From Bacilli bacterium (lineage in GTDB: Bacteria; Bacillota_I; Bacilli_A; RF39; UBA660), in assembly GCA_017511805.1 (NCBI GenBank), contig JAFWJA010000021.1, positions 65,956 through 129,955 of the forward strand: a stretch of DNA of 64,000 bases, written 5' to 3'. The position numbers and the translations under genes were made by a program. Below are positions 1 to 64,000 of the stretch, piece by piece. How positions within the stretch are numbered: the first letter of the stretch is position 1; the number at the start of each line of letters is the position of its first letter. The notes beneath the pieces were generated by a model. The model was not told where the DNA came from, did no database searches, and saw only the letters and a program-made list of their open reading frames with translations.

Positions 1-11
1 TTCTAAATAAA

Positions 12-548
12 ATGAAAAGACAAATTAGAGTTAATGGAGAAAAGCATACAGCAACATATCACTATATGAATAAGTATCAATATGTTCCTTTATGGATTTT
101 AGTAAAAGTTCTTTCATTTGGGCTTATTAATGAGTTATATGGAATATTAAAACCAGAAGATAAGGAAGAAATAGCTAGTTTTTATAAAATGAGTTCAGAA
201 GATTTAAAAGTATATCTTCAGTTACTTGCAAATTATAGAAATTTATGCGCACATGAAGATATAGTATATGATCATAGGACTCAAACATTTATTAGTGATA
301 CAAAGTATCATAAATTATTAAATATTGAACAAAATGAGTTAGGTGAATATATTCAAGGTAAAAATGATTTGTTTGCGGTTGTTATTATATTTAAACAAAT
401 GCTAGATAAAAATAGATTTAAAGATTTTATGAAGGAAATAAAGAATAGTTTTGATGAGTTTGATTTGAATGTTGATATTATAACAAATGAAAACTTATTA
501 AAGAGAATGGGATTCCCTAAAAATTATATGGATATTAAAGATTTATAG
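12..548 (+). CDS. Abi_2 (AbiD/AbiF-like) abortive-infection family protein, probably 5'-truncated by the window edge
   Basis: The translation carries the YRNLCAHED motif typical of the Abi_2 family (YRNxxAH). The reading frame is open back to nt 3, and the motif lies only about 75 aa from the first Met, so the N-terminal part is probably off-window. Confidence 0.6.
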   Translation: MKRQIRVNGEKHTATYHYMNKYQYVPLWILVKVLSFGLINELYGILKPEDKEEIASFYKMSSEDLKVYLQLLANYRNLCAHEDIVYDHRTQTFISDTKYHKLLNIEQNELGEYIQGKNDLFAVVIIFKQMLDKNRFKDFMKEIKNSFDEFDLNVDIITNENLLKRMGFPKNYMDIKDL

Positions 549-557
549 GAGGATTTT

Positions 558-1724
558 ATGGAAGATAATGAAAAGAAAGAAGTTGTAAAAAAGGCTCCAG
601 TAAAGAAAAAAGTTGAAAAGAAGGAACCTGTTATAACTGAACCAGTAGTATATCAAAAGAAGAAAAATAATTTTTTTAAATATTTCTTATTTTATTTGAT
701 AACTGTAGCAAGTGCAGTAGGAGCAGCTATATTAGTTGTTAAACTTTGTCCAATTGAATCAAAAGTAATAACTGAAACAGTTAATAAGACAATGGTTAGT
801 GAAGAAGGAATAGAAGAAGCTATTACTGGAGTATATGATGCAGTTGTTACTGTTAAGACAAGTAGTTATGGTTCGTTAGTATCAACTGGATCTGGTTTTG
901 TATATAAGAAAGAAGATAATGTAGGTTATATAATTACAAATAACCATGTTATAGAAGATGGAGATTCATATTCAGTAGTTCTTCAAAATGGTGAAGAGGT
1001 TGAAGCTAAACTACTAGGATGTGATAAGTATTCTGATTTAGCAGTTTTATCTATTGATGGAGATAAAGTAGTAAAAGTAGCTAAATTAGGTGATGATAGT
1101 TTATTAAAAATAGGTAATACAGTATTTACTGTAGGTAGTCCTATGGGTAGTGAATATAGTGGATCTGTTACTAGAGGTATAATATCTGCTACTGATAGAA
1201 CAGTAGAATCAGATGATATAGTTACAAATGTTATACAAACAGATGCTGCTATTAATCCTGGTAATTCAGGTGGACCACTTGTTAATATGGCAGGTGAAGT
1301 AATAGGTATTACTTCTAGTAAGTTATCAGCAACGCAAATAGAAGGTATGGGATTTGCAATACCTATAAATGATGCTATGGCTTATGTTAAGAGTCTTGAA
1401 AAAGGTGAAAAGATTAGTAGACCAGTAATTGGTGTATCATTAATAGCAGTAACTGATAGATATAAATTATTCTATTATGGTATTAATGTTGACAGAAGTA
1501 TAGAAAAAGGATTAGTTGTTGCTAGGGTAGAAAAAGGTAGTCCTGCAGCTAAATCTGGTCTAGAAGAAGGCGATGTAATACTAGAAATAAATGGTAAAGA
1601 AGTAGAAAGTTTATCTAAATTTAGATATTACTTGTTTCAACATAAAATTGGTGATAAAATATCTATTAAATATATAAGAAACAAAAAAGAAATGACAACA
1701 GACATCGTATTAGAAGGAGATTAG
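558..1724 (+). CDS. htrA: HtrA/DegP-family trypsin-like serine protease with N-terminal TM segment and one PDZ domain
   Basis: Catalytic Ser motif GNSGGPLVN, His in NNHVIED and a C-terminal PDZ-like region. RBS AGGAGG lies 6 nt upstream; the gap to the Abi_2 gene is 10 nt. Confidence 0.85.
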   Translation: MEDNEKKEVVKKAPVKKKVEKKEPVITEPVVYQKKKNNFFKYFLFYLITVASAVGAAILVVKLCPIESKVITETVNKTMVSEEGIEEAITGVYDAVVTVKTSSYGSLVSTGSGFVYKKEDNVGYIITNNHVIEDGDSYSVVLQNGEEVEAKLLGCDKYSDLAVLSIDGDKVVKVAKLGDDSLLKIGNTVFTVGSPMGSEYSGSVTRGIISATDRTVESDDIVTNVIQTDAAINPGNSGGPLVNMAGEVIGITSSKLSATQIEGMGFAIPINDAMAYVKSLEKGEKISRPVIGVSLIAVTDRYKLFYYGINVDRSIEKGLVVARVEKGSPAAKSGLEEGDVILEINGKEVESLSKFRYYLFQHKIGDKISIKYIRNKKEMTTDIVLEGD

Positions 1725-1725
1725 T

Positions 1726-2124
1726 ATGAAGACTAAAAAAATTATTATTATATCTATAATTGTTTTACTTGTATTATTTATTGGATTTTTAGTAATAAAT
1801 AAATTTATAGATTGGAATCCTAAAAAGACAGCAGAAAACAAATTAAATGATTTAGCAGATACTTTTTATGATCATTATTATGATGGTAAGTTAGATGAAT
1901 TAGGAAGTGCTGAAGAAGTTGCTAAGTTCTTAGCAGAATATAAAGATCTAGGATTAACAATAACTTTAGAAGACTTACAATATTATTTAGATAACTTTAA
2001 AATAGAAGATTATTCTGCATTTAAAAAATGTAATAAATCTGGGACTAAAGTAACTGTTATTCCTATAGAACCATATGGTAAGAAAGATTATAGTAAAACA
2101 TTTACTTTAAATTGTGATTTTTAA
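1726..2124 (+). CDS. Small membrane-anchored hypothetical protein
   Basis: N-terminal hydrophobic segment IIIISIIVLLVLFIGFLVI. Its start overlaps the htrA stop (TAGTATG). Confidence 0.5.
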   Translation: MKTKKIIIISIIVLLVLFIGFLVINKFIDWNPKKTAENKLNDLADTFYDHYYDGKLDELGSAEEVAKFLAEYKDLGLTITLEDLQYYLDNFKIEDYSAFKKCNKSGTKVTVIPIEPYGKKDYSKTFTLNCDF

Positions 2125-2136
2125 TAGAAAGAAAAA

Positions 2137-2163
2137 GAAAGGAGTAAACCTTTCTTTTTTTTT
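2137..2163. terminator. Bidirectional intrinsic terminator between convergent genes
   Basis: Hairpin gaaagg-agtaaa-cctttc followed by a T9 run. Confidence 0.7.
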
Positions 2164-3751
2164 ATATAAATAAACATACTATACCAGCTATAGCTAATAT
2201 AGAGAATAATACTAATGATATTTTGTAAGTCCATACTTTTTTAACTTGACCATCTATTGTATATTGATATATTTCAATATATGGAACTGGACTTCTTCTA
2301 TACCAACCAGTTACTTTTATTTCTTTACCAACATATTTACCTGATTTAAATAAAGCAAATATTTTATTTATTATGAACATAGGTTGGTTATAATCTAAGA
2401 ACATAATACCTGTTTTATCTTTAATTACAAAATCTTCACTAAATATACAACCAGGATCACCTTTACCTATGATAGTACCTTCTACTATAGCAGGAACTGA
2501 TGTAACTTGTGAAACATTTACTTCACCTAATAAATCTTCAACTGTAGTTTCTTTATAACCTGTTTTGTGTGCTCTTTTAAACTTAATAAATAATAATAAA
2601 CTTGTTACTAATAAACCTGCACCAATAATTTTCCACATATAATCTTGAATTGTTATTGCTAATATAGTAGTTGTTATTATACTTATCCAAGGAAGAATAA
2701 CTAGTAATAACTCAAATAAAAAGTTATCAACATAGCTTTGATCTTTCTTTAAATCAAATACTATATATGGTTTCATATTCATAGATTCTGCGATAGAAGA
2801 TATTCTATTAATTCTTTTTGAGATAAGAGGATGTGTAGAATTTAATTCAAACCATTTTGCCCATGGATTCCACATTTCCCATTTCATAGCATTTTTAATC
2901 TTATCTTTATTAATACCTTTTTCATCTATAGCAGATACTGCCATAGCTTTAGATGCACTTTTATCAAAGATACCTAAAGCATTTCTCTTTGAAACATCTT
3001 GATATTTTTTTCCTTTTTCAGTTTCTGGTTTAGATGAAGTACTTAAACCAAAACCAATTTTTACTAAAGCTTCTGCTAGTGCATTTGGTTTTCCTGTTTC
3101 TTGTACAGAGAATTCATCTGCATAGTATTCTCTTGTTCTAGATAGCCATAATATAAAGTATTGACTTATGATATATAAAACAAATGCTATATAACCAACA
3201 ATGGCAGCTTTACTATCATCACTATCACTACTACTTCTATTGTCTGCTAATAATTCATATATTGCATACATAACAAGTGGTACTACTTGAACAGCAGTCA
3301 TAACAAGCATATCCATATGAACAATATGTCCCATTTCATGACCAACAACAGCTTTAACTTCATCTTCAGTTAATAATTCAAAAATACCTCTAGTTAATAC
3401 TAATCTAGCATCCTTTTTAGTTCTTCCATAAGTAAATGCATTTGGTGCTCCATCTTCGATAATTCCTATTTTTGGATATTTAACATTATACTTAGTACAT
3501 TCTTCTTCAATAAACTTCTTTAAATAATCTGGTATTTCTTTATCAAATTTAGCTTTATAGAAAAATCTCATTGATAAGTCTGTTAACCATGGAGCTATTA
3601 AAAATTGAACTGCTATTATAACTATACCTGCGATAATAGCAATTAATACATTACCTCCTAGTAATAATGTAGCAAGTATAATAATACCTGCAAGTAAACC
3701 ATATAAACAAGTTATAGTAAATAATGATACCCCTAAAACTTTACTTTTCAT
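2162..3751 (-). CDS. M48-family Zn metallopeptidase (HtpX-like) with extra C-terminal membrane/OB-like extension
   Basis: HEMGH zinc-binding motif flanked by multiple TM helices. The extra C-terminal region of about 200 aa has 2 further hydrophobic segments. Confidence 0.75.
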   Translation of the reverse strand: MKSKVLGVSLFTITCLYGLLAGIIILATLLLGGNVLIAIIAGIVIIAVQFLIAPWLTDLSMRFFYKAKFDKEIPDYLKKFIEEECTKYNVKYPKIGIIEDGAPNAFTYGRTKKDARLVLTRGIFELLTEDEVKAVVGHEMGHIVHMDMLVMTAVQVVPLVMYAIYELLADNRSSSDSDDSKAAIVGYIAFVLYIISQYFILWLSRTREYYADEFSVQETGKPNALAEALVKIGFGLSTSSKPETEKGKKYQDVSKRNALGIFDKSASKAMAVSAIDEKGINKDKIKNAMKWEMWNPWAKWFELNSTHPLISKRINRISSIAESMNMKPYIVFDLKKDQSYVDNFLFELLLVILPWISIITTTILAITIQDYMWKIIGAGLLVTSLLLFIKFKRAHKTGYKETTVEDLLGEVNVSQVTSVPAIVEGTIIGKGDPGCIFSEDFVIKDKTGIMFLDYNQPMFIINKIFALFKSGKYVGKEIKVTGWYRRSPVPYIEIYQYTIDGQVKKVWTYKISLVLFSILAIAGIVCLFI

Positions 3752-3834
3752 ACATACTCCTTTCTACTAAATATATTATCATTTTTTTATATAAATAACA
3801 ATTATAATATGATATAATTATTATAGGTGAAAAT

Positions 3835-4068
3835 ATGAATAAAGATGACTTTATAGAATACCTTTTTGTAACAGGTCAATTAGATGATACATTTGATTTC
3901 AAAAATATTCTTAAATGTCCTGTTTGTAATAGTGAACTATTTATATATGAAGATAATCTTCTATATTGTAAGAAATGTGATCAGTTTTGTACGAATAGAT
4001 CAAGAAAGAAAATATCGAATAAAACATTAACTTATATAGAAAAAAAAGATATAAGAGATAGAATGTGA
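3835..4068 (+). CDS. Small zinc-ribbon protein (CxxC...CxxC)
   Basis: CPVCNSE ... CKKCDQFC pairs. Confidence 0.5.
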   Translation: MNKDDFIEYLFVTGQLDDTFDFKNILKCPVCNSELFIYEDNLLYCKKCDQFCTNRSRKKISNKTLTYIEKKDIRDRM

Positions 4069-4077
4069 GGTAGTACC

Positions 4078-6105
4078 ATGGATAAGAAAATAGAATATTT
4101 AAAGAAATATGTAGATTATTTAGAAAGAGGGGGTATGTCCTCGACTAGAGATGAATTAGAAGCTAAATATTATGTAGAAAATGATCCTGAATTATCAAAA
4201 GTTGTTAAGGATATAAATGAATCTAAAACTAGAGATGAAATGTTACAATCTATTGAAGCCTATAAAAAATCAGTAATAGCTAAACAAGATGAATTAGAAA
4301 GAATAAGAGAAGCTTGTAGTAGAGTATTTGGTATTTCATTAGATAAAGTTGAGCATAAAAGATTAAAATCAGGTATTGATATAATTGCTTTTTATGATGC
4401 TAAATTAGGTAGAAAAAGAATAATTGATTATAGTTATGCTAAATCATTAATTAATGAATTTACTAATATTCAAAATAGTGATAAAGATTTTCAAACTGAA
4501 GATGATGCGATGAATGCGGAAGCTATTGCTAAAAAAGAAGCTGATAGTAATTTAAAAAGAGAACTTGATTTGATTGATATAGAAAGAGCAAAAAATGAAT
4601 ATACAGAACTAATTAAAAGAGTACCTAATCAAGATCCTAAAAAGATAAGTAGTATTTTAAAGATATTAGCGGAAGCTGGTAAGAGAAATATTAAATATAT
4701 AAACTTTGAAAATATGGTTGCTTTAGATGATAAAGGTAATATTATTGAATCTTATTATAATGAAAAAACAAATGAAGTAGTTATGGAAAGTCCTGAAGAT
4801 TATGATTCATTTGTTGCTTATAGAGATGAAGAATCTCCAGCTCCTTTAGAAGAAAATCCTGATACTTTAGAACAAGAACAAAAAGAAGAGGAAGAGATAA
4901 AGGATAACGAAGATGAACTTAAGGTATATAAACAAAATCCTAGTCAACCAGTTATAAATAGAACACAAACTAGTACAACTCCTAATTTAGAAACTTATAT
5001 ACCTAATACTAGTGGAGTAGTAGTAGCTGCACCTAATTCTGCTAAGGGTCATTTACAAAGAGCAGTTGATGCAGAAGGTGCTTTAAATAATATGTTTAAA
5101 GAAAAAACAGTTGCAGCTATAGATGCAAAGGGTAAAATAGCATTAGCTCAAAAAATAGAAACTGCTAGAGCAGCTTTACAAAGAATAGCATCTAGTTTAA
5201 TGTCTACTTTAGAATTAAGAGGTGATTCTGAATCACAATTAGCAGCTAGTAAATTAAGAGGTATAGTAGCTGGTTTAGATTCAGAAAAAGGTGGTATAGA
5301 ATTATATACCATATACGATAGAATAATTGATGCTTTAACAGGTACGGATCTATTAAATAAGTCATTAGATTCTCAATTAATGGGTTATCAAGATCAAATT
5401 AAAAATTGTTTAGTAATGTTAGAAAGAAATTTTGGTGAAGTAGATCCAAAAACATTTACATCAAAGGACATGAGTGAAAAAACAGATTTTTATAAAATAG
5501 AATCTGAAAATGCAGACGCAGAATTAAAGATAATTGAAGATAATGCAACAGAAGATACAAAGGCTGCTATCAATATACTAAAGAGTATTGGTAAATCATT
5601 ATATGAACAACCTGCAGATTTTAGTTCACTTGATAGAGATGGTAAAACATTAGAAGAATATATGGATGAGAAATATGCGGAAAACAATATAGGAAATGAA
5701 ATAACTCCAAATGTAGTTCTTGATCCTAATCAAGTAGAAGTAGATCCAATTGATTTTGAATTAAAAGAACAAGTAGTAACACCAGAAGAATTAGATTTAG
5801 AAAATGAAATGAAAGTATGTTCTATAAATAAAGATAAAGATGAATTATATAAAAGAATTCAAGAATATGCAAAGAATATGGCTCAATTAGATGATGATTT
5901 TGAAAAACAAAGAATTAGTAAAGAAGAATTTGACTTCTATGAATTAATGAGTAAAAGGTACATAGAAAAATTACAATTAAAAAAAGTTAGAGTTAAAACA
6001 TTAGAGTATGATCCGAATAAAGAAGGTGGATCAGTTGCTTTAATGGTAGTAGCGGCTATTACAATAATTGTTTCTATTATAGTATTAATAGTAATGCATA
6101 AATAA
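4078..6105 (+). CDS. Large acidic coiled-coil hypothetical protein with C-terminal tail anchor
   Basis: 675 aa, rich in E/K/D, with a single C-terminal hydrophobic helix VALMVVAAITIIVSIIVLIV. No recognisable catalytic motif. Confidence 0.5.
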   Translation: MDKKIEYLKKYVDYLERGGMSSTRDELEAKYYVENDPELSKVVKDINESKTRDEMLQSIEAYKKSVIAKQDELERIREACSRVFGISLDKVEHKRLKSGIDIIAFYDAKLGRKRIIDYSYAKSLINEFTNIQNSDKDFQTEDDAMNAEAIAKKEADSNLKRELDLIDIERAKNEYTELIKRVPNQDPKKISSILKILAEAGKRNIKYINFENMVALDDKGNIIESYYNEKTNEVVMESPEDYDSFVAYRDEESPAPLEENPDTLEQEQKEEEEIKDNEDELKVYKQNPSQPVINRTQTSTTPNLETYIPNTSGVVVAAPNSAKGHLQRAVDAEGALNNMFKEKTVAAIDAKGKIALAQKIETARAALQRIASSLMSTLELRGDSESQLAASKLRGIVAGLDSEKGGIELYTIYDRIIDALTGTDLLNKSLDSQLMGYQDQIKNCLVMLERNFGEVDPKTFTSKDMSEKTDFYKIESENADAELKIIEDNATEDTKAAINILKSIGKSLYEQPADFSSLDRDGKTLEEYMDEKYAENNIGNEITPNVVLDPNQVEVDPIDFELKEQVVTPEELDLENEMKVCSINKDKDELYKRIQEYAKNMAQLDDDFEKQRISKEEFDFYELMSKRYIEKLQLKKVRVKTLEYDPNKEGGSVALMVVAAITIIVSIIVLIVMHK

Positions 6106-6117
6106 GGAGGTGAATAT

Positions 6118-6339
6118 ATGAAAAAATGTTCTGAATGTAATGTTGAAATGATTGAAGGTGTTGAAGTTTCTGGGCAACAACATTTAGAAATTGGTCCTGA
6201 AAGTCAATCAACTATTTATCTTAATATTCCAACTGGTAAAAAGTTTCTAGGATTTGATAGAACAACAAGAGTTAAACCACTAGCTAGAATATGCCCTAAA
6301 TGTGGTAAAGTAGAATTATATGTAAATATAGAAGAATAA
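6118..6339 (+). CDS. Small zinc-ribbon protein
   Basis: CSECN ... CPKCG. RBS AGGAGGTG upstream. Confidence 0.5.
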   Translation: MKKCSECNVEMIEGVEVSGQQHLEIGPESQSTIYLNIPTGKKFLGFDRTTRVKPLARICPKCGKVELYVNIEE

Positions 6340-6340
6340 A

Positions 6341-6368
6341 ATGAGAAAAGATTTCTCATTTTTTTATT
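6341..6368 (+). terminator. Intrinsic terminator
   Basis: Hairpin tgagaaa-aga-tttctca followed by T-run ttttttt. Confidence 0.7.
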
Positions 6369-6390
6369 ATGTGTTATAATATGTTTAACA

Positions 6391-6515
6391 TCTTATAAAG
6401 AGAGACGGAGTGACATGGCACTGTGAAGTCTCACCAACCTATTAAGTTAGGTGGTAAAGCCTGATCTATAAGATAACTAATAAGACTCAAAGTTATCTTT
6501 GAGTCTTTTATATTT
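6391..6515 (+). promoter_or_regulatory. SAM-I (S-box) riboswitch with antiterminator/terminator expression platform
   Basis: P1 TCTTATA (6391-6397) pairs with TATAAGA (6467-6473). Conserved segments AGAGAGacGGAG, GA, GGC, TGAA, CACCAACC, GGTGgtAA and CCTG match the SAM-I consensus. Alternative helix AAGATAACT (6471-6479) pairs with AGTTATCTT (6491-6499) as an antiterminator. Terminator agactcaaag-ttat-ctttgagtct (6483-6506) plus T-run. Extended -10 TGTTATAAT at 6372-6380. Confidence 0.75.
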
Positions 6516-6539
6516 ATAGGATGTTAGGAAGGAGGATAT

Positions 6540-6794
6540 ATGCGTACTCAATATTTTGTACAAGAACATGGATACTATGAAAGAGGGGCATTCTATGAAT
6601 ATATACATAATAAATATAAATTAAAAGATTTGTTTTTTAATAAAGATTATATGTCTAGTAGTAGTTTTCCATTTGTAATTGATTTTAAAAAGAAATATTT
6701 AACTGTATGTGAAAGTATAACATGTTGTGCAATGGCTGTACAAAATAAAAGAATAATGAATGTAGAAGAATTTAAAAAGAAAGAAGGTAAATAA
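6540..6794 (+). CDS. Hypothetical 84-aa protein, first gene under the SAM riboswitch
   Basis: Strong RBS GGAGG 8 nt upstream. Stop and start of the next gene overlap (TAATG). Confidence 0.5.
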   Translation: MRTQYFVQEHGYYERGAFYEYIHNKYKLKDLFFNKDYMSSSSFPFVIDFKKKYLTVCESITCCAMAVQNKRIMNVEEFKKKEGK

Positions 6795-7576
6795 TGATAG
6801 AGAAAGTTAATCCATCTCATCCAGATAAAGTAGCGGATAGAATAGCGGGTGCTATAGTAGATTTAGCATATACTAAATCTAGTACACCTAAGATTGCTGT
6901 GGAAATATTACTAGGGCATGGTAATTGTCATATAATAATAGAAACTAGTGAAGAATTTAAATATGAAGAAATAGATAAAATAGTAAAAAGAATAGGGGGT
7001 AATTTAAAACTAGATTTACAAATAGTAAAACAAGATCCTCATTTAGCACATAATCAAGATAGTCTAATTAGATGTGGAGATAATGGTATATTTAAAGGAG
7101 TACCATTAAGAGAAGAAGATAAGAAATTATCTAAGATAGCTCATGATATATATGATATATCTTCTAGTGATGGTAAATATGTTTTAGATGGTGATAAATT
7201 AATAATTTGCCAAAGTAATGTAATTAGTTCTGAATTACAAAAACTCTTCCCAAATGCCCAAATAAATCCATTAGGAGATTGGACTGGAGGTTCAGACGTT
7301 GACTCGGGAGCCACTAATCGTAAATTAGGTTCAGATATGGCAGAATCTGTTACTGGTGGAGGACTACATGGTAAAGATTTATCTAAGTCAGATGTCGCAA
7401 TTAATATATATGTATTTTTAAAAGCACAAGAACTAAATAAAGAAGTAAAATTATCTTGTGCGATAGGAGATGAATATGTTGATAATAGACCATATTCTGA
7501 AATAGTAGATATAGCAAGAGATTATATTAATAAAATAGGTGGATTTGAGAAATTAGCTGAATGGGGATTGTATTAA
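6794..7576 (+). CDS. Shortened S-adenosylmethionine synthetase (MetK/MAT)-like protein, 260 aa
   Basis: N-terminal NPSHPDKVADRIAGAIVD resembles MetK GHPDKIADQISDA. GDNGIFKG resembles GAGDQGLMFGYA. DSGATNRKLGSDMAESVTGGGLHGKDLSKSDVAINIY resembles [39 protein letters not shown]. About 130 aa of the canonical 380-390 aa enzyme are missing. Confidence 0.6.
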   Translation: MIEKVNPSHPDKVADRIAGAIVDLAYTKSSTPKIAVEILLGHGNCHIIIETSEEFKYEEIDKIVKRIGGNLKLDLQIVKQDPHLAHNQDSLIRCGDNGIFKGVPLREEDKKLSKIAHDIYDISSSDGKYVLDGDKLIICQSNVISSELQKLFPNAQINPLGDWTGGSDVDSGATNRKLGSDMAESVTGGGLHGKDLSKSDVAINIYVFLKAQELNKEVKLSCAIGDEYVDNRPYSEIVDIARDYINKIGGFEKLAEWGLY

Positions 7577-7581
7577 AAAAA

Positions 7582-7612
7582 AATAACTAATTTATTTAGT
7601 TATTTTATTTTT
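7582..7612. terminator. Bidirectional intrinsic terminator
   Basis: 9-bp stem aataactaa-tttat-ttagttatt followed by T-run; it overlaps the stop of the minus-strand gene. Confidence 0.7.
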
Positions 7613-8332
7613 TAAAGCCATAGGTCTTTTTTCACTTAATGTTTTGTAGCAATATCCATTTTCATCATAAAATCCTTTAACTGGATCATGATTATATAGT
7701 CTATCTTTTACAGCAAGAACTGTAGCAGGAGATTTTGCAAACATATTAAATAAGACATCATGTCCTACACATAATCCTAAAATAATATTTAATTTAGTTT
7801 CTTGTTCATTTATAAATAAAGCTTGCGCAATTGGATTACACATAGGAACAGATGCACTATCAAAACCTGTTAAGCCTAATTTTTCTCTTTCTACAGAACC
7901 CATCTTACACATTAGAGATTCAAGTTTAAATCTAACTTTATTCTTTTCTTCTTCACTTAAATCTTCATCTGAAGTAGGGGATAATACAGTTTTTGTTCCT
8001 AAAGTAACATCCACTAAATTAGCGAATAATCTAGCTTCTTCTCGTAATGCATAACAAAAAACTAGTCCAACTTTTTTATAATCCATTTTTCTTATAAACT
8101 CTATAGTTTCTTCTATTCTTGATTTTCCACCATATCTTCCAACAGCAACTTCAGCTGAAACTTTAGCAATTTTTAAACATTCACCTTCATATTTACTTAA
8201 AATTTCATTAAGTCTTTCTTGTTCGTTTAATGTAGGACAATTAGGCATCTTAACTGTATCCATTTCATTATGATAACAACCTCTATAAGGACATAATGCA
8301 CAGTTGTATTTTCCTTTTTCACATTTTTCCAT
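7592..8332 (-). CDS. DUF1847-like metal-binding (Cys-rich N-terminus) protein
   Basis: N-terminal CEKGKYNCALCPYRGC Cys cluster and overall similarity to the uncharacterised metal-binding DUF1847 family. Confidence 0.45.
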   Translation of the reverse strand: MEKCEKGKYNCALCPYRGCYHNEMDTVKMPNCPTLNEQERLNEILSKYEGECLKIAKVSAEVAVGRYGGKSRIEETIEFIRKMDYKKVGLVFCYALREEARLFANLVDVTLGTKTVLSPTSDEDLSEEEKNKVRFKLESLMCKMGSVEREKLGLTGFDSASVPMCNPIAQALFINEQETKLNIILGLCVGHDVLFNMFAKSPATVLAVKDRLYNHDPVKGFYDENGYCYKTLSEKRPMALKNKITK

Positions 8333-8403
8333 ACTATCACCTCTTAGTTCACTATATTATAGTCAATAAAAATAATAAGTCAAGTGAAACACTGAAAGAG
8401 TTA

Positions 8404-8437
8404 TACAAAAAAGCAAACTACTAATTAAGTAGTTTGC
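8404..8437 (-). terminator. Intrinsic terminator (minus strand) overlapping the last codons of the upstream gene
   Basis: 10-bp perfect stem gcaaactact-aatta-agtagtttgc, then a T-run on the minus strand. Confidence 0.7.
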
Positions 8438-8900
8438 ATTCGTGATCATATAAGAATTCATTCACTTTATTGATATCAAATATCTTCTCTTTAAAACAAA
8501 ATCTAATTATTAAATCAAAAGTAGTGTTCATAGGTAATGAATAAGAAGCACTTTTTAAAAGATCTTCTATTTCAGATTCATCTAGTTCTAATGCTAATCC
8601 TAAAAGTATTATTGTTTCTTTTGATGGATGATAATCTTTATTACTTCTAATCTTACTAAATAGTCTTCTATCTATATCAACTTTATTATATACATCTGAA
8701 TCTTTTAATTCTTTATCATCTATATATTTAAATAACTTAGTTTGAAAAGTATCATCTTCTTTATTATCATCTATATAACTATTTATATCAGCACAAGCAC
8801 ATTCAAAAGAACTAGTTCTCATTCTAGAAGATTTAAAAGCAACTTGTCCATCAACTAAATAACTATTTAAATACTCATCTAATTTCTTTTTTATATTCAT
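8421..8900 (-). CDS. XRE-like HTH-domain protein (Firmicutes family with the 'IDRRLFSKIRS..YHPSK' motif)
   Basis: Segment VYNKVDIDRRLFSKIRSNKDYHPSKETIILLGLALELDESEIEDLLKSASYSL is a helix-turn-helix-like signature. The likely start is ATG at 8900 (MNIKKK) with RBS GGAGA 5 nt upstream; the ORF track begins at GTG 8930. Confidence 0.45.
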   Translation of the reverse strand: MNIKKKLDEYLNSYLVDGQVAFKSSRMRTSSFECACADINSYIDDNKEDDTFQTKLFKYIDDKELKDSDVYNKVDIDRRLFSKIRSNKDYHPSKETIILLGLALELDESEIEDLLKSASYSLPMNTTFDLIIRFCFKEKIFDINKVNEFLYDHECKLLN

Positions 8901-8974
8901 AAAATGTCTCCTTTTATGCGACCAAATCACTTTTTATATACGATATTATTATATCAGAAAAGGAGAGGAAAGAT

Positions 8975-9586
8975 ATGAAAAAAGAAAAAAAATTAGATGT
9001 TGTCTTTATATTAGACAAAAGTGGATCTATGGGAGGTCAAGAAGAAAATACTATTAGTAGTTTTAATGAATATTTAGAAAAGGAAAAAAAGAATAAGTAT
9101 GAAACAAACATAACAACAGTACTATTTAGTGATAGATTTAATGTTATACATGATAGAGTTCCTGTTTCTAAAGTTAAGAAACTAACTAATAAAGAATACT
9201 TTGTAGGGGGTTGTACTGCTTTATATGATGCATTAGGTAATACTATTAATCATTTTGAAAGTTTAGATACAGATAAAGTATTATTTATAATAATTACTGA
9301 TGGTTATGAAAATGCATCTAGAGAATATAAGAATGAAGATATTAAGAGATTAATAAAGAAACATAAAGATTATGAATTCATTTATATTGGCGCAGATATA
9401 GATTCATATGCTGCCGGTAGTTCTATAGGTATAAGAAAGAACAACATAGCTAATTTCAAGAAAGATGAAAGAGGTACAAAAACACTATTTAGAGCAGCTA
9501 AAGCATTTGAATGTTCTTTAATGGATGAATCTGACTCATCTAATTGGAAACAAGAACTAGATGAATACTTAGATGAAAATAAATAA
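8975..9586 (+). CDS. Stand-alone cytoplasmic von Willebrand factor A (VWA) domain protein
   Basis: MIDAS motif DVVFILDKSGSMGG plus GGCTALYDALG and IIITDGYEN. No signal peptide. Confidence 0.75.
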   Translation: MKKEKKLDVVFILDKSGSMGGQEENTISSFNEYLEKEKKNKYETNITTVLFSDRFNVIHDRVPVSKVKKLTNKEYFVGGCTALYDALGNTINHFESLDTDKVLFIIITDGYENASREYKNEDIKRLIKKHKDYEFIYIGADIDSYAAGSSIGIRKNNIANFKKDERGTKTLFRAAKAFECSLMDESDSSNWKQELDEYLDENK

Positions 9587-9613
9587 GAAAGTAATATTAC
9601 TTTCTTATTTTTT
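9585..9613. terminator. Bidirectional intrinsic terminator between convergent genes
   Basis: 9-bp stem aagaaagta-atat-tactttctt with T-runs on both strands. Confidence 0.7.
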
Positions 9614-10376
9614 AATTTTGAGTTGCGGGTATTGATCTATAACATTGACTACCATTTAATAAGTATCCATCATCACATGAATAATATTTATTATGAAGTG
9701 GATAACAATAATTTTTATCAGGTTCTCCAAAACTAATCATTTTTAATGAACCATATCCACCAGGGCATTCTTCTGTATCACTTTCATACCCTTCTGATAA
9801 GGATATACAATATGTATCAGAGGTAATATCAACATTCCCATAATCAGTTGTACCATCCGGACATACCCAATTAGCACTAACTACACTAGTACATGTTGTA
9901 CCATCTAATGAATAACCATCAGGACAAGAATAAGTAATAGTAGGTGTTTGTGGTTCAGGTGTTGGAGTAGGAGTAGGTTGTGGTGTAGGATTTGAATTAG
10001 TATTTTGTGATTGCCCTTGATTATTTGATTGACTTTGATTATTAGACTGATTTTGGTTATTAGATTGACTTTGTGAATTAGTTTGATTATTATTAGTTGT
10101 TTGATTCTGATTTTGTTCTTGTTTTTTATTACTATCAGTTTTTGTCTCAGTCTTACTATCAGTTTTGGTATCTTTTTTAGTATCATTATTATTAGTATTA
10201 GTATCTACTTTCTGATTAGCATTTGTACCTTTATTATTACCTTTTTTATTGTTATCATTCTTAGGTCTTAATACTAATATTAAAGACATTATAACAATTA
10301 AAGCTACAATACTAGAAACAATAATTATAATTATTGTTTTCTTATTCTTTTCATTTTTCTTATTATTCTTTCCCAT
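9612..10376 (-). CDS. Signal-anchored membrane protein with Q/N/S/T low-complexity linker and C-terminal Cys-rich repeat domain
   Basis: N-terminal TM TIIIIIVSSIVALIVIMSLILVL. Long SNNQNQSNNQSQ and TPTPTPEP linker. Four degenerate modules C-P-D-G-Y-x-L-D-G-T-x-C (12 Cys in the last 110 aa). Confidence 0.55.
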   Translation of the reverse strand: MGKNNKKNEKNKKTIIIIIVSSIVALIVIMSLILVLRPKNDNNKKGNNKGTNANQKVDTNTNNNDTKKDTKTDSKTETKTDSNKKQEQNQNQTTNNNQTNSQSQSNNQNQSNNQSQSNNQGQSQNTNSNPTPQPTPTPTPEPQTPTITYSCPDGYSLDGTTCTSVVSANWVCPDGTTDYGNVDITSDTYCISLSEGYESDTEECPGGYGSLKMISFGEPDKNYCYPLHNKYYSCDDGYLLNGSQCYRSIPATQN

Positions 10377-10483
10377 ATTATTACTTCCTTTTATTAAATT
10401 ATAACACTAAATAACAAAACTATAATTTTTTTAGTTATATAGATTTACACTTTATGCTATAATCATAATAAGAGGTGACTTGT

Positions 10484-10711
10484 ATGGGATTATTTGGAGA
10501 TGATAAAAAAAAGAAGAAGCAGCAACAAGATATTGGGGCACTATTCTTCATGAACGATGCATTAAATGATAATGAGTATGATGATGAAGAGTTAGATGAA
10601 TATGGATTAACAGAAGAAGAAAAGGAACAAGTTAAAAAAGGTGAAAATGATCCATGGAACTTTGATGAAGAAGATTTAGAAGACGATGACTATTATAATG
10701 AAGATGATTAA
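10484..10711 (+). CDS. Small highly acidic (D/E-rich) hypothetical protein
   Basis: RBS AGAGGTG lies 7 nt upstream of ATG 10484. The ORF track starts at GTG 10475. Confidence 0.45.
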   Translation: MGLFGDDKKKKKQQQDIGALFFMNDALNDNEYDDEELDEYGLTEEEKEQVKKGENDPWNFDEEDLEDDDYYNEDD

Positions 10712-10773
10712 TCATCTTTTTTAGGTTGATATTATATTTCTTTTATTTTTTCCACCATATAATAAATTGAAAG

Positions 10774-11103
10774 GTGGTAGTAAAAATAAAAAGAATAACA
10801 TTTATTATTTTAAATACTGGTTTTAAAAAGTATAACCAAGCATTAGTTAAAGTATATGATACTTGTAATAATCTTATATATCATGAAGAAACTTATAATG
10901 GTAGATTAGATTTATTATTAAAAGAAAAAGATGTTTATAAAGTAGAAATAATTAAAAATAATAGTATTATTAAAAGTTCTATATATGTAGTAAAAGATAA
11001 ATATATATTTTCATTTAGTAGAACTATCACTTTTCTTTTAAGAGATGCAAATTATTATAATTTGCCTATAAAGAAAGGGGAGATAATACTATGGCAAAAA
11101 TAA
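10774..11103 (+). CDS. Hypothetical protein (GTG start)
   Basis: Open frame with GAAAGG RBS and no recognisable motif. Confidence 0.35.
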   Translation: MVVKIKRITFIILNTGFKKYNQALVKVYDTCNNLIYHEETYNGRLDLLLKEKDVYKVEIIKNNSIIKSSIYVVKDKYIFSFSRTITFLLRDANYYNLPIKKGEIILWQK

Positions 11104-11627
11104 TTAATATTATTGATGGAACAGGTACTGGTGAATTAATAAATGATACATATACAGTAACAGCATCTGTTCCTGGTTATGAAAATAGTTCTATTAATCC
11201 TAGTAGTGTATCTATAGTAGAAGGAACAAATAGTTATAGTTTTTCTATTAGCGCAACTGGTACTTTAACTCTTCATGTTACTGAAGATGGTACCTCTACT
11301 GGTACTCCAGTAGTAGGGGCAACATTCTTTAGAACAGATAGTACTGGTACTGAATATGGTACCGCTATTACTACTGATACTAATGGTGATGCTGTATTTG
11401 ATAATGTTCCATTTGATCAAACTAATGCACCAGTTATTTATTTTAAACAAACTGCATCAGATGGTGATCATGAGTTTGATTCTACAGTTCAAAATACTAC
11501 TATGACAACAAGTACTAGTACAATAGAAATACAAAACCCAGTAGGAGCAACTAGAACAATTACTTTAACTGATTCTAACTATGATAATTTACCCATATCA
11601 TCTGGATCATTAACTTTAACAAACTAA
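11091..11627 (+). CDS. Thr/Ser-rich protein with CnaB/transthyretin-like (prealbumin fold) segment
   Basis: GATFFRTDSTGTEYGTAITTDTNGDAVFDNVPFD fits the G-x-F-x-L...TTD-NG-x-F-x-L pattern of CnaB/carboxypeptidase-regulatory-like domains. No signal peptide. Confidence 0.4.
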   Translation: MAKIINIIDGTGTGELINDTYTVTASVPGYENSSINPSSVSIVEGTNSYSFSISATGTLTLHVTEDGTSTGTPVVGATFFRTDSTGTEYGTAITTDTNGDAVFDNVPFDQTNAPVIYFKQTASDGDHEFDSTVQNTTMTTSTSTIEIQNPVGATRTITLTDSNYDNLPISSGSLTLTN

Positions 11628-11655
11628 AAAGAGTGGATTATTCCACTCTTTTTCA
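11628..11655. terminator. Bidirectional intrinsic terminator
   Basis: 10-bp stem aaagagtgga-ttat-tccactcttt followed by a T-run. Confidence 0.75.
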
Positions 11656-11667
11656 TATACCAAATAA

Positions 11668-12201
11668 TTATTTATAATATTCTAAATCTTCATTACTATA
11701 TAATACTAAATCTATATTAATATCTTTATCTTTAATAAAATCTTTAATCATATTAGGTACAAATTTACCTACTTCAACATGACCAAAACCATAAAAACCA
11801 GTACCTAAAGATGGAATAAGTATATTCTTATACTTATTCTTTTCTATTTCATTAAACATATTATTATAAGTATTCTTTAATATATCTAATGAATCATCAC
11901 TATCCCATTTTTTAGGACCTTGTACAAACATAATATCCATATTTAAATTAAAACCAGGTGTTATTCTAATATCACCAGTTTTCATTAAATTATCTCTATT
12001 AAAATCTTTAGATAAATAATTAATATTAAACTCTTTTTGAGTATACTCCTCCAGCTTATCTACATCAGCTTTCTTGAAAATAGCTCCGGAAACTCCAGAT
12101 CCTGATAACATAGCAGGATTAGAGGGATTAACTATTAAGTCATGACCTTTTAATATTTTATCACTAGTTATATCACCAACTAGTATTCTAAAATTACCCA
12201 T
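11668..12201 (-). CDS. Macro-domain protein (ADP-ribose binding / O-acetyl-ADP-ribose deacetylase-like)
   Basis: ILVGDITS..DLIVNPSNP..GSGVSGAIFKKA..ILIPSLGTGFYGF are macro-domain signature segments. RBS GGAGGT; extended -10 TGTTATAAT about 25 nt upstream. Confidence 0.75.
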   Translation of the reverse strand: MGNFRILVGDITSDKILKGHDLIVNPSNPAMLSGSGVSGAIFKKADVDKLEEYTQKEFNINYLSKDFNRDNLMKTGDIRITPGFNLNMDIMFVQGPKKWDSDDSLDILKNTYNNMFNEIEKNKYKNILIPSLGTGFYGFGHVEVGKFVPNMIKDFIKDKDINIDLVLYSNEDLEYYK

Positions 12202-12311
12202 ATAATTACCTCCAGTACAATAAACATTATAACATATATAGAAAGACAGGGGATATCCGGAGCCACATATGAAGACTAGTACAGGATGATAGAGAGGGGA
12301 ATAGGTTTTAC

Positions 12312-13049
12312 TTATTTTAGTTCTATAATTTTATCATATAAACATTTGAATTTATCAAATGTATCTAAATCATTCTTATGATAATGTCCGAAAAACCATT
12401 CTTTGAATTTTGTTTTATTCTTTATTTCTTCCAAATAATCTGTTAATTCGTTGATAGGATAATACTTATTAAAATAATTTTGAATAGTAGTGGGTGCACA
12501 ATGGGTGATAACATAATCTACTTCATAATTATTCTTTTTAAGATTGTTTAAACCATTTTTATATTCATTAATTGTAGGCATTTCTAAGTCCCACCAATTA
12601 ATATTTCTGATTCTATAAGAAGATTTATTGCTTTTTAATTCTTCAATTTTATTAATATCATCTATATTTATAACACCATCTTTAATGTCATGCGAAGCAG
12701 CTCCTCCAAAAACAAATATTTTTCTCCCTTCTATTTCATAGATTTCTCCTCTCATTAAATGGAATATGGATGAATTTATTTTATGAACTTTACCTCCATG
12801 CCATTCTATAACAGGATATTTATTTAATCTATTAAAGTTTTCATGATTACCATCCACAAATAGAGTAGTGAACTTCATTTTAGATAGCTCTTTTAAGTTT
12901 ATTTTCTCTTGTCTAGGTATTTTCTTATCATGCCAGATTCCCCCAAAGTCACCACAAATAATTACATAATCTTCTTTTGTTAGAATAGAGAAGTTCTCTT
13001 TTTTAAATCTACTAAAATCTCCATGACAATCTCCAGTTATATAGATCAT
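12312..13049 (-). CDS. Calcineurin-like metallophosphoesterase
   Basis: Metal-ligand motifs GDCHGD, GDFGG, GNHEN and GHYH in canonical order. Confidence 0.75.
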   Translation of the reverse strand: MIYITGDCHGDFSRFKKENFSILTKEDYVIICGDFGGIWHDKKIPRQEKINLKELSKMKFTTLFVDGNHENFNRLNKYPVIEWHGGKVHKINSSIFHLMRGEIYEIEGRKIFVFGGAASHDIKDGVINIDDINKIEELKSNKSSYRIRNINWWDLEMPTINEYKNGLNNLKKNNYEVDYVITHCAPTTIQNYFNKYYPINELTDYLEEIKNKTKFKEWFFGHYHKNDLDTFDKFKCLYDKIIELK

Positions 13050-13151
13050 GTTATCACCTCCGTCTTATTTATTTAAAATTCTATCTATATCCCTTTCTAC
13101 TTTCAAATTAATTCTATTTAATTTTTCTATGTACCTAGTATTTTTGTTATA

Positions 13152-14507
13152 TCACACTTCAACATTAACCAAATTACTCTCCCAGTTATTTATTACATTT
13201 AGTATATTCTTATCTTCTATTTCATTATTATATTTCCCTAAAGCCATTGTAACACTATTATCTATTACTTCTATTGTTACTAATGATTTATCAGGTTTAT
13301 CTTTTTCTCTTAAGAAATAAACTTGGCTATTAGAATATAGTATATTGTCATAATAAGTTCTTACACAATTATGCATTTGAAAACTTTCTTCTATTAAATC
13401 ATTTAAATTATGTGGTGGATAAATAATATATTTATCATCTTCATATTTATTAAAATCTAACATATCCCCCACAGCATTTAATTTATTATTAATATCTTTA
13501 TTATTTAATAAAAGATATTTTGTATATACTTCATTATATGCTTTATTAAAATCCTTTGGAAAAAGCACATTATTATCATCTAAATCTAATTTAATTTCTA
13601 AACAAAAAGAATAATAATCTAAATAGGAAAATAATAGTGATTCATCTTTTAAAAATAAATCCCCTAATTTATCAAATACTTTTTTAATAGTTTTTTTATC
13701 CATTTTAGAATCATTTATTAGATCAATGTAATAACCAATAAGTTTTAATAATTTTAAATTATCTGTTTTATATATTTTTAATGCCTTATACATATCACTA
13801 TCAATATCATTTTCCACCATAAATTTATAATATTTCTTTTCTAAACCAAATGTATCTATAAAATTACCTTTAAATTTTATTTCTTCTGGAAATGATAACG
13901 CTAATGAATATAGTTTTAAATTAACTAAATATTCAAATTCTTTATGATATAAAGGATTATATGTAATATCTAATATATTAATTTTTTTAGTAGCAAATAT
14001 ATCTTTTAACATCCATAATTTTGTATATTTATACATACTAGTATTTTTTAATTCTTCTAAATTATCTGTATATAAATAACCACTTGGAATTTCAGTGAAA
14101 AAGTAATAAAAATCCCATTCATCATTATCTTCCACACCTTGAGTTTTATACTTATTATAATACTTATATGAACATGATTTATTACTAATGGTGTCTATTA
14201 TTAAATTATCATAAACTCTAAATCTATTTATTAAAGAAATACTGTTTTTCATATACGAATTAATACAGAAATCACTTTTATAATTTATATTAGATCTATA
14301 AATATTTATATAAACTTCATCACATGAAACTACATCAAAATAGTAATAATTAAAAGAAGCACTTGTCTTTTTAATATCATTATCTTCACCTTTTACCATA
14401 TTTATTTCATCAAAATCTATATGTTTGTTATAATTACTACAATACTTATTATCATTCATATCAATATATTTATTCTTCATTTGACTTTTTATATAATCAA
14501 AAACCAT
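13152..14507 (-). CDS. PcfJ-like domain protein (C-terminal), large N-terminal region of unknown function
   Basis: C-terminal QMHNCVRTYYDNILYSNSQVYFLRE resembles the PcfJ-like core (hNCV..Y...h.....hhFLR). Confidence 0.5.
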   Translation of the reverse strand: MVFDYIKSQMKNKYIDMNDNKYCSNYNKHIDFDEINMVKGEDNDIKKTSASFNYYYFDVVSCDEVYINIYRSNINYKSDFCINSYMKNSISLINRFRVYDNLIIDTISNKSCSYKYYNKYKTQGVEDNDEWDFYYFFTEIPSGYLYTDNLEELKNTSMYKYTKLWMLKDIFATKKINILDITYNPLYHKEFEYLVNLKLYSLALSFPEEIKFKGNFIDTFGLEKKYYKFMVENDIDSDMYKALKIYKTDNLKLLKLIGYYIDLINDSKMDKKTIKKVFDKLGDLFLKDESLLFSYLDYYSFCLEIKLDLDDNNVLFPKDFNKAYNEVYTKYLLLNNKDINNKLNAVGDMLDFNKYEDDKYIIYPPHNLNDLIEESFQMHNCVRTYYDNILYSNSQVYFLREKDKPDKSLVTIEVIDNSVTMALGKYNNEIEDKNILNVINNWESNLVNVEV

Positions 14508-14985
14508 AACACCACCTCTAATTAGAATATAACATAAATAAAAAAAGAAAAATACTGATTCTGAATTAGAAATAGCAAAAAATCTATTTTACCCTTTATT
14601 TATATCAAATAATTTTTTTCATAAATAATTCTCCTTTTCTTCCTGGGTGACCATATATTAACACATAGACTTCTTAATCAACCTGATAACTTTTTAATCA
14701 TAATGATTATTTTTTAGTAGAAAGAAAATAATCCAATAAATTATCTGAGTTTTATTAATTGTTCCAATTAGCTTGATGGTAGTAGTTGAGTGGTTCAAAA
14801 GGTAAAAGAATGAACAGTATTATTTAAAAAAATCATTCGACTATGAAAGCAAGTAATATTACCATAATAAAATTACTATTAGAAAGAGATGAAATAAATG
14901 AATTTAAAGAATTAAAAAAAGGAAATGACATTTATCGACAAATTATGCTATAATCTGAATAGAGATTATACATGGGAGTAGGAAT

Positions 14986-16092
14986 ATGGCAGAGAATAGA
15001 AAATTTTTATCAGAACAGATTATTACATATATAGGTAACAAAAGATCGTTATTAGACTTTATTGGAAAATCAGTAAAACTGGTAAAAAAAGAACTTGGTA
15101 AAGACAAACTAAAGACAGCAGATTTATTTTCAGGATCGGGAATTGTAGCAAGATATTTGAAACAGTATAGTACAGATCTATATGTAAATGATTTGGAGAA
15201 TTATGCTAGTACAATAAATAAGTGTTACTTGACTAATAAATCTAGTATTGATAAGAAAGAATTAAATAGGTGGTATAAATATTTAAAAAGTAATCTTTCA
15301 GATGATAATTTAAAATCTGGTTTTATCACTGAATTATATAGTCCTAAAGATGATAGTGATATAAAAGAGGGTGAAAGAGTTTTCTACAAGTCTAGAAATG
15401 CCAAATACATAGATACTGAGCGTAAATTAATAAAAAGAATTCCAAATAAGTATAAAAACTTGTTTCTTGGTCCACTTTTATATGAAGCTTCTAATAAGAC
15501 TAATACATCTGGTGTCTTCAAAGGTTTTTACAAAAATTCTGATACTAATATAGGTCAATTTGGTGGAAACGGTAAAAATGCATTAAAAAGAATATTGTCT
15601 GATATTGAAGTAAAAAAACCAGTATTGAGTAATTACGATTGCAATGTGAAAGTATATCAAGAGGATACAGTAATACTCGCAAAAAAACTACCTGAAATGG
15701 ATCTTGTTTATTTAGATCCACCTTATAATCAACATCCTTATGGGTCAAATTACTTTATGTTGAACTTAATTAATGATTATAAAAAACCTACAAAAATAAG
15801 TAAGGTATCAGGCATTCCAGAGAATTGGAATAAAAGTGATTTTAATAAAAAATCATCGTCCTTAGCAATGATGAATTCAATTTGTAAAGATTTAAAAACA
15901 AAATATATATTGATTTCATTTAATTCTGAGGGGTTTATTACGTATAACGAAATGGTAAAAATGTTGTCTAAATATGGAACTGTAAGAGTATTTGACAAAA
16001 AATATAATGCTTTTAAAGCTAGTAGAAATCTTAATAAAAGAGATTTATATGTAGATGAGTATTTATTCTTATTAAAGAAGGAGAGTGAATAA
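14986..16092 (+). CDS. D12-class (Dam-like) N6-adenine DNA methyltransferase
   Basis: N-terminal YIGNKRSLLDFI (Dam Y/W-x-G-x-K), motif I DLFSGSG and motif IV DPPYN. Extended -10 TGCTATAAT upstream. Confidence 0.8.
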   Translation: MAENRKFLSEQIITYIGNKRSLLDFIGKSVKLVKKELGKDKLKTADLFSGSGIVARYLKQYSTDLYVNDLENYASTINKCYLTNKSSIDKKELNRWYKYLKSNLSDDNLKSGFITELYSPKDDSDIKEGERVFYKSRNAKYIDTERKLIKRIPNKYKNLFLGPLLYEASNKTNTSGVFKGFYKNSDTNIGQFGGNGKNALKRILSDIEVKKPVLSNYDCNVKVYQEDTVILAKKLPEMDLVYLDPPYNQHPYGSNYFMLNLINDYKKPTKISKVSGIPENWNKSDFNKKSSSLAMMNSICKDLKTKYILISFNSEGFITYNEMVKMLSKYGTVRVFDKKYNAFKASRNLNKRDLYVDEYLFLLKKESE

Positions 16093-16094
16093 TA

Positions 16095-16496
16095 ATGCTG
16101 GGAGATGTATTAAAATCAAGAATCAAAGAATTATCTAAAGCATCAACAAAAAAAGTTGGAGATGATGCTTTTTGGGTAATTCTTAGAAATATTGCAAAAG
16201 ATGAGATAATAGAATTATATCCTAAAAAGGTTGATAGCGATACTATAGTACCTATTTATTTCGAAATATTATCATCAAATGAAACTTATATTCCTAAATA
16301 TTTTAAGGAAAAGTTAGATTCAAATCATCAAGAAAGATATAGAGTAATAAATAGGAATTTGTTTACAAGCAACGCATTTCATCCTGATGGCTTAGCAAAT
16401 CAGGAGGGAATTACTGCATATAAGGATTTTAATGAGAGTAAAAAAGGTGAAAGAATAGTATATCAAGGAGATGTTAATTATGCTAATAAACAATAA
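16095..16496 (+). CDS. Hypothetical 133-aa protein in the MTase/GmrSD-like operon
   Basis: Starts 3 nt after the MTase stop and overlaps the next gene by 26 nt. No recognisable motif. Confidence 0.4.
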   Translation: MLGDVLKSRIKELSKASTKKVGDDAFWVILRNIAKDEIIELYPKKVDSDTIVPIYFEILSSNETYIPKYFKEKLDSNHQERYRVINRNLFTSNAFHPDGLANQEGITAYKDFNESKKGERIVYQGDVNYANKQ

Positions 16497-18057
16497 AGAC
16501 GTGGATAACGATTATATTAATTTATATTCATTAAGTGATAAAAAAATAGGAATTCCAATTTTTCAAAGATTTTATGCATGGAAGGAAAATCATATTAAGA
16601 CACTATTAGAAGATATAACAAATGCAATTAACAGTGATAAGGAATTATATTTGTTAGATTTTATATATTATAAAGAAAATGGTAAGATAATGCTTGCGGA
16701 TGGCCAACAAAGAATAGTTACAATAAATCTATTAATCAAGGCAATAAATGAAAAAATAGAAGTGTTAAATGAATCCGTTGATCAAATAAAACCGTTTGAT
16801 ATAAGTTATGATATTAAAGAAAATGATGATAGTTATAATGAATCATATCACAATTATATAAAATCACCATTTAAGAATGTTTATACTTGCATTTCAAATT
16901 TTATTGATGTTAATGTTGATAATCTACAGAAAATACGAGAAATAATCACAAAAAGAATATTTATCTATTTTAAAAAATGTTCTAATGCAGATGATGCTTT
17001 TTCAATATTTACTCAAATAAATACTGGTGGGAAACCATTAACTAAGGAAGAAATAATAAAAACAGCATTAGATCAATATTCAAAAATATATGATGTTAAA
17101 ATTAATACACTAAATATTAAGGATCTTAGACAGGATGTGGTTAGTTATTATAAAATAGTCGAAGATAATTATTCTATTAACTTTGATCAGATGACTATAA
17201 TGACATTCTTTAAAGAATATGTTACTAAAGACAAAGAAAGTTTTATAAAATTTAAAGAAGCAATAAACTCGTTAGATAAAATTAAGAATAATCCTTTAAG
17301 ATACATTATTAAATATATTAATAGACCAATTTTATTTGATGTAATGAATGTTTTGACTATGAAAGGTATAGATTTGAAGCTTAATAGAAAGTATGTAGAG
17401 AAAGTAATGTTACCACTATGCTTTGCATCTATAACAATGTCTTTTAAATTAAGTAATCCCTCTTTAATTAATCATTTAACAACAGATTTGATTAAAAAAA
17501 TAAAAAAAGATGAAAGTGTAAATGATTTAGAACTTTATATTGCGGAATTTATAGATGATAATTCTGCTGGATTTAAAATGACAAATGAAGAATTCTCTAA
17601 AGCATTAGGAGAACACAATAATGGTTATAGAAATATTAAAAAAGCATTAATGATAATGGATGTAATATATAGAAATACTGCTGGAGAATTAAATGTTGAG
17701 TCTATTAATTTAGAACATATTTATCCACAGAAACCAGATACTGAATGGGCAACAAAAGGGTGGCCAACAAGCCATGATGAACAAATTGAATTAATTGATA
17801 ATATAGGTAATTATTTGTTATTAAATGAAGCAATAAACAAGCGAGTACAGAATAAATATATAACATACAAAGTTCCAGAATATAATAACATTATTCCAAA
17901 AGATCTTATGTTACAAACAGAAATTAATACAGTGAATTTTGATGACTTTGAAACCAAAAAAGAAGAGTATATTTATGAAAGACAAGTAGAAATAGCTAAA
18001 AAAATTAGAACGGGTTTACCATTTGGTCAAAAACTAATTGTAAGTCAAAGAGTATAA
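16471..18057 (+). CDS. DUF262 (ParB/GmrS-like NTPase) + DUF1524 (GmrD/His-Me-like nuclease) fusion; GmrSD/SspE/BrxU-type defence nuclease
   Basis: IGIPIFQRFYAW and LADGQQRIVT are the DUF262 hallmarks (I-P-x-Y-Q-R, DGQQR). C-terminal LEHIYPQKP..GNYLLLNEAINKR is the DUF1524 hallmark. Confidence 0.8.
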   Translation: MLIMLINNKDVDNDYINLYSLSDKKIGIPIFQRFYAWKENHIKTLLEDITNAINSDKELYLLDFIYYKENGKIMLADGQQRIVTINLLIKAINEKIEVLNESVDQIKPFDISYDIKENDDSYNESYHNYIKSPFKNVYTCISNFIDVNVDNLQKIREIITKRIFIYFKKCSNADDAFSIFTQINTGGKPLTKEEIIKTALDQYSKIYDVKINTLNIKDLRQDVVSYYKIVEDNYSINFDQMTIMTFFKEYVTKDKESFIKFKEAINSLDKIKNNPLRYIIKYINRPILFDVMNVLTMKGIDLKLNRKYVEKVMLPLCFASITMSFKLSNPSLINHLTTDLIKKIKKDESVNDLELYIAEFIDDNSAGFKMTNEEFSKALGEHNNGYRNIKKALMIMDVIYRNTAGELNVESINLEHIYPQKPDTEWATKGWPTSHDEQIELIDNIGNYLLLNEAINKRVQNKYITYKVPEYNNIIPKDLMLQTEINTVNFDDFETKKEEYIYERQVEIAKKIRTGLPFGQKLIVSQRV

Positions 18058-18072
18058 TTTTAAAAAAATAAG

Positions 18073-18108
18073 AAGCAAAATTAATTGCTTCCTTTTTCTT
18101 CCTTTTTT
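18073..18108 (+). terminator. Intrinsic terminator
   Basis: Stem gaagcaa-attaa-ttgcttc, then ctttttcttcctttttt. Confidence 0.7.
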
Positions 18109-18160
18109 ATAGTGCCTCTGATTTGCCGTTCGCTACATAAAAACATACACTTTTTAAACA

Positions 18161-18212
18161 TACCGATAACGGTATAAAACATATTGACAAATACTACCGA
18201 TAACGGTATAAT
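18161..18212 (+). promoter_or_regulatory. Consensus sigma-A promoter (TTGACA-N17-TATAAT) with two identical 16-bp operator-like repeats TACCGATAACGGTATA
   Basis: -35 TTGACA at 18184-18189, a 17-nt spacer, and -10 TATAAT at 18207-18212. The repeat occurs at 18161-18176 and 18195-18210; the second copy overlaps the spacer and -10. Each repeat is a 14-bp imperfect dyad (TACCGAT/AACGGTA). Confidence 0.7.
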
Positions 18213-18231
18213 ATAAACAGAGGTGAAAATT

Positions 18232-19158
18232 ATGGAATTTATGACTACAAAAGAAGCTGTGCAAAAATGGAATATTAGTGAAAGAAGAATAAGACAATTA
18301 TTACAAGATGGAAGAATTGAAGGTGCTGTTAAAGTAGGTAATAATTGGAATATTCCTATTAATGCTAATAAACCAGCTGATAAAAGAAGTGTTAAACTAG
18401 ATAATACTGAATTTAAATTTGATTTACCCGATAATTATTTTGATAAAGTTGATAAATTAAATAAAGAATTAAATTCAAAAAGACCTATATCAAAAGAAAC
18501 TTTAAAATCTTTAAAAGAATCTATTAATTTAGAGTGGACTTATAATAGTAACGGTATAGAAGGAAACACATTAACTTTAAGAGAAACACAAATTGTTTTA
18601 GAAGGTATTACTGTTGGAGGTAAATCTTTAAAAGAACATTTAGAGGTTATAAATCATGAACAAGCAATATTATTCTTAGATGATCTTATTAAAGATAAAG
18701 AACCTGTAACAGAATGGAATATAAAAAATATTCATCAATTAGTATTAAAAGAAATAGATGATGATAACGCTGGTAAATATAGAGATGAAAATGTAAAAAT
18801 AAAAGGTGCTACACATATTCCACCAGATTATTTAATAGTTCCAGAATTAATGGAAAAATTAATTATTAATTTTGAAGATTGGAAGAAATATCATCCGATT
18901 ATTAGAGCAGCATTATTACATGGTGAATTAGTTAAGATACATCCATTTGTTGATGGTAATGGTAGAACTTCAAGATTAGTTATGAACTTATCTTTAATGA
19001 ATAGTGGATATCTTCCAGTAATTGTAAAAAAAGAAAAAAGATTAGAATATTATAATGCTTTAGATAAAGCACATACTACTGGAGATTATACAGACTTTGT
19101 TAAATTAGTTAATAAATTAGAAATTGAAATGTTAAATAAATATCTAGAATTGTTGTAG
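18232..19158 (+). CDS. Fic-family protein with N-terminal MerR/excisionase-type HTH
   Basis: Canonical Fic motif HPFVDGNGRTSR. N-terminal inhibitory-helix-like motif SNGIEGN (S-x-x-x-E-G). N-terminal MTTKEAVQKWNISERRIRQLLQDGRIEG is an HTH. Likely start is ATG 18232 with RBS GAGGTG; the ORF track starts at GTG 18223. Confidence 0.8.
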   Translation: MEFMTTKEAVQKWNISERRIRQLLQDGRIEGAVKVGNNWNIPINANKPADKRSVKLDNTEFKFDLPDNYFDKVDKLNKELNSKRPISKETLKSLKESINLEWTYNSNGIEGNTLTLRETQIVLEGITVGGKSLKEHLEVINHEQAILFLDDLIKDKEPVTEWNIKNIHQLVLKEIDDDNAGKYRDENVKIKGATHIPPDYLIVPELMEKLIINFEDWKKYHPIIRAALLHGELVKIHPFVDGNGRTSRLVMNLSLMNSGYLPVIVKKEKRLEYYNALDKAHTTGDYTDFVKLVNKLEIEMLNKYLELL

Positions 19159-19168
19159 GAGGTATTAT

Positions 19169-21511
19169 ATGACAAGTAGAATTTTAAATGATTCCAGTAT
19201 TTGGGATTTACATATCCATACGTGCAATAGTCCAAAATCATCCGGTGAATTTCAGAAAATGGACATAGATAAGTATATCAATACATTATTAGATGTATTT
19301 AAGGATTATCCAGATTTGTCTTTAATTTCTTTTACGGATCATAACATTATTTCTTATGATGTTTACAAAGCTTTCATAGATAGAAAAACTGATATTAATA
19401 TTATACCTGGAATCGAAATAGATGTTGATATTGATGGAATAAAAGATAGCAAGCATATGTTATTTTATTTTAATATTGATTTAGAAAAATTAGAAGATTT
19501 TTCTAAAAAAATAAATGACTATATGAATAATAGAAAAAGTGTTAAAATTGAAAATATTTTGGATTTCTTGATATCAAATAAAATAGAATTTATTATTAGT
19601 CCACATGCTTTTAAACAAGGAAAACGTGGAATTGAATATGATTGGAATGATGAAGATTCCGCTGGTTCAAATGCTCATAAGTTTATGGATCAATTGTTTT
19701 GTTTTTGGGAAGCGTCTGGACATTCTGACATAGCTAATGCTATAGAATTTTTAAGACGAATTGATAAAGAAGATATAATATCTGTTATTTCTTTTTCAGA
19801 TTCATCAGATGAAAAAAAATTAAGAGAATATTTATCAAATCCTCCTCAATACTTTAAATCATTACCAAATTATAAAGGATTGCAATTAGCTGGTACAGAT
19901 TGTAGAAGAATTTTAAAAGAAAAGAAATGCATTAATGAAGATAATACTGGTAATTTTATTGGTAGTGTTTTTATAAATGGTGAAGAAATAAAATTATCAG
20001 ATAGATTAAATACAATAGTTGGTGGTAGAGGTAGTGGGAAATCTTTATTATTGGACAATATGGCACTGTCTATGGATAGTTCAATAAGAGAAAATAAAGT
20101 TCTTAAAGATGATAGAATTGATTTTTTAGATACAATTAATATTCAATTAAAAAACTTAGATGGAACAATTATAGATTTAGATAACAAAAAAATTGATTTT
20201 TTTGATCAATCATATGTTTCGAAAATTTTTACTTCAAATAACATAAGTGAAGAAATAGAAACATATTTCGCTGATGAATTTAAAAACATTGAAAATATAG
20301 ATAAAGAATACGAACTACAACTTATAAAATCAAAATATGAGGAGTACTTAAAAAAGGATATTATTACTAAACCTACAAGTAATATTTCAAATTTTGTTGG
20401 TAAGTATAAAAAAATAGATGAAAAATCCGTTGGATTAAAGATTAGAAAAACTGATATACATACTTTAAATAAAATAGATTACAGTATCGATGAAGCAATA
20501 AAGTATGCCAATAATGGTTGTAAACTTATTCCTAAAGATTTAAAAGGAAATAAAAATATAAACAATGCATTATTAAATTTTATAAAGGTAGTAACAGCAG
20601 AAGCACATGATTATAATAATGAACGAATAAAAGAAAACTTAGAGGATATTATTAAGGAAAAATGTTTGAGTCAAGATGAAGAAAAAAATAAAGAATTAAA
20701 AGTAAGAAATACTGAGGAAGAATTATTTGTTAATCATTTAAAATTTGAATGTGATCCATATGTTGAAAGAACAAATATTGTAAATTCTATTTTGAAATTA
20801 CAGGTAGATTATAAAGAAGAAAAAAATAAATATGATATAAAAGATGGAGTAGATGATAGTAAATTTAAATTTGAAAAAAAGATTATATTTGAAAGCCCTT
20901 TGCAATATTTTAGGAAAATGTGCGAGAAATATATTGGAGTAAAAGCTAAATCATATAGTGATAAAGAGCTATATCATGCATTTATATATGAAATAAATGA
21001 TCTTATTAAAGATTCAAAAACTGTATCTGATTTTATCAGCGACTTAAAAAGTTTGAAAGATTATGAAGTGAAGTATGAAAGTAATATTCTTTATGGCAAA
21101 GATATTGAAAATCTAGAAAATATAGTCAAGATGTCACCAGGAACTCAAACAAATATTTTAATGGAATACATAGTATCAAAACAAACTGAAATTCCACTAT
21201 TGATTGATCAACCAGAAGATAATATAGATAATGAAACTATATATACTAAATTAACAGAATGGTTTGAAAAATTAAAATTAAAAAGACAAGTTATTGTAGT
21301 CACTCATGATGCAAATATTGTTATAAATGCAGATGCTGAAAATGTAATTATAGCTAACAAAAATGAGAAAAATGAATTTACTTATACTTATGGGGCTTTA
21401 GAGTATAATGGAATTCTTGAAAGAATCTCAGTTATTTTAGACGGTGGTGTTGAGGCTGTAGAAAGAAGGTTAAAGAAATATGGAAGAAAAAAAGATAATA
21501 GTAACAATTGA
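19169..21511 (+). CDS. Fusion protein: N-terminal PHP phosphoesterase domain + split SMC/RecN-type ABC ATPase
   Basis: PHP motifs WDLHIHTCNS, FTDHN, PGIEID and ISPHAF. RecF/RecN-like N-terminal ATPase entry FINGEEIKLSDRLNTIVGGRGSGKSLL (Walker A). C-terminal signature-like MSPGTQT, Walker B LLIDQPEDNID and H-loop VVTHDANIV, separated by about 330 aa of K/E-rich probable coiled coil. Starts 10 nt after the Fic stop. Confidence 0.6.
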   Translation: MTSRILNDSSIWDLHIHTCNSPKSSGEFQKMDIDKYINTLLDVFKDYPDLSLISFTDHNIISYDVYKAFIDRKTDINIIPGIEIDVDIDGIKDSKHMLFYFNIDLEKLEDFSKKINDYMNNRKSVKIENILDFLISNKIEFIISPHAFKQGKRGIEYDWNDEDSAGSNAHKFMDQLFCFWEASGHSDIANAIEFLRRIDKEDIISVISFSDSSDEKKLREYLSNPPQYFKSLPNYKGLQLAGTDCRRILKEKKCINEDNTGNFIGSVFINGEEIKLSDRLNTIVGGRGSGKSLLLDNMALSMDSSIRENKVLKDDRIDFLDTINIQLKNLDGTIIDLDNKKIDFFDQSYVSKIFTSNNISEEIETYFADEFKNIENIDKEYELQLIKSKYEEYLKKDIITKPTSNISNFVGKYKKIDEKSVGLKIRKTDIHTLNKIDYSIDEAIKYANNGCKLIPKDLKGNKNINNALLNFIKVVTAEAHDYNNERIKENLEDIIKEKCLSQDEEKNKELKVRNTEEELFVNHLKFECDPYVERTNIVNSILKLQVDYKEEKNKYDIKDGVDDSKFKFEKKIIFESPLQYFRKMCEKYIGVKAKSYSDKELYHAFIYEINDLIKDSKTVSDFISDLKSLKDYEVKYESNILYGKDIENLENIVKMSPGTQTNILMEYIVSKQTEIPLLIDQPEDNIDNETIYTKLTEWFEKLKLKRQVIVVTHDANIVINADAENVIIANKNEKNEFTYTYGALEYNGILERISVILDGGVEAVERRLKKYGRKKDNSNN

Positions 21512-21764
21512 TAAAACAAAAGTTGAATTACAATCAAATAATCCTAACATTAAGAATCTAGTTGAAAAAATATTAGATCAAGATGAAAAGTTTGATTTTA
21601 ATAATATAGAAATAGAATGTTCTGATGATAATTTTGATAAAGATAGTTTTAAAAAAATTATAGTTGATTCAGTGTTTGAATTTAAAAAACAGTTAATTAT
21701 CGAAGAAAAAGATAATAATGATAAAATTGAAAAAATAGAAAAAGAAAAGAAAAATAATGAATAA
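21480..21764 (+). CDS. Small K/E-rich hypothetical protein overlapping the 3' end of the PHP-ATPase gene
   Basis: 94-aa ORF with a 32-nt overlap to the upstream gene and an intrinsic terminator immediately after it. Confidence 0.4.
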   Translation: MEEKKIIVTIDKTKVELQSNNPNIKNLVEKILDQDEKFDFNNIEIECSDDNFDKDSFKKIIVDSVFEFKKQLIIEEKDNNDKIEKIEKEKKNNE

Positions 21765-21766
21765 AA

Positions 21767-21806
21767 AAGAGCATATATAGCTACGTAACCTATATATGCT
21801 TTTCTT
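21767..21806 (+). terminator. Intrinsic terminator of the Fic/PHP-ATPase operon
   Basis: Stem gcatatata (x2 inverted) with an 11-nt loop, followed by ttttctt. Confidence 0.6.
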
Positions 21807-22073
21807 ATGTCTGCACAGTTTTTGCACAACAATTTAGTTAAATTGTTGTGTAAAAAATTATATTTTTTTAAACTGTTTATACTATAAAGCGTTGATTTTA
21901 AAGGGTTTGTATTAATATGATTAACCCAACTTTTTGGGCCCCTGAAGAGAGCAACTCTAGTCTTTTTATCCACAAGATTTATTATAATATTTTTATAGAT
22001 ATAATAATTTTACTTTTTTGATAGCATAAATTATATAATAAGTGGTATAATGAAAAATAAAGGCAGTGTATTT

Positions 22074-24416
22074 ATGAATATGAAAGTATTATTAAAGAAA
22101 TTTGTAAATATAGTTAGAAAACATTATATTATTATAATGTTCTTTTTGCTATTTTTTTGTACAAGTACAAAGGCATATGCTTTGAGTTTTGAAATAGAGG
22201 ATGTTTCTATTAGTGATAAGAGTTCTACTGTTAGTACTGATACTATTAGTTATACTAGTAATGAAATTAGTAGTAATGTTACATTTAATTCAATAGATGA
22301 TTATGTTGTTTATGATATAAAGATAAAGAATAACGAAGATAAGTTGTTTAAAATAGAATCAATTAGTGATAATACTACTAATGATAATTTAGTTATTGGG
22401 TATGAAAAAGAGTCTGAGATAAAAGCTAAAAGTAGTTCTACTATTAGGTTAATTATGACTTATAAGAATAAACTTGTTAATAAGAATATTACATTAGATA
22501 ATTTAGAAATCACAATTAATTTTGTTGATGAGGGTGGAGAAGATAGTACTATAATAATTAATCCTGTTACAGGAGATAATATAGTTAGTTATTTAGTTTT
22601 ATTAATTATTTCATTAGTTGGTATAGGTTTTATTATAACTAATAAGAGATTAAAGCATTTAAAAATAGGAATTATTATTTTGGCTATATGTGTTATAAGT
22701 ATTCCTTTTGTTACTTTTGCGATTGAAGATTATAAATTTAGTTTTAAATTTAGTGATGTTGTTATTAATGGGGAGTTTGAGGAATATGATATTACGCTAG
22801 TAGATCAAGGGTCAAGCACATCTTTTAAAAGAACTTATGGAGAGGTATTAGGTACATTACCTAGTGCTTTTAAAGTAGGACATACATTTGATGGTTGGTA
22901 TAGTAATAATGTTTTAGTTAATGATAATACTGTTGTTAAGGGTCCTATGACAATAGAATCTAGATTTATTCCTAATAAACATACATTAACTATTAATGAT
23001 AGTGAATATGTTGAAACAGATACTCCTAGTGGAGAATATGATTATGGAACTGAAATAACTTTAAAGGCAAAGAATAGATTAGGCTATACTTTTGTTAAAT
23101 GGTCTAATGATAATACTGATACAGAGATAACATTTACTATTACTAGTGATATAGAAATTGGTCCTATTTATAGTCAAGATGTTTATACTATTATTTTTGA
23201 TTCTAAAGGTGGATCAGATGTTAGTAATAAAACTGGAACATATAATCAAGCATTAGGAACTTTAGAAAATCCTACTAAGCATAAATATAATTTTGATGGT
23301 TGGTATACTTTAGAAGATGGTGGAGAAAAAATAACATCTGATACTAAGATAACAGGTAATACTACTTATTATGCTCATTGGGATCCTATTGGATTTAATA
23401 CAGTATTTTCTCATGAAGGAGCATGTACATTTAATGCATATGATAATATAACTGGAGATGAATGTTCTGAATATTGGGATACTAATTATATAAATACTGG
23501 TATTGCTTTATTTAGTGAGGAAAATAATGGTAAAGATTTTGAGGCAGGATTTACTATAGTATCATATAATTCTGGTGATCAAACTAGTGAAAAGAATCAA
23601 GTATTTATGAGTGATAAAAAAGAAACTGGTGGAACTGCTATTGTACCTGGTATAGTAGCAAGAAGAAGTTCACAACCTAGTACTGCTATAGATATATCAT
23701 TTGGTAAAAATGGTAATAAAACAGGTGTTGATTTAACTACTACAATAAATACAATTAAGATGTTTAGAATTGATGGTAATATATATTATTCTATAAATGA
23801 TGGAGAAAAGGTTTTATTAAATAGTAATATTAGTGATTCAGATGTATTTAATGTACCTTTAACATTTGGTGCAGGATATACAGTTGATGGTTCAATATTA
23901 AGACCTGTTAAAGCTACTTTATCAAATATGTATGTAAAACTAGGTTATGTAGATTTAGATGACTATTATAAGATTACATACGATGGAACTGATGGATCTT
24001 TAGTAACTAATAGTAAATCTATATTAAAAGGTGATAAAATTGGTAATTTCCCTACTGGTACTAAAAATAAAAGTTATATAGCAGGATGGTCTTTAGAAAA
24101 TGGTAGCACTGATTATATTAATTCAAATTATGTACCAGATAGTGATATAACTTTATATGCTACATGGAAAAAGTCTATTGAAGTATTAAATGTTTCTAAT
24201 ACAAGCATTTCATTAAATGTAGGTGAAACAGAAAGTATAGTTATTACTAATCCAACTGAAGTAGAAGAAGAGTACTATTTTACTTCCAGTGATAACTCAA
24301 AAGCATCTGTTGATACAAATGGAGTTATAACTGCGAAAGCATCTGGTTCTGTAAATATATATTTGAGAGGTAGAGCATCAGGTAAATCAAAGACAATTAG
24401 AGTAACAGTTAATTAA
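22074..24416 (+). CDS. Cell-surface protein: signal peptide, about 130-aa N-terminal domain, internal NPVTGD sorting signal + TM + basic stretch, internal signal-peptide-like segment, InlB B-repeat (Listeria-Bacteroides repeat) domains, C-terminal Big_2 domain
   Basis: The ATG at 22050 lies inside the extended -10 TGGTATAAT, so the start is probably ATG 22074 (RBS AAAGG). Repeats GHTFDGWY..., GYTFVKWS... and YNFDGWY...YYAHW / LYATW are of the InlB B-repeat type. C-terminal SLNVGETESIVITN...SVDTNGVITAKASGSVNIY is Big_2-like. Confidence 0.65.
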   Translation: MNMKVLLKKFVNIVRKHYIIIMFFLLFFCTSTKAYALSFEIEDVSISDKSSTVSTDTISYTSNEISSNVTFNSIDDYVVYDIKIKNNEDKLFKIESISDNTTNDNLVIGYEKESEIKAKSSSTIRLIMTYKNKLVNKNITLDNLEITINFVDEGGEDSTIIINPVTGDNIVSYLVLLIISLVGIGFIITNKRLKHLKIGIIILAICVISIPFVTFAIEDYKFSFKFSDVVINGEFEEYDITLVDQGSSTSFKRTYGEVLGTLPSAFKVGHTFDGWYSNNVLVNDNTVVKGPMTIESRFIPNKHTLTINDSEYVETDTPSGEYDYGTEITLKAKNRLGYTFVKWSNDNTDTEITFTITSDIEIGPIYSQDVYTIIFDSKGGSDVSNKTGTYNQALGTLENPTKHKYNFDGWYTLEDGGEKITSDTKITGNTTYYAHWDPIGFNTVFSHEGACTFNAYDNITGDECSEYWDTNYINTGIALFSEENNGKDFEAGFTIVSYNSGDQTSEKNQVFMSDKKETGGTAIVPGIVARRSSQPSTAIDISFGKNGNKTGVDLTTTINTIKMFRIDGNIYYSINDGEKVLLNSNISDSDVFNVPLTFGAGYTVDGSILRPVKATLSNMYVKLGYVDLDDYYKITYDGTDGSLVTNSKSILKGDKIGNFPTGTKNKSYIAGWSLENGSTDYINSNYVPDSDITLYATWKKSIEVLNVSNTSISLNVGETESIVITNPTEVEEEYYFTSSDNSKASVDTNGVITAKASGSVNIYLRGRASGKSKTIRVTVN

Positions 24417-24446
24417 AAAGAAGTTAAAAATAACTTCTTTTTTTTG
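24417..24446 (+). terminator. Intrinsic terminator
   Basis: Stem aaagaagtt-aaaaat-aacttcttt, then a T-run. Confidence 0.75.
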
Positions 24447-24509
24447 TTGTTGAAAGACATTTTAATTTTTAGTATAATTAAATTAGATTGTATGATAGGA
24501 GGTGAGGGT

Positions 24510-24893
24510 ATGAAGAGAGTATTAAGTTTATTAATGGTATTTGTTGCTGTATTTAGTGTAACTATGTTAGTTGGTTGTGGAAGTAAAGCTGATTTAAGTA
24601 AATATGCTGGTACATATGAAGGACAATATACTAAGTTAGTTGGTGATGATACTAAGGATACATCTGATAAGTTCTCAGTTGAATTAAAAGAAGATGGTAC
24701 TGGTAGTTCTACTAGAGATGGTGCTACTTATGATATAACTTGGTCTATGGATGGAGATAAGTTTGAAATGACTGAGAAGTTTGCTGGTATGAAAATTGAA
24801 TATACTGGTACTTTAAAGAATGGTGAATTAAATATATTTAATGGACCAGAAGATGATGATTGGACTTATAATTACGTTTATAAAAAGAAATAA
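24510..24893 (+). CDS. Small lipoprotein
   Basis: Signal peptide with lipobox LVGCGSK. RBS GGAGGTGAGGG. Start ATG 24510 is in frame with the longer ORF that begins at 24444. Confidence 0.65.
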   Translation: MKRVLSLLMVFVAVFSVTMLVGCGSKADLSKYAGTYEGQYTKLVGDDTKDTSDKFSVELKEDGTGSSTRDGATYDITWSMDGDKFEMTEKFAGMKIEYTGTLKNGELNIFNGPEDDDWTYNYVYKKK

Positions 24894-24898
24894 TATAT

Positions 24899-24927
24899 AA
24901 CTAATGCTTAGCATTAGTTTTTTTTTG
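24899..24927 (+). terminator. Intrinsic terminator
   Basis: Stem aactaatgc-tta-gcattagtt plus T9. Confidence 0.8.
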
Positions 24928-25047
24928 GTAATAATTAGTAAAGTAATTTTAAAAAACTTGAGTAAAATAAGAATATAGTAGTTTTAGTATTGTTTAAATA
25001 TTGAAATTATGTTATGATTAATTAAGATAGTAGAGGTGTTTGTAGTA

Positions 25048-28000
25048 ATGGTAAAAAGGAAGAATAAGCTATCGATTCTTTTTATTTTTACAGTTATGAT
25101 TTCCGTATTATTTATAGGGAAAGTTTTTGCGTCTTCAAACATCATTAAACTTACAAACATCCAAATAAAAGATCAAACTTCGGGAGTAGATGCGAGTATA
25201 GATAGTTATAATGCGAATACTGTTAATACTAGTAATGATTACCATGCGGTTAATAATTATGTAGAGTATATTTTAACAATATTAAATACTGATTCTAAAC
25301 CATATTCAATTAAGTCTATTAGTGATACTAATACTAATCCGAATATTAAATATGATTATTATGATTATAAAGATAAGATTTTAAAACCTAATTCTACAGT
25401 ACAAATATTAATTAGAGAAACTTATAATACAGAGAATGCTGATTTAACTAATAGAAGTTCTTCAAATAGTGTTAAGTTCTTATTTAATCTGGTTGATGAA
25501 GATGGAGTAGAGATATATTATGATGGTGATAATCCTACTACTGGTGATCAGATTATGAAATATGTTATTATATTTGGAATATCAATAGTAGCGTTAATTG
25601 CTTTAATATTTATAATCTGGAAATTTAAGAAGGGTAAAAAGTTAATGGTTCTTCTACTATTTGGATTATTAATGATACCTGGATTTGTTAGAGCAGAAGA
25701 TGTAGAAGCTACTATAACATTTAATAATAATATCGATTTATTAGATAAAGTAAAAGTAACATTTAATTATAACGGAGTAACTAGAGAGTCTATTATACAA
25801 TACGATAGCAGTGTAACAGAGCCTAGTGTTCCTAATAAGAATGGATATATATTCTTAGGTTGGTTCAATAATGGAAACTTATTTGATTTTAGTACAAGAT
25901 TAACTAGTGATATAACACTTGAAGCTGATTACTTAAAAGAAAGTTATACAATAACATATGACTTAGATGGCGGTAATGCTTCTAATCCTGGTGTATATAA
26001 AGTAACTGAATTACCGATAGCACTTAATAATCCAGTTAAAGATGGATATACATTTATAGGATGGACTGGTAGTAATGGTACAACACCTCAAAAAGACTTA
26101 ACTATTACTAACAAGAGTGAAAATTTAAATTATAAAGCAAATTATACTATAAACACTTATACAATAGCTTATGAAGGATTAACTGAAGCAGAAATGACTA
26201 CTTTAAATAATCCAGATACTTATAATATAGAAGATACAATAACATTAAATAATCCAGCGAATAGATTAGATAATGATGGAGATCTAGCATATAGATTTAT
26301 AGGTTGGAAAAATGATACAAATGATGTTTCAAAAACAATTACTATAACTAATAATACTGGTGTTAAATCATATGAAGCTGTATGGTTACCAGTTGCACCT
26401 GATACTTACACAATTACTTATGAATTACATGATGGAACTATCGATGGTACTAATCCGTTAACTTTTAACAAGTTAACTCCAAGTTTTACCTTACTTAATC
26501 CTACAAAGAGAGGTTACTCATTTGATGGATGGATAGGGAGTAATGGTGATGTACCACAAACTAGTGTTACTATTAATCAAGGAACTAAACAAGATTTAGA
26601 GTTTGAAGCTATATTCACTAAAATAGATTATCCGATAGCATATGATCTAGATGGTGGATCAGTAGCAGTAGCTAATCCTGTTACTTATACAGTAACAGAT
26701 ACAGTTACATTAAATAATCCTACTAAGAGAGGATATAATTTCTTAGGATGGTCTGGTACAGATATAGAGGGAATGAGTACTAGTGTTACTATTCCAGTTA
26801 ATTCTATAGGAGAAAGATCATATAAAGCTAATTATGAAATAATAGAATATACAATTACTTATGATTTAGATGGAGGAGCAGTTACTGGTAATCCAACTAC
26901 TTATAAAGTTACAGATACAATTAATTTATTAGCACCTACTAAATTAGGACATATATTTACTGGTTGGACAGGTAGTAACGGACAAACACCTCAAACTAAT
27001 GTTACTATTACTAATTCAATAGGTAATTTAAGTTATACTGCTAATTATGAAGGTGGAGCATATTATGTTCATTTTGATAAGAATGATTCTTTAGCAACAG
27101 GTACTATGGAAGATGAACAAATGCAAGTAGATCTTTCTAAAGCATTAACATCAAATAAGTTCTATAAGAAAGATTATGTATTTGATGGATGGACTACAAA
27201 TCAAGATGGTACAGGTACTGTATATGCTGATGGTGAATCAGTTACTAATTTAGTTATGAGTGGTACTATTACACTATATGCTAAATGGAGACCTGTTAAG
27301 AAAGCTATATTTGATACAGGATCTAAAGTAAATATTAGAATGAAGACTTTATCTGGACAAAGTGGTGCCGCAACAGGAACTAATAATAGTATTATTAAAA
27401 AGGTTAAGTATGTGGATCCAGTACCACAAGATAAACAAATAACTGATAATATTATATCTAGTGCTGCTAGTCAGTATAAGGTATATATGTGGTATGATTC
27501 AGATGAAAAGATTATATATTATGGTAAAGAAGATGACGCAGATGAGATTTATTTAGGTAAAGATGGAGCATACATGTTCAATTACCTATATGAATGTACA
27601 GAAATAGATACTAACTTTAGAACAGATGATACACAAAACTTTACTCAAATGTTCTGGAGAGACGTTAATCTAGAAGTATTAGATGTTAGTCACTTTAAGA
27701 CAAATGAAGCGAAGAGTTTCTCTTCTATGTTTGGTGAGTGTGCTAAGATTCCATCATTTGATTTAAGTGGATGGGATGTTAGTGGTGCTAAAACATTTAC
27801 ATTTATGTTTAACCAATGTGCATCTATAACAGAGTTAGATTTAACTAATTGGGTTACAACAAGTGCAGAAACTATGAAGAATATGTTTAGTAGTACTACT
27901 AACTTAAGTACTTTAAAAATACCTAATTTTGTAACATCAAATGTTACAGATATGCAAAAGATGTTTGATAACATGCCTAGCATACAATCTTTAGATCTTA

Positions 28001-28407
28001 GTCATTTTGATACATCTAAAGTTACTGCTATGAACCAAATGTTTGAGAACATGACAAGTTTAACAAGTTTAAATATTTCAAGTTTTAATACAGCTAAGGT
28101 TAAGAACATGGAAAAAATGTTTAAAGGAACAAATCAATTACAAACACTTGATATTAGTAGCTTTAATACATCAATAGTTACTAATATGAATAATATGTTT
28201 AGTGAAATGAGTGCATTAACAACAATTTATGTTAGCTCATCATTCACAACTTCTTCAGTTACGTCAACTCCAGTAATGTTTGCATCAGATACAAACTTAG
28301 TTGGTGGAGCTGGAACTCATTGGAGTTCATCAAATACTAAGAAGGATTATGCAAGAATAGATAGACCTGATCTTAGTCAACCAGGTTATTTCACAGAAAA
28401 ACAATAA
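25048..28407 (+). CDS. Large cell-surface protein: signal peptide, N-terminal domain paralogous to the 22074 gene, internal NPTTGD sorting signal + TM + KFKKGKK, internal signal-peptide-like segment (..GFVRA/ED), about 7 InlB B-repeat domains, C-terminal DUF285/'26-residue surface-protein repeat' array
   Basis: RBS AGAGGTG lies 9 nt upstream of ATG 25048. Repeats GYIFLGWFNNG, GYTFIGWTGSNGTTPQ, GYSFDGWIGSNG, GYNFLGWSG, GHIFTGWTGSNG and FDGWTTNQDG...LYAKW. C-terminal repeats FDLSGWDVSGAKTFTFMFNQCASITELDLTNW, SNVTDMQKMF and TSKVTAMNQMF are of the DUF285 type. Confidence 0.7.
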   Translation: MVKRKNKLSILFIFTVMISVLFIGKVFASSNIIKLTNIQIKDQTSGVDASIDSYNANTVNTSNDYHAVNNYVEYILTILNTDSKPYSIKSISDTNTNPNIKYDYYDYKDKILKPNSTVQILIRETYNTENADLTNRSSSNSVKFLFNLVDEDGVEIYYDGDNPTTGDQIMKYVIIFGISIVALIALIFIIWKFKKGKKLMVLLLFGLLMIPGFVRAEDVEATITFNNNIDLLDKVKVTFNYNGVTRESIIQYDSSVTEPSVPNKNGYIFLGWFNNGNLFDFSTRLTSDITLEADYLKESYTITYDLDGGNASNPGVYKVTELPIALNNPVKDGYTFIGWTGSNGTTPQKDLTITNKSENLNYKANYTINTYTIAYEGLTEAEMTTLNNPDTYNIEDTITLNNPANRLDNDGDLAYRFIGWKNDTNDVSKTITITNNTGVKSYEAVWLPVAPDTYTITYELHDGTIDGTNPLTFNKLTPSFTLLNPTKRGYSFDGWIGSNGDVPQTSVTINQGTKQDLEFEAIFTKIDYPIAYDLDGGSVAVANPVTYTVTDTVTLNNPTKRGYNFLGWSGTDIEGMSTSVTIPVNSIGERSYKANYEIIEYTITYDLDGGAVTGNPTTYKVTDTINLLAPTKLGHIFTGWTGSNGQTPQTNVTITNSIGNLSYTANYEGGAYYVHFDKNDSLATGTMEDEQMQVDLSKALTSNKFYKKDYVFDGWTTNQDGTGTVYADGESVTNLVMSGTITLYAKWRPVKKAIFDTGSKVNIRMKTLSGQSGAATGTNNSIIKKVKYVDPVPQDKQITDNIISSAASQYKVYMWYDSDEKIIYYGKEDDADEIYLGKDGAYMFNYLYECTEIDTNFRTDDTQNFTQMFWRDVNLEVLDVSHFKTNEAKSFSSMFGECAKIPSFDLSGWDVSGAKTFTFMFNQCASITELDLTNWVTTSAETMKNMFSSTTNLSTLKIPNFVTSNVTDMQKMFDNMPSIQSLDLSHFDTSKVTAMNQMFENMTSLTSLNISSFNTAKVKNMEKMFKGTNQLQTLDISSFNTSIVTNMNNMFSEMSALTTIYVSSSFTTSSVTSTPVMFASDTNLVGGAGTHWSSSNTKKDYARIDRPDLSQPGYFTEKQ

Positions 28408-28428
28408 AAACTATAAAGGAGGACACTT

Positions 28429-31400
28429 ATGGATACAGTAAAACATTATATTAAATATTTTGTTTTAGCTATCGCTTTATTACTACTAGTTAATATTGGT
28501 AGTGCTAAAGCTGCTACTGACGTTATATTGAAATTTACAGATGCCGGTATTGAAGAAACTGTATCTGGAAGTGGATATATAATAAACGGTACATCTCTTG
28601 AAATAATAAATTCTGGAACATATATTATTAAAGGAAGTTGTACTGAAGGTAATATTTCCGTTAAAAAGGGAACAACAGGTGTAACAATAGTTTTAGAAGA
28701 CTTACAATTATCGTCTTCTAAAACTGCACCTATTACAGTTAAAAAAGATGGAGCACAGGTTGATTTCTGGTTAAATGGACATTCTGTTATCGTAGATAAT
28801 GAGGATCCATCTCAAGAATTCTCTCCTGATCCAGAAGTAGCAGATCTATATGAAGGAGCTGCTATAAAAGTAAAATCTGGTTCTAGTGTCTCATTTGCAG
28901 GTGCTGGAATTATAGATATTGAAAGTAGACATAATAACGCTATTAAAGGTGCATCAGAAGCATCAATTACATTTAATACAGGTATCTTTAATATAAGTGC
29001 AGGTAATAGTGGTGTATCTTGTGATGGTACTATTACTCTTAACAATGGACACTTAACTATAGATGCTGCTAATGAAGGTATTAAATTATCTCCTAATGAA
29101 GATGATACTACATCACTAGCTAAATTCGTTAATAATGGTGGAAAAGTTGTTATTTCTGCAGGACAAGATGGTATACAAGCACAAGGTGATATAGAAATAA
29201 ATGGATGGTCTGAAATAGAAATAGATTCTAAAGAGGATGCTATCCAAACTAGATCAAACTTTACTATGACTAATGGTAGAGTAGTAATTCATACATTTGA
29301 AGGATATAATACACCTAACTTTGATCCAGATATTATGAGTGCTAAAGGTATTAAAGCAGCTAAAACAGATGAACAAACAGAAGATGCCACTAATACAATT
29401 AATATCACAGGTGGAACTATATATATAGATTCAAGTGATGATGCTATTCACTCAGATGCATATGTTAATATTACTAGAGGTACTGTTACAGCATTATCTG
29501 GTGATGATGGTATACATGCTGATACTAAATTAGTAATAGGTAGTCAAGGTGGTCTTAGTAGAGACCCAGAAATAACAATAAGAGAAAGTGTTGAAGGTAT
29601 TGAAGCTGGAAACATTTATGTATATTCTGGTAAAACTAGTGTATATGCAATAGATGATGGTATGAACGCTGCTGGTGGAGCTTCATCAGGTGGTGGAAAA
29701 GAACATGGTGAACACTTTAATCCAGACACAGGACAAATGGAAGAAAATTATGCTATATATGTATATGGTGGAAATATCTATGTTAACTGTGAAGGTGATG
29801 GATTAGATGCCAATGGTAGTTTATATTTATATGGTGGTACACAAATAATTTATCACCAAGATGCTCAAGGTAATAACTCAGCTCTAGATAGAGACCATAA
29901 ATTAGTTATTGATGGAGCTACAGTATTTGCAGCAGGTGGTGTTGCAGATAATGGACGTATTGATTCAACAGGTAGTTCACAAAAAATAATAATTGATGAT
30001 ACAACAGATTATTCTGCTAATAGTAAGGTAGTTGTTAGTGATAATGGAACTCCAGTATTTAATGATCAAATACCAAAGAGATCAGTTTATACATTCTATT
30101 CGAGTCCAAGTCTTGATAATGGTTCTATTAGTACAACAAGTACAATAGCAGATTTAAATAATAATCCATGGAATCATAATTTTGATGATGGTGTTATAAC
30201 TACACCTGCTACTCCTAGTACACCAGGAGTTATAACTTATACATGTCAAGATGATGGTTATACAGAATCTAAAACATATTTCTATAAAGGTGAAGTAACA
30301 TTTACTTTCGTTAATAAAACAAATGGACAAGCAAGTATAACAGTAGGTTCTACTACAAGTAGTACAAACTTTGTAACTAACGAACCAGATGAATTTATAT
30401 ATATGACTACTACTGAAGACGTAGAGTTAATAGCTACTAAAGATGGATTAGATTATCAAACTATGTTCCCAGAATCAACAAGTGATCCAAATACTGTTAG
30501 ATTCCATGCAAATCCATCTACTACAAAGACATTCTATGTAGTATTAGATGGTGATGTTAATATGGATGGAGTAGCAGATATAGATGACTCTACTATTATA
30601 GCTAGATCATTATTATCTAGTAGTGATCCTAGATATGTAGAATTATCATTAATACAAAAAGTTTTAGCGGATATTAATGATGATGGATTAATAAATTCTC
30701 ATGATGGTTTAGCAATTATAAAAGATTTAACAGGAACAGATAAATATGATGAAAGTTACTTTGGTATTACATCTATAGATCCAGTTATATTAGATGGAGA
30801 ACATGATGGAGAAGCAACAGTTTCATTCTATACTAAGAAAGCTATATTTATAGACGCAATGGATGGTAGATATTCACCATCAAAAGAATATCCAAGTACA
30901 AATGGATATCTTGAATTAAGTGATATTCAAGGTTCATATGATCAAGTACAATATTCATTAATAGATGTTAATAGTGGATTTGCTGGCGCAGTTGATACTA
31001 ACGGATTAAGCATTCCAAAAGACACTGTACTAGTTACATTAAAATATAAAGTTGATAAAGATACTCCAACTGGTACATATCCAGTTAAATTAAGAATTGA
31101 TTCAGTAACTGCTCATGATTCAAAGATACCAACATCATTTGAAATAAAAGCAGATGTAATTGTTAAAGGACAAAATACTCCAACAAGTGCATTCTTTGTT
31201 GCAGATGATGGAGTAGCAGGTATTGATGTATATCATACACAAGATTATTCTCATTCAGATGAAGTAGATGTTACTTCTACTGCTATTAGGGATTCTGTTA
31301 CTGGAGAATTAATTCCACCTGGTGGAGAAGGACAATTAAATTTCTTAGTTAAACCAAAAATGGGTTATATAGTAACAAATGTTGAAGTAACTCCATCAGC

Positions 31401-34400
31401 ACACTTTAAACAAGTAAAAGGACCTGCTGATACAGATCAACCAAATACTTTTAGAGTTACTAAAGTAACTGGTGATATAGAAGTAGTAGTTACTACTAAA
31501 AAAGCTAGTGAATTTACTGCAACATTTGATATTGATGAAAATAAAATAGAAGCAATTGATGTATATTATACACAAGATTATACTACTCCAGATGAAACAG
31601 GAGTAACAGAGACTCTAGTAAGAAATGGAGATACTGGTGCAATAGATATATCTGGTGATGGACAAGTTAACTTCAAAGTTATACCAAAACCAGGATATAA
31701 AGTAGATTCTGTTAAAGTATCTGGTACTTATAAGAATATTAAAGATCAAGGCAATAATATTTATCGTGTTACTAAGGTTAGTGGAGATATTATAATTAAG
31801 GTTAAGGGAGCTGAAAAAGAAACAATAGTTCCTGAAGTAACTGGATATTCTCCAAGTCATGTTTATACTGGTTCTAAGATAAAACCAGCTATAACAGTTA
31901 ATATCGCAGGTACAGAAACTACATTAGTTAAGAATACAGATTATACTATTGAATATGGTACTAATAAAGATGTAGGTACTGGTACAATTACTATTAATCC
32001 AGTAATGACAAGTGCATATTTATTTAATCCAACTACTGTTACATTTGATATTACTCCATATACATTAACAAGTTCTAATGTTGAAGTACCAAGTGCAATT
32101 GTTTATACAGGAGATCCATTATCTCCAGAAGTAACAGTTACTCATGGAAGTACTACTTTAGTAGAAGGTACAGACTATGAAGTATCATATGCTAACCAAG
32201 ATGGCATGGTAGGAGAATCTGTAAATGTTATTGTTACAGGTAAAGGAAACTTTACTGGTGTAGTAAATGATAAAGAAGTACCTATTACTGCTAAAGCTAC
32301 TCAAACTATAGTATTTGAACATGATGAAATAACTAAGATATATGGTAGTGATTTCACACAAGTAGCTAACTTAGTTGTAGGTGATGGTACTATTACATAT
32401 TCATCATCTAACCCAGCAGCTGCTACTGTTGATCCAGTAACTGGTGCTGTAACATTAGTAGCAACAGGACAAACTTATATCCGTGCTACTGCTAGTGAAA
32501 CAGAAAACTATGCTGAAACAACTGTAAGATATAAATTAATTGTTAAGAAAGCAGATATAGCTATAACAGGTGTTACTGTATCTGATAAAGATTATGATGG
32601 TACTAAGACTGCTACTGTTACTGGTGTAACATTTAGTGGATTAGTTAAATCAGAAGAGTTAGTAATGGGTACTGATTATACAGTAACAGGATTATTTAGC
32701 GATGCTGAAATAGGTACTGATAAAGAAGTAACTGTTACAGTAGATTTATCTGTAGCAACTTTATCTAGATATGCATTAGCTAATAATACCGCAATAGGTA
32801 CTGCAAGTATTAATCCAATTTCTATAACAGAAAATGATATAACATTAAGTGATAGTACTTATGAATATGATGGTACTGAAAAGACTCCAACAGTTTCAGT
32901 AGTAACAGGTGGACAAACATTAGTAGAAAATGTTGATTATAAAGTAAGTTATATAGATAATGTTAATGAAGGAGAAGCATACGCTGTTATTGTTGGTATT
33001 GGTAATTATAGTACTAATACTCCAATAACTAAAGTATTTACTATTACTCCTAAAACTATAACTCCAACTATTGAAGCTATAGAAGATCAAGAGTTCACTG
33101 GTTCTGAAGTTCAACCAGCAATAGTAGTTAAAGATGGAACTACTACATTAGTAGAAGGTACTGATTATACAGTTTCTTATGCTAATAACATTGTAATAGG
33201 TACAGCAGATGTAACAATTAGTCCAGTTGATGGAGGTAATTATACATTTGATGATACTGATCCTAGTGCTAGTACAACATTTGATATAGTTCCATATACT
33301 ATTAAAGAAGAAGATATAACACTAGAATATACATTTGTTAAATATGATGGAAGTGCTAAAACACCATCTGTTACAGTAACATTAAATGGTAATGTATTAA
33401 CTGAAAATACTGATTATACAGTAGCATACAGTAATAACAATGTAGTTACTGAAACTGCTAAAGTAACAGTAACAGGACTTGCTCCTAATTATACTGGTAC
33501 TCCAGAAGTATTCTTTGAAATATCTGATAAAGACTTATTAACAATAAGTGGAATTAATAATCAATCAGTAACATATACTGGTGAAGAAGTAGAATTAGAA
33601 GGAACATTAACTGTTTCAGAAAATACAGATAATATAACTGTAGATGATTTAACAGTTAAATATTATGATAGTTCAGATAATGAAATAGAAAGACCAACTA
33701 ATGTAGGTGCTTACTATGTAGTATATAGTTATGATGGAGCTAATTATAAAGGTGAAACTAGAGTAGACTTTGAAATAACTAAAAAGGAATCTAGTATACC
33801 TAGTGAAGTAAGTTCTAACTTACAAGGTGTAGTTCATGATAGTTTAAATACAATAGTATTTACTACATCAGGACTTGCTTGGGAAGATGGAACTACTAGT
33901 ATAGCTCCAGAATCTAATACATATCCAGCTATATATACTGAAAACAATGATACAATTAATTACACTACAATAAATGTTAATATACCAGTTTATGGTAAAC
34001 AAGTAATTGATATTAATACAAGTGTTGATGGTGCAGGAGGAACAATTACAGACTCTATGAATGATGTAGTTGAAGGGACTCCTAAAACTATTACTTTAGA
34101 TCCTAATGAAGGATATGAAGTAGATGCAGTATATATCAATAATGAAGAAGTACCTGTTTCTAATAATCAATTAGAAATAACAGCGGGTTCATCTGATATG
34201 AATATTGTTGTTAAATTTAAAACTACTGAATATAGTATGAATATATCTGGTGATAATTCATATGTAGATCCATATGGTATTATTAATGTAGAACATAATT
34301 CTGCAATGGAATTAACTATATCTGCTAAACCAGGATATAGGTTATCATCAGTAAAAGTTAATAATGAAGAAAAAATAACAGATTTGACTAGTGATAAATT

Positions 34401-34884
34401 AACAGTAGGTAATATTACAGATGATACTAAAGTTTCTGCTACTGCAGAAAGAATTACTTATGAAGTAATTGAAGGTGCTAGACAAGAATATGTTATTAAT
34501 AGAGATACATATGCTAGATTTGTAATAAATGCTGATTATGATTTATTTGAAACAGGTGGAAAAGTATTAGTAGATGAAAAAGAAGTAGATGCTAAGTATT
34601 ATACTTCTGAATCTGGTAGTACAGTAATAGTATTTAACAGAGAATTCATGGATAGCTTATCATTAGGTGCTCATTCATTTAGAGTAGAATTTAATGATGG
34701 TGGTGAAGCATCTTGTACATTTAGAGTAGCGTTATTGAAATATCAAGATAAAGAAGATATTGTTAATCCTACTACTGGTGATACTATTACTAAAGTAATT
34801 AATATATTTATTATTAGTTTAATAGTAATAATTGGAATTATTTTAATAGCAAATAGAAAGACTATTAAGAAATTATTTAAATAA
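28429..34884 (+). CDS. Giant (2151 aa) sortase-anchored surface protein: signal peptide, beta-helix (Cthe_2159-like) domain, type-I dockerin, cohesin-like module, Ig-like and multiple MBG (YGX-type) repeats, C-terminal NPTTGD sorting signal + TM + basic tail
   Basis: RBS AAGGAGG 21 nt after the upstream stop, so it is co-transcribed. The dockerin has two 12-residue Ca-binding-like loops, DVNMDGVADIDD and DINDDGLINSHD. The cohesin-like stretch is VTLKYKVDKDTPTGTYPVKLRIDSV. MBG repeats follow the pattern TLVEGTDY(E/T)VSYAN...G.A.V.VTGKGNYTG. The C-terminus is VNPTTGDTITKVINIFIISLIVIIGIILIANRKTIKK. Confidence 0.65.
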   Translation: MDTVKHYIKYFVLAIALLLLVNIGSAKAATDVILKFTDAGIEETVSGSGYIINGTSLEIINSGTYIIKGSCTEGNISVKKGTTGVTIVLEDLQLSSSKTAPITVKKDGAQVDFWLNGHSVIVDNEDPSQEFSPDPEVADLYEGAAIKVKSGSSVSFAGAGIIDIESRHNNAIKGASEASITFNTGIFNISAGNSGVSCDGTITLNNGHLTIDAANEGIKLSPNEDDTTSLAKFVNNGGKVVISAGQDGIQAQGDIEINGWSEIEIDSKEDAIQTRSNFTMTNGRVVIHTFEGYNTPNFDPDIMSAKGIKAAKTDEQTEDATNTINITGGTIYIDSSDDAIHSDAYVNITRGTVTALSGDDGIHADTKLVIGSQGGLSRDPEITIRESVEGIEAGNIYVYSGKTSVYAIDDGMNAAGGASSGGGKEHGEHFNPDTGQMEENYAIYVYGGNIYVNCEGDGLDANGSLYLYGGTQIIYHQDAQGNNSALDRDHKLVIDGATVFAAGGVADNGRIDSTGSSQKIIIDDTTDYSANSKVVVSDNGTPVFNDQIPKRSVYTFYSSPSLDNGSISTTSTIADLNNNPWNHNFDDGVITTPATPSTPGVITYTCQDDGYTESKTYFYKGEVTFTFVNKTNGQASITVGSTTSSTNFVTNEPDEFIYMTTTEDVELIATKDGLDYQTMFPESTSDPNTVRFHANPSTTKTFYVVLDGDVNMDGVADIDDSTIIARSLLSSSDPRYVELSLIQKVLADINDDGLINSHDGLAIIKDLTGTDKYDESYFGITSIDPVILDGEHDGEATVSFYTKKAIFIDAMDGRYSPSKEYPSTNGYLELSDIQGSYDQVQYSLIDVNSGFAGAVDTNGLSIPKDTVLVTLKYKVDKDTPTGTYPVKLRIDSVTAHDSKIPTSFEIKADVIVKGQNTPTSAFFVADDGVAGIDVYHTQDYSHSDEVDVTSTAIRDSVTGELIPPGGEGQLNFLVKPKMGYIVTNVEVTPSAHFKQVKGPADTDQPNTFRVTKVTGDIEVVVTTKKASEFTATFDIDENKIEAIDVYYTQDYTTPDETGVTETLVRNGDTGAIDISGDGQVNFKVIPKPGYKVDSVKVSGTYKNIKDQGNNIYRVTKVSGDIIIKVKGAEKETIVPEVTGYSPSHVYTGSKIKPAITVNIAGTETTLVKNTDYTIEYGTNKDVGTGTITINPVMTSAYLFNPTTVTFDITPYTLTSSNVEVPSAIVYTGDPLSPEVTVTHGSTTLVEGTDYEVSYANQDGMVGESVNVIVTGKGNFTGVVNDKEVPITAKATQTIVFEHDEITKIYGSDFTQVANLVVGDGTITYSSSNPAAATVDPVTGAVTLVATGQTYIRATASETENYAETTVRYKLIVKKADIAITGVTVSDKDYDGTKTATVTGVTFSGLVKSEELVMGTDYTVTGLFSDAEIGTDKEVTVTVDLSVATLSRYALANNTAIGTASINPISITENDITLSDSTYEYDGTEKTPTVSVVTGGQTLVENVDYKVSYIDNVNEGEAYAVIVGIGNYSTNTPITKVFTITPKTITPTIEAIEDQEFTGSEVQPAIVVKDGTTTLVEGTDYTVSYANNIVIGTADVTISPVDGGNYTFDDTDPSASTTFDIVPYTIKEEDITLEYTFVKYDGSAKTPSVTVTLNGNVLTENTDYTVAYSNNNVVTETAKVTVTGLAPNYTGTPEVFFEISDKDLLTISGINNQSVTYTGEEVELEGTLTVSENTDNITVDDLTVKYYDSSDNEIERPTNVGAYYVVYSYDGANYKGETRVDFEITKKESSIPSEVSSNLQGVVHDSLNTIVFTTSGLAWEDGTTSIAPESNTYPAIYTENNDTINYTTINVNIPVYGKQVIDINTSVDGAGGTITDSMNDVVEGTPKTITLDPNEGYEVDAVYINNEEVPVSNNQLEITAGSSDMNIVVKFKTTEYSMNISGDNSYVDPYGIINVEHNSAMELTISAKPGYRLSSVKVNNEEKITDLTSDKLTVGNITDDTKVSATAERITYEVIEGARQEYVINRDTYARFVINADYDLFETGGKVLVDEKEVDAKYYTSESGSTVIVFNREFMDSLSLGAHSFRVEFNDGGEASCTFRVALLKYQDKEDIVNPTTGDTITKVINIFIISLIVIIGIILIANRKTIKKLFK

Positions 34885-34925
34885 TAGGACTAGCTAATGC
34901 TAGTCCTTGTTTGTATGGAGGACTT

Positions 34926-36122
34926 ATGGAAGAAAAAAAGAAACCTACAAAGAAAAAAAGTACTAGTTCTGTAACTAAGAAAAAGACTACTACAGTAAAG
35001 AAGACTACTACTCCTAAAAAGAAAACAACAACTACAAAGAAAAGTACACCTACTAAAAAGGTAACTACTGTTAAAAAGACTACTGTAGTAAAAAAGACAA
35101 CTACTCCTAAGAAGAAACCAGTTGTTAAAAAGGTTGTAGTAAAAAAAGAAGTAGAGCCAGTTGAAGAACATAAAGTAGTAAAAATAGTAGTTAAAAGAAA
35201 ACCTAGTACTAGAACTAAAAAGAAGGTTACTGATAGTAAAACTAACGCTATTAATGATATAAATAAGATTATTAATAGTATTGAAGATGTAGCAGAGAAA
35301 TATGATGAAAAAGTAGAATATACTCCAGAACCAGAAGTTCATGAAAAACCAAAAATTGAATTTGATGATATAACTCCTGCAGAGGAAGATTATAAGTATG
35401 AGGGACCAGCAGAGGAACCAAAGATTACTTTTGATGATATAGCTCCAGCAGAGGAAGACTATAAGTATGAGGAACCAGCAGAGGAACCAAAGATTACTTT
35501 TGATGATATAGAACCTGCAGAAGAAGATTTTAAGTATGAAGGTCCAGTTATAGAAGAAACAAATACTATTTTTGATGAACCTATGGATGAAGTAGTTATA
35601 GAACAAGCTACTAAAGAAAAATTAACACCTCAAACAGACTCTATAGAAGAACAAGTAGATATAACTCCTGTAAAAACTAAAACAAAGTTAAAACCAGCTT
35701 CTAAAATAGTTATATTCTTGTTATTACTTGGGTTAATAGGTTTTGCTGTATATATTGGTATGGATCATAAAAAAGTAGGTAAAGAGATAGTTAATAATTC
35801 AAGTTATTCTAATAATCTTGGTGTAGTTGAATTTAAATGTGTTAATAAAAAATTAAACAATGTTATTATCAATAGTAATATGATTAATGACATGAAGAAT
35901 AAAGATAGTAAATATACTAAAAAAATAAAAGCTGTACTTAAAGATACAAATAGTAATTCATATTTAGTTACTAATATAAAAAATGCTTTAGAATTAAAAA
36001 TAATTACTGAAAATGATACATTAACAGAATACTATTACAAGGTATTAGGTTTTGATAATTTAGATGATTTAATAAGTTTATTTGAGGAAACAATAGATAG
36101 CTTAAAAAAGAACCAAAAATAG
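34926..36122 (+). CDS. Lys/Thr-rich basic low-complexity protein with three tandem 23-aa repeats and one TM segment
   Basis: RBS GGAGG at 34917-34921. N-terminal KKTTT..KKKTTTTKK low complexity. Repeats PKITFDDIAPAEEDYKYEEPAEE x3. TM segment IVIFLLLLGLIGFAVYIGM. Confidence 0.55.
   Translation: MEEKKKPTKKKSTSSVTKKKTTTVKKTTTPKKKTTTTKKSTPTKKVTTVKKTTVVKKTTTPKKKPVVKKVVVKKEVEPVEEHKVVKIVVKRKPSTRTKKKVTDSKTNAINDINKIINSIEDVAEKYDEKVEYTPEPEVHEKPKIEFDDITPAEEDYKYEGPAEEPKITFDDIAPAEEDYKYEEPAEEPKITFDDIEPAEEDFKYEGPVIEETNTIFDEPMDEVVIEQATKEKLTPQTDSIEEQVDITPVKTKTKLKPASKIVIFLLLLGLIGFAVYIGMDHKKVGKEIVNNSSYSNNLGVVEFKCVNKKLNNVIINSNMINDMKNKDSKYTKKIKAVLKDTNSNSYLVTNIKNALELKIITENDTLTEYYYKVLGFDNLDDLISLFEETIDSLKKNQK
35352..35558 (+). 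repeat. 3 x 69-bp near-identical tandem coding repeat
   Basis: The unit aagattacttttgatgatatagctccagcagaggaagactataagtatgaggaaccagcagaggaacca is repeated directly with few substitutions. Confidence 0.8.
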
Positions 36123-36135
36123 GTTCTTTTATTTT
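36108..36135 (+). terminator. Intrinsic terminator
   Basis: Stem aagaacc-aaaaata-ggttctt, then ttattttg. Confidence 0.7.
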
Positions 36136-36203
36136 GAATTCATATTTGACTTTTTTTACTATTTATATTACTATATTTTTACTTTCAAAAAGGAGGGGAT
36201 TCT

Positions 36204-37919
36204 ATGGATTCTATAACTAAATTAATGAGCAAATATGATGACGATTTAAGTAGTACTATAGGGGACTGTGATTTATCATCCTTAACTGATCAACAAGTAA
36301 AATTTATAAAAGAATTAATTGAATTACAAGATAGAAATAAAGGAAAGATAAAAATATATTTAAATAAAGAAAACAATATTTCTATAAGTGTAAATGGTGA
36401 TGTTGATAAACTTGATTTGCCAGATTCATTTTTAATTTTAGCTGAAAAAGTTGGCAATTATTGTCCACATAATGAATATTCTTTATTTTATAATTTTAAA
36501 TATGTAAATGATATAGATATATTAAAGTCCAAAGTATCAGATGATGGTGTTGAATCAGATATTAATAGTATAATTAGATATTATAATAAAAAAATGGTTC
36601 TTGTTAAAGAACTAGTTGAAGATAATAAAGGTAACGTATATGCGTATTTTGATGCTACATATCCATTTGAAGCACATATTGCCTATACTATTCAATGGTC
36701 TAAATTAAATACTAATCATGAATTTGGATATTACTTTGACAATATGCATATAATTGGAACAAATGATAGATGTTATTCAGTTGCTATTGAACATGATACT
36801 TATCTTAGATGTCTTTCAAATTCTTTTACTAAGACTATTGGAGATTATGGTGATTTAATAGTAGAAAGATATGATGATTCTTTTTTTAATCCAATTAAAT
36901 ATGCTTCAAATAAGATTAAAGATGAGTATATCGATTCAACTTTAAAACAAGGTAAAATATTAGATAATAATCAAAGAGAATTAGTTAAGAAAGAACTTAA
37001 AAATGAATACAAAAAAATAAAAAAAGATACAAAAAGAATTGCTAGATTAAGAAAATTAAGTAACAACGCAAAAAAATGTATTGCTGGTATTACTTTGCTT
37101 GCAGCTTTAGCACCAGTTCCTTTTTTAGTAAAAACAAGTAAATATCATGATACTATAGTAACAACAATGAATAGTAATGGAGTAGAAAAAAATGAAGAAA
37201 TACTTCAAATGTATGAAGAGGGAAAAGCAACTTTTATTGATATGGTATCAATTATGAAAGATTCAACTAAGGAAGCAAATGGAATAATATCAGATGTATC
37301 AAAAAGAGTACATAGTGAGTTAAAAGTATATTTACCATATGAAAAGAATATCGATGGAAGCTATTCCAGAAACGTTATTACATATGATATAAGCAAATTA
37401 GAAGAGGACAAGGTAAAAGATTTCTTTACTAATTATGACTATTTTATAGAAAACTATTCTAATATATTAGGAGAACCAATAAGTATAGATTCAGTTACAA
37501 AAGATAATATTACAGAAGAAGAATTAAATAAGGGAATAAGTGCTGAAGCTAAAATTTTATCAGAAGGAAAAGAAAAAGAAGTTACTTATTTTGATTATAT
37601 TATATTAGTTCTTATGGGATTATTAGCCACTGCTGCTTATCATATAGCGGATTTTGCGATTGATGGATATTCATTGCAAAGAAGAATAGAGGATATTTAC
37701 TTTAAATATAATACTACTTTAGATATGCGCAATATGCTAGAAATTATAAAAGCAGAATTAAATCTTTTAAAAAATCATCCTAATAGAAATATAACTAACA
37801 GACAAATGACTTTAGATGAAATAGAAAAGTTAGCTATTGTTAAGCAACCTAATATTTCACCAGAAGAATTATGTAAAACTGTACAAAAAGAATTATTGTA
37901 TAAGCCAATAAAAGAATAA
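36204..37919 (+). CDS. Hypothetical 571-aa protein with central and C-terminal hydrophobic segments
   Basis: RBS AAAGGAGGGG. TM-like segments CIAGITLLAALAPVPFLV and YIILVLMGLLATAAYHI. No catalytic motif recognised. Confidence 0.45.
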   Translation: MDSITKLMSKYDDDLSSTIGDCDLSSLTDQQVKFIKELIELQDRNKGKIKIYLNKENNISISVNGDVDKLDLPDSFLILAEKVGNYCPHNEYSLFYNFKYVNDIDILKSKVSDDGVESDINSIIRYYNKKMVLVKELVEDNKGNVYAYFDATYPFEAHIAYTIQWSKLNTNHEFGYYFDNMHIIGTNDRCYSVAIEHDTYLRCLSNSFTKTIGDYGDLIVERYDDSFFNPIKYASNKIKDEYIDSTLKQGKILDNNQRELVKKELKNEYKKIKKDTKRIARLRKLSNNAKKCIAGITLLAALAPVPFLVKTSKYHDTIVTTMNSNGVEKNEEILQMYEEGKATFIDMVSIMKDSTKEANGIISDVSKRVHSELKVYLPYEKNIDGSYSRNVITYDISKLEEDKVKDFFTNYDYFIENYSNILGEPISIDSVTKDNITEEELNKGISAEAKILSEGKEKEVTYFDYIILVLMGLLATAAYHIADFAIDGYSLQRRIEDIYFKYNTTLDMRNMLEIIKAELNLLKNHPNRNITNRQMTLDEIEKLAIVKQPNISPEELCKTVQKELLYKPIKE

Positions 37920-37922
37920 TGA

Positions 37923-37950
37923 GAATCAATTATTGATTCCCTTTATTTTA
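37923..37950. terminator. Bidirectional intrinsic terminator
   Basis: Stem gaatcaa-tta-ttgattc, then ccctttatttt. Confidence 0.65.
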
Positions 37951-38643
37951 CTAATAATTTTTAAATGCATCCAAATATTTTTTTAAGTAAGTATCTTTAC
38001 TATTATAATTATATTGCATAATAAACCTAGGATGTTCAAGTGGCACTATTTTATTAAAGAATTTGTATTCTTTATTTATTTTTAATAAATATTCATAATT
38101 TTTTCCAGATCCTATATAGTAACATACTGAGGTATCTATATTAAAAGATAATATTTCTTTTATTGAATTTATTATATATTTAGATAGTTTTTCTTCAAAA
38201 TCTTTTATTTCATAATAATTAACATTAGATTCTTTTCCTTTAGAATTAATTTTAGATATTCCTAGAGGAAACACAAAATTCATATAAAAATCACTATAAA
38301 ATTTAGTACATCCGCCATATTCTTCAATTACATCATAAAGAAAGTTTGAAGATAATTTATTTATATAAAAATTATCTATGGATATTCCTATTTCATTTTG
38401 AAGGTGTGCTGCATCTTCATATGGAACTCCTGTAACAGCAGTTCCTCTTCTAGCTGGATTGCTACCTATTATCAATCTTCTTTTTTTATTGTCATTATAA
38501 TATTTATTATAAAATTTAGTAGTTATTTCATTTACTCTTTTATTATTATATGGATTAATAAATTTATAATTATTAAAAGGTTTAATATTTATTTTTGATA
38601 ATTTATCACAATAATTTAGTATTCTTTCTGAGTTTTTTTTCAT
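37951..38643 (-). CDS. Uracil-DNA glycosylase superfamily-like protein (divergent)
   Basis: LIIGSNPARRGTAVTGVPYED resembles the UDG motif A (G-x-x-P-G...G-x-P-F). C-terminal VPLEHPRF resembles the HPS motif B. Low-confidence family call. Confidence 0.4.
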   Translation of the reverse strand: MKKNSERILNYCDKLSKINIKPFNNYKFINPYNNKRVNEITTKFYNKYYNDNKKRRLIIGSNPARRGTAVTGVPYEDAAHLQNEIGISIDNFYINKLSSNFLYDVIEEYGGCTKFYSDFYMNFVFPLGISKINSKGKESNVNYYEIKDFEEKLSKYIINSIKEILSFNIDTSVCYYIGSGKNYEYLLKINKEYKFFNKIVPLEHPRFIMQYNYNSKDTYLKKYLDAFKNY

Positions 38644-38736
38644 CTTTTTATCATCCCTATATTTAATTTATCATGAAAATTTTTTTGTGTCAAAAATAGG
38701 TATATATCATAGTATAATCTAGGGGAGGTTATACTA

Positions 38737-39963
38737 ATGATTGTAATTGACGCAGGTCATGGAGGAGTAGATAAAGGTGCTTCAGGTAATGGTTTATTTG
38801 AAAGTGACTATACTTTATTAATAAGTAAATATATGAAAGATAGGTTTGATGAACTAGGTATTCCGGCTAAATTAACCAGAGATAGCGATGAAACATTAAC
38901 TCCAAATGAAAGAGTAAATAGAATATTAAGTGCTTATGGTAATGATCCAGGAGTTTTAGTTATTTCTAATCATTTAAATGCTGGTGGTGGAGAAGGGGCA
39001 GAAGTTATATATGCACTTCGAAATAATGATACTTTAGCAAAATCCATCCTTGAAGGATTAGGAAGTGCAGGTCAACCTGTTAGAAAAGTGTACCAAAGAA
39101 GGTTACCAAGTGATCAAACTAAGGATTATTACTTTATCCACAGAAATACTGGAGTAACAGAACCATTAATTATAGAATATGGCTTCATAGATAACCAAAA
39201 TGACGCCAAAAGGATCAAAAACAATTATAAAAAGTATGCTGAAGAGGTAGTTAAAACTATTGCTAATGCAAAGGGATTTACGTACACACCACCAAGAGTT
39301 CAAAATGAATACGTAGTAGAACGTGGTGATACGCTTTGGAATATATCAAAAAAGCTAGATACTACTGTTGAAGAGATAAAAAAACTGAATAATTTGAATA
39401 GTAATTTACTTTATATTGGTCAAGTATTAAAAGTACCAAATTATAATACTGTTACTGACACTAATATAACTTATGTTGTTAAGAAGGGAGATACTCTTTA
39501 TTCAATCGCATCTAAAAATAATATATCTGTTAATAGGTTAAAAGAAGTAAATAATCTAAAAACTGATGATCTATCTATTGGTCAATCTTTAATAATTCCA
39601 GAAACAGAATCTATTGTTCTTCCAAAAGAAGATGAAATAATAAATGAAGGAAGCGTTTACGTAGTAGAAAAAGGAGATACTTTATATTCAATCGCTAAGA
39701 AATTTAATACTACTGTGGACAAGTTAAAAGAAACAAACTCTATTATTAATGATATCCTAACTATTGGTATGAATTTGTTAATACCTTCATCAGGTTCTAC
39801 CTTACAAGATATCATTATACATACGGTAGAACCAGGTGATAGTTTGTGGTCTATATCTAGAAAATATAATACTACAGTTAATGATATAAAACAGTTAAAT
39901 AATTTAGATACTGATTTATTAGTAGTAGGACAAGAACTACAGGTCAAAAGAAATACAAAATAG
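38737..39963 (+). CDS. N-acetylmuramoyl-L-alanine amidase (Amidase_3/CwlD-like catalytic domain) with four LysM repeats
   Basis: MIVIDAGHGGVDKGASGNG. LysM repeats YVVERGDTLWNISKK, YVVKKGDTLYSIASK, YVVEKGDTLYSIAKK and HTVEPGDSLWSISRK. RBS GGGGAGG; -10 TAGTATAAT. Confidence 0.85.
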   Translation: MIVIDAGHGGVDKGASGNGLFESDYTLLISKYMKDRFDELGIPAKLTRDSDETLTPNERVNRILSAYGNDPGVLVISNHLNAGGGEGAEVIYALRNNDTLAKSILEGLGSAGQPVRKVYQRRLPSDQTKDYYFIHRNTGVTEPLIIEYGFIDNQNDAKRIKNNYKKYAEEVVKTIANAKGFTYTPPRVQNEYVVERGDTLWNISKKLDTTVEEIKKLNNLNSNLLYIGQVLKVPNYNTVTDTNITYVVKKGDTLYSIASKNNISVNRLKEVNNLKTDDLSIGQSLIIPETESIVLPKEDEIINEGSVYVVEKGDTLYSIAKKFNTTVDKLKETNSIINDILTIGMNLLIPSSGSTLQDIIIHTVEPGDSLWSISRKYNTTVNDIKQLNNLDTDLLVVGQELQVKRNTK

Positions 39964-39977
39964 TATTTCTTTTTTTG
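39947..39977 (+). terminator. Intrinsic terminator overlapping the amidase stop
   Basis: Stem gaaatac-aaaata-gtatttc plus a T-run. Confidence 0.7.
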
Positions 39978-40016
39978 ATATTTATGATATAATACTTCGT
40001 GTTTGAAGGGGATATA

Positions 40017-41159
40017 ATGTTAGAAAGAACACAGTTTAAAAAAGATGAAAAAAGAAATATATTCATTGATAAAGATGCATTAGTAGAAAGAAAAGAGTCT
40101 TTAGATGATTTTGTTACTAATGAACCATTACTTAATAAATCAAAGTTTAGTAAATCAGATTTTCCACAAGAAATTAAGTTTAATAATGCAATTGAAGGAA
40201 TTGATGATGATGTTAATGAGATTAGTTCATTATTAAGCAGAATGTTTGTTAGTGTTAATAGAGATAAAAAAAGAATTACTAATGTATATAAAGCATATAA
40301 ATATATTTTAAGTAAAAAGAATATAAATAAGGATTCATTAAAGAAATTATATTCTATATTAAGTGATGGATTATTACAGTCATGTGATTCTAGAAGGATG
40401 GGAGAGTATTATAGACAGGGTGATGTTTATATAATGAGAGGCATAAGTATGGAAAGATTTTTCCGTGGAGTAGAGCCTGAACATGTTTCTGAATATATGG
40501 ATATATTATTTGATTATATAAATAATGATAATAGTGATAAAACAGATATAGATTCATTTATTAAGTCTCAAATAATACATGCTTATTGTGTATATATTCA
40601 TCCATATTTTGATGTTAATGGTAGAACATCTAGAACTCTAGGTATGTGGTATTTATTAAATAAAAAAGACCTAAATTATATTACATTTAATAGATCAATA
40701 TCATTTTTAAAGAGTAAATATGAAAAAAGTCTTATTGAATTAAGAGATAGGGGAGATATGACTCCATTTTTGAAATATATGTTAGATGCTGAAAGATTGG
40801 AATTAGAAAAAGAATATATCATTAATAATGTTGAAAAGAATATTGGTAAAAAATTAACCAATGAAGAATATCTTACTTTAGAATATTTTTTAAGTTTAAA
40901 TGGTAGATTAACTTTACTTGATTTAATACATATTTATAATGATTACAATGCTAAGAAAAAGAAGTTAGAAGTATTAGATGAAAAGATAAATCCATTATTA
41001 GAAAAAGGAATATTAAAAAAGACTTTTGATACTAAACATTTTATATCATCTGATCTACCTAATTCTAGAATAGTATTAAATAGAGAATTATTAGATGTAG
41101 ATGAAAAGAAAATTAAAAAACTAAGACTTGAACATTATACAAAAGAAAACCAAGATTAA
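40017..41159 (+). CDS. Fic-family protein with non-canonical motif HPYFDVNGRTSR
   Basis: H-P-Y-F-D-V-N-G-R replaces the canonical H-P-F-x-(D/E)-G-N-G-R (Gly changed to Val before NGR). RBS GAAGGGG upstream of ATG 40017; extended -10 TGATATAAT. The ORF track starts at GTG 39999. Confidence 0.7.
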   Translation: MLERTQFKKDEKRNIFIDKDALVERKESLDDFVTNEPLLNKSKFSKSDFPQEIKFNNAIEGIDDDVNEISSLLSRMFVSVNRDKKRITNVYKAYKYILSKKNINKDSLKKLYSILSDGLLQSCDSRRMGEYYRQGDVYIMRGISMERFFRGVEPEHVSEYMDILFDYINNDNSDKTDIDSFIKSQIIHAYCVYIHPYFDVNGRTSRTLGMWYLLNKKDLNYITFNRSISFLKSKYEKSLIELRDRGDMTPFLKYMLDAERLELEKEYIINNVEKNIGKKLTNEEYLTLEYFLSLNGRLTLLDLIHIYNDYNAKKKKLEVLDEKINPLLEKGILKKTFDTKHFISSDLPNSRIVLNRELLDVDEKKIKKLRLEHYTKENQD

Positions 41160-41596
41160 TATAATCTTGGACATGTACCTTGACTTGGTTTATAGAAACA
41201 ATGACTTTTATATCTGCCAGAATTTGCTTGGTTATACCATGTACTTCTACATGAATTAGAAGAACCTGGTGCATAGAACCATAATGCATTAGTCGCAGGA
41301 TAAAAGTCTTCACCATCAATAACTCGCTTTGCGAGTTTCTTTTCTTTTGTAGTAGCAGAACTATTAAATAGACTACTATTAACACCAGAAAAACCTCCTG
41401 GAGATTGATAAACCATATCAGTTATAGATCTTATATTTTTAAAATCTATACAATTACAGATAACTCTATTTATACAAACATTACCTACCATAAGCATACC
41501 TAAATCACCTTCACCAAGTGCTTCTGCGCGCATAAGTCTAGCAAGTAAGTCTAATTCTTTCGTATTATAAGCAACAACTCCCATATTCTTCACCAA
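41156..41596 (-). CDS. SleB/CwlJ-family cell-wall hydrolase (Hydrolase_2)
   Basis: LDLLARLMRAEALGEG..GMLMVGNVCINRV..YQSPGGFSGVN..ALWFYAP are characteristic of the SleB cortex-lytic enzyme catalytic domain. Confidence 0.7.
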   Translation of the reverse strand: MVKNMGVVAYNTKELDLLARLMRAEALGEGDLGMLMVGNVCINRVICNCIDFKNIRSITDMVYQSPGGFSGVNSSLFNSSATTKEKKLAKRVIDGEDFYPATNALWFYAPGSSNSCRSTWYNQANSGRYKSHCFYKPSQGTCPRLY

Positions 41597-41658
41597 TATA
41601 TTATATGTTTTTCTTGATAAAAAGTTAAAACTATGATATTATTAATTTGTCCTGATTT

Positions 41659-41732
41659 AGGGGTGTAGTTAAATGGTATAATAGGAGTCTCCAAAACTTT
41701 TGTTGGGAGTTCGATTCTCTCCACCCCTGCCA
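41659..41732 (+). tRNA. trnW: tRNA-Trp (anticodon CCA)
   Basis: Cloverleaf folded by hand: acceptor AGGGGTG/CACCCCT, D-stem GTTA/TAAT, anticodon stem GGAGT/ACTTT with loop CTCCAAA (U33, CCA, A37), T-arm GGGAG-TTCGATT-CTCTC, discriminator G, encoded CCA. Confidence 0.85.
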
Positions 41733-41742
41733 TTTAGAAATT

Positions 41743-41780
41743 AAAACACTAACAATTTGTTAGTGTTTTATTTTTTTTCT
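41743..41780. terminator. Bidirectional intrinsic terminator after the tRNA
   Basis: 11-bp stem aaaacactaac-aattt-gttagtgtttt plus T10. Confidence 0.8.
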
Positions 41781-41899
41781 TTTCTAACTTGCATTAAGTA
41801 ATATAATCCAATGATATCTATAAAATCATCAATAGTATTTCTCTTTTTCAAAATATCATCTCATATTCTTTATTATTTATTTTTATTATATCATATTTT

Positions 41900-44800
41900 T
41901 TATTCTACGCTTTTTAATGACTCAATTAAGTGTATTTTCTTTAGAGTATAATGTACTCCAATACTTACTATAAATGTGAATAGAATCATAAATCCAAATG
42001 TCTGTAAGTAACTATCTAGATGTATATCTTTTATATATTGCATTGTATTTATTTCTAATGAATCTATAAGTTTATATGCATATAATGTACCTGCGCCAAG
42101 ACCTACTAAAATACCTATTACTGTTATTATTATTTCTTCTTTCATTATGTATAAATCTATTTCTTGATAATAGAAACCTAGTACTTTTAGAGTAGCTATT
42201 TCTCTTTGTCTTTCACTAATATTAATATAAGCTAGACTATAGAATACTACAAATGATAGAGCACCAGAGAATATTATTAATACATATACTATTAGATTTA
42301 ATGATTTAAATAATGTATCTGCTTCTTTTTTAGCATTTATTATAGAAATAGTACTTAGAATATGTGGATTCTTCTTTTTTAAATTGCTTATTATTTTGTT
42401 TTCTTCATTTATATCATTAAATCTTATATACTGTGCATTTATATTATATTTTCCTATATCTTTTGTATATAAATCTTTTGACATATATATGTAGTCTCCA
42501 ATATAGTTTTCACATATATTAGTTATTTTAAAATCATAAGTAGCGTTGTTATTCTCAAGTATTGTAATTGTATCTCCAACTTTTAAATCAAAGTAACCCG
42601 CTAATTTTTCAGTTAAGACTACTGTATTTTCTTTTAATGTTACTTCATCTTTTGTATCGCTATCAATTATAGTTAATGCTTTTTTAAATTCATCTTTATC
42701 ATCTGGTGTTATTAAAGATACTCTTTTATTTCCTAGTTCAACTTGATCTATTTTAGCGTAAACACTAAAATCTAAGTTCTCATTATCAACATAAATGCTT
42801 AATTCTTTTGAATCTAGTTTTCCATCTAATGATATTAATGCGTCATTATGATTAATCTCATTATATTGTTTCTCAACAACATACGCAATTGAGTCTTTAA
42901 TTCCGTATCCAGCGAGTAATATCATAGTACAAGATGCTATTCCAAATATAGACATTAGAACTCTTCTTTTATATCTAAATATATTTCTAATAGTTAATTT
43001 ATTTGAATATTTTAATCTATTCCATAAGAATGGTATTTTTTCTAACCATATTTTTTTACCTATAGGAGGTGCGATAGGTCTTAATAATGTTGTCGTTTTT
43101 TCTCTTACTAAATTATTAATAGTAAATAGAGTAGAACCTACTATACATATTAAACTAATAATTATTCCAATTACTATAGGCATATAATTAGTACTATAAA
43201 CTGTTACTGGTATATTATGTATTATTTTAAATACTTCAATAATTATATTAGGAATAACTAAATATCCAATAAGAGCACCTATAATACCACCTATTAGAGT
43301 CGCTAATAGAGAGTAGATAAAGTATTTTAATCTAACTTCTTTATTAGTAAAACCAAGTGCTTTTAAAGTACCTATTTCACTTCTATTTTCAATAGCCATT
43401 CTAGCCATTGATAGTAAACTTATCATAATTGATACTATAAAGAATATAATAGGGAATATATTTGATAGATTTTCAACACTATCATAACTACTTAGATATG
43501 TTATATATTCATTATTATTTTCTCTTGTTTGTATAAACCATTTAGCTTTTTCAATTTTTTTAAGTTCTTCCTTAGCGGAATCTAATTCTTTTTTTACTTT
43601 TATTTTATTGTCTTCATATTCTTTATTACTTTTATTATATAGTTCTAAATTACTATTATATTCATTTAAACCAGAATTATAATTTGATAATCCTGCTTTA
43701 TATTCATCTAATCCTGTATTATATTTATTTAATCCATTATTGTATTCATTATTCGAATTATTTAATTTTTCTTCATTCTCACTTATTAATTTAGAATTCT
43801 TATCATATTCTATATAACCATTTTCTATATCTCTAATTCCATTAAATAGTTTTAAAATATCATCATTTTTATCTATATATTCATCTAAATATTTAATTAT
43901 ATCATCATAATGATCAATAGTTGTTGGTATACTTCCTTTAACCAAAATTATAAAGTTATCATCAAATATTAATTTTTTTATTTGATCAATAGTAGCTATA
44001 TCTATTAATTCACTTATTTTAACATCTGATTTATCTAATATATCCTGTTCAGTAATACCATATTTATTAAGCAGTTCTTCTAAGTTAATTCCATACATAT
44101 TAGCAACTATTTTTATATTAACTATACTACTTCTTATTGTTTCTTCTATATCTAAATCTTCACCAAAAATCTTAATAATATCACTTAGAGAAAAAGATGC
44201 ACTATCATATTTTTCTACAAAGTTTTTTAATTTATCATATGTAATAATATTATTAGTATTATCTTTTAATTTATCTTCTATTTCTTTTTTACCATTATCT
44301 AGTTTTTGTTTAGCTTTTAATAGTTCTTCTTTAGCTTTATTTAATGAATCATATCCTTGTTCTATTTCAATGCGTCCATTATTTAATTCTATTTTAGCTT
44401 TATCTAATTCTTTTTTAGCGTTATCAAGTGTAATTTTGGTATTATCTAAAGTTATTTTTCCATTATCAAGTTCAGTTTTAAATTGATCTAATTGTTTTTT
44501 AGCTTTATCTAATTCTTCATTAGCTTTATCTTCTTCTTTTTTAATTTTTTCTTTAGCATCATTTAATAGTTTTTCATATCTATCATTTTGCCTATTATCT
44601 TTTATTTTATTAATTTCTTTTACATCATCATCTATTTCTTTTAGGTATTCGTCACTATTTGTTATATATTTATCTGCATCACTATCTAGTACATATATTT
44701 CTGTATAATATTCCATATTAAATAGTTCTTTGTTTACATATGAATAATACGCAACTTGTCCATTACCTAACGCTGTATTACCTCTACTTTGAGATACGCT

Positions 44801-45340
44801 ACTATTATTTACGTATTCAGGACTAATAACAATACCAACTATTTCTAGTTCATCCGTTTTAAGTGATTTATCATCTCCTTCTAGTTCTAGTTTAATTTTA
44901 TCCCCAATTTTATAATTTGTTTTATATTCTATTCCTTCTTCTACAACTATTTCATTATATTTTTCAGGCATTCTACCTTTAATAATTTCATAATCATTTA
45001 TATCATCAATCATTTCTTGCATTCTTATGACTGATTCATATTTTCCATCATTAAAAATAGCGTCTTTAGTATGTGACCCTACTACTTTAAAATTATTATT
45101 TAATTTTTTTATTTCTTTTACATCATCATTATCAAGTCCAAGAGTAGAAATTACTTTCAAATCATACATCTTATTATCATCATAATACTTATCTAATGAT
45201 TCCATCATTGTAGGTCCTGATGTTTTCATTCCTACAAAGAAAGATACTCCTAAAATACTAAGAATGCATAATGAGAAAAACCTCTTTTTTGATTTTTTGA
45301 TTTCTCTTAGACTCATAGTAATAAGTCTATTCTTTTTCAT
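41900..45340 (-). CDS. MacB/FtsX-type ABC transporter permease with two FtsX modules and a very long extracytoplasmic coiled-coil domain
   Basis: 1146 aa with two 4-TM FtsX-like permease blocks. About 350 aa of heptad-like KxELDxAK repeats lie between TM1 and TM2. The ATPase gene is immediately upstream. Confidence 0.75.
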   Translation of the reverse strand: MKKNRLITMSLREIKKSKKRFFSLCILSILGVSFFVGMKTSGPTMMESLDKYYDDNKMYDLKVISTLGLDNDDVKEIKKLNNNFKVVGSHTKDAIFNDGKYESVIRMQEMIDDINDYEIIKGRMPEKYNEIVVEEGIEYKTNYKIGDKIKLELEGDDKSLKTDELEIVGIVISPEYVNNSSVSQSRGNTALGNGQVAYYSYVNKELFNMEYYTEIYVLDSDADKYITNSDEYLKEIDDDVKEINKIKDNRQNDRYEKLLNDAKEKIKKEEDKANEELDKAKKQLDQFKTELDNGKITLDNTKITLDNAKKELDKAKIELNNGRIEIEQGYDSLNKAKEELLKAKQKLDNGKKEIEDKLKDNTNNIITYDKLKNFVEKYDSASFSLSDIIKIFGEDLDIEETIRSSIVNIKIVANMYGINLEELLNKYGITEQDILDKSDVKISELIDIATIDQIKKLIFDDNFIILVKGSIPTTIDHYDDIIKYLDEYIDKNDDILKLFNGIRDIENGYIEYDKNSKLISENEEKLNNSNNEYNNGLNKYNTGLDEYKAGLSNYNSGLNEYNSNLELYNKSNKEYEDNKIKVKKELDSAKEELKKIEKAKWFIQTRENNNEYITYLSSYDSVENLSNIFPIIFFIVSIMISLLSMARMAIENRSEIGTLKALGFTNKEVRLKYFIYSLLATLIGGIIGALIGYLVIPNIIIEVFKIIHNIPVTVYSTNYMPIVIGIIISLICIVGSTLFTINNLVREKTTTLLRPIAPPIGKKIWLEKIPFLWNRLKYSNKLTIRNIFRYKRRVLMSIFGIASCTMILLAGYGIKDSIAYVVEKQYNEINHNDALISLDGKLDSKELSIYVDNENLDFSVYAKIDQVELGNKRVSLITPDDKDEFKKALTIIDSDTKDEVTLKENTVVLTEKLAGYFDLKVGDTITILENNNATYDFKITNICENYIGDYIYMSKDLYTKDIGKYNINAQYIRFNDINEENKIISNLKKKNPHILSTISIINAKKEADTLFKSLNLIVYVLIIFSGALSFVVFYSLAYINISERQREIATLKVLGFYYQEIDLYIMKEEIIITVIGILVGLGAGTLYAYKLIDSLEINTMQYIKDIHLDSYLQTFGFMILFTFIVSIGVHYTLKKIHLIESLKSVE

Positions 45341-45344
45341 ACTC

Positions 45345-46055
45345 TTACCATTCTATTTCTTTAACACTAATAGGTTTTTTATTTAGAATTATATCCTCTG
45401 TCCTTCCATTTCTAAATTTTATTACTCTATCAGCCATAGGTGCTACTGCACTATTATGAGTTATTATTATAGTTGTAATTTTATCTTTTCTACAAGTCTT
45501 TTCTAGTAGTTCTAATATTTGTTTACCAGTTTTATAATCTAGAGCACCAGTTGGTTCATCCGCTAAAAGTATTTTAGGCTTTCTTGCTATTGCTCTTGCT
45601 ATAGATACTCTTTGTTGTTGACCACCAGACATTTGTGAAGGAAAGTTATCCATTCTATCTTCTAGACCTACTTTTTTTAATGCTTCTTTGGCGTCCATTG
45701 GATTCTTACACATTTGTGTACCTAATTCTATATTTTCTAATGCAGTTAAGTTTTGAACAAGGTTATAAAATTGAAAAACAAATCCTATATCATTTCTTCT
45801 ATATTTAATTAATTCTTTTTCTTTTATTTTTGTAATATTTACTTCATCTACTATTACATTCCCAGAGGTTACTTCATCCATACCACCTAATATATTTAGG
45901 CAAGTTGATTTACCTGAACCAGATTGACCTAGTATAACAACTAATTCACCTTTTTCAATCTCAAAACTAGCTTTATCTAAAGCCTTTAAATCCACTTCAC
46001 CCATTTTGTATATTTTATTAACATCTTTAAATTCTATATAGGCCATATTAGTCAC
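45345..46055 (-). CDS. ABC transporter ATP-binding protein (MacB-type partner)
   Basis: Walker A GQSGSGKST, signature LSGGQQQRVSIARA, Walker B LLADEPTGALD and H-loop ITHN. Confidence 0.9.
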   Translation of the reverse strand: MTNMAYIEFKDVNKIYKMGEVDLKALDKASFEIEKGELVVILGQSGSGKSTCLNILGGMDEVTSGNVIVDEVNITKIKEKELIKYRRNDIGFVFQFYNLVQNLTALENIELGTQMCKNPMDAKEALKKVGLEDRMDNFPSQMSGGQQQRVSIARAIARKPKILLADEPTGALDYKTGKQILELLEKTCRKDKITTIIITHNSAVAPMADRVIKFRNGRTEDIILNKKPISVKEIEW

Positions 46056-46188
46056 CTCGTATTATATATATTTATTCTAACATATAAAAGATAATTCTTC
46101 AATGTTTATAAACTGACAAGTAACTAGCATTTGCCTTGTTGAGAGACAGGTATTGTGTTATTATAAAGGTATATACTAGGAGGTCTAT

Positions 46189-48570
46189 ATGAAAAAATTA
46201 TTTTCAGTTTTAATAATTTTTGCTTTGTTATTTAATATGTTCTTTCCTAGTACCATAGTACTTGCGGATAGTATTAATTCTAGTGAAGCAATAGAAGGAA
46301 CTTATCAATATTCTTCTGATGAGGGAAGTAATATTCAAAGTCAAAATAGTTTTATATATAGAGATGATTGTTTTATTAGATCATCCTTTTTAGGTTGTAA
46401 GCATTTAGAAATATTATCAATGCAGGTAGCTAGCGCATCAGTTAGTTATTATGGACCTAATATAGATAAATATGAAATAGATTCAACAGTTAGTTCTCAT
46501 AATTTAGTTAAAATGTTACAAGACATGAAGTTTAATAATGTTTCAATAAATAAGTATTATACGACTGAAAAACATGAGAATTCTATGGGAGTAGCGGTTG
46601 CTCAAAAAGAAATAATTCAATCTGGTGAAAAATATACTCTTTTAGCAATAGTTCCAAGAAGTGCTGGTTATAAAGAGGAATGGGCTGGTAATTTTACTGT
46701 TGGTGATATGGATATACATGATGGATTTAAACAAGCTAGAGATGAAATATTAAGATTTGTAAAAAAATATATTAATGAAAATAATATAGAAGGAAGTTTG
46801 AAAGTTTGGATTCCTGGTTGGAGTAGAGGAGCAGCTGTTGCTAATATGCTTGGTGGTTTCTTCGCTGGTGGTGGAATTGAATACTTTGGTGATAATGTAT
46901 CTATTAATCCAGAAGATATTTATTGTTATTCAATGGGTACTCCAAGTACAGTTAAAAATGGTTTAGATAAAAATGTAGAACTTAGTGTAAGTGGTAAACG
47001 TAGTAATCCAGAGTATATAGATGACACTGAAGGAGAATCTTATTCTTATACAAAAGGTGGAACAGTAGATGTAACTGATCCAATATATAATGGTATTAGA
47101 AGTATCATTGATCCAGATGATTTCTTTCCATTATTACCTCCAGAAGATTGGGGTTTTACTCACTATGGAATAGTAATAGATCCTAATGATGGTTTAGATT
47201 ATGGATCATTCTTAAATGAACTAAATAGTATTAGTCCATATGTATATAGTATTTATACTGGTATTGGTGATTTAAAAGCATTACCTAAAAAGACATTTGA
47301 TTTAAAAACATTATCTACAGTTGATACTGGTGAAACAATCGCTATAGTTGATCTTTTAAAACAAAGAATAGCGGGTATGGTTAATGAAGTTAAAACTAAT
47401 AAAGAATATAAAAATAATGGCTATGAAGAAGCTTTAACAGCGTTTGCTGGTGTATTTGGAATGGGACTAGTATTCTTATTTGATAGTTCAGAATCAGGAC
47501 TAGATTCTAATTCCGCAATTAGTGCACTTGCTTATAGTTATCTTGCTTATGTATCAGAACTTCTTCAAGAAGAAGGAAAAGCAGATAATGAAAATAGCGC
47601 AATTACTTTAGCTTTAGAAGATGTATTAACTTATTTCACAGGAGAAGAAATAGATGATTCTACTTTTACTGTGGATAGTTTCTTAGAATTATTTGCTAAA
47701 TATATTTCAGAAAATGAAAATGAACCAGTTGCGGATGCGGTTATTAATGGAATAATGAATATTGTTCCGGAAGAAAATAAAATATTCTTATCTGCTTTTA
47801 AATCATTTTATCCAACTGATGATCCAGATTCAATTACAATAGAAGATGGGTTAAAGGCATTTATTAAGGCATGTTACTATGGACCAGATCCAAATAGTAG
47901 TGTAGTAAATTATTATGAAAATGCTGAAAAAGTTAGAAGCTTATTATGTATTACTATGATTATGTTTCTTCAGTCGGATGATCCAGAGATTCAAGAAATG
48001 TTCACAGATGATGAAGGTAATATAACTGGTAAAGCTGCTAAATTTAGTGATGCTATTAGAAAAATTATGGATAGAATTAAAACAGTTAAAGATGATGAAG
48101 GTAATGTAATAAAAACATATAATGATATGAGTGAATTAGCTGATGATAAATTAATTGAAATGCTTGAAAATAATAAAGTAAATATGCTTACAAAGAGTGA
48201 AGAATTATATGGAGTAGATTATAAAAATGAATTAAGTAGACAAATAGATAAATTAGAGAATAATATAACTAATTTTAGAAAGATTATTTCTTCTTTATTC
48301 TTTTATTCAGAAAATGGTTATAGTACTAAAACAATTCTTGAAAATTGTATGAGTTTAGTAGGTAATGCAAGTGCTATTCCATTAATGCATTATAATGAAA
48401 TATATGTAGCTAAAGCAAGAACTTCGAATAGATATGAAAACCATGTTGATGAATCTGATATTATTAATCCAGCAACTGAAGATGGAGTTAAATCCTATAT
48501 CTTATTATTTTCATTAAGTATAATAGGTATTCTTATAATAAGAATAATAAAAATAAAAAAACTAACATAA
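46189..48570 (+). CDS. Secreted alpha/beta-hydrolase (lipase/esterase-like, GxSxG) with C-terminal membrane anchor
   Basis: Signal peptide MKKLFSVLIIFALLF. Nucleophile elbow GWSRGAAVAN. C-terminal hydrophobic tail SYILLFSLSIIGILII followed by KIKK. Confidence 0.4.
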   Translation: MKKLFSVLIIFALLFNMFFPSTIVLADSINSSEAIEGTYQYSSDEGSNIQSQNSFIYRDDCFIRSSFLGCKHLEILSMQVASASVSYYGPNIDKYEIDSTVSSHNLVKMLQDMKFNNVSINKYYTTEKHENSMGVAVAQKEIIQSGEKYTLLAIVPRSAGYKEEWAGNFTVGDMDIHDGFKQARDEILRFVKKYINENNIEGSLKVWIPGWSRGAAVANMLGGFFAGGGIEYFGDNVSINPEDIYCYSMGTPSTVKNGLDKNVELSVSGKRSNPEYIDDTEGESYSYTKGGTVDVTDPIYNGIRSIIDPDDFFPLLPPEDWGFTHYGIVIDPNDGLDYGSFLNELNSISPYVYSIYTGIGDLKALPKKTFDLKTLSTVDTGETIAIVDLLKQRIAGMVNEVKTNKEYKNNGYEEALTAFAGVFGMGLVFLFDSSESGLDSNSAISALAYSYLAYVSELLQEEGKADNENSAITLALEDVLTYFTGEEIDDSTFTVDSFLELFAKYISENENEPVADAVINGIMNIVPEENKIFLSAFKSFYPTDDPDSITIEDGLKAFIKACYYGPDPNSSVVNYYENAEKVRSLLCITMIMFLQSDDPEIQEMFTDDEGNITGKAAKFSDAIRKIMDRIKTVKDDEGNVIKTYNDMSELADDKLIEMLENNKVNMLTKSEELYGVDYKNELSRQIDKLENNITNFRKIISSLFFYSENGYSTKTILENCMSLVGNASAIPLMHYNEIYVAKARTSNRYENHVDESDIINPATEDGVKSYILLFSLSIIGILIIRIIKIKKLT

Positions 48571-48583
48571 GTTAGTTTTTTTA
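48555..48583. terminator. Bidirectional intrinsic terminator overlapping both convergent stop codons
   Basis: Stem aaaaaactaac-ataa-gttagtttttt. Confidence 0.75.
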
Positions 48584-49042
48584 TTGATTATGTTCTATAA
48601 ACTTAGTAAAGTTTTCTTGTTGATAAGGAATAGATTTTTCATTAATCTTTCCAAATAGCAAGTAATTTTTACCATCGTTTGTTTTAATAGATATTCTTTT
48701 TGTTTTAGAATTAAATAATGCATAGTTTTTAATAGTAATACTAGTTATATCTTCTTTTGGTATAAATATTATATCTCTTTCTTTATCTATTTCCATTTTG
48801 TTAATAGATTGAGTTAAGACTATACCACCTTGTTTTAAAGGAATCATAGCTAAACCTTTATTAGTTTCATTAACTATTAATCCTTCATAAGGGTATTCCA
48901 TACCACTAACCATACCACTAGACTTTTGCATATCTTTATAAACTATAAATATATTATTCTCATCATAATAATAATTACTTGTCTTGAATAGTTCAATTAC
49001 TTTTTCTAATGTATCAAATTCATTCATATTATTATCCTCCAA
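48581..49042 (-). CDS. Hypothetical 153-aa protein
   Basis: Open frame with RBS; no motif recognised. Confidence 0.4.
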   Translation of the reverse strand: MEDNNMNEFDTLEKVIELFKTSNYYYDENNIFIVYKDMQKSSGMVSGMEYPYEGLIVNETNKGLAMIPLKQGGIVLTQSINKMEIDKERDIIFIPKEDITSITIKNYALFNSKTKRISIKTNDGKNYLLFGKINEKSIPYQQENFTKFIEHNQ

Positions 49043-49105
49043 AAAATATTATATCATTCTTATATGCCTCAATATACTATTTTAATTAATTATTACAATT
49101 TCTTT

Positions 49106-49150
49106 ACTAAAAAAAGAATTATTATTTTCTTAATAATAATTCTTCTTTTT
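49106..49150 (-). terminator. Intrinsic terminator (12-bp stem) overlapping the stop of the 49122 gene
   Basis: Stem agaattattatt-ttctt-aataataattct with T-runs on both sides. Confidence 0.7.
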
Positions 49151-50432
49151 TAAATTCAATACCCCAATCAATTTTATAATCAGGAACTAATTTATTTTTG
49201 AATGGCATTACTCTAGGTATTAAGAATACTGCTTCACATGGCTCCATTTTCTTTAGTTCTTCAACACTAATTAATGGTTTCTTTTCTGATTCATTTCCAC
49301 ATAATTCAGATATTTTATCTAGTGTTTTTAGATCACTACTATATAGATATACTATATTAGCAATACATAGTCTTATAATTGCTAATTTTTCTCTTCCATA
49401 TGCGTTTTCTAGATTAACTATACCTTGAATTAAGAATGTGAATATTATACCTATACTTCTTGAATAATTAATTATTTCAGTAAAGTTTTTAATAGGATAT
49501 AAACTATCAAATTCATCAATTATAATATTTACCTTTTTATTCTTTTCTCCATATATATTAATAGCTTCAAATGCTTGATTTATAAATAAAGATACTAAAT
49601 TACTACTATAATCATTATAACCAGTTTTAATAAAGATAGCAGTCTTCTTATTAGAAATAGAACTCATATCAAAATCAGTCTTACTCATCATATTAGATAA
49701 GTTTTCTCTACTAACATATCTTTTAAGTTTTTGATTAAATACTGAAACTATACCTCCTCTTGTTTCTCTAGGTGATGTTAAAGTTCCAGATACACTATAG
49801 AATACTGGTGTATCTTTTCCAATTTCTTTTAAGAATTCTTCACAGCCCTTATCATCTAATAATTTATTAGCTAAATCAAATACATTTTTTAGAGTTACTT
49901 CTTCTTTATTCTTTTCTAGTAAATATAATGATAATCCAGTAAAGTAATCACTAGCAGAGTTAGTCCAGAATGGATCACTTTCATGACTAGTAGAACTAAA
50001 TAAATAGTATCCTAAATCTTCTAATATAGTTACACATTTATCTATATTCTTTTCATCATATAATCTTTTAGCTAAACTTAGTGGATTATAGTAATTACCA
50101 TATTTAGTTTCATCAAAATCAATTACTATTACATTGTAACCTCTATTACTAAACTCATTAGCAGTTTGTTCATATATTTCACTTTTAGTATCATTAATAA
50201 TAATAGATTCACCTGCTAGCATTGATAATTTAGTTAATGGTAATACTATAGTTTGTGTTTTACCAGAACCAGTAGCGCCAATTATCATTGAATGGTCATT
50301 ACCTTTAGTTGTATATACTGTATCTTTATCATAGATAACTGGTATACCTGATTTTTCAACCCCTTCTTTATATTTAATTTCTTGTAGTCTTTCTTTTAAG
50401 TCTGTTTCTTTTTCCCAACTAGAATAAATCAT
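49122..50432 (-). CDS. Soluble VirD4/TraG/TraD-like (type IV coupling protein family) P-loop ATPase lacking N-terminal TM helices
   Basis: HSMIIGATGSGKTQTIVLP (Walker A in the T4CP context), NIIIDEFDSL (Walker B) and RSIGIIFTFLIQGIVNLENAYG (resembles the T4CP RS.G.....QS..QL..YG motif). Confidence 0.5.
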   Translation of the reverse strand: MIYSSWEKETDLKERLQEIKYKEGVEKSGIPVIYDKDTVYTTKGNDHSMIIGATGSGKTQTIVLPLTKLSMLAGESIIINDTKSEIYEQTANEFSNRGYNVIVIDFDETKYGNYYNPLSLAKRLYDEKNIDKCVTILEDLGYYLFSSTSHESDPFWTNSASDYFTGLSLYLLEKNKEEVTLKNVFDLANKLLDDKGCEEFLKEIGKDTPVFYSVSGTLTSPRETRGGIVSVFNQKLKRYVSRENLSNMMSKTDFDMSSISNKKTAIFIKTGYNDYSSNLVSLFINQAFEAINIYGEKNKKVNIIIDEFDSLYPIKNFTEIINYSRSIGIIFTFLIQGIVNLENAYGREKLAIIRLCIANIVYLYSSDLKTLDKISELCGNESEKKPLISVEELKKMEPCEAVFLIPRVMPFKNKLVPDYKIDWGIEFKKEELLLRK

Positions 50433-50515
50433 ATTATTCCTCCTTTCAACCTAATCATAAATCTAATTCTATAGTAAAACTTAAACAATAGTGGTATAAT
50501 ATAGTTGGTGGTTAA

Positions 50516-50983
50516 ATGTATTCAAATAGTTTAGTATGTGACATTTTAGAATATATTGATATATATCTTCATACAAAAATAAGTATTGAAGATCTTGAAC
50601 GTGCTTTTTTTTATAACAGATATTATATAATGAAGTTATTTAAAAAAGAGATTGGTGTTACTATATTTGAATATATTAATAAACTTAGAATTAAGAATTC
50701 AATTGATGAAATAAATAGTACTGATAATTTAATGATTAATGTCGCAATTAATAATGGATTCTATTCTCTTGAATACTTTTCTGAAATCTTTAAAAAAGAA
50801 GTAAGTATATCTCCTAAAAGATATCAGACACTAATTAATAATAAGTTTTTGTCTTATGACAAGTTATATAAGATTACTAATAACGTTATTAATATAAATA
50901 AACTTATTGAATATACTAATCAGTATAAAAGGAGAAGAAAACCAGTAGTTAATCCTGTTAAGTCTTTATCTATATTTAATTAA
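50516..50983 (+). CDS. AraC-family HTH domain protein (DNA-binding domain only)
   Basis: ISIEDLERAFFYNRYYIMKLFKKEIGVTIFEYINKLRI...GFYSLEYFSEIFKKEVSISPKRYQ is a typical AraC-type double HTH. Confidence 0.7.
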   Translation: MYSNSLVCDILEYIDIYLHTKISIEDLERAFFYNRYYIMKLFKKEIGVTIFEYINKLRIKNSIDEINSTDNLMINVAINNGFYSLEYFSEIFKKEVSISPKRYQTLINNKFLSYDKLYKITNNVININKLIEYTNQYKRRRKPVVNPVKSLSIFN

Positions 50984-50994
50984 AAGAAATAACA

Positions 50995-51480
50995 TTAGTT
51001 AGTTCTTTTATTTTCCATTACTAAAATTGTTTCAGGATTGCCTATAGTATCAGTACCATCATATTCATCTATTATATTAAAACCAGCTTTTAAACTACAT
51101 TTAACTGATCTAATATTTCTTTTAAAAGGTCTTGCTATAATAGAATCTGCATCATAATCAGAATAAATCTTATTTATAATAAATACTTCTATTTTTGTTC
51201 CTAGTCCTTTTGATAGTAGTTCTTCTTCACCTATAAATAGATCAAATTCATAGATTTTTGGTTTATACTCATATATTTGTACAAAACCTATATCTCTATT
51301 ATTATATTGAATAATAAACATATCTTGATTACCTATTTTGTTTTTATATTTATTTCTTATTTCATCAAATGATAAAACTCTTTGTTCAAACCATTCATTT
51401 ACATGTTTTTTTGAACACCATTCATGCATTTTTTTATATTCAGATTCTTCATCTTTAAATTTTCTTAATGTAATAGCCAT
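50995..51480 (-). CDS. GNAT-family N-acetyltransferase (AAC(6')/Acetyltransf_8-like)
   Basis: Motif A-like LSKGLGTKI and NIRSVKCSLKAGF. Confidence 0.55.
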   Translation of the reverse strand: MAITLRKFKDEESEYKKMHEWCSKKHVNEWFEQRVLSFDEIRNKYKNKIGNQDMFIIQYNNRDIGFVQIYEYKPKIYEFDLFIGEEELLSKGLGTKIEVFIINKIYSDYDADSIIARPFKRNIRSVKCSLKAGFNIIDEYDGTDTIGNPETILVMENKRTN

Positions 51481-51675
51481 AATATCACCAAGTTAATTAT
51501 AACATATTCCTTGTAGGAATATAACATATCACTATTATGCAATTCACAATATAGCAAAACTGGCATATAATTTTTTTTAAAGAGGAGGTGTTAACTCATC
51601 TGGTTTAAGAATTAAACGAAAGAACATTAGATTTTAAAATTAAAATAATATGGTATAATTAATTCAGGTGATAAT

Positions 51676-52572
51676 ATGATTAAGAATAATATTAATTTAA
51701 ACTTATATAAGGTATTTTATGATGTATCAAAGTATGGTAGTTTTTCTAAAACAGCAGAATTTACTTATACAACACAATCTGCGATTAGTAAATCTATAAA
51801 GAAACTAGAAGAAGAGTTAGAAACTCAGTTATTTTATAGAAATTCTAATGGTATAGAGTTAACTGAAAGAGGAAGAGAATTACTATTTTATGTAGAAAAG
51901 TCTTATGGTAATTTATTAACAGCAGAAAGACTTATGTTAGAGTCTGAAAATCTAGAAAGAGGTACTTTAAATATAGGATTACCTTCACATATCGCATCAT
52001 TTTTCTTTTTTGATAAGATAATAGATTTTCATAATAAATATCCAAATATAGAAATAACTCTTATGAGTGCATCTACTAAACAGTTATTAGAGGCATTAGA
52101 TCTACATAAATTAGATTTTATTATAGATACATCTCCAGTTAATACTAATAATATGGATTTAAAGTTTATTAAGTTATCAACAGTAAAATATACATTTATA
52201 TGTAAGAAATCTTGTTATAACAAATATAAACATATTAAATCTATAAAAGATTTAGAGGATGTACCACTAGTATTACCAATACCAGGTACTAGTAATAGAA
52301 GAGCTCTTAATGAATTATTTATAAAAAATGAAGTAGAACCTAAAAAGGTAATGAATATACATACTAGTGAAGTTATACTTAATGCGGTTAATAATGATTT
52401 AGGTGTTGGATATGTAATATCTAAGTTAATTGAAAATGAAGATAATTACAAGATTATAGATGTTAAAGAATCTTTACCAACTACAGATATAATACTTGCT
52501 TATAATAAGAAATTCTTAACAAATGCACCTACTAAATTTATTGAAGATTTTATAAATTATGATATTAAATAG
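51676..52572 (+). CDS. LysR-family transcriptional regulator
   Basis: N-terminal HTH LYKVFYDVSKYGSFSKTAEFTYTTQSAISKSIKKLEEEL plus a substrate-binding domain. Extended -10 TGGTATAAT upstream. Confidence 0.85.
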   Translation: MIKNNINLNLYKVFYDVSKYGSFSKTAEFTYTTQSAISKSIKKLEEELETQLFYRNSNGIELTERGRELLFYVEKSYGNLLTAERLMLESENLERGTLNIGLPSHIASFFFFDKIIDFHNKYPNIEITLMSASTKQLLEALDLHKLDFIIDTSPVNTNNMDLKFIKLSTVKYTFICKKSCYNKYKHIKSIKDLEDVPLVLPIPGTSNRRALNELFIKNEVEPKKVMNIHTSEVILNAVNNDLGVGYVISKLIENEDNYKIIDVKESLPTTDIILAYNKKFLTNAPTKFIEDFINYDIK

Positions 52573-52673
52573 ATATTCCTGAATGGAATACCAAATATGC
52601 GTATTATTCGCTTTTCACTATATTATTTTTGTTTTATAATTAAATCATAAGCTATAAGAAGGAGTGCAGATTT

Positions 52674-53093
52674 ATGAAAGATTTAAAGAAGATGGAAGTA
52701 GTAGCAGCAGTTATTGTTAAAGATGGGAATATACTTGCTACTCAAAGAGGATATGGTGAGTTCAAAGGGAAATGGGAGTTTCCTGGTGGACAAATAGAAG
52801 ATGGAGAGTTTCAAGAAGAAGCATTAATTAGAGAGATAAAAGAAGAGTTAAATGCTGATATTAATGTTATTGACTTTTTAACAACTATTAGATGTGATTA
52901 CCCAGATTATCATTTAATTATGCATACTTATATTTGTACTTTAAAAAATAATATAGAATTTGTTTTCCACAATGAAAATGAGTTAGAACACGATAATATG
53001 ATATGGTTAGAAAAGGATGATCTAGATCATTTAGATTGGTTACCTGCTGATATAACAGCGGTTAATGCATATAAGAGACTAAGAAGAATTTAA
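52674..53093 (+). CDS. Nudix hydrolase (MutT-like)
   Basis: Nudix box GKWEFPGGQIEDGEFQEEALIREIKEEL. Confidence 0.8.
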   Translation: MKDLKKMEVVAAVIVKDGNILATQRGYGEFKGKWEFPGGQIEDGEFQEEALIREIKEELNADINVIDFLTTIRCDYPDYHLIMHTYICTLKNNIEFVFHNENELEHDNMIWLEKDDLDHLDWLPADITAVNAYKRLRRI

Positions 53094-53107
53094 CACAGGA
53101 GGTTTAT

Positions 53108-53680
53108 ATGGACGAATTCAATATTAGTGAAGAATTCTTAGGGGGAAAAAGAGAAGGAACTATTAGTGCTCATGAAGCTGCAATGCTTACTGCTATTTCA
53201 TGGTCATTAATGAGTAAAGATCCATCTACTCAAGTAGGAGCGTGCATTACTAATACTTCTAATAGAGTACTTACTACTGGTTATAATGGAACACCTATTG
53301 GTTGGAGTGATGATGAATTTCCTTGGGCTTATAAAGAGGGTGTTGAAAACTCTAAATATACATATGTAGTACATGCTGAAGAAAATGCAATTGCTAATTA
53401 TAAAGGTTCTGTTGAACACTTTAAAGATGCTACTATATATGTCACTTTATTTCCTTGTAGTAATTGTTCTAAAAAGATAATTCAATCTGGTATTAAAAGA
53501 GTTGTATATTTATTTGATGATAGAAAAGATACTAAGGATAATATTGCAGCAAAATATATGCTTAATAAAGCTGGAGTAGAGTTTATTAGTTTTGAAGAAT
53601 TAAGAAAGATAGATGAAGTAGATATATCATTTGATTCTATGCCTAATGAATATGTTAAAAAACTAGTTAGAAAATTATAA
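53108..53680 (+). CDS. dCMP deaminase / ComEB-type cytidine-deoxycytidylate deaminase
   Basis: Zinc motifs HAEENAI and PCSNCSKKI. Confidence 0.8.
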   Translation: MDEFNISEEFLGGKREGTISAHEAAMLTAISWSLMSKDPSTQVGACITNTSNRVLTTGYNGTPIGWSDDEFPWAYKEGVENSKYTYVVHAEENAIANYKGSVEHFKDATIYVTLFPCSNCSKKIIQSGIKRVVYLFDDRKDTKDNIAAKYMLNKAGVEFISFEELRKIDEVDISFDSMPNEYVKKLVRKL

Positions 53681-53681
53681 A

Positions 53682-53712
53682 AAAGAGTTACATTTTGTAA
53701 CTCTTTTATTTA
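53682..53712. terminator. Bidirectional intrinsic terminator
   Basis: Stem aaagagttac-atttt-gtaactcttt. Confidence 0.75.
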
Positions 53713-55148
53713 TATTTCTTTTCAAAATATTCAATTATAGGTCTTGTTTCTAAATCTTTACCACATACTCTTTTAGCTACTTCAAATATATTATAAGTAC
53801 CAGCATATTTATGTATGTTTTCATTTAAGAACTTAGTTATTTCATTTATTTTACCTGTCTTTAATAGTTCATCTACCTTACCTATCTTTTCATATAGCAT
53901 TCCATCAAATATAGTTCCTAATAGGTAATCTGGAAAGTATCCAAATGAAGCATCTGACCAGTGAGTATCTTGAAGTATTCCTTCTTTATCTTCTTTAACA
54001 GTAACTCCTAAATAGTCATAATACTTTTTATTCCAAATACTAGGTAATTCATCTAGATTAGTAATATTACCATTAAATATATCTCTTTCTATTTCATATC
54101 TTATTATTATATGAAGACAGTAAGTTAATTCATCTGCGTATATTCTTACTAATGATGGTTTAGCATCATTTAAATAGTCCATATATTCATCAAGAGATAT
54201 ATTTAAATGAGCCATTTTCTTAATATCATCATATATTGGTATCCAGAAATTCTTATTTCTTCCTAGTATATTTTCATAGAATCTAGATTGACTTTCATGT
54301 AGTGCAAGTAAATTATTATCACAAATATTTAATTCACTAAATTCATCAGCTTGTCTTTGTTCAAATATACCATGTCCACCTTCATGAATAATAGTAGTAA
54401 CTAAATCAATTACATCTTTAGCATCATACGCAATTCTTACATCATCTTTTGATATAGTACTAGTATATCCATGAGTATAATTACCTAGAGCTCCTCTATT
54501 ATTATCAAAACCTATATAATTAAGAACATATCTAGCTATTTTAAATTCAGTTTCTTTATCTAGTTTTTCTAATTTATCTAATTTCTTTGGTTTTAAATCT
54601 TTAATTATGGGTATAATACCAGTTTTTAATTCTTCAAATAATCTATCTACATCTTCAGATTTAATACCTTTTTCATAATCACTAAGCATCGCATCATATA
54701 AAACATCATAATCTGGTTTTTTATATTTATAGTATTCCTTAGTCATTTCAATATTCTTTTCTAGATATGGTTTAAATATTGAATAATCACTTTTTTCTTT
54801 AGATTCAGCCCATTTTACTTTTGCAGTACTTCTTTGTTTAACTAAATCTCTATAAAAATCTTTAGGTATTCTTTTATCTTCTTCATATTCTTCTTTTAAA
54901 TTAATATAGTATCTTTGTTTATGTTCTTCTAATTTATTAAATTCATCTGAATTAATTGCGTTATTTAATAATTCTATATATTTATCTGATGTTCTCATAT
55001 CATTAATCTCAGATGATATTTTAGTAATCATATCTATATATAAATCAATAGATTTTTCTGGTGCGATAGTATCTACTTCCCAGTTTAAAATACTATTTAT
55101 AGTTCTCTTTTCATTTATTTCGTTTAAATATTTTATTAGTTCTTCCAT
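53706..55148 (-). CDS. M32 carboxypeptidase (Taq-like) family metallopeptidase
   Basis: HEGGHGIFEQ zinc motif (M32 HEGGHA) and a downstream HESQSRFYE. Confidence 0.7.
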   Translation of the reverse strand: MEELIKYLNEINEKRTINSILNWEVDTIAPEKSIDLYIDMITKISSEINDMRTSDKYIELLNNAINSDEFNKLEEHKQRYYINLKEEYEEDKRIPKDFYRDLVKQRSTAKVKWAESKEKSDYSIFKPYLEKNIEMTKEYYKYKKPDYDVLYDAMLSDYEKGIKSEDVDRLFEELKTGIIPIIKDLKPKKLDKLEKLDKETEFKIARYVLNYIGFDNNRGALGNYTHGYTSTISKDDVRIAYDAKDVIDLVTTIIHEGGHGIFEQRQADEFSELNICDNNLLALHESQSRFYENILGRNKNFWIPIYDDIKKMAHLNISLDEYMDYLNDAKPSLVRIYADELTYCLHIIIRYEIERDIFNGNITNLDELPSIWNKKYYDYLGVTVKEDKEGILQDTHWSDASFGYFPDYLLGTIFDGMLYEKIGKVDELLKTGKINEITKFLNENIHKYAGTYNIFEVAKRVCGKDLETRPIIEYFEKKYK

Positions 55149-55665
55149 TTTTCTTTTCCTTTCTATTTTTAATATATGCGATTATAGTAGTAGTTATTGT
55201 TATTACTTCAAATATAATTGCAAAGTATGATCCTACAACAATTGCGTATATAAACCAACAGGTTGCTCCTACTATACCAATTAATCTTATAAAGTTTTCA
55301 TCATCTTTAGTAAATGATAATAGTGATAAAACAGATGCTATTATTGGGAATATAGAATATATATTTTCATATGTTAAAAGAGATATTACTACTAGTATAG
55401 GAATAAGTATAAATACTAATAGATTCTTTTTTTTAGGTATATAGTAATCAAATATATAGATTAGTATTAATGATATGAGTCCTAATATATTACACATAGT
55501 TCCAGTTCTAGCCATAAGCATTGAATAGTGAACAGTAAATAATATATATGCTAGTATCTGAATAGCAAGTATACTTTTTTTAGTCTTTTTAAAATAACTA
55601 AGTGCGATTACTAAATACGCTAAAGCACCTATTCCTTGAGTTATTATTTCATGCATAATTATCAC
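55111..55665 (-). CDS. Small polytopic membrane protein (YgjV-like?)
   Basis: Five or six hydrophobic helices in 184 aa. Overlaps the M32 gene start by 38 nt. Confidence 0.4.
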   Translation of the reverse strand: MIIMHEIITQGIGALAYLVIALSYFKKTKKSILAIQILAYILFTVHYSMLMARTGTMCNILGLISLILIYIFDYYIPKKKNLLVFILIPILVVISLLTYENIYSIFPIIASVLSLLSFTKDDENFIRLIGIVGATCWFIYAIVVGSYFAIIFEVITITTTIIAYIKNRKEKKNGRTNKIFKRNK

Positions 55666-55740
55666 CTAAAAACATTATATCATAATTGACAAAATATAAG
55701 TTATGGAATATACTATAAAACTAGTTCGATAGGAGATATT

Positions 55741-56502
55741 ATGACTCATAGATATTATTTTTTAAATGGTAAAAAAGGAACAGGGAAAACATTATTTTTA
55801 CCTGAAAATGAAGAAGTAAGAAGAGATTTTACTGATATATCAAATATAGATCTTATTACTATGAATTTAAAAGGAGAACAAAAACGTGAATTTATTGGTA
55901 AATATAATCCAGATGAAGAATTAAATGGATTATATTATGTTGCGTCTTATCCACATGGTATATATAAGAAAGAAGATAATACTTATGTTTATCCAGCATT
56001 CTTTGATATATCTAATGAAAAAACTATATATTATTTAGAAAAATTAAAAGAATATGCTGAAGAAAGAAAATGGAAGGCAGAACATGGTGAATCTATTAGA
56101 TTAGATGATACACCATCTTTTGAAAAATTTCGTGAAGATTTAATGTATAAAGTATTTGATATAAATGATACTAGAATAACTCATCCAGATTCATTAGTAG
56201 CATTAAAATTAAAAGATGAAATAAAAAAAAGATATTTAGAACATTCTGATATGGATACAACTCAATTTATAAAATCTAGATCAGAAATAATAAAAAATAT
56301 TTTAAGTAATTATACTCAATTAAGATTATTTATAATGGAATATATGTGTTTAAAAAGTGGAGAATATAATTATAAATTAAGAAATTCTATGAATAATATA
56401 GCTAGTTGGAAACATGAAAAAATGACTCCCGCTACTAAAGATATGAAGAAAAAAGAAATTTATAAACAATTAGTTCTATCTGATTTTATAGATTTAAAAT
56501 AG
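55741..56502 (+). CDS. Hypothetical 253-aa protein
   Basis: Open frame with no motif recognised. Confidence 0.4.
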   Translation: MTHRYYFLNGKKGTGKTLFLPENEEVRRDFTDISNIDLITMNLKGEQKREFIGKYNPDEELNGLYYVASYPHGIYKKEDNTYVYPAFFDISNEKTIYYLEKLKEYAEERKWKAEHGESIRLDDTPSFEKFREDLMYKVFDINDTRITHPDSLVALKLKDEIKKRYLEHSDMDTTQFIKSRSEIIKNILSNYTQLRLFIMEYMCLKSGEYNYKLRNSMNNIASWKHEKMTPATKDMKKKEIYKQLVLSDFIDLK

Positions 56503-56554
56503 TAGTTTAAACCACTATTTTTTTATGTTATAATTGTAATATAGGAGGATGTGT

Positions 56555-57979
56555 ATGTTTAGAGAGATATCAGATGCGATTAATAAAACTAGTGAAAAGC
56601 ACCCAGAATATACTATGTCATCTCAGTTATATGGTGCATTAAATAAGTATTATAATGTTCTAAAAAATGAACAAGATCCAGTCGCAGCACTTAATGAATT
56701 TTATAAATGCTTTTCTAAATATGATAAAGATGGTCATCCTCTTCGTGAAAAGCTTGAAGGTATAATGTTAGACCATGATAGAGATGGTGCATTAGAACTA
56801 TATAGATTTGTTTATCAAATGAGTCTTATGTTATTAAGACATCATTCTAGTAGACAATTAACTGACCCAGAATTAACTAGATATACACTTTATTATGTTA
56901 AAGAATTTGAATCTTTGAATAAGGGATATGACCTTAATAGTATAAGAGATAAAATATATAATAATCCAAAACTAATTAATGGTCTAAATAATATAATATT
57001 TCCTATTTTAGAACATATATGTATTTTAATTAAACCTAAAGAAGCAATAAATAGGGAAGTAAAATCAGGTATTGTATTTAACGTTATAACAGATACAGCT
57101 GGTATTAGAATTACAAATGTAAAAGAAAATAAAATAGAGAATTCTTTTGGAGCAGTATTAGATCAAGGAAGAATACAATTAGCAGCATATGTAGGTAATA
57201 ATAAAACTACTCAAGAAGATGCTGTACTATCTATGAGAAGAGAAGATTGTACTTTAAACGTAGTAGCGGATGGTATGGGTGGATATGCTGGTGGAGATAA
57301 AGCTAGTATGTTAGTTGTTAGAGAATTAGCAAACTGGTTTAGTAGACTAGATTTATCATATGTACCTAGAAGATTTACTACAGTTCAAAGGGCAGAAAAT
57401 AATACTTTATTTGGAATGATAGGTAATAAATTACAAGAAATAAATGATATGATAAATGAAACTTATTATGCTGGAAAAAAGACACCAGGAAGTACAGTAG
57501 TTTTATCATTTAGTACTCCAGAATATACATTAATAGTTAATATTGGTGATTCTACTGCATATTTAAAAACTGATAGAGATTATGAATTAATATCTACTAT
57601 AGATGCATCGCCTAGTATAAGTAAAAGAATAGTTGAAGATTATGAATTATATAGAAATATACAAGGAAATAATATAATTGGTAATTGTTTAGGAGCAAAT
57701 ACAAGAATAGTAAATCCACATGGTCATGTAATAGATCATTGTGTTAGAAGAAAGATAATCTTATCAAGTGATGGAATAACAGATTTAATAAATGAAGAAA
57801 ACTTTAGAAGATTGTTCTTGGGTAAAGCTACAGCAATAGATTTTGTAGATAAAGCTCTTAATCCGGATAAACATGTTAGACCTGCTAATGGAGAATATGA
57901 TAGATTATCTGAAAAAGAAAGCGATAATATATCTGCAATATTAATGGATATTCCTAAGTATACAGGAAGGAAGTTGTAA
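56555..57979 (+). CDS. PP2C-family Ser/Thr phosphatase domain protein with about 220-aa N-terminal unknown domain
   Basis: VVADGMGGYAGGDKASMLVVREL (PP2C motif D-G-x-G-G...AS). IVNIGDSTAYL and LSSDGITD are further metal-ligand blocks. RBS GGAGG lies 7 nt before ATG 56555. Confidence 0.65.
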   Translation: MFREISDAINKTSEKHPEYTMSSQLYGALNKYYNVLKNEQDPVAALNEFYKCFSKYDKDGHPLREKLEGIMLDHDRDGALELYRFVYQMSLMLLRHHSSRQLTDPELTRYTLYYVKEFESLNKGYDLNSIRDKIYNNPKLINGLNNIIFPILEHICILIKPKEAINREVKSGIVFNVITDTAGIRITNVKENKIENSFGAVLDQGRIQLAAYVGNNKTTQEDAVLSMRREDCTLNVVADGMGGYAGGDKASMLVVRELANWFSRLDLSYVPRRFTTVQRAENNTLFGMIGNKLQEINDMINETYYAGKKTPGSTVVLSFSTPEYTLIVNIGDSTAYLKTDRDYELISTIDASPSISKRIVEDYELYRNIQGNNIIGNCLGANTRIVNPHGHVIDHCVRRKIILSSDGITDLINEENFRRLFLGKATAIDFVDKALNPDKHVRPANGEYDRLSEKESDNISAILMDIPKYTGRKL

Positions 57980-57980
57980 T

Positions 57981-58244
57981 ATGGAGAGAGATTTATTAGT
58001 TTTAACACTAGAAAATGGTGAAAAAAAAGAGTATTTTAAGTTAGCAGAATTCAAAAGTATGAACACCCATAAGAGTTATGTAATGTTTACTGATAAAGAA
58101 GAACTAGATACTAACCATATATACTTCAGTATTATTAAAAATGATGGCCAAAATATTATATTTGAGAAGATAACTTCAGAAGAAGATATAAACGAATGTA
58201 AAAAGGCACTAGATGATCTAGTTGAGAGATTAAAAAAAGAATAG
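57981..58244 (+). CDS. DUF1292-like small acidic protein
   Basis: Pattern LVLTLENGEKKEYFKLAEFKSMNTHKSYVMF..DGQNIIFEKITSEE matches the DUF1292 arrangement (ITL.DE.G.E.EFEVL..FE.DGK.YVVL). Confidence 0.45.
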   Translation: MERDLLVLTLENGEKKEYFKLAEFKSMNTHKSYVMFTDKEELDTNHIYFSIIKNDGQNIIFEKITSEEDINECKKALDDLVERLKKE

Positions 58245-58268
58245 TTATAAACTATTCTTTTTATTTTA
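58236..58268. terminator. Bidirectional intrinsic terminator
   Basis: Stem agaatagtt-ataa-aactattct plus a T-run. Confidence 0.75.
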
Positions 58269-58746
58269 TTGATTGCATATTCTTTTGTTCACCTTTAGTC
58301 TTATCATATTTATCATTACTAAATGCTATTATTGGTAGTCCTACAAATGGAACTAAAGCTACTAATAACCAAAAGTAACCTTGTCTATTAAATTTCTTAC
58401 ATAATGAAATGCTTGTTACTATTGACAAAGCTAAAGCTGCTAGTGGACCAATATATCTAATTACAGGTATAAATGAAACATAACTGATTAAACTCATCCA
58501 TCCTGGAAATCCAGATATTTCAAATAAAGTCCATCCACTATAAAAAGGTATAATAGCTTCCCAACCATCTTTACCAGCTTTTATAAATAATTTCCATCTA
58601 TATACTGCTGTAAATGCTATTAAAGCAAGTCCTAAAAATGATGCTAGTAATATTAACCCTATACCTAAACCAGCATAAAAATCGTTAGTCCATAAGTCAG
58701 CATTTATAGTTTTTGCTAGAGTATACATGTAATCACCCAAAGACAT
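58261..58746 (-). CDS. Polytopic membrane protein, function unknown
   Basis: Four hydrophobic helices. Confidence 0.4.
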   Translation of the reverse strand: MSLGDYMYTLAKTINADLWTNDFYAGLGIGLILLASFLGLALIAFTAVYRWKLFIKAGKDGWEAIIPFYSGWTLFEISGFPGWMSLISYVSFIPVIRYIGPLAALALSIVTSISLCKKFNRQGYFWLLVALVPFVGLPIIAFSNDKYDKTKGEQKNMQSIK

Positions 58747-58830
58747 TATATCATAAATTATTTATAATTAATATATAATATTAGTACTTTACTATTATTT
58801 TATGTGGTAAAATGAGTATAGGTGATAGTT

Positions 58831-60297
58831 ATGGTAAATATTTCTAAATCTTTATATTGTAATTATGTTCAATGTAAGAAACTAGTTTGGTTATTAAAAA
58901 ATAAACCAGATGAATATGAAGAAACTAAAAATGATGTAGTTCTTGCTAATGGAAATAGAGTAGGAGACCTAGCTAGATCTTACTTTGGTAAGTATGCATT
59001 AGTTAAATATGATGAAGTACTAATCAATATGATAATGGAAACTAAAAAGTATTTAAAAACAGATTCTATTATATGTGAAGCCTCATTTAAATTTAATAAT
59101 CTATTTGCGAGTATAGATATACTTAAGATTGAAGATGATGGTCTTACTATATATGAAGTAAAGAGTTCTACTGAAGTAAAAGATATATATTTAGATGATG
59201 CATCTTTTCAAGCATATATATTAAAAAAACTGGGATATAAAGTTAAATCTGTTAATATAATGCATGTTAATGGTGATTATGTTTTAGGAGATAAATTTGA
59301 TATTAATTCATATTTTGTTATTGAAGATATTACAGATACATCAATAGAAAAAGAGTCTGAATTAGAAGAAAATGTTAAAGAACTAAATGAGATTTTAGAT
59401 AGTAATAAAGAACCTAATATTGATATTGGTATGCATTGTTCTAATCCATATAAATGTCCTTATTATAAGTATTGTACTAAGCATTTACCAGAACCTAATG
59501 TCTTTGATATAAATGGTCTAAATAAGAAACAAAAGTTTAAGTATTATTATGAGGGTAAAATAACTTTTGAGGATCTAATTCATGAAGATTTAAATAATAA
59601 ATACTTGGAACAAATAAATTTTGAAATAAATGATTTAAAACCGAAGATAAATAAAGAAGCTATAAAAGAGTTAATGTCTACGTTAAAATATCCTTTATAT
59701 TTCTTAGATTATGAGACATGTCAGTTTGCAATACCTGAAATAAAGGGTACTAAACCATATCAAGTACTTACATTTCAGTATTCATTACATATAATGGATG
59801 AAAAAGGTAATCTAACTCATAAAGAGTTCTTAGCAGATTCAAGTGATACAGATTTTGTTAGACATTTTGCAGAGAGTCTTATTAAAGACATACCAGATGA
59901 TGGTAGCGTAATTATTTATAATAAGTCTTTTGAACCAGCTAGAAATAGAGAAATAATTAAGATGTATCCTGAATATAAAGAAGGATTAGAAAGAATAAAT
60001 AATAATATAGTAGATTTTATGGATCCATTTAATGATAGAGATTATTATACTAAGGAGATGAAAGGTTCATACTCAATAAAGTATGTTTTACCAGCACTTT
60101 ATCCAAATGATCCTAGTTTAGATTATCATAATTTACCTCTTGTTCATAATGGAGAAGAAGCATCAACTACTTTTGTAGAATTAAGAGATATGCCAAAAGA
60201 AAAACAAGAGGAAATAAGAAAAGGACTTCTTGTATACTGTGAACTAGATACTTATGCGATGGTTAAAATATATGAAAAGTTTAAAGAACTAGTATAA
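58831..60297 (+). CDS. DUF2779-like (RecB/PD-(D/E)xK-like nuclease superfamily) protein
   Basis: N-terminal ISKSLYCNYVQCKKLVWL matches the DUF2779 start (LSKS.F..G.QC.K.LWL). Contains IDILKIEDDGLTIYEVKSST (a D...E-x-K-like block). RBS AGGTGA before ATG 58831. Confidence 0.45.
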   Translation: MVNISKSLYCNYVQCKKLVWLLKNKPDEYEETKNDVVLANGNRVGDLARSYFGKYALVKYDEVLINMIMETKKYLKTDSIICEASFKFNNLFASIDILKIEDDGLTIYEVKSSTEVKDIYLDDASFQAYILKKLGYKVKSVNIMHVNGDYVLGDKFDINSYFVIEDITDTSIEKESELEENVKELNEILDSNKEPNIDIGMHCSNPYKCPYYKYCTKHLPEPNVFDINGLNKKQKFKYYYEGKITFEDLIHEDLNNKYLEQINFEINDLKPKINKEAIKELMSTLKYPLYFLDYETCQFAIPEIKGTKPYQVLTFQYSLHIMDEKGNLTHKEFLADSSDTDFVRHFAESLIKDIPDDGSVIIYNKSFEPARNREIIKMYPEYKEGLERINNNIVDFMDPFNDRDYYTKEMKGSYSIKYVLPALYPNDPSLDYHNLPLVHNGEEASTTFVELRDMPKEKQEEIRKGLLVYCELDTYAMVKIYEKFKELV

Positions 60298-60335
60298 AAT
60301 ATTTATAAATACATATTATTCATTAGGTGAATAAT

Positions 60336-60794
60336 ATGGAAATAAAAGTACAAGGTAAGAATAAAAAATATAATGAGTTGTTATTACTTAATTACTGCGG
60401 TAAATTTAGTGATCTAACAACTTTTTTATTGTTTAAATATGAGTATTATTTATTTTATAAAACAGATACATACTTCTCTAGTAATATGAATAAATTGGCA
60501 TCTGATTCCTTAACTCATTTAGATATATTTGGTAAATTAATACTATTACTTGGTGGTAAACCAGATCATAATACCTTTAAGATAAATGAACTATTTTATG
60601 AAACAAATAAAGAAAAACTAATAGAAATAAATATAAGAGTAATTAAAGAAAAAATAATACTTTATACTAATCATTTGAATCAAATAGAAGATCAATATAT
60701 TAAAGAAATATTAACTAATTTTATTATAGAAGAGAGAAAAAATTTAGAAATAGTAGAATTATTACAAATAAAATACAAAAGAGAGCATTTTTAA
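60336..60794 (+). CDS. Hypothetical 152-aa protein
   Basis: RBS TAGGTGA before ATG 60336. Confidence 0.35.
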   Translation: MEIKVQGKNKKYNELLLLNYCGKFSDLTTFLLFKYEYYLFYKTDTYFSSNMNKLASDSLTHLDIFGKLILLLGGKPDHNTFKINELFYETNKEKLIEINIRVIKEKIILYTNHLNQIEDQYIKEILTNFIIEERKNLEIVELLQIKYKREHF

Positions 60795-60844
60795 TGTAGA
60801 AAAAAGGGTTATTTATGTTATAATGAGTAAGGAGGAATGTTTAC

Positions 60845-61357
60845 ATGAAGAAGATTAGTTTATTATTAGTAATAGCATTAGTGTTATTTATACCAATTTT
60901 TACTACAGTAAGAGCAGTTGAAAAACAAAAAGTAACTGTTTATTTATTTAGAGGAGAAGGATGTCCTCATTGTGCTGAAGCAGAAGAATTCTTTGAAGAA
61001 TTAAAGAATGATGAAGAATATGGTAAATACTTTGTTGTTAAAGATTATGAAGTATGGTATGACGAAGATAATGCTGCATTAATGCAAGAAGTAGCTGAAA
61101 AATTAGATACTACTGCTAGCGGAGTTCCATTTATAGTAATTGGAGAAAAGTTTCATAGTGGTTTTTCTTCAAAAATGGTAGATACTATAAAAGATGAAAT
61201 CAAGACTTACTATGAAAGTCAAGAAATAGTTGATGTAGTAAATGGAAATTCTGTAGTAGAAAAAGAAGAAAGTAATAAGATAATTCCTATAGTAATAGTA
61301 TCAGTAATAGCTATTGGTACTGTTATAGGATTAGTATTCTTAACAAGAGAAAAATAG
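60845..61357 (+). CDS. Secreted/membrane-anchored thioredoxin-fold protein (CxxC)
   Basis: Signal peptide, redox motif GCPHC, and C-terminal TM IIPIVIVSVIAIGTVIGLVF. Confidence 0.6.
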   Translation: MKKISLLLVIALVLFIPIFTTVRAVEKQKVTVYLFRGEGCPHCAEAEEFFEELKNDEEYGKYFVVKDYEVWYDEDNAALMQEVAEKLDTTASGVPFIVIGEKFHSGFSSKMVDTIKDEIKTYYESQEIVDVVNGNSVVEKEESNKIIPIVIVSVIAIGTVIGLVFLTREK

Positions 61358-61376
61358 ACAATAGTCTATTTTTACT

Positions 61377-61452
61377 GGCCTGTTGGTGAAGCGGTTAACA
61401 CATTGCCCTCTCAAGGCAACATTCATGGGTTCAAGTCCCATACAGGTCACCA
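61377..61452 (+). tRNA. tRNA-Glu (anticodon CUC)
   Basis: Hand-folded cloverleaf: acceptor GGCCTGT/ACAGGTC, D-arm GTGA-AGCGGTTA-ACAC, anticodon stem TTGCC/GGCAA with loop CTCTCAA, T-arm ATGGG-TTCAAGT-CCCAT, discriminator A, encoded CCA. The backbone resembles Firmicutes tRNA-Glu but the anticodon is CTC, not TTC. Confidence 0.8.
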
Positions 61453-61462
61453 GTTTAATAAT

Positions 61463-61490
61463 AAAGAAACTTTTTAGTTTCTTTTTTTGT
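61463..61490 (+). terminator. Intrinsic terminator after tRNA-Glu
   Basis: Stem aagaaact-tttt-agtttctt plus T7. Confidence 0.75.
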
Positions 61491-61552
61491 TCTATTGTTA
61501 TTAGTATTTATTTATGTTAAAATTAATATGTAACATAGGTTAGGGGGATTAT

Positions 61553-62629
61553 ATGGAAACTAGAACTGATAATTTAAAAATAGTTGTTATGGATAATATA
61601 AGGGGTATTGGTAATGAAATTGATGAATATTTAAGAAATAAGTATGATGTAGAACAATCATTTATATTACCAATTACTAATGATAGATTTAATAACGGTG
61701 AAGGTAAAATAACAATAGACACTACTATAAGAGATAAAGATATATTTATATTATCTGATGTGGGTAATTATTCTGTTACTTATAAGATGCATGGTATGGA
61801 TGTTCCTATGGGACCAGATGAGCACTTTCAAGACATAAAAAGATGTATAAGTGCATTATCTGGTTATCCAAGAAGAATAACTGTAATTATGCCACTTTTA
61901 TATCAATCTAGACAGGATAAAAGAAAGAATAGAGAATCACTTGATTGTGCACTTGCTCTTCAAGAGTTAGAAAGTTTAAAAGTAAATCATATAGTTACTT
62001 TTGATGCTCATAACAAGGTAGTTGCAAATGCAATACCTAATATTCCTTTTGAAAATTTTTATCCAACAAATATAATATTAGAAGAATTAATACAAAAAGA
62101 AGATATAAATAATGTACTTGTAATAAGTCCTGATATGGGTGCTATGGAAAGAGCTAGATACTATGCAGATATGCTTAAATGTGATGTAGGTATGTTTTAT
62201 AAAAGAAGAGATTTAAGTAAAGTAGTAGATGGAAAAAATCCAATAGTAGAACATGCTTATATGGGTGCTAATGTAGAAGGTAAAACTGCTATTGTAGTAG
62301 ATGATATGATCGCATCAGGTTCTTCTATGATAGAAGTAGGTCAAAAACTAAGAGAAAAGAAAGCAGATAAAATATTCTTTATATCAACATTTGCATTATT
62401 CACATCAGGTATTGAAGTATTTAAAAAAGCAAAAGAAGAAAAAGCATTTGATAAACTATATACAACTAATCTTAGTTATATACCAGAACAATATAAAGAA
62501 AATGAATGGTTAAATATAGTTAATTGTTCTTCTAGAATTGCAGAAATAATAGATCATATTCATAATGGTCAATCACTTAGAAATATAGTTCATAATAATA
62601 AAAAAGTATTAAAATTATTAAATAGATAA
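61553..62629 (+). CDS. prs: Ribose-phosphate pyrophosphokinase (PRPP synthetase)-family protein
   Basis: PRPP-binding loop VVDDMIASGSSM. Also TFDAHNKVV and MPLLYQSRQDKR. Confidence 0.7.
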   Translation: METRTDNLKIVVMDNIRGIGNEIDEYLRNKYDVEQSFILPITNDRFNNGEGKITIDTTIRDKDIFILSDVGNYSVTYKMHGMDVPMGPDEHFQDIKRCISALSGYPRRITVIMPLLYQSRQDKRKNRESLDCALALQELESLKVNHIVTFDAHNKVVANAIPNIPFENFYPTNIILEELIQKEDINNVLVISPDMGAMERARYYADMLKCDVGMFYKRRDLSKVVDGKNPIVEHAYMGANVEGKTAIVVDDMIASGSSMIEVGQKLREKKADKIFFISTFALFTSGIEVFKKAKEEKAFDKLYTTNLSYIPEQYKENEWLNIVNCSSRIAEIIDHIHNGQSLRNIVHNNKKVLKLLNR

Positions 62630-62641
62630 AAAGGAGTATAT

Positions 62642-63001
62642 ATGAGAGATTTAGATATTTTAAAAAAGTTTGTAGATGAAAGAGAATTTAGAAACTATGT
62701 TCAATATAAGTTATATAAAATGGGATATAAAACTATTAAAATAGATGATGAAAGAATTAGTGATGAAGATATATTAAATGATAATGATATGAAAGGTGAA
62801 ATAAGTAAGACTTGTACTGTTCAAACTTTTTTAAATACTAAAGTTGGTAAAAGAGAAATAGATGAAACATCTTTAGATATGTATGAAGAAAAAGTAGATT
62901 TTGGTATTATTATATCTACTAAAAATGTATCTATGTTTACTAAAAGAAGAGCTATTAAAAAGAATATTATTATATTAGGAGAAGAATTCTTTGAAGATTA
63001 A
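62642..63001 (+). CDS. Small Mrr-cat-like (restriction-endonuclease-fold) protein
   Basis: CTVQTFLNTKVG and GIIISTKNVSMFTKRRA resemble the Mrr_cat blocks (..QCK...V and GI.iTT..FT..A). Confidence 0.35.
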   Translation: MRDLDILKKFVDEREFRNYVQYKLYKMGYKTIKIDDERISDEDILNDNDMKGEISKTCTVQTFLNTKVGKREIDETSLDMYEEKVDFGIIISTKNVSMFTKRRAIKKNIIILGEEFFED

Positions 63002-63018
63002 TAATCTTCTTTTTTTAT
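62994..63018 (+). terminator. Intrinsic terminator
   Basis: Stem gaagatt-aat-aatcttc plus T7. Confidence 0.7.
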
Positions 63019-63040
63019 GCATAAAATTAATTGGTGATAT

Positions 63041-64000
63041 TATGGTTGTTATTGATGCTTATAGAGGCGGAGATGATATAGGTTATACCGGAAACGGTAT
63101 AAAAGAAAAAGATTTTAATCTAAATATTAGTAAGTACATAGATAAAAGGTTAAAAGAACTAGGTATAAATACTTATCTAACTAGAGATACAGATACTAAT
63201 TTAAATATTAATCAAAGATCTGATTTAATAAAAGCTGCAGGTAATAATTCAAATGCAATAGCTATATCAAATAGATTAAACTATGGAGAAGATACTGGAG
63301 TAGAAATAATGTACTCGTTAAAGAATAGTAATGCATTAGCTAATAAACTAGAACAAGCTTTTAATGATAGAGGTATTAGTGTTAATAAGGTTTATCAAAG
63401 AAGAGATGAAAATGATACTAGTAAAGACTATGATGATTTACTAAAGAATACTGGTAATGTACAAACTATTGTAATTAGTTATGGATATATTAATAATGAA
63501 ACAGGTTTTAATAACTATGATAAGTATGCAGAACCAGTTATTAAAGTAATTGCTGATTATTATAATGTTCCTTATACCTATACTTTAGAGAATGAATATA
63601 TTGTGAAAAAAGGAGATAGTCTTTGGTCTATATCAAGAAAATATAATACTAGTGTAGATGAATTAAAAAGACTTAATAATCTTACCAGTAATACTCTTAG
63701 AATAGGTCAAATAATTAAATTACCTTCAAGTAATCTAAATACTAGTTCTAATACTTATACGGTAGCAAAAGGTGATAGCTTGTGGTCCATTTCTAGGAAG
63801 TTTGGAACAACGGTTGATGAGTTAAAGAATTTAAATAATTTAACCAGTAATGTACTTAGTATAGGTCAGATATTAATTATTCCTGGTTCATATTATATTG
63901 TGGAAAAAGGAGATAGTTTATGGTCTATATCAAGAAAGTTTAATACTACTGTGGATAATATTAAAAAACTTAATAATCTTAGTTCTAATATATTATCCAT
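63041..64000 (+). CDS. Second N-acetylmuramoyl-L-alanine amidase + LysM repeat protein (3'-partial, runs off window; not in ORF track)
   Basis: MVVIDAYRGGDDIGYTGNGIKEKDF... amidase_3-like N-terminus, then LysM repeats YIVKKGDSLWSISRKYNTSVDELKRLNNL, YTVAKGDSLWSISRKFGTT and YIVEKGDSLWSISRKFNTT. Paralogous to the 38737 gene. Confidence 0.75.

Follow-up and report, generated by a model that had tools for sequence, protein, structure and literature searches.

Ppl of E. coli (PplA; NCBIfam NF042955; PADLOC Ppl) combines an N-terminal PHP phosphoesterase with a C-terminal ABC-type NTPase in a defence context; it was described as a single-gene system and is reported to be an NTP-inhibited PHP exonuclease that digests ssDNA 3'-5' and senses 3'-OH ends (PMC12904381). 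The TrlF family (NCBIfam NF045780), on which our literature search returned no accessible paper, comprises proteins of 860–1000 aa that often occur on conjugative plasmids and close to Abi genes, e.g. in Lactococcus pNP40. PADLOC also holds a candidate system, PDC-M49, on which a literature search found no paper. In Gabija, an ABC ATPase is combined with a nucleotide-gated nuclease: GajA is an OLD-type ATPase-TOPRIM nuclease, and GajB is a UvrD helicase. Regulators of the BrxR/CapW type are WYL-domain DNA-binding proteins with no enzymatic activity, encoded first in operons with varying downstream defence content. Finally, class II Fic proteins can defend alone, and SoFic, one of them, has been validated as a defence (PMC11514479).

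The window analysed here, a stretch of 64,000 nucleotides from a Bacilli bacterium, contains at positions 18157–21959 what is probably a single transcription unit with two separable modules, a conserved HTH-Fic leader and a swappable cargo consisting of a PHP/ABC-ATPase gene and a gene for a small acidic partner (Table 1). An earlier note on this DNA had proposed a three-gene operon, of which the reading frames and every quoted motif were recovered at their positions. The methyltransferase/GmrSD module upstream, from which a defence-island context had been deduced, is likewise present and lies outside the operon.

Table 1 Features of the operon and the neighbouring module (positions in the window)
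Feature	Position	Strand	Remarks
D12 N6-adenine MTase	14986-16092	+	Neighbouring defence module (14986..18057)
133-aa ORF	16095-16496	+	Same module
GmrSD type IV restriction enzyme	16471-18057	+	Same module
Intrinsic terminator of upstream MTase/GmrSD unit	18072..18101	+	Stem 18072-18091, then T-tract; left operon limit
Promoter/operator block, conserved	18157..18231	+	Sigma-70 match 12/12
Operator box 1 TACCGATAACGGTA	18161-18174	+	Within block
-35 TTGACA	18184-18189	+	Within block
Operator box 2	18195-18208	+	Overlaps -10
-10 TATAAT	18207-18212	+	Within block
Shine-Dalgarno AGAGGTG of Fic	18219-18225	+	Within block
HTH-Fic leader gene, 308 aa	18232..19158	+	Pfam Fic 83.6 bits; longer ORF start 18223
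N-terminal HTH of Fic	about 18244-18357	+	Weak HTH_17
Fic inhibitory motif SNGIEGN	18547-18567	+	Aligned in FICD
Fic active-site motif HPFVDGNGRTSR	18940-18975	+	Catalytic motif
Cargo RBS TAGGAGG	19156..19162	+	End of conserved left arm, left recombination breakpoint; homology to L089 stops at 19162
PHP phosphoesterase/ABC-ATPase fusion, 780 aa	19169..21511	+	Profiles, AlphaFold, Foldseek, motifs
PHP domain	19169-19948	+	Residues about 1-260
PHP motif WDLHIHT	19202-19222	+	
Walker A GGRGSGKS	20021-20044	+	
Q-loop Q347	about 20207-20209	+	
Coiled-coil/middle region		+	Residues about 373-640
Signature SPGTQ	21134-21148	+	
Walker B LLIDQPED	21197-21220	+	With Gln; LLIDQPEDNID 21197-21229
H-loop	21296-21310	+	
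C-terminal RRLKKYG	21464-21484	+	
Translational-coupling signals	21464..21482	+	Shine-Dalgarno AGAAGG from Arg-Arg codons; partner ATG 21480-21482 inside Tyr-Gly of KYG
Small acidic partner, 94 aa, pI 4.75	21480..21764	+	Overlaps ATPase ORF by 32 nt, other frame
Conserved right arm	21753..21959	+	Two terminator hairpins; right recombination breakpoint of cargo slot
Right-arm terminator hairpins	21770-21800, 21819-21856	+	Terminator scan

The 780-aa protein is predicted to consist of an N-terminal PHP fold and an ABC head of the RecN/Rad50/SMC type. This architecture, already read from the motifs, is supported by NCBIfam and PADLOC profiles and by an AlphaFold model (pLDDT 84.4) for which Foldseek returned the heads of RecN, Rad50, SMC, RecF and AriA as well as the PHP domains of RNase AM, Pol III alpha and PolC; a Pfam search gave no match, the PHP and ABC models being below significance. 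The closest profile is TrlF (E 2e-71; 241.8 bits vs a cut-off of 350), aligned mainly over residues 374–772. Ppl profiles (E 1e-21 with NCBIfam, and 2e-20; PADLOC Ppl also matched) cover only the C-terminal lobe of some 130 residues, with 76 bits vs a cut-off of 1000. Matches to PDC-M49 are weak and partial: one PDC-M49A model covers the PHP region (residues 13–299, E 1.8e-10) and a second one spans residues 13–739 (E 2.7e-5). The protein is a member of the Ppl/TrlF superfamily, in which it forms a shorter sister clade and reaches neither family's curated cut-off, so that the relatedness to Ppl suggested earlier holds at the superfamily level and not as family membership. It is about 100 aa shorter than Ppl. 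Features in common with TrlF are WDLHIHT at the N-terminus, Walker A of the form GGxxSGKS, Gln in the Walker B LIDQPEDN, and KYG at the C-terminus.

The motifs TDHN, GIEID, SPHAF and VVTHD are all found, and the PHP ligands and ABC motifs are invariant across 87 homologs. Walker B is not of the ordinary kind: the Asp is followed by an invariant Gln instead of the catalytic Glu. Within the PHP domain, segment 147–183, which contains several invariant residues, is modelled at low confidence, and the last His of the canonical DxH motif is seemingly absent (FSDS), so that the metal site may differ. The ABC head with coiled-coil insertion of SbcCD/Mre11-Rad50, RecN and PARIS AriA provides the best structural match, and the nuclease-plus-ABC logic is common to both, whereas the window protein has a short coiled coil (helices at about 462–546), the Glu to Gln replacement in Walker B, and a PHP nuclease fused in cis in place of the calcineurin-like phosphoesterase of Mre11; moreover, its gene is mobile and of patchy occurrence, unlike a housekeeping gene. 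With Gabija it shares the combination of ABC ATPase and nuclease, but homology is limited to the ABC fold, the GajA profile did not match, the nuclease is PHP rather than TOPRIM, and the partner is a 94-aa acidic protein rather than a helicase.

An acidic ORF of about 90 aa occurs 3' of the ATPase gene in all 39 clade loci, distributed over Bacillota, Mollicutes and Coriobacteriia, which bears out the small overlapping ORF of the earlier note. The partner ATG falls within the KYG codons at 28 of the 30 unique junctions, among them that of the 24%-identical L062; the other two end in KYE and, by inspection, have the ATG at the same position. Since the start codon and Shine-Dalgarno sequence of the partner are embedded in the RRLxKYG codons of the ATPase, both proteins would be produced jointly. 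By contrast, an overlapping acidic ORF was found in none of 38 canonical TrlF loci, and Ppl was described without such a protein. Partner homologs form about 121 representative clusters, nearly all of standalone proteins of 85–112 aa. In the predicted structure (pLDDT 77.5), a 40-residue helix forms the C-terminus, preceded by a beta-hairpin, one helix and a strand; the partner gave no Pfam family, PADLOC family or fold match, and none of 87 small-partner homologs matched the PDC-M49 models. The partner evolves faster than the ATPase (mean identity 27% vs 40%), and the correlation of their identities (r = 0.88) mainly reflects co-inheritance, not contact. The conserved unit thus comprises two genes, ATPase and acidic partner, with Fic outside.

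Regarding the leader, the Fic start is assigned to the ATG at 18232 because homologs are 308 aa long and a Shine-Dalgarno sequence precedes this codon, in agreement with the start used earlier. The assignment as a class II Fic protein with N-terminal HTH and inhibitory motif is confirmed by Pfam, by PADLOC (PDC-S04, 1e-35; SoFic, 6e-34) and by alignment with FICD, the best PDB relative (1.7e-39); the match is below the NCBIfam SoFic equivalog cut-off (36 vs 550 bits). With SoFic/PDC-S04 and FICD it shares the fold, HPFxDGNGRxxR and an inhibitory SxxxEG helix, and 78 of 81 leader homologs retain the catalytic motif. Judged from its intact catalytic and auto-inhibitory motifs, the protein is an apparently active FICD/SoFic-like AMPylase. 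Unlike SoFic, it has an N-terminal HTH, conserved as well as the Fic core, as well as its own operators, and it heads a variable operon. The position resembles that of the BrxR/CapW regulators, which differ in being non-enzymatic WYL proteins. A strong predicted sigma-70 promoter, flanked by the two operators, precedes Fic; the operator pattern TACCG-N4-CGGTA occurs three times in the window against zero expected. The promoter/operator block was detected at 77 of 80 Fic loci, and aligning 71 unique sequences from these 77 loci and the window showed conservation of 90% or more for the half-sites, the -35 and the -10, and variation in the 4-nt spacer. The HTH domain most likely binds both operators of the block and thereby autoregulates the whole operon; this role is suggested by the HTH-Fic protein being the only conserved DNA-binding protein of the unit. 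Fic and ATPase genes are closely spaced and would be co-transcribed, but the translational coupling claimed for them was slightly overstated, as they do not overlap and are separated by 10 nt carrying the TAGGAGG RBS.

In other strains, the promoter, operator and HTH-Fic leader (78–98% identical) head other cargos, of at least ten types, among them Gabija, Hachiman, Dodola, OLD/AriA-like, ThsA-like, NERD-UvrD, PDC-S53, other known candidates and unknown genes. Among the closest relatives, a left and a right arm, both conserved, flank the cargo; in sister strains (L089) Gabija stands as an exact allelic replacement of the pair, and four different cargos occur on one shared upstream flank. The right arm is 80–88% identical to the sequences 3' of GajB (L089) and 3' of the cassette in L001, and lies 1.7–5.1 kb past Fic in 21 loci with differing cargo. 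The cargo is exchanged between the Fic stop codon and the conserved, approximately 200-bp terminator arm. Some loci have a core gene directly after Fic, e.g. UvrC/MutL or a flavoprotein, so not every post-Fic position holds a defence gene. Among the 39 clade loci, Fic is found only in six near-identical ones (L001–L006). Since the partner is present in all 39 and the leader heads so many other cargos, the operon is best described as a conserved leader with a swappable two-gene cargo, and the proposal of one three-gene arrangement is not upheld. The candidate anti-phage role, on the other hand, gains from the same slot holding Gabija, Hachiman or Dodola and from the defence-rich neighbours, which at clade loci include Type III R-M, Eco57I-like R-M, Gabija, Abi_2, Schlafen and Dnd. 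Genomic position provides very strong evidence for a defence function of the PHP-ATPase pair.

An integrated three-gene system, in which Fic would be a functional part, e.g. as the AMPylase of the ATPase, of its small partner or of a common target, and all three proteins would be needed, is very unlikely. The common promoter and terminator and the 10-nt spacing could be explained in this way, as could the joint occurrence of the three genes with flanks that differ (the window, L001–L006, L103 and L109), but 33 of the 39 clade loci lack a nearby Fic, homology in L028 (ATPase 62% identical) begins just past the Fic position, and leaders of 94–98% identity precede Gabija, OLD-like, Hachiman and other cargos, which are self-sufficient systems elsewhere. 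Fic could instead be an independent SoFic-type single-gene defence located upstream by chance, without regulatory function, the operators being bound by another factor. The good matches to the SoFic and PDC-S04 models, the conserved catalytic and inhibitory motifs and the capacity of class II Fic proteins to defend alone agree with this, yet it is unlikely: the HTH matches the Fic core in conservation, the operator block accompanies Fic almost throughout, no separate cargo promoter lies in the 10-nt gap, and the unit has no other conserved DNA-binding protein, a 107-aa ORF being optional.

As for the pair itself, the earlier note had named a housekeeping gene as the outcome that would speak against defence. 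A paralog of the SbcCD/RecN type serving DNA repair or chromosome maintenance, merely adjoining defence genes, would account for the structural proximity of the ABC head to RecN, Rad50, SMC and RecF. It is extremely unlikely, because near-identical copies occur in different genomic contexts, the flanks differ at almost every clade locus and are rich in defence genes, related strains carry Gabija or other cargos at the same site, and conjugative plasmids carry many relatives. The pair could also be a toxin-antitoxin or addiction module, with the PHP-ATPase as a DNA-damaging toxin and the acidic protein as antitoxin, that stabilises the mobile cassette or is purely selfish. The obligate, tightly coupled, stoichiometric pairing, the small, acidic and fast-evolving partner and the varied genomic contexts of the cassette are in line with such a module; sharing the slot with bona fide anti-phage systems, and the experimentally shown defence function of the superfamily relative Ppl, make it quite unlikely. 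Toxin-antitoxin behaviour and abortive-infection defence are compatible, however, and this explanation partly overlaps with the preferred one, a leader with a swappable defence cargo.

The mechanism proposed for this cargo has an NTP-gated PHP nuclease, to which the small protein would contribute regulation or sensing; this proposal is based on the Ppl report (PMC12904381), which is a long extrapolation since the protein falls below the TrlF and Ppl cut-offs. By this analogy, the ABC heads would dimerise on NTP, and the natural Walker B Gln would slow hydrolysis, so that we propose a nucleotide-sensing switch rather than a motor. Upon an infection trigger, the PHP domain would act from 3' ends and degrade DNA of the phage and possibly of the host. 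The partner may be a regulatory subunit, either an inhibitor or antitoxin-like clamp or a phage-sensing adaptor, probably acting on the equally fast-evolving coiled-coil region of the ATPase, whereas the Fic domain may serve as a SoFic-type effector or an infection-responsive switch.

The operon is a real, self-contained unit of the anti-phage type, made up of two modules instead of one three-gene system. The small acidic partner is a real, conserved and previously undescribed gene, and with the leader a Fic-headed hypervariable defence slot is identified.

The best-supported reading of this region is a mobile operon in which a conserved Fic leader precedes swappable defence cargo, in this case a two-gene PHP-nuclease/ABC-ATPase system. 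The three open reading frames described in the earlier note were found at the positions reported there, and each of the motifs it quoted is present in the sequence, which is AT-rich (GC content about 25%). The ATG at 18232 was taken as the start of the Fic gene because homologs are 308 aa long and a Shine-Dalgarno sequence (AGAGGTG) lies ahead of it; the earliest alternative is a GTG at 18223. Database entries identical to the 780-aa and 94-aa proteins come from a 'Bacilli bacterium' MAG. A 131-aa minus-strand ORF was judged spurious, as it overlaps both the small ORF and the terminator arm.

Positions of operon features, neighbouring genes and slot contents in the window and in homologous loci (coordinates of L loci are locus-internal)
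Feature	Sequence	Coordinates	Remark
Macro-domain, metallophosphoesterase and PcfJ-like genes	window	11668-14507	minus strand
D12 adenine MTase, 133-aa ORF, GmrSD type IV restriction enzyme	window	14986-18057	
Terminator ending the GmrSD unit	window	18072-18091	
Left arm (operators, promoter, Fic, RBS)	window	18157-19162	
First TACCGATAACGGTA box	window	18161	
Promoter, perfect TTGACA-17-TATAAT	window	18184-18212	
Second TACCGATAACGGTA box	window	18195	overlaps -10
HTH-Fic	window	18232-19158	
PHP-ATPase ORF, 780 aa	window	19169-21511	
PHP segment, residues 147-183	window	19607-19717	
Small ORF, 94 aa	window	21480-21764	other frame than PHP-ATPase, 32-nt overlap
131-aa ORF	window	21578-21973	minus strand, rejected
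Right arm (two terminator hairpins)	window	21753-21959	
Large surface protein genes	window	22050-34884	
Third exact box, TACCGGAAACGGTA	window	63086-63099	
Optional 107-aa ORF	L001	6738-7061	
Optional 107-aa ORF	L089	5675-5998	
Second, different Fic gene	L001	11034-11879	also in L109
785-aa PHP-ATPase and 104-aa ORF	L062	9977-12632	
853-aa PHP-ATPase and 72-aa ORF	L124	7942-10705	
TrlF gene of pNP40	NC_010901.1	12404-14944	directly after DUF2130 gene
Gabija cargo	L089, L097, L101, L114, L115, L121		
PHP-ATPase pair cargo	L100, L103, L109, L001		
853-aa PHP-ATPase variant cargo	L124, L152		
Hachiman HamB cargo	L123		
Dodola DolB cargo	L133, L169		E 6e-115
OLD/AriA-type ATPase-TOPRIM cargo	L108, L113, L120, L135, L155		
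ThsA-like SIR2 cargo	L143, L146		
NERD-UvrD helicase cargo	L142, L144		
PDC-S53 cargo	L105		
AAA_13/PDC-S06-like set cargo	L104, L107, L110, L112, L164		
Unmatched slot gene set	L128	7937-10027	
Unmatched slot gene set	L145	8097-9197	
Unmatched slot gene set	L157	7942-9300	
Unmatched slot gene set	L160	7941-8879	
Unmatched slot gene set	L106	5849-8650	
Unmatched slot gene set	L166	7939-11142	
Unmatched slot gene set	L098 and L104	3437-4057 and 8573-9343	

The proposal that Fic, PHP-ATPase and small ORF form one three-gene system was not supported when homologs were compared. Fic adjoins the ATPase in only six of the 39 loci fetched for the clade of short PHP-ATPases (L001-L006, with ATPases 99% identical); the conserved pair consists of the ATPase and the small ORF and does not include Fic. 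In a locus with a 62% identical ATPase (L028), the window is matched at the nucleotide level from 19150 onward, right behind Fic. Close relatives of the window Fic are far more numerous than those of the ATPase, with 1,227 members in one 96%-identity cluster, and in the contigs of that cluster the gene order is D12 MTase, HNH, GmrSD, 107-aa ORF, HTH-Fic, GajA and GajB. When the window was aligned by BLASTN with L089, a locus of this kind, the left arm was 89-94% identical and the right arm matched the sequence following GajB at 80% identity, with the PHP-ATPase pair of the window precisely replaced by Gabija between the arms.

A metagenome scan for this Fic protein yielded 80 loci with 78-98% identity, in which the cargo begins 13-18 nt past the Fic stop codon and ranges from Gabija, Hachiman and Dodola components to SIR2 and helicase proteins. 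A single upstream flank (HNH, GmrSD and 107-aa ORF) bears four different cargos. The right arm was located 1.7-5.1 kb past Fic in 21 loci, and some Fic loci run directly into core genes (UvrC/MutL, flavoproteins), which looks like an empty slot. An exact look-up of the window's GmrSD, aimed at cassette-free alleles of the site, gave no record. At least seven slot gene sets in the 80 loci are without a PADLOC or Pfam match, their products including proteins of 551, 366, 452, 312, 933 and 1067 aa and a recurrent pair of 206 and 256 aa; by position, these are candidate new defence genes. A divergent Fic group (L133, L143, L146, L151 and related loci) has an HTH_36 protein and a large serine recombinase upstream and an Amidase_3-LysM protein and a cell-wall hydrolase downstream, suggesting that the unit there lies within a prophage or integrative element, where it may occupy a lysogenic-conversion region. 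Some loci carry another, distinct Fic gene (281-304 aa) that lacks the HTH leader architecture and is located just downstream of the terminator arm.

The neighbouring MTase/GmrSD module also varies between strains, since its counterpart in sister loci consists of a larger MTase, an HNH_2 protein and a GmrSD of 706 aa. The defence genes are preceded by a row of genes for a Macro-domain protein, a calcineurin-like metallophosphoesterase and a PcfJ-like protein, which may be left over from a conjugative or mobile element, or have anti-defence functions. The surface proteins predicted directly downstream, very large and rich in repeats (788, 1123 and 2151 aa), are unrelated to the operon.

The block of promoter and operators stands directly ahead of Fic, as in the window, or ahead of an optional 107-aa ORF that has no family match; both forms are common. 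The window form, in which this ORF is missing (at 18231/18232), looks like the result of a deletion between two similar RBS/start sequences. The palindrome TACCG-N4-CGGTA occurs three times in the window, with none expected. Its third copy is probably coincidental, as it is coding and away from any promoter, within an ORF that starts at 63043, runs past the end of the window and appears amidase-like by eye. Among 71 unique promoter sequences, conservation is at least 90% at the operator half-sites and at the -35 and -10 elements, and the 4-nt spacer varies freely, the pattern that is to be expected of an operator for a dimeric HTH protein. Because the unit encodes no conserved DNA-binding protein other than Fic, we infer that Fic binds these operators, and the leader is probably self-regulating.

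The assignment as a class II Fic protein with an inhibitory motif was upheld both by its Pfam score (83.6 bits, cut-off 24) and by alignment with FICD (E 1.7e-39), in which SNGIEGN, a stretch that precedes the core within one chain, aligns with TVAIEGN. The active-site motif HPFVDGNGRTSR fits HxFx(D/E)GNGRxxR, and HPF[VI]DGNGRxSR is kept in 78 of 81 homologs, the HTH region being as conserved as the core; the 3' end of the gene reads …TTGTTGTAGGAGG. In PADLOC the protein matches PDC-S04 and SoFic (E 6e-34), with a score of 36.3 bits against the NCBIfam SoFic equivalog (NF046030), below the cut-off of 550. Class II Fic proteins of the SoFic type are validated defences (PMC11514479).

For the 780-aa protein, Pfam gave no family at E ≤ 0.01, the PHP model included, and none of significance for the 94-aa protein. 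The PHP plus SMC/Rad50/RecN-type ABC architecture put forward in the earlier note is nevertheless borne out by NCBIfam and PADLOC profiles, an AlphaFold model and Foldseek. The protein matches the TrlF family AAA-like ATPase (NF045780; E 2e-71, best stretch residues 374-772) with 241.8 bits, below the curated cut-off of 350, the 'Spaf_1101 family' (E 4e-30), and Ppl (NF042955; E 1e-21) over the last ~130 residues only (639-769), with 76.2 bits against a cut-off of 1000. PADLOC likewise placed Ppl at the C-terminus and the candidate PDC-M49A over residues 13-299. The AlphaFold model, calculated with 87 homologs as input, is confident (pLDDT 84.4, pTM 0.72). In Foldseek searches of the PDB, its C-terminal two-thirds match the heads of RecN, Rad50, SMC, RecF and PARIS AriA (E 3e-6 to 5e-4; RecN, Rad50 and SMC 3e-6 to 1e-4) and its N-terminus the PHP domains of RNase AM (7ug9; E 1.5e-4, probability 1.0), Pol III alpha and PolC, while a PDB sequence search gave marginal Rad50/ABC matches only and no Ppl structure.

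The PHP-type residues D13, H15, H17, D57, H58, E83, D85, H96, H146 and D211 are putative metal ligands and invariant in the 87 homologs, down to 36% identity; the final His of the usual PHP DxH motif is not evident (FSDS). Within the PHP domain, residues 147-183 are modelled with a pLDDT below 50 despite the invariant K149, Q150, W180 and E181, and R153 and W159 are nearly invariant; this segment may be a mobile lid or a loop that binds the partner or DNA. The ABC head is split by a coiled coil, with long helices at residues 462-546 of the model, and Walker A (GGRGSGKS), Q347, S656-P-G (signature SPGTQ) and H713 are invariant in the same homologs. Walker B differs from what had been described: its Asp is followed by an invariant Gln (D680-Q681-P-E-D), and Q681 aligns with the catalytic Glu of Rad50. 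The motif LIDQPEDN with Gln was also present in all 40 TrlF relatives checked. In ABC ATPases, replacing this Glu by Gln is the classical substitution that impairs hydrolysis and traps the nucleotide. The invariant Gln thus suggests that the heads of these proteins are more likely nucleotide-binding switches or sensors than motors.

Relatives of the PHP-ATPase were found in at least 572 loci in a scan with one genome per species. Those of 860-1000 aa score 478-572 bits, above the TrlF cut-off, and belong to Bacteroidota, Bacillota, Proteobacteria and other phyla, whereas the ~780-aa clade scores 241-256 bits (other members 241 and 256); for this reason it is regarded as a sister clade to TrlF, with which it shares WDLHIHT, GGxxSGKS and LIDQPEDN. 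It is widespread and gut-associated, with hundreds of homologs in Bacillota, Mollicutes and Coriobacteriia. Searches of phages and viral contigs retrieved only distant TrlF-like relatives, with no sign that the clade is mainly phage-borne. TrlF genes are present on 1,116 plasmid records, 805 of them conjugative. Canonical TrlF genes adjoin Abi-family genes on conjugative plasmids of Lactococcus lactis (pNP40, a classical phage-resistance plasmid; L088) and Klebsiella (L087). Papers on lactococcal plasmid defence do not describe the pNP40 TrlF gene, and the literature found assigns no phenotype to it. Literature searches returned no accessible paper describing TrlF, nothing relevant on PDC-M49, and nothing useful on ABC-ATPase classifications that mention PHP.

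The suggested homology to Ppl stands in part. Both proteins have an N-terminal PHP domain fused to a C-terminal NTPase, and the C-terminal profile matches; however, the score is far below the cut-off, and Ppl is described as a single gene, whereas the window protein comes with an obligate overlapping small ORF. According to a 2026 review (PMC12904381), E. coli Ppl is a single-gene 3'-5' ssDNA exonuclease that is inhibited by NTPs occupying the PHP as well as the NTPase domain and detects 3'-OH ends produced by phage homing endonucleases. The protein also differs from Gabija, in which GajA is an OLD-type ATPase-TOPRIM protein and GajB a UvrD helicase, since it matches neither.

An overlapping ORF of about 88-110 aa in another frame follows the ATPase in all 39 clade loci, which were drawn from Bacillota, Mollicutes, Erysipelotrichales, Lachnospiraceae, Collinsella, Atopobiaceae and Eggerthellaceae. 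Its product is always acidic (pI 4.1-5.5), and the motifs S-[DN]-x-P-[DN]-[IL]…L[VI] and FD…F are common to AT-rich and GC-rich genomes. A HMMER scan of 1.84 billion representatives found about 121 partner clusters, nearly all standalone and of 85-112 aa. The start codon of the partner lies within the Tyr-Gly codons (tATGg) of the invariant C-terminal KYG of the ATPase in 28 of 30 unique junctions; the other two end in KYE with, by inspection, ATG at the same site. Its Shine-Dalgarno sequence (AGGAG/AGAAGG) is formed by two Arg codons of RRLxKYG. Pairwise identities of ATPase and partner correlate (r = 0.88), with means of 40% and 27%, respectively, and 24% for the middle/coiled-coil region of the ATPase. 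On these comparisons, the partner is co-inherited with the ATPase and evolves faster, at a rate similar to that of the coiled-coil region. The KYG junction is kept in a 785-aa PHP-ATPase with only 24% identity, which has an overlapping acidic ORF of 104 aa (L062), and a third clade, with an 853-aa PHP-ATPase (L124), has its own acidic 72-aa overlapping ORF, without evident sequence similarity to the window's partner. Such unlike partners suggest recurrent or very fast-evolving partnerships. Canonical TrlF proteins, ending in …REEKYGF, had no acidic overlapping ORF in any of 38 loci.

The exchange of alleles at one site, where conserved arms enclose Gabija or another known system in place of the pair, together with the defence-rich, variable neighbourhoods of the clade in unrelated genomes (Type III R-M, Eco57I-like R-M, Gabija, Abi_2, Schlafen, Dnd), provides strong positional evidence for the PHP-ATPase pair as a putative defence system, in agreement with the anti-phage role proposed earlier. 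It is possible that the pair is purely a toxin-antitoxin module, an explanation that overlaps with abortive-infection defence; a housekeeping role in repair is effectively excluded. Under the defence reading, and by extrapolation from Ppl and sequence features, the PHP domain would be an NTP-gated exonuclease, the head with its Walker B Gln would act as sensor, and the small protein would be an inhibitor or sensor acting on the variable coiled coil.

We give somewhat less than an even chance to the joint proposition that the HTH-Fic protein is the dedicated leader of a hypervariable defence slot and that the PHP-ATPase with its acidic partner is a new two-component branch of Ppl/TrlF. If so, HTH-Fic would be a Fic-based counterpart of the BrxR/CapW-type regulators, repressing the operon through TACCG-N4-CGGTA while its AMPylase domain senses or responds to infection; recombination between the 3' end of Fic and the conserved terminator arm would swap one cargo for another, and the small protein would serve as phage-sensing or inhibitory subunit.

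PHP-ABC defence proteins (Ppl), the TrlF family, SoFic and defence hotspots are already known. As far as the libraries and literature could be searched, what appears to be undescribed is the short clade with its obligate, codon-embedded acidic partner, the fact that such partners recur across at least three short clades yet not in TrlF, and a hypervariable defence slot headed by an HTH-Fic leader whose operators are conserved. The partner start built into the C-terminal codons of the enzyme offers a natural handle on the off/on switching of PHP-ABC nucleases, and the Fic-headed slot, with arms conserved on both sides, can serve as simple, specific bait with which to pull cargo out of metagenomes. 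If the leader and slot reading is true, the uncharacterised cargos would be new defence systems, and autoregulation of immune operons by HTH-Fic proteins would be a new role for bacterial AMPylases.

Follow-up and report, generated by a model that had tools for sequence, protein, structure and literature searches.

Two paralogous surface proteins from an uncultured gut bacterium with a putative internal sorting signal and internal signal peptide

Why would a surface protein carry a complete cell wall sorting signal near its N-terminus, followed at once by what resembles a second signal peptide? Two genes in a 64,000-nucleotide stretch of DNA (the window) raise this question. An earlier note, made from the letters of the window, had described their products as paralogous surface proteins in which an internal class B-type sorting signal is followed by a signal-peptidase-like site. 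It offered two readings: precursors that are processed twice or gene fusions that merely kept both targeting signals. The source bacterium is uncultured and comes from the ruminant gut.

Layout of the two proteins

The coordinates of both genes, their parts, and their neighbours are collected in Table 1. Signal peptide 1 of gene 1 has a basic n-region, a hydrophobic core, and an A-Y-A site (ending ...TKAYA/LS as read from the sequence). For gene 2, a GTG start giving 1123 aa is less likely than the 1119-aa call. The paralogy proposed by the earlier note was borne out by BLASTP of the N-terminal regions (28% identity, E = 5e-15).

Table 1. Features of the two genes and of neighbouring genes in the window
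Feature	Coordinates	Strand	Basis or remark
Gene 1	22074..24416	+	ORF; 780 aa from ATG at 22074 by independent gene calls, in four independent assemblies
Gene 1 signal peptide 1 (MNMKVLLKKFVNIVRKHYIIIMFFLLFFCTSTKAYA/LS)	22074..22181	+	Read from sequence
Gene 1 N-domain, PapD-like/MSP-type Ig beta-sandwich (predicted)	22182..22559	+	
Gene 1 internal sortase motif NPVTGD	22560..22577	+	Read from sequence; residue 163 of 780
Gene 1 hydrophobic helix (22 aa) and basic loop KRLKHLK, remainder of sorting signal	22578..22664	+	
Gene 1 second hydrophobic segment IGIIILAICVISIPFVTFA, predicted cut before IED	22665..22721	+	Starts at about residue 198
Gene 1 passenger: B-repeat-like first domain, then more InlB B-repeats and Big_2	22722..24413	+	AF2, Foldseek, Pfam
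Small lipoprotein gene (lipobox LVGC), separating genes 1 and 2	24507..24893	+	
Terminator-like hairpin 3' of small lipoprotein gene	24899-24919		
Gene 2	25048..28407	+	ORF; 1119 aa by gene calls
Gene 2 signal peptide 1 (MVKRKNKLSILFIFTVMISVLFIGKVFA/SS)	25048..25131	+	Read from sequence; ends ...GKVFA/SS
Gene 2 N-domain, paralogous to gene 1 N-domain	25132..25530	+	28% identity, E = 5e-15
Gene 2 internal sortase motif NPTTGD	25531..25548	+	Read from sequence; residue 162 of 1119
Gene 2 hydrophobic helix (24 aa) and basic loop KFKKGKK	25549..25641	+	
Gene 2 second hydrophobic segment LMVLLLFGLLMIPGFVRA, predicted cut before EDV	25642..25695	+	Starts at about residue 199
Gene 2 passenger: InlB B-repeats and DUF285/PARCEL leucine-rich array	25696..28404	+	
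2151-aa surface protein	28429..34884	+	22 nt 3' of gene 2
C-terminal sorting signal of 2151-aa protein, canonical: NPTTGD, hydrophobic helix, NRKTIKKLFK	34765-34881	+	
Terminator-like hairpin after 2151-aa protein gene	34886-34907		
793-aa Lipase_3-like protein	46189..48570	+	
C-terminal sorting signal of 793-aa protein, canonical: NPATED, hydrophobic helix, KIKKLT	48466-48567	+	

The N-domain, which in gene 1 is the part predicted to be destined for wall anchoring, spans about 125 aa and is modelled as a beta-sandwich of seven to eight strands that can be superposed on PapD-like/MSP/ASH Ig-fold structures. However, its identity to the WxLIP/DUF916 N-terminal domain and to other PapD-like/MSP Ig domains is only 9-15%, below every family threshold, and in WxLIP proteins the membrane anchor is C-terminal, whereas here a sortase motif and then a putative second signal peptide follow. 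The AF2 model places the beta-sandwich first, then a flexible linker containing the motif, two helices, and a confident B-repeat-like domain, with a pTM of only 0.55 for the full module. In gene 1, the pLDDT of NPVTGD is below 50, which argues that the motif lies in a flexible linker; the helices are predicted at residues 167-187 and 191-211. Residues 219-298 have a pLDDT of about 90 and match the InlB B-repeat 2y5p_C in Foldseek (target TM-score 0.80).

After the second hydrophobic segment, 564 residues remain in gene 1 and 903 in gene 2. Pfam assigns InlB B-repeats (Flg_new and Flg_new_2) to both proteins and DUF285 to the larger one, in agreement with the earlier reading. Flg_new scores 105.6 and 161.1 bits in the two proteins (cut-off 27), and TIGR02543 scores 57.2 and 153.3 bits; gene 2 additionally matches PF03382 (DUF285; 193.8 bits, cut-off 25) and TIGR02167 (117.9 bits, cut-off 30), and Big_2 is the terminal domain of the gene 1 protein. 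The Pfam and NCBIfam matches in the two genes are confined to Flg_new, Flg_new_2, Big_2, and DUF285/LRR. A C-terminal hydrophobic tail is absent from both proteins, as expected from the claim that they have no C-terminal anchor, and one of any kind occurs in only 4 of 129 long homologues.

The internal sorting signal and the segment that follows it

The motif, hydrophobic stretch, and basic stretch that make up a class B-type sorting signal are all present internally in both genes and conserved across the family. The hydrophobic helix after NPVTGD in gene 1 is NIVSYLVLLIISLVGIGFIITN. Among 149 homologues, the T of NPxTxD is invariant, and N, G, and D are found in 143, 103, and 146, respectively; the hydrophobic stretch after it measures 19-24 aa, and the net charge of the loop is +3 to +7. 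The motif lies at about residue 160 in family proteins of 200 to 3800 aa. NPxTxD is also the C-terminal sorting motif of three conventionally anchored proteins of the clade, two of them in the window (NPTTGD and NPATED) and the third a Cna_B/SpaA protein (NPKTLD) in a related locus (L035). These C-terminal copies follow exactly the pattern of the internal ones, with a variable position 5 and a conserved D at position 6, and the tail of the 2151-aa protein indeed has the form that the earlier note had called identical to the internal element. The 793-aa Lipase_3-like protein provides a second control for the motif within the window.

Canonical class B-type substrates with a C-terminal signal (for example NPQTN/NPKTG proteins; TIGR01167) have three parts in common with the two proteins: the pentapeptide, the hydrophobic stretch (19-24 aa), and the basic tail. 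However, the signals of genes 1 and 2 are internal, away from the extreme C-terminus where canonical sorting signals lie, and their basic tail doubles as the n-region of the signal-peptide-like segment that follows. The LPXTG_anchor model TIGR01167 scores aa 167-199 of gene 2 at 16.2 bits when the N-terminal fragment is taken alone and at 15.0 bits in the full-length protein (cut-off 15.9); it does not match the gene 1 protein. In one related locus (L024), a family member is preceded, at a distance of 110 nt, by the gene for a class B sortase (TIGR03064, 192.6 bits, cut-off 153.75); of about 25 related loci, this is the only one in which a sortase adjoins a family member. No sortase gene was found within the window or 10 kb to either side.

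The second hydrophobic segments of genes 1 and 2 end in P-x-x-[V/T]-x-A. In homologues, the Pro is invariant, the residue at +5 from it is Ala in 133 of 145, and the residue at +3 is V, A, I, T, or S in 139 of 145; with Ala at -1, a small or aliphatic residue at -3, and Pro at -6, the segment fits the -3/-1 rule. A basic stretch precedes it, and the distance from loop to Pro is usually 9-13 residues. Although it is internal, unlike the N-terminal signal peptides of ordinary precursors, the segment has all the sequence features expected of a type I signal peptide that is cleaved, and in both genes it resembles an internal signal peptide, much as the earlier note had described. As judged from sequence conservation, both this signal and the internal sorting signal are under selection. 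Cleavage at both sites would excise a predicted hairpin of 40-59 residues (median 49). At about 19 residues, the second segment of the gene 1 subfamily could be long enough to cross the membrane uncleaved.

Extent and integrity of the family

A profile of 241 columns, built from the N-terminal modules of genes 1 and 2, matched 1127 cluster representatives at E <= 1e-3 and 632 at E <= 1e-10 among 1.84 billion proteins, a similarity well beyond chance. The match nearly always spans the entire module, which is N-terminal in proteins of 200-3800 aa, and nearly all of the 1127 clusters are long single ORFs that begin with the module. This very large family has passengers of many kinds (arrays of InlB B-repeats, of DUF285, and of other adhesin-like types). 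Penicillin-binding proteins, Amidase_3/LysM proteins, and sporulation genes are present at related loci, which argues that the hosts are spore-forming and have a peptidoglycan wall. The gene for the 2151-aa neighbour recurs on 17 metagenome contigs.

These data bear on whether each gene is a single functional unit. That an assembly error, a frameshift, or a pseudogene fusion joined adjacent genes is almost certainly wrong: a related metagenome-assembled locus (L002) with an in-frame TGA in the first helix demonstrates that disrupted copies exist, but four loci retrieved from independent assemblies of different samples have the same sequence across the 6.45 kb of positions 22001-28450, save for 0-2 mismatches, and the uninterrupted architecture is common to more than 1000 clusters. 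Since the locus is reproduced in this way and the 1127 clusters are mostly single ORFs, an artefact is refuted; the search for split two-gene homologues that had been suggested likewise returned overwhelmingly single ORFs. Purifying selection on both signals across more than 1000 clusters is at odds with the reading as fusions in which they were simply retained. It is extremely improbable that translation begins internally, with the upstream part a small sortase substrate accidentally read through and a separate secreted protein starting within gene 2. The in-frame ATG that the earlier note had singled out does exist at 25645, inside the second hydrophobic segment and behind AAGGG, with a purine-rich stretch 10 nt upstream, and a stand-alone small version on a 742-bp contig (L016) stops directly after the hydrophobic helix and RKSR. 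As a start, however, this ATG does not generalize: gene 1 has no Met at the corresponding place, only 17 of 143 homologues have one anywhere in the loop or where the second segment begins, and more than 140 homologues have no stop codon there. Moreover, the resulting MVLLLF... peptide would lack a basic n-region, which is supplied solely by the upstream loop.

Processing and precedents

Dual processing by a sortase and signal peptidase, with the N-terminal module acting as a wall anchor cassette, is the best explanation of these sequence features and is held with moderate confidence. Signal peptide 1 would begin Sec export, and the Ig domain would be translocated until the sorting-signal helix halted transfer, leaving the basic loop in the cytoplasm. 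The second hydrophobic segment would then restart export, so that the large repeat passenger would also come to lie outside. A class B sortase would cut NPxT/x and join the Ig domain covalently to peptidoglycan, and type I signal peptidase would cut after P-x-x-[VAIT]-x-A, freeing the passenger and discarding a membrane hairpin of about 50 residues. Finally, the passenger would be held on the cell, C-terminal end outward, by non-covalent binding to its own wall-anchored Ig domain. For passengers that lack any anchor themselves, such retention is the most economical reading, and it would follow the design that has been reported and proposed for streptococcal IgA1 protease and Zmp proteins; yet it is the weakest step, and the passenger may simply be released.

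Two other fates of the hairpin have to be considered. The two segments might form a permanent membrane anchor that displays the Ig domain and repeats, with the second site uncut and removal of the Ig domain by sortase optional. This is unlikely, although AF2 gives two adjacent helices, the gene 1 subfamily has a second segment of about 19 residues, and a membrane tether would account for surface retention without a non-covalent complex; the top whole-model Foldseek match, PmoB/AmoB, is also a membrane protein of beta-domain, two-helix, beta-domain order, but superposes poorly. An uncleaved hairpin gives no reason for the near-invariant Ala and the small residue at fixed distances from the Pro, many members have a loop-to-Pro distance that is short for a stable span, and the mature streptococcal enzyme begins after the second segment (PMC9637739). 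Conservation of NPxTxD as strict as in canonical C-terminal signals would also go unexplained. Highly improbable is a role for sortase in linking the Ig domain to the passenger, through a lysine or the new N-terminus left by signal peptidase, so that the hairpin is excised or polymers are built and peptidoglycan is not the acceptor. All results here are compatible with such a linkage, the predicted topology puts both cut ends next to each other on the outer membrane face, and some class B sortases polymerize pili, with lysines of proteins as the nucleophiles. However, the residue after the predicted signal peptidase site is not conserved (A in 41, L in 19, K in 17, N in 16, and others), no pilin-like lysine motif was noticed, and canonical C-terminal substrates with the same motif favour ordinary wall anchoring.

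For dual processing, an N-terminal anchor design has published precedent in the streptococcal M26 zinc metalloproteases (IgA1 protease, ZmpB/C/D). The Zmp/IgA1-protease module consists of a signal peptide, a sortase motif near the N-terminus, and two hydrophobic segments (PMC3518915), the order of parts found here when compared with the streptococcal and Gemella enzymes (IgA1 protease/ZmpA, ZmpB, ZmpC, and ZmpD); this likeness is one of architecture alone, with sequence homology neither detected nor claimed. In modules of this type, the second signal peptidase site would be looked for about 50-56 residues past the motif. Mature IgA1 protease begins 56 residues downstream of LPXTG (PMC9637739), against 40-59 predicted residues for the hairpin here. 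Cell retention of the M26 proteases is sortase dependent: when srtA is knocked out, ZmpB is depleted, and so is IgA1 protease in at least one dataset (PMC13604702). The two systems nevertheless differ in several parts. The M26 motif is LPXTG, cut by sortase A, whereas the motif here is NPxTxD and the adjacent sortase gene in L024 is of class B. Unlike in the M26 proteases, signal peptide 1 and the motif are separated in this family by an Ig domain of about 125 aa that is folded and modelled with confidence, and the YSIRK pattern often present in Zmp/IgA1-type modules is absent from both signal peptides 1. M26 (HExxH) and G5 domains, typical of Zmp/IgA1-type passengers, were not detected by Pfam or NCBIfam in those of genes 1 and 2; the passengers here are adhesin-like arrays, among them InlB B-repeats and DUF285. 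The hosts are uncultured ruminant-gut Bacilli, and the family is larger and its passengers more varied.

The logic of one precursor and two fragments is shared with CwpV/SlpA-type proteins of Clostridioides difficile, in which an N-terminal fragment that binds the wall stays non-covalently associated with a fragment of variable repeats. Anchoring and cleavage differ: the wall fragment binds non-covalently via CWB2 repeats, cleavage is autocatalytic or performed by Cwp84, and neither a sortase signal nor a membrane hairpin nor an internal signal peptide is known to take part. Flavivirus and alphavirus envelope polyproteins, in which signal peptidase cuts an internal signal sequence that comes after a stop-transfer helix, offer the same membrane logic as that predicted here (stop-transfer helix, short cytoplasmic loop, and re-initiating signal cut on the far side) and yield two exported products per chain. 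These are eukaryotic endoplasmic-reticulum systems without transpeptidation to a cell wall.

Genes 1 and 2 are most likely members of a large, hitherto unnamed surface-protein family of uncultured gut Bacilli. The likeliest core of this family is a portable N-terminal cassette, which would run from signal peptide 1 and a PapD-like Ig domain through NPxTxD, a helix that stops transfer, and a basic loop on the cytoplasmic side to an internal signal peptide and then a first B-repeat-like domain. Given its conservation in more than 1000 clusters and the parallel with the streptococcal IgA1 protease design, this architecture probably holds the proteins on the cell wall by their N-terminal end.

Architecture of the two surface proteins and their locus

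Both proteins begin with a typical N-terminal signal peptide, followed by an N-terminal domain (N-domain) of about 125–130 aa that no Pfam or NCBIfam model covers and whose copies in genes 1 and 2 are 28% identical (E = 5e-15). After the N-domain come, in order, the motif NP(V/T)TGD, a hydrophobic stretch of 22–24 aa, a 7-residue basic stretch, and a second hydrophobic segment of 18–19 aa, which has a proline inside and ends in TFA before I (or VRA before E). The remainder, termed the passenger, carries InlB B-repeats in both proteins, with the addition of Big_2 in gene 1 and a DUF285/PARCEL array in gene 2. A C-terminal hydrophobic tail is absent from both. With the LPXTG-anchor model TIGR01167, the internal signal in gene 2 scores 16.2 bits, marginally above the cut-off of 15.9, when the N-terminal fragment is scanned by itself. 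When ORFs, translations, and DNA were re-checked, the coordinates and residue strings of the earlier note were all correct; its ATG start for gene 1 at 22074 stood, and its upstream GTG start for gene 2 gave way to the ATG at 25048 of independent gene calls.

An AF2 model of gene 1 residues 3–322 (translation from 22080; 18-sequence alignment) comprises a confident beta-sandwich at model residues 37–150 (pLDDT 82–92), NPVTGD within a flexible linker (pLDDT below 50), two helices (167–187 and 191–211), and a confident domain at 219–298, whose superposition on an InlB B-repeat (2y5p_C) has a target TM-score of 0.80. The Foldseek comparison of the whole-module model with the PDB yielded no more than generic Ig matches and an architecture-level likeness to PmoB, which was not taken as homology. 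Assignment of the N-domain as cohesin-like, pilin-like, or CARDB/DUF11 was likewise set aside; the Ig-family matches found were all sub-threshold.

The region has a G+C content of about 26% and contains two transcription-unit-like groups with terminator-like hairpins as borders. The locus is chromosomal, because genes for UvrA/B, WhiA, Lgt, and PRPP synthetase flank it; a megablast search of plasmids with the region found no match. A defence-island-like gene run lies directly upstream of gene 1, and the gene next after that of the 2151-aa surface protein encodes a 398-aa protein without a family match. Homologues of a T4SS coupling protein and of PcfJ are also present in the window, accompanied by two Fic proteins and one Abi_2 protein, an assortment suggesting that integrated conjugative elements have left remnants around this locus.

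Features of the window and of related metagenome loci (L numbers)
Feature	Location	Strand	Description
PcfJ-like protein	window 13152–14507	-	
Defence-island-like run	window 14986–21764	+	type II D12 adenine methyltransferase; 133-aa ORF; GmrSD/HEC-06-like nuclease; Fic protein; 780-aa protein (Ppl / PDC-M49A / PtuA-like ATPase matches) with overlapping 94-aa ORF
Terminator-like hairpin	window 21819–21856		
Gene 1	window 22074–24416		group 1; 780 aa
Small lipoprotein gene	window 24507–24893		group 1
Terminator-like hairpin	window 24899–24919		
Gene 2	window 25048–28407		group 2; 1119 aa
2151-aa surface protein	window 28429–34884	+	group 2, gap of 22 nt after gene 2; Cthe_2159 (carbohydrate-binding beta-helix), YDG, CBM_X2, Big_2, weak dockerin-like match; C-terminal NPTTGD
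Terminator-like hairpin	window 34886–34907		
398-aa protein	window 34926–36122	+	N-terminal third extremely Lys/Thr-rich; three acidic repeats (…PAEEDYKYEGPAEEPKITFDDI…); one membrane helix; C-terminal extracellular part
Peptidoglycan hydrolase	window 38737–39963	+	Amidase_3 + LysM
Hydrolase_2 (SleB-like) gene	window 41156–41596	-	
793-aa protein	window 46189–48570	+	weak Lipase_3 match; C-terminal NPATED + hydrophobic stretch + KIKKLT
T4SS coupling-protein homologue	window 49122–50432	-	T4SS-DNA_transf/TraG
In-frame TGA	L002 1930–1932		within first helix of a family member
Four tandem paralogues	L011 6265–11203	+	396–400 aa; divergent module
Small protein (P0138)	L016 156–704	+	182 aa: signal peptide + Ig domain + NPNTGD + hydrophobic stretch + RKSR, stop
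Peptidoglycan hydrolase	L017 11439–12473		Amidase_3 + LysM
Class B sortase gene	L024 4680–5420	+	TIGR03064, 192.6 bits (cut-off 153.75)
Cna_B/SpaA protein	L035		C-terminal NPKTLD

Family size and conservation of the N-terminal module

The design in genes 1 and 2 is not an assembly artefact. Its 2151-aa neighbour recurs on 17 metagenome contigs, and the 6.45 kb from 22001 to 28450 shows 0–2 mismatches across the four loci retrieved, with gene calls of 780 and 1119 aa. Split versions, which the earlier note had proposed to look for, did not emerge as a regular two-gene form among the homologues searched. One candidate for such a version, the family member P0124, merely ends at its contig edge. 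The 742-bp contig L016 does encode a real stand-alone small protein, which from its sequence would be an ordinary small sortase substrate, either an ancestral form or a truncated derivative. In the member from L002, a single TGA stands where most relatives have Gly (perhaps GGA to TGA), and the reading frame and homology carry on downstream; the TGA probably reflects either a nonsense mutation or erroneous sequencing of the MAG.

A profile built from the two N-terminal modules was used for an exhaustive search of 1.84 billion representative proteins, which gave 1127 matches at E <= 1e-3; of these, 632 reach E <= 1e-10 and 114 reach E <= 1e-30. In almost every case the whole module is matched, through the second segment, and it occupies the N-terminal end of a protein 200–3800 aa long. 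It was this search that brought the family to light: a word-indexed homology search started from the gene 2 N-terminus had no match, and one with an 18-sequence profile returned at least six proteins. In the ten family clusters looked up, all members are metagenomic and none has an informative name, which accounts for the lack of a family model and for the fact that no description of this family was found in the literature.

Conservation was counted in the best 150 of the 1127 profile matches, to which all figures in this paragraph refer. In the NPxTxD motif (median position, residue 162), T is present in 149 of 149 members, D in 146, N in 143, and G in 103. The helix that follows is 19–24 aa long, and the loop after it has 4–13 aa and is positively charged (net +3 to +7). 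Within the second segment, the proline is invariant and usually lies just 9–13 residues from the loop; Pro+3 is V, A, I, T, or S in 139/145, Pro+4 is free and often Lys, and Pro+5 is Ala in 133/145. Judged by sequence, this is a classical signal peptidase I pattern: the h-region is short, a helix breaker stands at about -6, and positions -3 and -1 carry small residues. It is not what one would expect of a permanent membrane helix. The predicted excised hairpin, from the motif G to the Ala, measures 40–59 residues (median 49). A C-terminal hydrophobic tail of any kind occurs in just 4 of the 129 long members, so the N-terminal module is their only anchoring element.

The four tandem paralogues in L011, which neighbour ribosomal and translation genes, have NPNTSS for NPxTGD, a hairpin of the same kind, and the site ...PITT(N/Y)A; their small passenger, of about 190 aa, lacks a Pfam match.

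Sorting signals, sortase, and hosts

The combination of NPxTxD, hydrophobic stretch, and basic tail also forms the C-terminal end of three ordinary proteins of the clade, namely the 2151-aa neighbour, the 793-aa protein, and the Cna_B/SpaA protein. The C-terminal and internal copies of the motif are alike, with position 5 variable and Asp 6 kept, and the presumed shared sortase would have a second ordinary substrate in the 793-aa protein. A class B sortase gene occurs in L024, where 110 nt separate it from a 2252-aa family member downstream. This is the sole family-adjacent sortase in the approximately 25 loci examined; no sortase gene turned up in the window or its 10-kb flanks, nor did the remaining related loci examined yield one, and a scan of the window and L001–L006 for the sortase motif TLxTC was also negative.

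The presence of penicillin-binding proteins, Amidase_3/LysM, SpoIVA, and YunB shows that the hosts have peptidoglycan and form spores. The two Amidase_3 + LysM hydrolases and the SleB-like gene are evidence of a peptidoglycan wall. Two observations point to uncultured ruminant-gut Bacilli as the carriers: the sample names (XIEF21), and the best genome relatives, which are UBA7476 and 'Bacilli bacterium' MAGs recovered from goat ileum and from water-deer omasum.

Proposed processing and its streptococcal precedent

Going by segment order and the positive-inside rule, the N-domain, here called the Ig domain, would lie outside, the first helix would run inward, the basic loop would be inside, and the second segment would run outward, leaving the passenger outside. 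A class B sortase would attach this Ig domain to peptidoglycan, and the co-translated passenger would be cut free by signal peptidase from a hairpin of about 50 residues, which is discarded. Because both processing sites are conserved, dual processing by sortase and signal peptidase, as the earlier note had suggested, is the best-supported model, on the basis of sequence statistics and analogy. Two alternatives fared less well. Separate synthesis of the passenger from an internal start draws on the in-frame ATG of gene 2; just 17/143 members (among the best 150 of 1127) have a Met close to where the second segment begins, so that ATG is incidental and the idea is not supported. Nor is an accidental gene fusion that happened to keep both targeting signals.

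Sortase anchoring is by textbook account C-terminal only. To our knowledge, the pneumococcal Zmp/IgA1 proteases are the sole documented exception, usually seen as the oddity of one protease family. Non-covalent re-association of their fragments was reportedly proposed by Bender & Weiser in 2006 and by Poulsen et al. in 1996. Reviews describe the N-terminal LPXTG as a peculiarity of the four Zmp/IgA1 proteases (PMC7939560), and the mature IgA1 protease starts 56 residues downstream of LPXTG (PMC9637739). Their second segment is a proposed second signal peptide according to PMC3518915, which refers for this to Bender & Weiser 2006 and to Takenouchi-Ohkubo et al. 2006. The design is not new in principle, having a streptococcal precedent. 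The Zmp module and the present family have logic and geometry in common, whereas their parts differ: NPxTxD instead of LPXTG, and in L024 a neighbouring class B sortase gene; a folded Ig anchor domain and neither M26 nor G5 domain; adhesin-like, highly varied passengers; and another bacterial lineage. Thus, the family works like the Zmp module and is not a member of the Zmp family; it is a large, unannotated, and apparently independent version of N-terminal sortase anchoring.

Once freed, the passenger might simply be released into the medium, which is an equally simple outcome. Non-covalent docking of the passenger on its own anchored Ig domain, perhaps via its B-repeat-like first domain, is favoured, because passengers have no other anchor, because the members aligned have a B-repeat-like domain after the second site, and because sortase A loss in pneumococci depletes ZmpB despite its N-terminal signal, and IgA1 protease too in at least one dataset (PMC13604702). 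Docked passengers of up to about 3800 aa would be shown with the C-terminal end outward, and in uncultured gut Bacilli recombination would have joined the cassette to hundreds of different passengers. The full proposal, a modular platform in which the cassette is a general N-terminal wall anchor and each passenger is docked on its own Ig domain with the C-terminus outward, is offered as a tentative and somewhat doubtful one.

Predictors that seek C-terminal sorting signals alone will mislabel members of this family as polytopic membrane or secreted proteins, and the N-domain merits its own Pfam or NCBIfam family model. Its structured anchor domain, together with motifs that are short and sharply conserved, makes the family a cleaner model than Zmp, one that would help answer how the passengers of such proteins stay on the cell. 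The same anchoring logic appears here with unrelated parts, including NPxTxD, a folded Ig domain, and a class B sortase gene beside one member. Its occurrence in more than 1000 protein clusters with very diverse passengers argues that N-terminal sortase anchoring is a general strategy rather than a curiosity.

Follow-up and report, generated by a model that had tools for sequence, protein, structure and literature searches.

The 64-kb window analysed here (the whole stretch of DNA, 64,000 nucleotides) raises the question of why a single surface protein should carry a dockerin placed directly before a cohesin, and of what these two modules do in one chain. The reading that we favor, with a probability of roughly 0.6, is that the protein is a cell-surface fibrillar adhesin derived from a two-gene cohesin-dockerin display cassette whose genes were fused in frame.

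Layout, anchoring and expression of the protein

The open reading frame at 28429-34884 of the plus strand encodes a secreted surface protein of 2151 aa, exactly at the coordinates given in the earlier note, which had proposed a Cthe_2159-like head, a dockerin and a cohesin-like module in one sortase-anchored polypeptide; both modules proved to be genuine. A Cthe_2159 beta-helix head is followed by an X module, the dockerin, the cohesin, a stalk of YDG, MBG, Big_2 and InlB repeats and a C-terminal region with an NPTTGD motif, membrane helix and basic tail (Table 1). The head is recognized at 134 bits (Pfam, E 6e-39, best stretch aa 54-361) and is the most conserved region across orthologues (60% mean pairwise identity), and the protein is likely to be a surface carbohydrate adhesin. 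Its host is an uncultured gut bacterium.

Table 1. Features of the adhesin gene and its surroundings (window positions).
Feature	Residues	Positions	Strand	Basis
Terminator-like hairpin and T-run closing the preceding gene; upstream edge of the two-gene unit		24899..24919	+	
Upstream operon gene, 1123-aa secreted protein with Flg_new/InlB B-repeats and DUF285 (LRR-like) repeats		25036..28407	+	Pfam
Ribosome-binding site AAAGGAGGA in the 21-nt intergenic spacer		28415..28423	+	
Signal peptide (...GSAKA/A)	1-28	28429..28512	+	sequence and hydrophobicity
Right-handed beta-helix head, Cthe_2159 carbohydrate-binding family	29-560	28513..30108	+	Pfam
X module, forming an X-Doc dyad with the dockerin	~605-701	30241..30531	+	blastp, alignment
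Dockerin, two F-hand Ca loops and three helices	702-771	30532..30741	+	Pfam, PDB-dockerin matches, ligands, AF2
Probable fusion junction (YDESYF)	772-777	30742..30759	+	blastp end points, alignment, SSDYSLT N-termini of stand-alone cohesin proteins
Divergent cohesin, nine-stranded beta-sandwich	776-916	30754..31176	+	
Two ~105-aa tandem beta-repeats	917-1125	31177..31803	+	sequence
Stalk: six YDG/MBG-type repeats, Big_2 and YDG	1126-1795	31804..33813	+	Pfam, sequence signature
Membrane-proximal stalk with Flg_new_2 repeat (aa ~1866-1931) and C-terminal beta-domain	1796-2111	33814..34761	+	Pfam; P0116 colinearity
NPTTGD, class-B-sortase-like sorting motif, possibly a relic	2112-2117	34762..34779	+	sequence
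Membrane helix near the C-terminus (aa 2122-2142), then basic tail NRKTIKKLFK		34792..34881	+	sequence, hydrophobicity
Strong 9-bp hairpin (5 GC), two bases past the stop; probable terminator of the two-gene unit		34886..34907	+	
Downstream 403-aa ORF: K/T-rich N-terminal region, acidic repeats, membrane helix, C-terminal domain		34911..36122	+	tblastn/blastp

As to the MBG repeats claimed previously, six stalk repeats bear the signature TDYxVxY; Pfam is significant for YDG (38 bits), and MBG_3 is weak. The Big_2 and YDG domains lie at aa 1317-1365 and 1375-1454. The two tandem repeats ahead of them gave no significant family when their segment was scanned alone against Pfam, and their likeness to InlB B-repeats was judged by eye only.

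The supposed sortase anchor fared less well: motif, hydrophobic helix and basic tail are present, but NPTTGD is only a motif. Among orthologues it varies (NPxTGD, NPKTND, QSNTND or none). Sortase anchoring is doubtful because the window holds no sortase gene and because the sortase homologue closest to an orthologue, adjacent to the gene in L003, is a pseudo-sortase that lacks the catalytic His, Cys and Arg. The C-terminal membrane helix probably retains the protein, and it is uncertain whether a sortase processes NPTTGD in this lineage.

Co-transcription with the preceding gene, as suggested earlier, is well borne out by the short spacer with its ribosome-binding site, by the lack of a plus-strand terminator within that spacer, by the terminator-like hairpins on both flanks and by a gene pairing kept in L001-L004 across three different neighbourhoods. 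The adhesin would thus share a two-gene operon with a DUF285/InlB-repeat surface protein, a partner that lacks both modules and matches neither of the two family profiles, for dockerin and for cohesin.

A dockerin with canonical Ca ligands and a very divergent cohesin

The dockerin reached 21.6 bits in the Pfam scan of the whole protein (cut-off 22.9) and 28.9 bits when aa 701-776 were scanned alone, and the best sequence matches of the segment were PDB dockerins. Both loops quoted in the earlier note were confirmed, DVNMDGVADIDD as D709-D720 and DINDDGLINSHD as D748-D759; Ca-ligand positions 1, 3, 5, 9 and 12 are canonical, the Ca-binding positions thus being intact, and AF2 shows the helices. 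The X module ahead of it (motif NKTNGxAxVxIG) gave no Pfam family when its segment was scanned. It recurs in cargo proteins of the free Cthe_2159-Doc and S8 protease-Doc types, and blastp matches to the latter span X and dockerin together (aa 609-767). These S8-Doc proteins carry a precomputed DUF7743 annotation, weak in L013 and not flagged as weak in L018.

The module at aa 776-916 is a genuine but very divergent cohesin, supported by fold evidence and by a sequence bridge to Pfam Cohesin. That it should be an ordinary Ig/Big-type stalk domain instead is hardly credible given this evidence. In most of its 198 relatives the cohesin is placed directly behind the signal peptide. It resembles the divergent ruminococcal cohesins found with AlphaFold, which keep the fold, fall below Pfam/InterPro detection in sequence and are recognized through structure prediction only (PMC13463774); those, however, occur in Ruminococcus scaffoldins, whereas the present subfamily belongs to minimal cassettes of Bacilli-like MAGs and further low-GC Firmicutes.

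Split cassettes and the probable fusion origin of the gene

In related loci, the same parts are encoded by two adjacent genes 15-20 nt apart. The first encodes a signal peptide, a Cthe_2159 domain or an S8 protease, X and a dockerin, and the second a signal peptide, the cohesin, the same Ig-like stalk and a sortase-type signal. Behind this pair there is often a conserved small gene and a class B sortase. Thus, L016 has a Cthe_2159-Doc protein (750 aa) followed by P0126; L014/L015 have Cthe_2159-Doc (806 aa), P0125 (Coh-stalk-IPQTGE), the small gene and S8-Doc; L013 has S8-Doc, P0116 (Coh-stalk-NPQTSD), the small gene and a true class B sortase (177 bits); L018 has P0128 (Coh-stalk-SPKTGT), the small gene, S8-DUF7743-Doc and a sortase; and in L019 a giant protein with a terminal dockerin is encoded 20 nt upstream of P0130.

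The split partners are colinear with the adhesin. The head-dockerin protein of L016 aligns by blastp over aa 40-747 of its 750 to aa 28-775 of the 2151-aa protein (39%), and that of L014 over aa 45-789 to aa 32-763 (41%); P0116 takes up the remainder, its aa 30-1374 matching aa 778-2120 (48%), membrane-proximal stalk included. Free dockerins score 64-72 bits against the profile of the fused-family dockerins. Each module falls in the subfamily of its split counterpart, and the junction is exact. Because the split head-dockerin protein stops at the equivalent of residue 775 and the mature stand-alone cohesin begins at the equivalent of 778, we consider it very probable that the gene arose by in-frame fusion of a cognate pair, cargo-dockerin and anchoring-cohesin; joining of neighbouring cargo and surface-docking genes would account for a dockerin directly before a cohesin in one protein. 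The ancestral and still widespread state would be a gene for a secreted cargo, followed after 15-20 nt by one for a monovalent anchoring scaffoldin, with the cargo hung on the cell through a non-covalent Ca-dependent cohesin-dockerin contact. Once stop codon, spacer and second signal peptide had been lost, the dockerin C-terminus would run into the mature cohesin N-terminus.

The C-terminal domain of the downstream 403-aa ORF (35763-36119) is homologous to the small gene behind the anchor gene of split cassettes (E 4e-15 to 1e-17), and judging by this similarity the g164-like domain is a cassette remnant that supports a fusion origin. Dockerin and cohesin are fused in all 25 orthologues (44-100% identity), from uncultured low-GC Bacilli, and their retention throughout indicates a fusion that is real and old. 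The reverse order, in which two-gene cassettes derive from an ancestral fused gene by fission, is highly improbable. A neighbor-joining tree rooted with stand-alone P0125 speaks for the fusion direction, as stand-alone P0126 also falls outside the fused clade and P0116 sits at its base; but the tree lacks support values and starts from a basal trifurcation, so that a single fission (P0116) could take the place of the single fusion. Against fission, split cassettes span different cargos, anchors (SLH, LPXTG-like, SPKTG, NPQTS) and genomes of 26% to 54% GC, whereas the fused form was seen only in this one family, and fission would have had to add a signal peptide and an RBS repeatedly, each time exactly at the domain boundary.

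Possible contact between the two modules

AF2 tends to pack adjacent domains together. With only 25 related sequences as input, it predicts the dockerin-cohesin didomain as one rigid unit (pLDDT 92.4, pTM 0.86, linker pLDDT >90). This prediction, together with the head-to-tail joining of cognate cassette partners without a linker, points to an intramolecular contact and disfavors the self-oligomerising or scaffold-recruiting arrays put forward in the earlier note. We tentatively suggest, at somewhat less than even odds, that the fused dockerin contacts its own cohesin in cis as a rigid Ca-stabilised clamp, through the canonical 8-3-6-5 cohesin face or another. Internal repeat identity averages 0.29 in fused dockerins versus 0.42-0.79 in four free dockerins, and this apparent loss of two-fold symmetry fits one fixed orientation. 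Such a joint would fix the carbohydrate-binding head atop a stalk of ~1200 residues, and a former assembly device would have turned into a structural clamp.

A trans arrangement, in which the dockerin of one molecule binds the cohesin of the next, would instead produce reciprocal dimers, daisy-chain surface arrays or cell-cell aggregation. The Ca ligands are conserved, the ~13-residue linker from helix 3 to strand 1 could sterically bar the canonical cis complex and force swapping, and there is a precedent in Ruminococcus bromii Amy4, whose dockerin binds its own cohesin and for which autoaggregation was proposed (PMC4611034). We regard it as unlikely, as the tethered partner is at very high effective concentration, and the ordered, compact didomain and the symmetry loss both speak for the cis arrangement. 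Less likely still, the modules might not be mutually bound, the cohesin being open to other cargo (e.g. S8 protease-X-Doc) and/or the dockerin docking on another cohesin. One cohesin commonly serves two cargos in split cassettes (L014 has both Cthe_2159-Doc and S8-Doc), and 20 of 77 proteins with the same cohesin type also carry a dockerin, like adaptor scaffoldins; but the family profiles detect no further dockerin or cohesin in the window, none is annotated within 10 kb on either side of two orthologues, and the cognate dockerin lies 5 residues away in a unit predicted to be compact.

The two modules of the protein could also be relics, mere stalk spacers with no cohesin-dockerin contact at all. 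They rank among its least conserved regions (mean pairwise identity of 43% for the dockerin and 42% for the cohesin, 51% overall) and evolve faster than head and stalk, which would also fit relaxed constraint, and further components of the cassette show decay in this lineage (the L003 pseudo-sortase, degenerate sorting motifs in several orthologues, no S8-Doc gene). Yet this seems very improbable, since neither module was lost in any orthologue and both loops keep positions 1, 6 (Gly) and 12 unchanged in all 25, down to 44% overall identity. The recognition residues of repeat 2 are likewise conserved within clades; in clade P0001-P0012, positions 10-11 read SH in 11 of 12 members, while those of repeat 1 drift.

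Cohesin-dockerin pairs outside cellulosomes, and proteins with both modules, are already known. A close parallel is Ruminococcus flavefaciens ScaE, a sortase-anchored monovalent cohesin whose ligands are the X-dockerin dyads of ScaB and of CttA, a cellulose-binding protein. That system uses separate polypeptides, an LPXTG signal and a large multi-enzyme cellulosome in a cellulolytic clostridial lineage, whereas here cargo and anchor form one chain with NPxTGD (class-B-like), a ~1200-aa stalk and no enzymes, in uncultured low-GC Bacilli. We found no published description of the fusion architecture or of this Bacilli lineage carrying it, but the claim that the combination is unusual outside cellulolytic clostridia was too strong, given Amy4 (PMC4611034) and a Coh2-Doc1-Coh1 protein of a non-cellulolytic PVC bacterium (PMC11557425). 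Amy4 likewise unites both modules in a non-cellulose-degrading setting, but is an amylase with proposed trans autoaggregation, and we found no description of its modules as an abutting pair from a cargo/anchor gene fusion. The PVC protein and adaptor scaffoldins (Acetivibrio/Pseudobacteroides) also hold both module types in one chain (PMC11557425); the adaptor dockerin, however, differs in specificity from its own cohesins and plugs into another scaffoldin, while ours is the cognate pair of one cassette. In overall build, the protein resembles the beta-solenoid-headed fibrillar adhesins (the Cthe_2159-related cluster and the L. reuteri SRRP binding region), with a signal peptide, an N-terminal pectate-lyase-like beta-helix head, a long repeat stalk and a C-terminal anchor; the survey describing them (PMC9210967) mentions neither cohesin nor dockerin, and there head and stalk are joined by ordinary peptide linkage.

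Dockerin and cohesin at the junction of head and stalk

The open reading frame at 28429..34884 (+) is uninterrupted and encodes a secreted, C-terminally anchored protein of 2151 aa, in which a head from a carbohydrate-binding family is carried on a long Ig-like stalk, and a cognate dockerin and cohesin abut where head meets stalk (see the table). The head matches Cthe_2159 (PF14262) with 134.3 bits against a cut-off of 25.8, covering profile positions 2-262 of 262; a role in polysaccharide binding would be that given in the family description. As to the stalk, the earlier note spoke of MBG repeats. Six repeats with the signature TDYxVxY are indeed present and YDG reaches 38.2 bits (Pfam cut-off 25), while MBG_3 itself stays below threshold (14.9 bits, cut-off 25), and 'YDG/MBG-type' is thus the accurate label.

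Features of the 2151-aa protein and its surroundings, and gene order in split cassettes. X, module preceding the dockerin; Doc, dockerin; Coh, cohesin; S8, subtilisin-like protease; P numbers, stand-alone cohesin proteins; L numbers, loci with split two-gene cassettes
Place	Feature or gene order	Position	Match
2151-aa protein	signal peptide	aa 1-28	
2151-aa protein	Cthe_2159 beta-helix	aa 29-~560	Pfam 134 bits, E 6e-39
2151-aa protein	beta-module (X)	aa ~605-701	no match in local Pfam copy
2151-aa protein	dockerin	aa 702-771	
2151-aa protein	cohesin	aa 776-916	
2151-aa protein	two ~105-aa repeats	aa 917-1125	
2151-aa protein	six YDG/MBG-type repeats, Big_2 and YDG domains	aa 1126-1795	
2151-aa protein	Flg_new_2 repeat	aa ~1866-1931	
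2151-aa protein	NPTTGD	aa 2112-2117	
2151-aa protein	hydrophobic helix, then basic tail	helix aa 2122-2142	
Window	GmrSD-type restriction enzyme	16471-18057	
Window	HTH-Fic	18223-19158	
Window	TrlF/Ppl-like AAA ATPase	19169-21511	
Window	second Fic protein	39999-41159	
L013	S8 protease-X-Doc (828 aa), 15 nt, P0116 (Coh-stalk-NPQTSD), 164-aa gene, class B sortase		
L014/L015	Cthe_2159-X-Doc (806 aa), 20 nt, P0125 (Coh-stalk-IPQTGE), 161-aa gene, S8-X-Doc		
L016	Cthe_2159-X-Doc (750 aa), 17 nt, P0126		
L018	P0128 (Coh-YDG stalk-SPKTGT), 165-aa gene, S8-DUF7743-Doc, sortase		
L019 (54% GC)	giant protein with C-terminal dockerin, 20 nt, P0130		

Dockerins consist of two F-hand repeats of ~22 residues, with Ca ligands at positions 1, 3, 5, 9 and 12 and Gly at position 6. 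Both loops of our protein carry this pattern (D709-N711-D713-G714-D717-D720 and D748-N750-D752-G753-N756-D759), and in both of them positions 1, 6 and 12 are invariant in 25/25 orthologues, with D, N, S or T at positions 3, 5 and 9 apart from two exceptions (one Glu, one Gly). Pfam PF00404 gives 28.9 bits on the isolated segment (cut-off 22.9) and 21.6 bits in a scan of the whole protein, the closest PDB sequence matches are cellulosomal dockerins, and the AF2 model of the didomain (aa 702-916) has the three-helix fold (aa 718-727, 741-747 and 757-764, pLDDT >90). Judged from sequence and model together, this is a genuine, type I-like dockerin with predicted Ca sites.

The 'cohesin-like' stretch of the earlier note is matched by PF00963 directly, in part and below the cut-off (18.8 bits against 24.1), and a profile of the 25 orthologous modules found four PDB cohesins (E 0.012-0.16), of which the top match, 5n5p_A, aligns in register with profile positions 82-138. 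The AF2 model (pLDDT 91.7, pTM 0.83) is a nine-stranded beta-sandwich (jelly-roll) of cohesin topology, and its top 13 Foldseek matches in the PDB are all cohesin chains, a fold evidence by which a generic Ig/Big domain is ruled out for aa 776-916. An exhaustive profile search of 1.84 billion representatives with the module brought up 198 proteins (E<=0.001), and in a good number of these it directly follows the signal peptide. The 77 of them taken into a Pfam scan included 20 with a dockerin, six with SLH anchors and eight with a PF00963 Cohesin call (best E 1e-51); in two relatives, P0119 (24.6 bits, above the cut-off) and P0123, the call overlaps the same residues as our profile. Moreover, a gene with a dockerin adjoins five of six loci of stand-alone homologues. 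By its predicted fold the stretch is thus a cohesin, highly divergent in sequence, and its relationship to established cohesins shows through these relatives. The earlier note had left room for two doubts, that this stretch might be just another Ig/Big domain and that the dockerin-like repeats might lack Ca-binding geometry; neither is borne out, because the fold is that of a cohesin and the ligand pattern is canonical in both loops.

HMM-invisible cohesins are already known (PMC13463774), as is the escape of divergent ones from HMMs (PMC13463774, PMC11557425). Since Pfam misses the module, such systems are under-counted in metagenome annotation. It needs to be added that a word-indexed search with the cohesin segment alone returned zero matches, the identical protein included, and succeeded with the full-length query.

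Within the window, this protein has the sole dockerin and the sole cohesin, and no enzyme carries a dockerin. The recruitment of several enzymes expected of the cellulosome-like assembly considered in the earlier note is thus not seen, and no further cohesin or dockerin partner occurs within these 64 kb; the system uses cellulosomal modules, yet should not be classed as a cellulosome. Previous work has described non-cellulosomal cohesin-dockerin pairs and proteins in which the two modules occur together (PMC4611034; PMC11557425), as well as fibrillar adhesins with beta-solenoid heads (PMC9210967).

Split cassettes and the probable origin of the fusion

The closest non-orthologous relative of the cohesin module is P0116, a complete stand-alone protein of 1401 aa that starts with a signal peptide, has its cohesin at aa 29-166 and ends in NPQTSD and a membrane helix. 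Its aa 30-1374 align with our aa 778-2120 (48% identity over 1354 residues). The other half of our protein has separate counterparts as well: the head-dockerin protein of L016 aligns over aa 40-747 of 750 with our aa 28-775 (39%), that of L014 over aa 45-789 with our aa 32-763 (41%), and the dockerin of the L013 protease (aa 751-817 of 828) scores 69.7 bits with the dockerin profile of the fused family. The end points coincide too, as the C-termini of free dockerins ('...SAYxxLTW*') align with our '...DKYDE', and the mature N-termini of stand-alone cohesin proteins ('SSDYSLT...') correspond to our 'ESYFGIT'. From this colinearity and these end points, the 2151-aa protein reads as an in-frame union, at aa 775/778, of the two genes of the cassette, the fusion having apparently removed the spacer together with the stop codon before it and the signal peptide after it.

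One could argue that an assembly or frameshift artefact has joined two genes. We reject this explanation because the frame runs through without a break in 25 orthologues, which come from independent samples and all lack a signal peptide at the junction. The fused form is found in 25/25 orthologues (44-100% identity) and is absent from every shorter Cthe_2159 homologue. In a neighbor-joining tree of the cohesin-stalk region, calculated without support values and rooted on the stand-alone P0125, the stand-alone P0126 also lies outside the fused clade and P0116 joins at its base, where the node is a trifurcation; such a topology fits one fusion event in an ancestor with separate genes.

The fusion acts as a natural Rosetta stone, which pairs a dockerin subfamily with an HMM-invisible cohesin subfamily with no need for a binding assay, and the pairing extends to the related split cassettes. 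What emerges is a portable surface-display cassette of low-GC gut Firmicutes/Bacilli, made of cargo-X-Doc, Coh-stalk-anchor, a small membrane protein and a class B sortase. As this cassette is unrelated to cellulose degradation, cohesin-dockerin modules have more uses than was known. In Ruminococcus flavefaciens, X-Doc cargo is known to bind to monovalent cohesins that are anchored by a sortase (PMC11557425). In the searchable literature, we found no natural fusion of a cargo-dockerin directly to its anchoring cohesin, no minimal cassette of this kind with a class B sortase and no cohesin-dockerin system in this lineage.

S8 proteases with an X(DUF7743)-dockerin dyad are a recurrent second cargo of the split loci (L014:11362-13857, L013:95-2581, L018:9715-12225), and their gene appears to have been lost from the fused lineage, at least locally. 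An indexed search with the X-Doc profile returned seven small dockerin proteins only and no new cargo types.

Possible contact between the fused modules

The didomain was modelled by AF2 with pLDDT 92.4, pTM 0.86 and a linker pLDDT above 90, and such a pTM would not be expected of independent beads on a string. A PDB search with it returned single cohesin chains only, no solved chain covering both modules. The two repeats of each fused dockerin are 0.17-0.46 identical to each other (mean 0.29), as against 0.79, 0.58, 0.42 and 0.63 in the free dockerins, a small sample of four; the internal two-fold symmetry thus seems to be kept in free dockerins and lost in fused ones. In the clade P0001-P0012 of fused orthologues, recognition positions 10-11 of repeat 2 are 'SH' in 11/12, whereas the equivalents in repeat 1 drift. 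Because the didomain model is confident, the dockerin symmetry seems lost and the recognition residues of repeat 2 are nearly fixed in that clade, we infer that the fused dockerin and cohesin may still be in contact in cis. A caveat is that both modules are among the faster-evolving regions of the protein, with a mean pairwise identity of 43% for the dockerin and 42% for the cohesin, where the head has 60% and the protein as a whole 51%. Three other arrangements are less likely: the modules might be relics without any contact, the cohesin might stay open and recruit other cargo, or dockerin and cohesin might oligomerise in trans between molecules, for which Amy4 of Ruminococcus bromii offers a precedent (PMC4611034). 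As a binding partner, the upstream DUF285 protein was rejected, being without dockerin or cohesin signal.

Should the cis contact be real, the pair would have changed from an assembly module to a structural joint, and nature would have its own version of the single-chain cohesin-dockerin constructs that are engineered for protein engineering and force spectroscopy. One may go further and imagine a mechanically strong, Ca2+-dependent cis latch that opens under load or at low Ca2+ and re-pairs in trans with neighbours, so that a rigid monomeric stalk would convert into a cross-linked surface mesh and back, with a pseudo-sortase and decaying sorting motifs recording a shift from wall-linked to membrane-anchored display; we regard this whole scenario as improbable.

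Anchoring, gene neighbourhood and host

A class B sortase signal consists of an NP(Q/K)(T/S)(N/G/S)(D/A)-like motif, a hydrophobic helix and a basic tail. The C-terminus of our protein fits it, with T at the variable position of NPTTGD and NRKTIKK as the tail; orthologues have NPKTND, NPKTSD or NPxTGD, and in several the motif is QSNTND or absent. True class B sortases (SrtB) adjoin stand-alone relatives at L013 (TIGR03064, 177 bits, cut-off 153.75) and L018. No sortase gene lies within the 64-kb window, and the L013 sortase found no tblastn match in L001 or L002, two loci of fused orthologues. Directly after the fused orthologue P0011 there is a gene (L003:16515-17828, also L004:11987-13300) whose product has a K/T-rich, histone-H1-like N-terminus, a membrane helix and a class-B-sortase-like domain (116 bits against a cut-off of 154) with the catalytic His deleted, Cys replaced by Ile and the Arg motif lost. 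This product looks like a catalytically dead pseudo-sortase, and the sequences picture a probable decay of both sortase and sorting motif in the fused family. Of the sortase anchor proposed earlier, the motif, helix and basic tail therefore stand, membrane anchoring via the C-terminal helix is the safe statement, and processing of NPTTGD by a sortase is doubtful.

At 38737-39963, the window encodes an Amidase_3-type N-acetylmuramoyl-L-alanine amidase that carries four LysM repeats, which suggests that the organism has peptidoglycan, unless the gene is a prophage lysin, and this bears on whether wall anchoring is possible. The orthologue P0007 (2281 aa) has no stop after the membrane helix and continues into a long K/T-rich tail; a further fusion to the K/T-rich gene downstream, or a frameshift into it, may be the cause.

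The co-transcription of the adhesin gene with the upstream DUF285/Flg_new gene, as given in the earlier note, is supported: a 21-nt spacer with an RBS separates the two, terminator-like hairpins flank the unit, and the pairing is kept in three otherwise unlike neighbourhoods. A downstream 403-aa ORF at 34911-36122, with no family match, combines a Lys/Thr-rich N-terminus of ~100 aa, three acidic repeats of ~25 aa (ITFDDIxPAEEDYKYE), a single membrane helix and, at the C-terminus, a domain of ~120 aa. The homologue of this domain in L013, L014 and L018 is the gene of 161-165 aa located after that of the anchoring cohesin. As a secreted 788-aa protein with Flg_new/InlB B-repeats and a C-terminal Big_2 (22050-24416) directly precedes the operon, the region is a surface-protein island. 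Just upstream of these genes is a defence/toxin-type cluster (16471-21511).

The window also encodes a TraG/VirD4-like coupling protein of a T4SS at 49122-50432 (-) and an M48/HtpX-like peptidase at 2162-3751 (-). The same two families, plus a serine recombinase, recur beside the split cassette at L014:1-2107, a hint at conjugative elements as carriers of these adhesin cassettes. At 41900-46055 (-), an ATPase and a permease of 1146 aa, in which there are two FtsX domains, form an ABC exporter pair of the MacB/FtsX type.

The host is an uncultured low-GC (~26%) Bacilli/Mollicutes-like bacterium, one orthologue being labelled 'Bacilli bacterium'. A match to the NCBIfam 'UU173 family' at 58822-60297 (1e-19, under the family cut-off) is, by its name, a hint of Mollicutes affinity. 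A scan of a genome collection with the full-length adhesin gave no match, and one with the PRPP synthetase gave distant MAGs only, a sheep-rumen Bacilli and an uncultured 'Clostridium sp.', with no more than 71% identity, so that the species is absent from that collection. Record names (XIEF21..., Sheep_Rumen) suggest the ruminant gut as a habitat.
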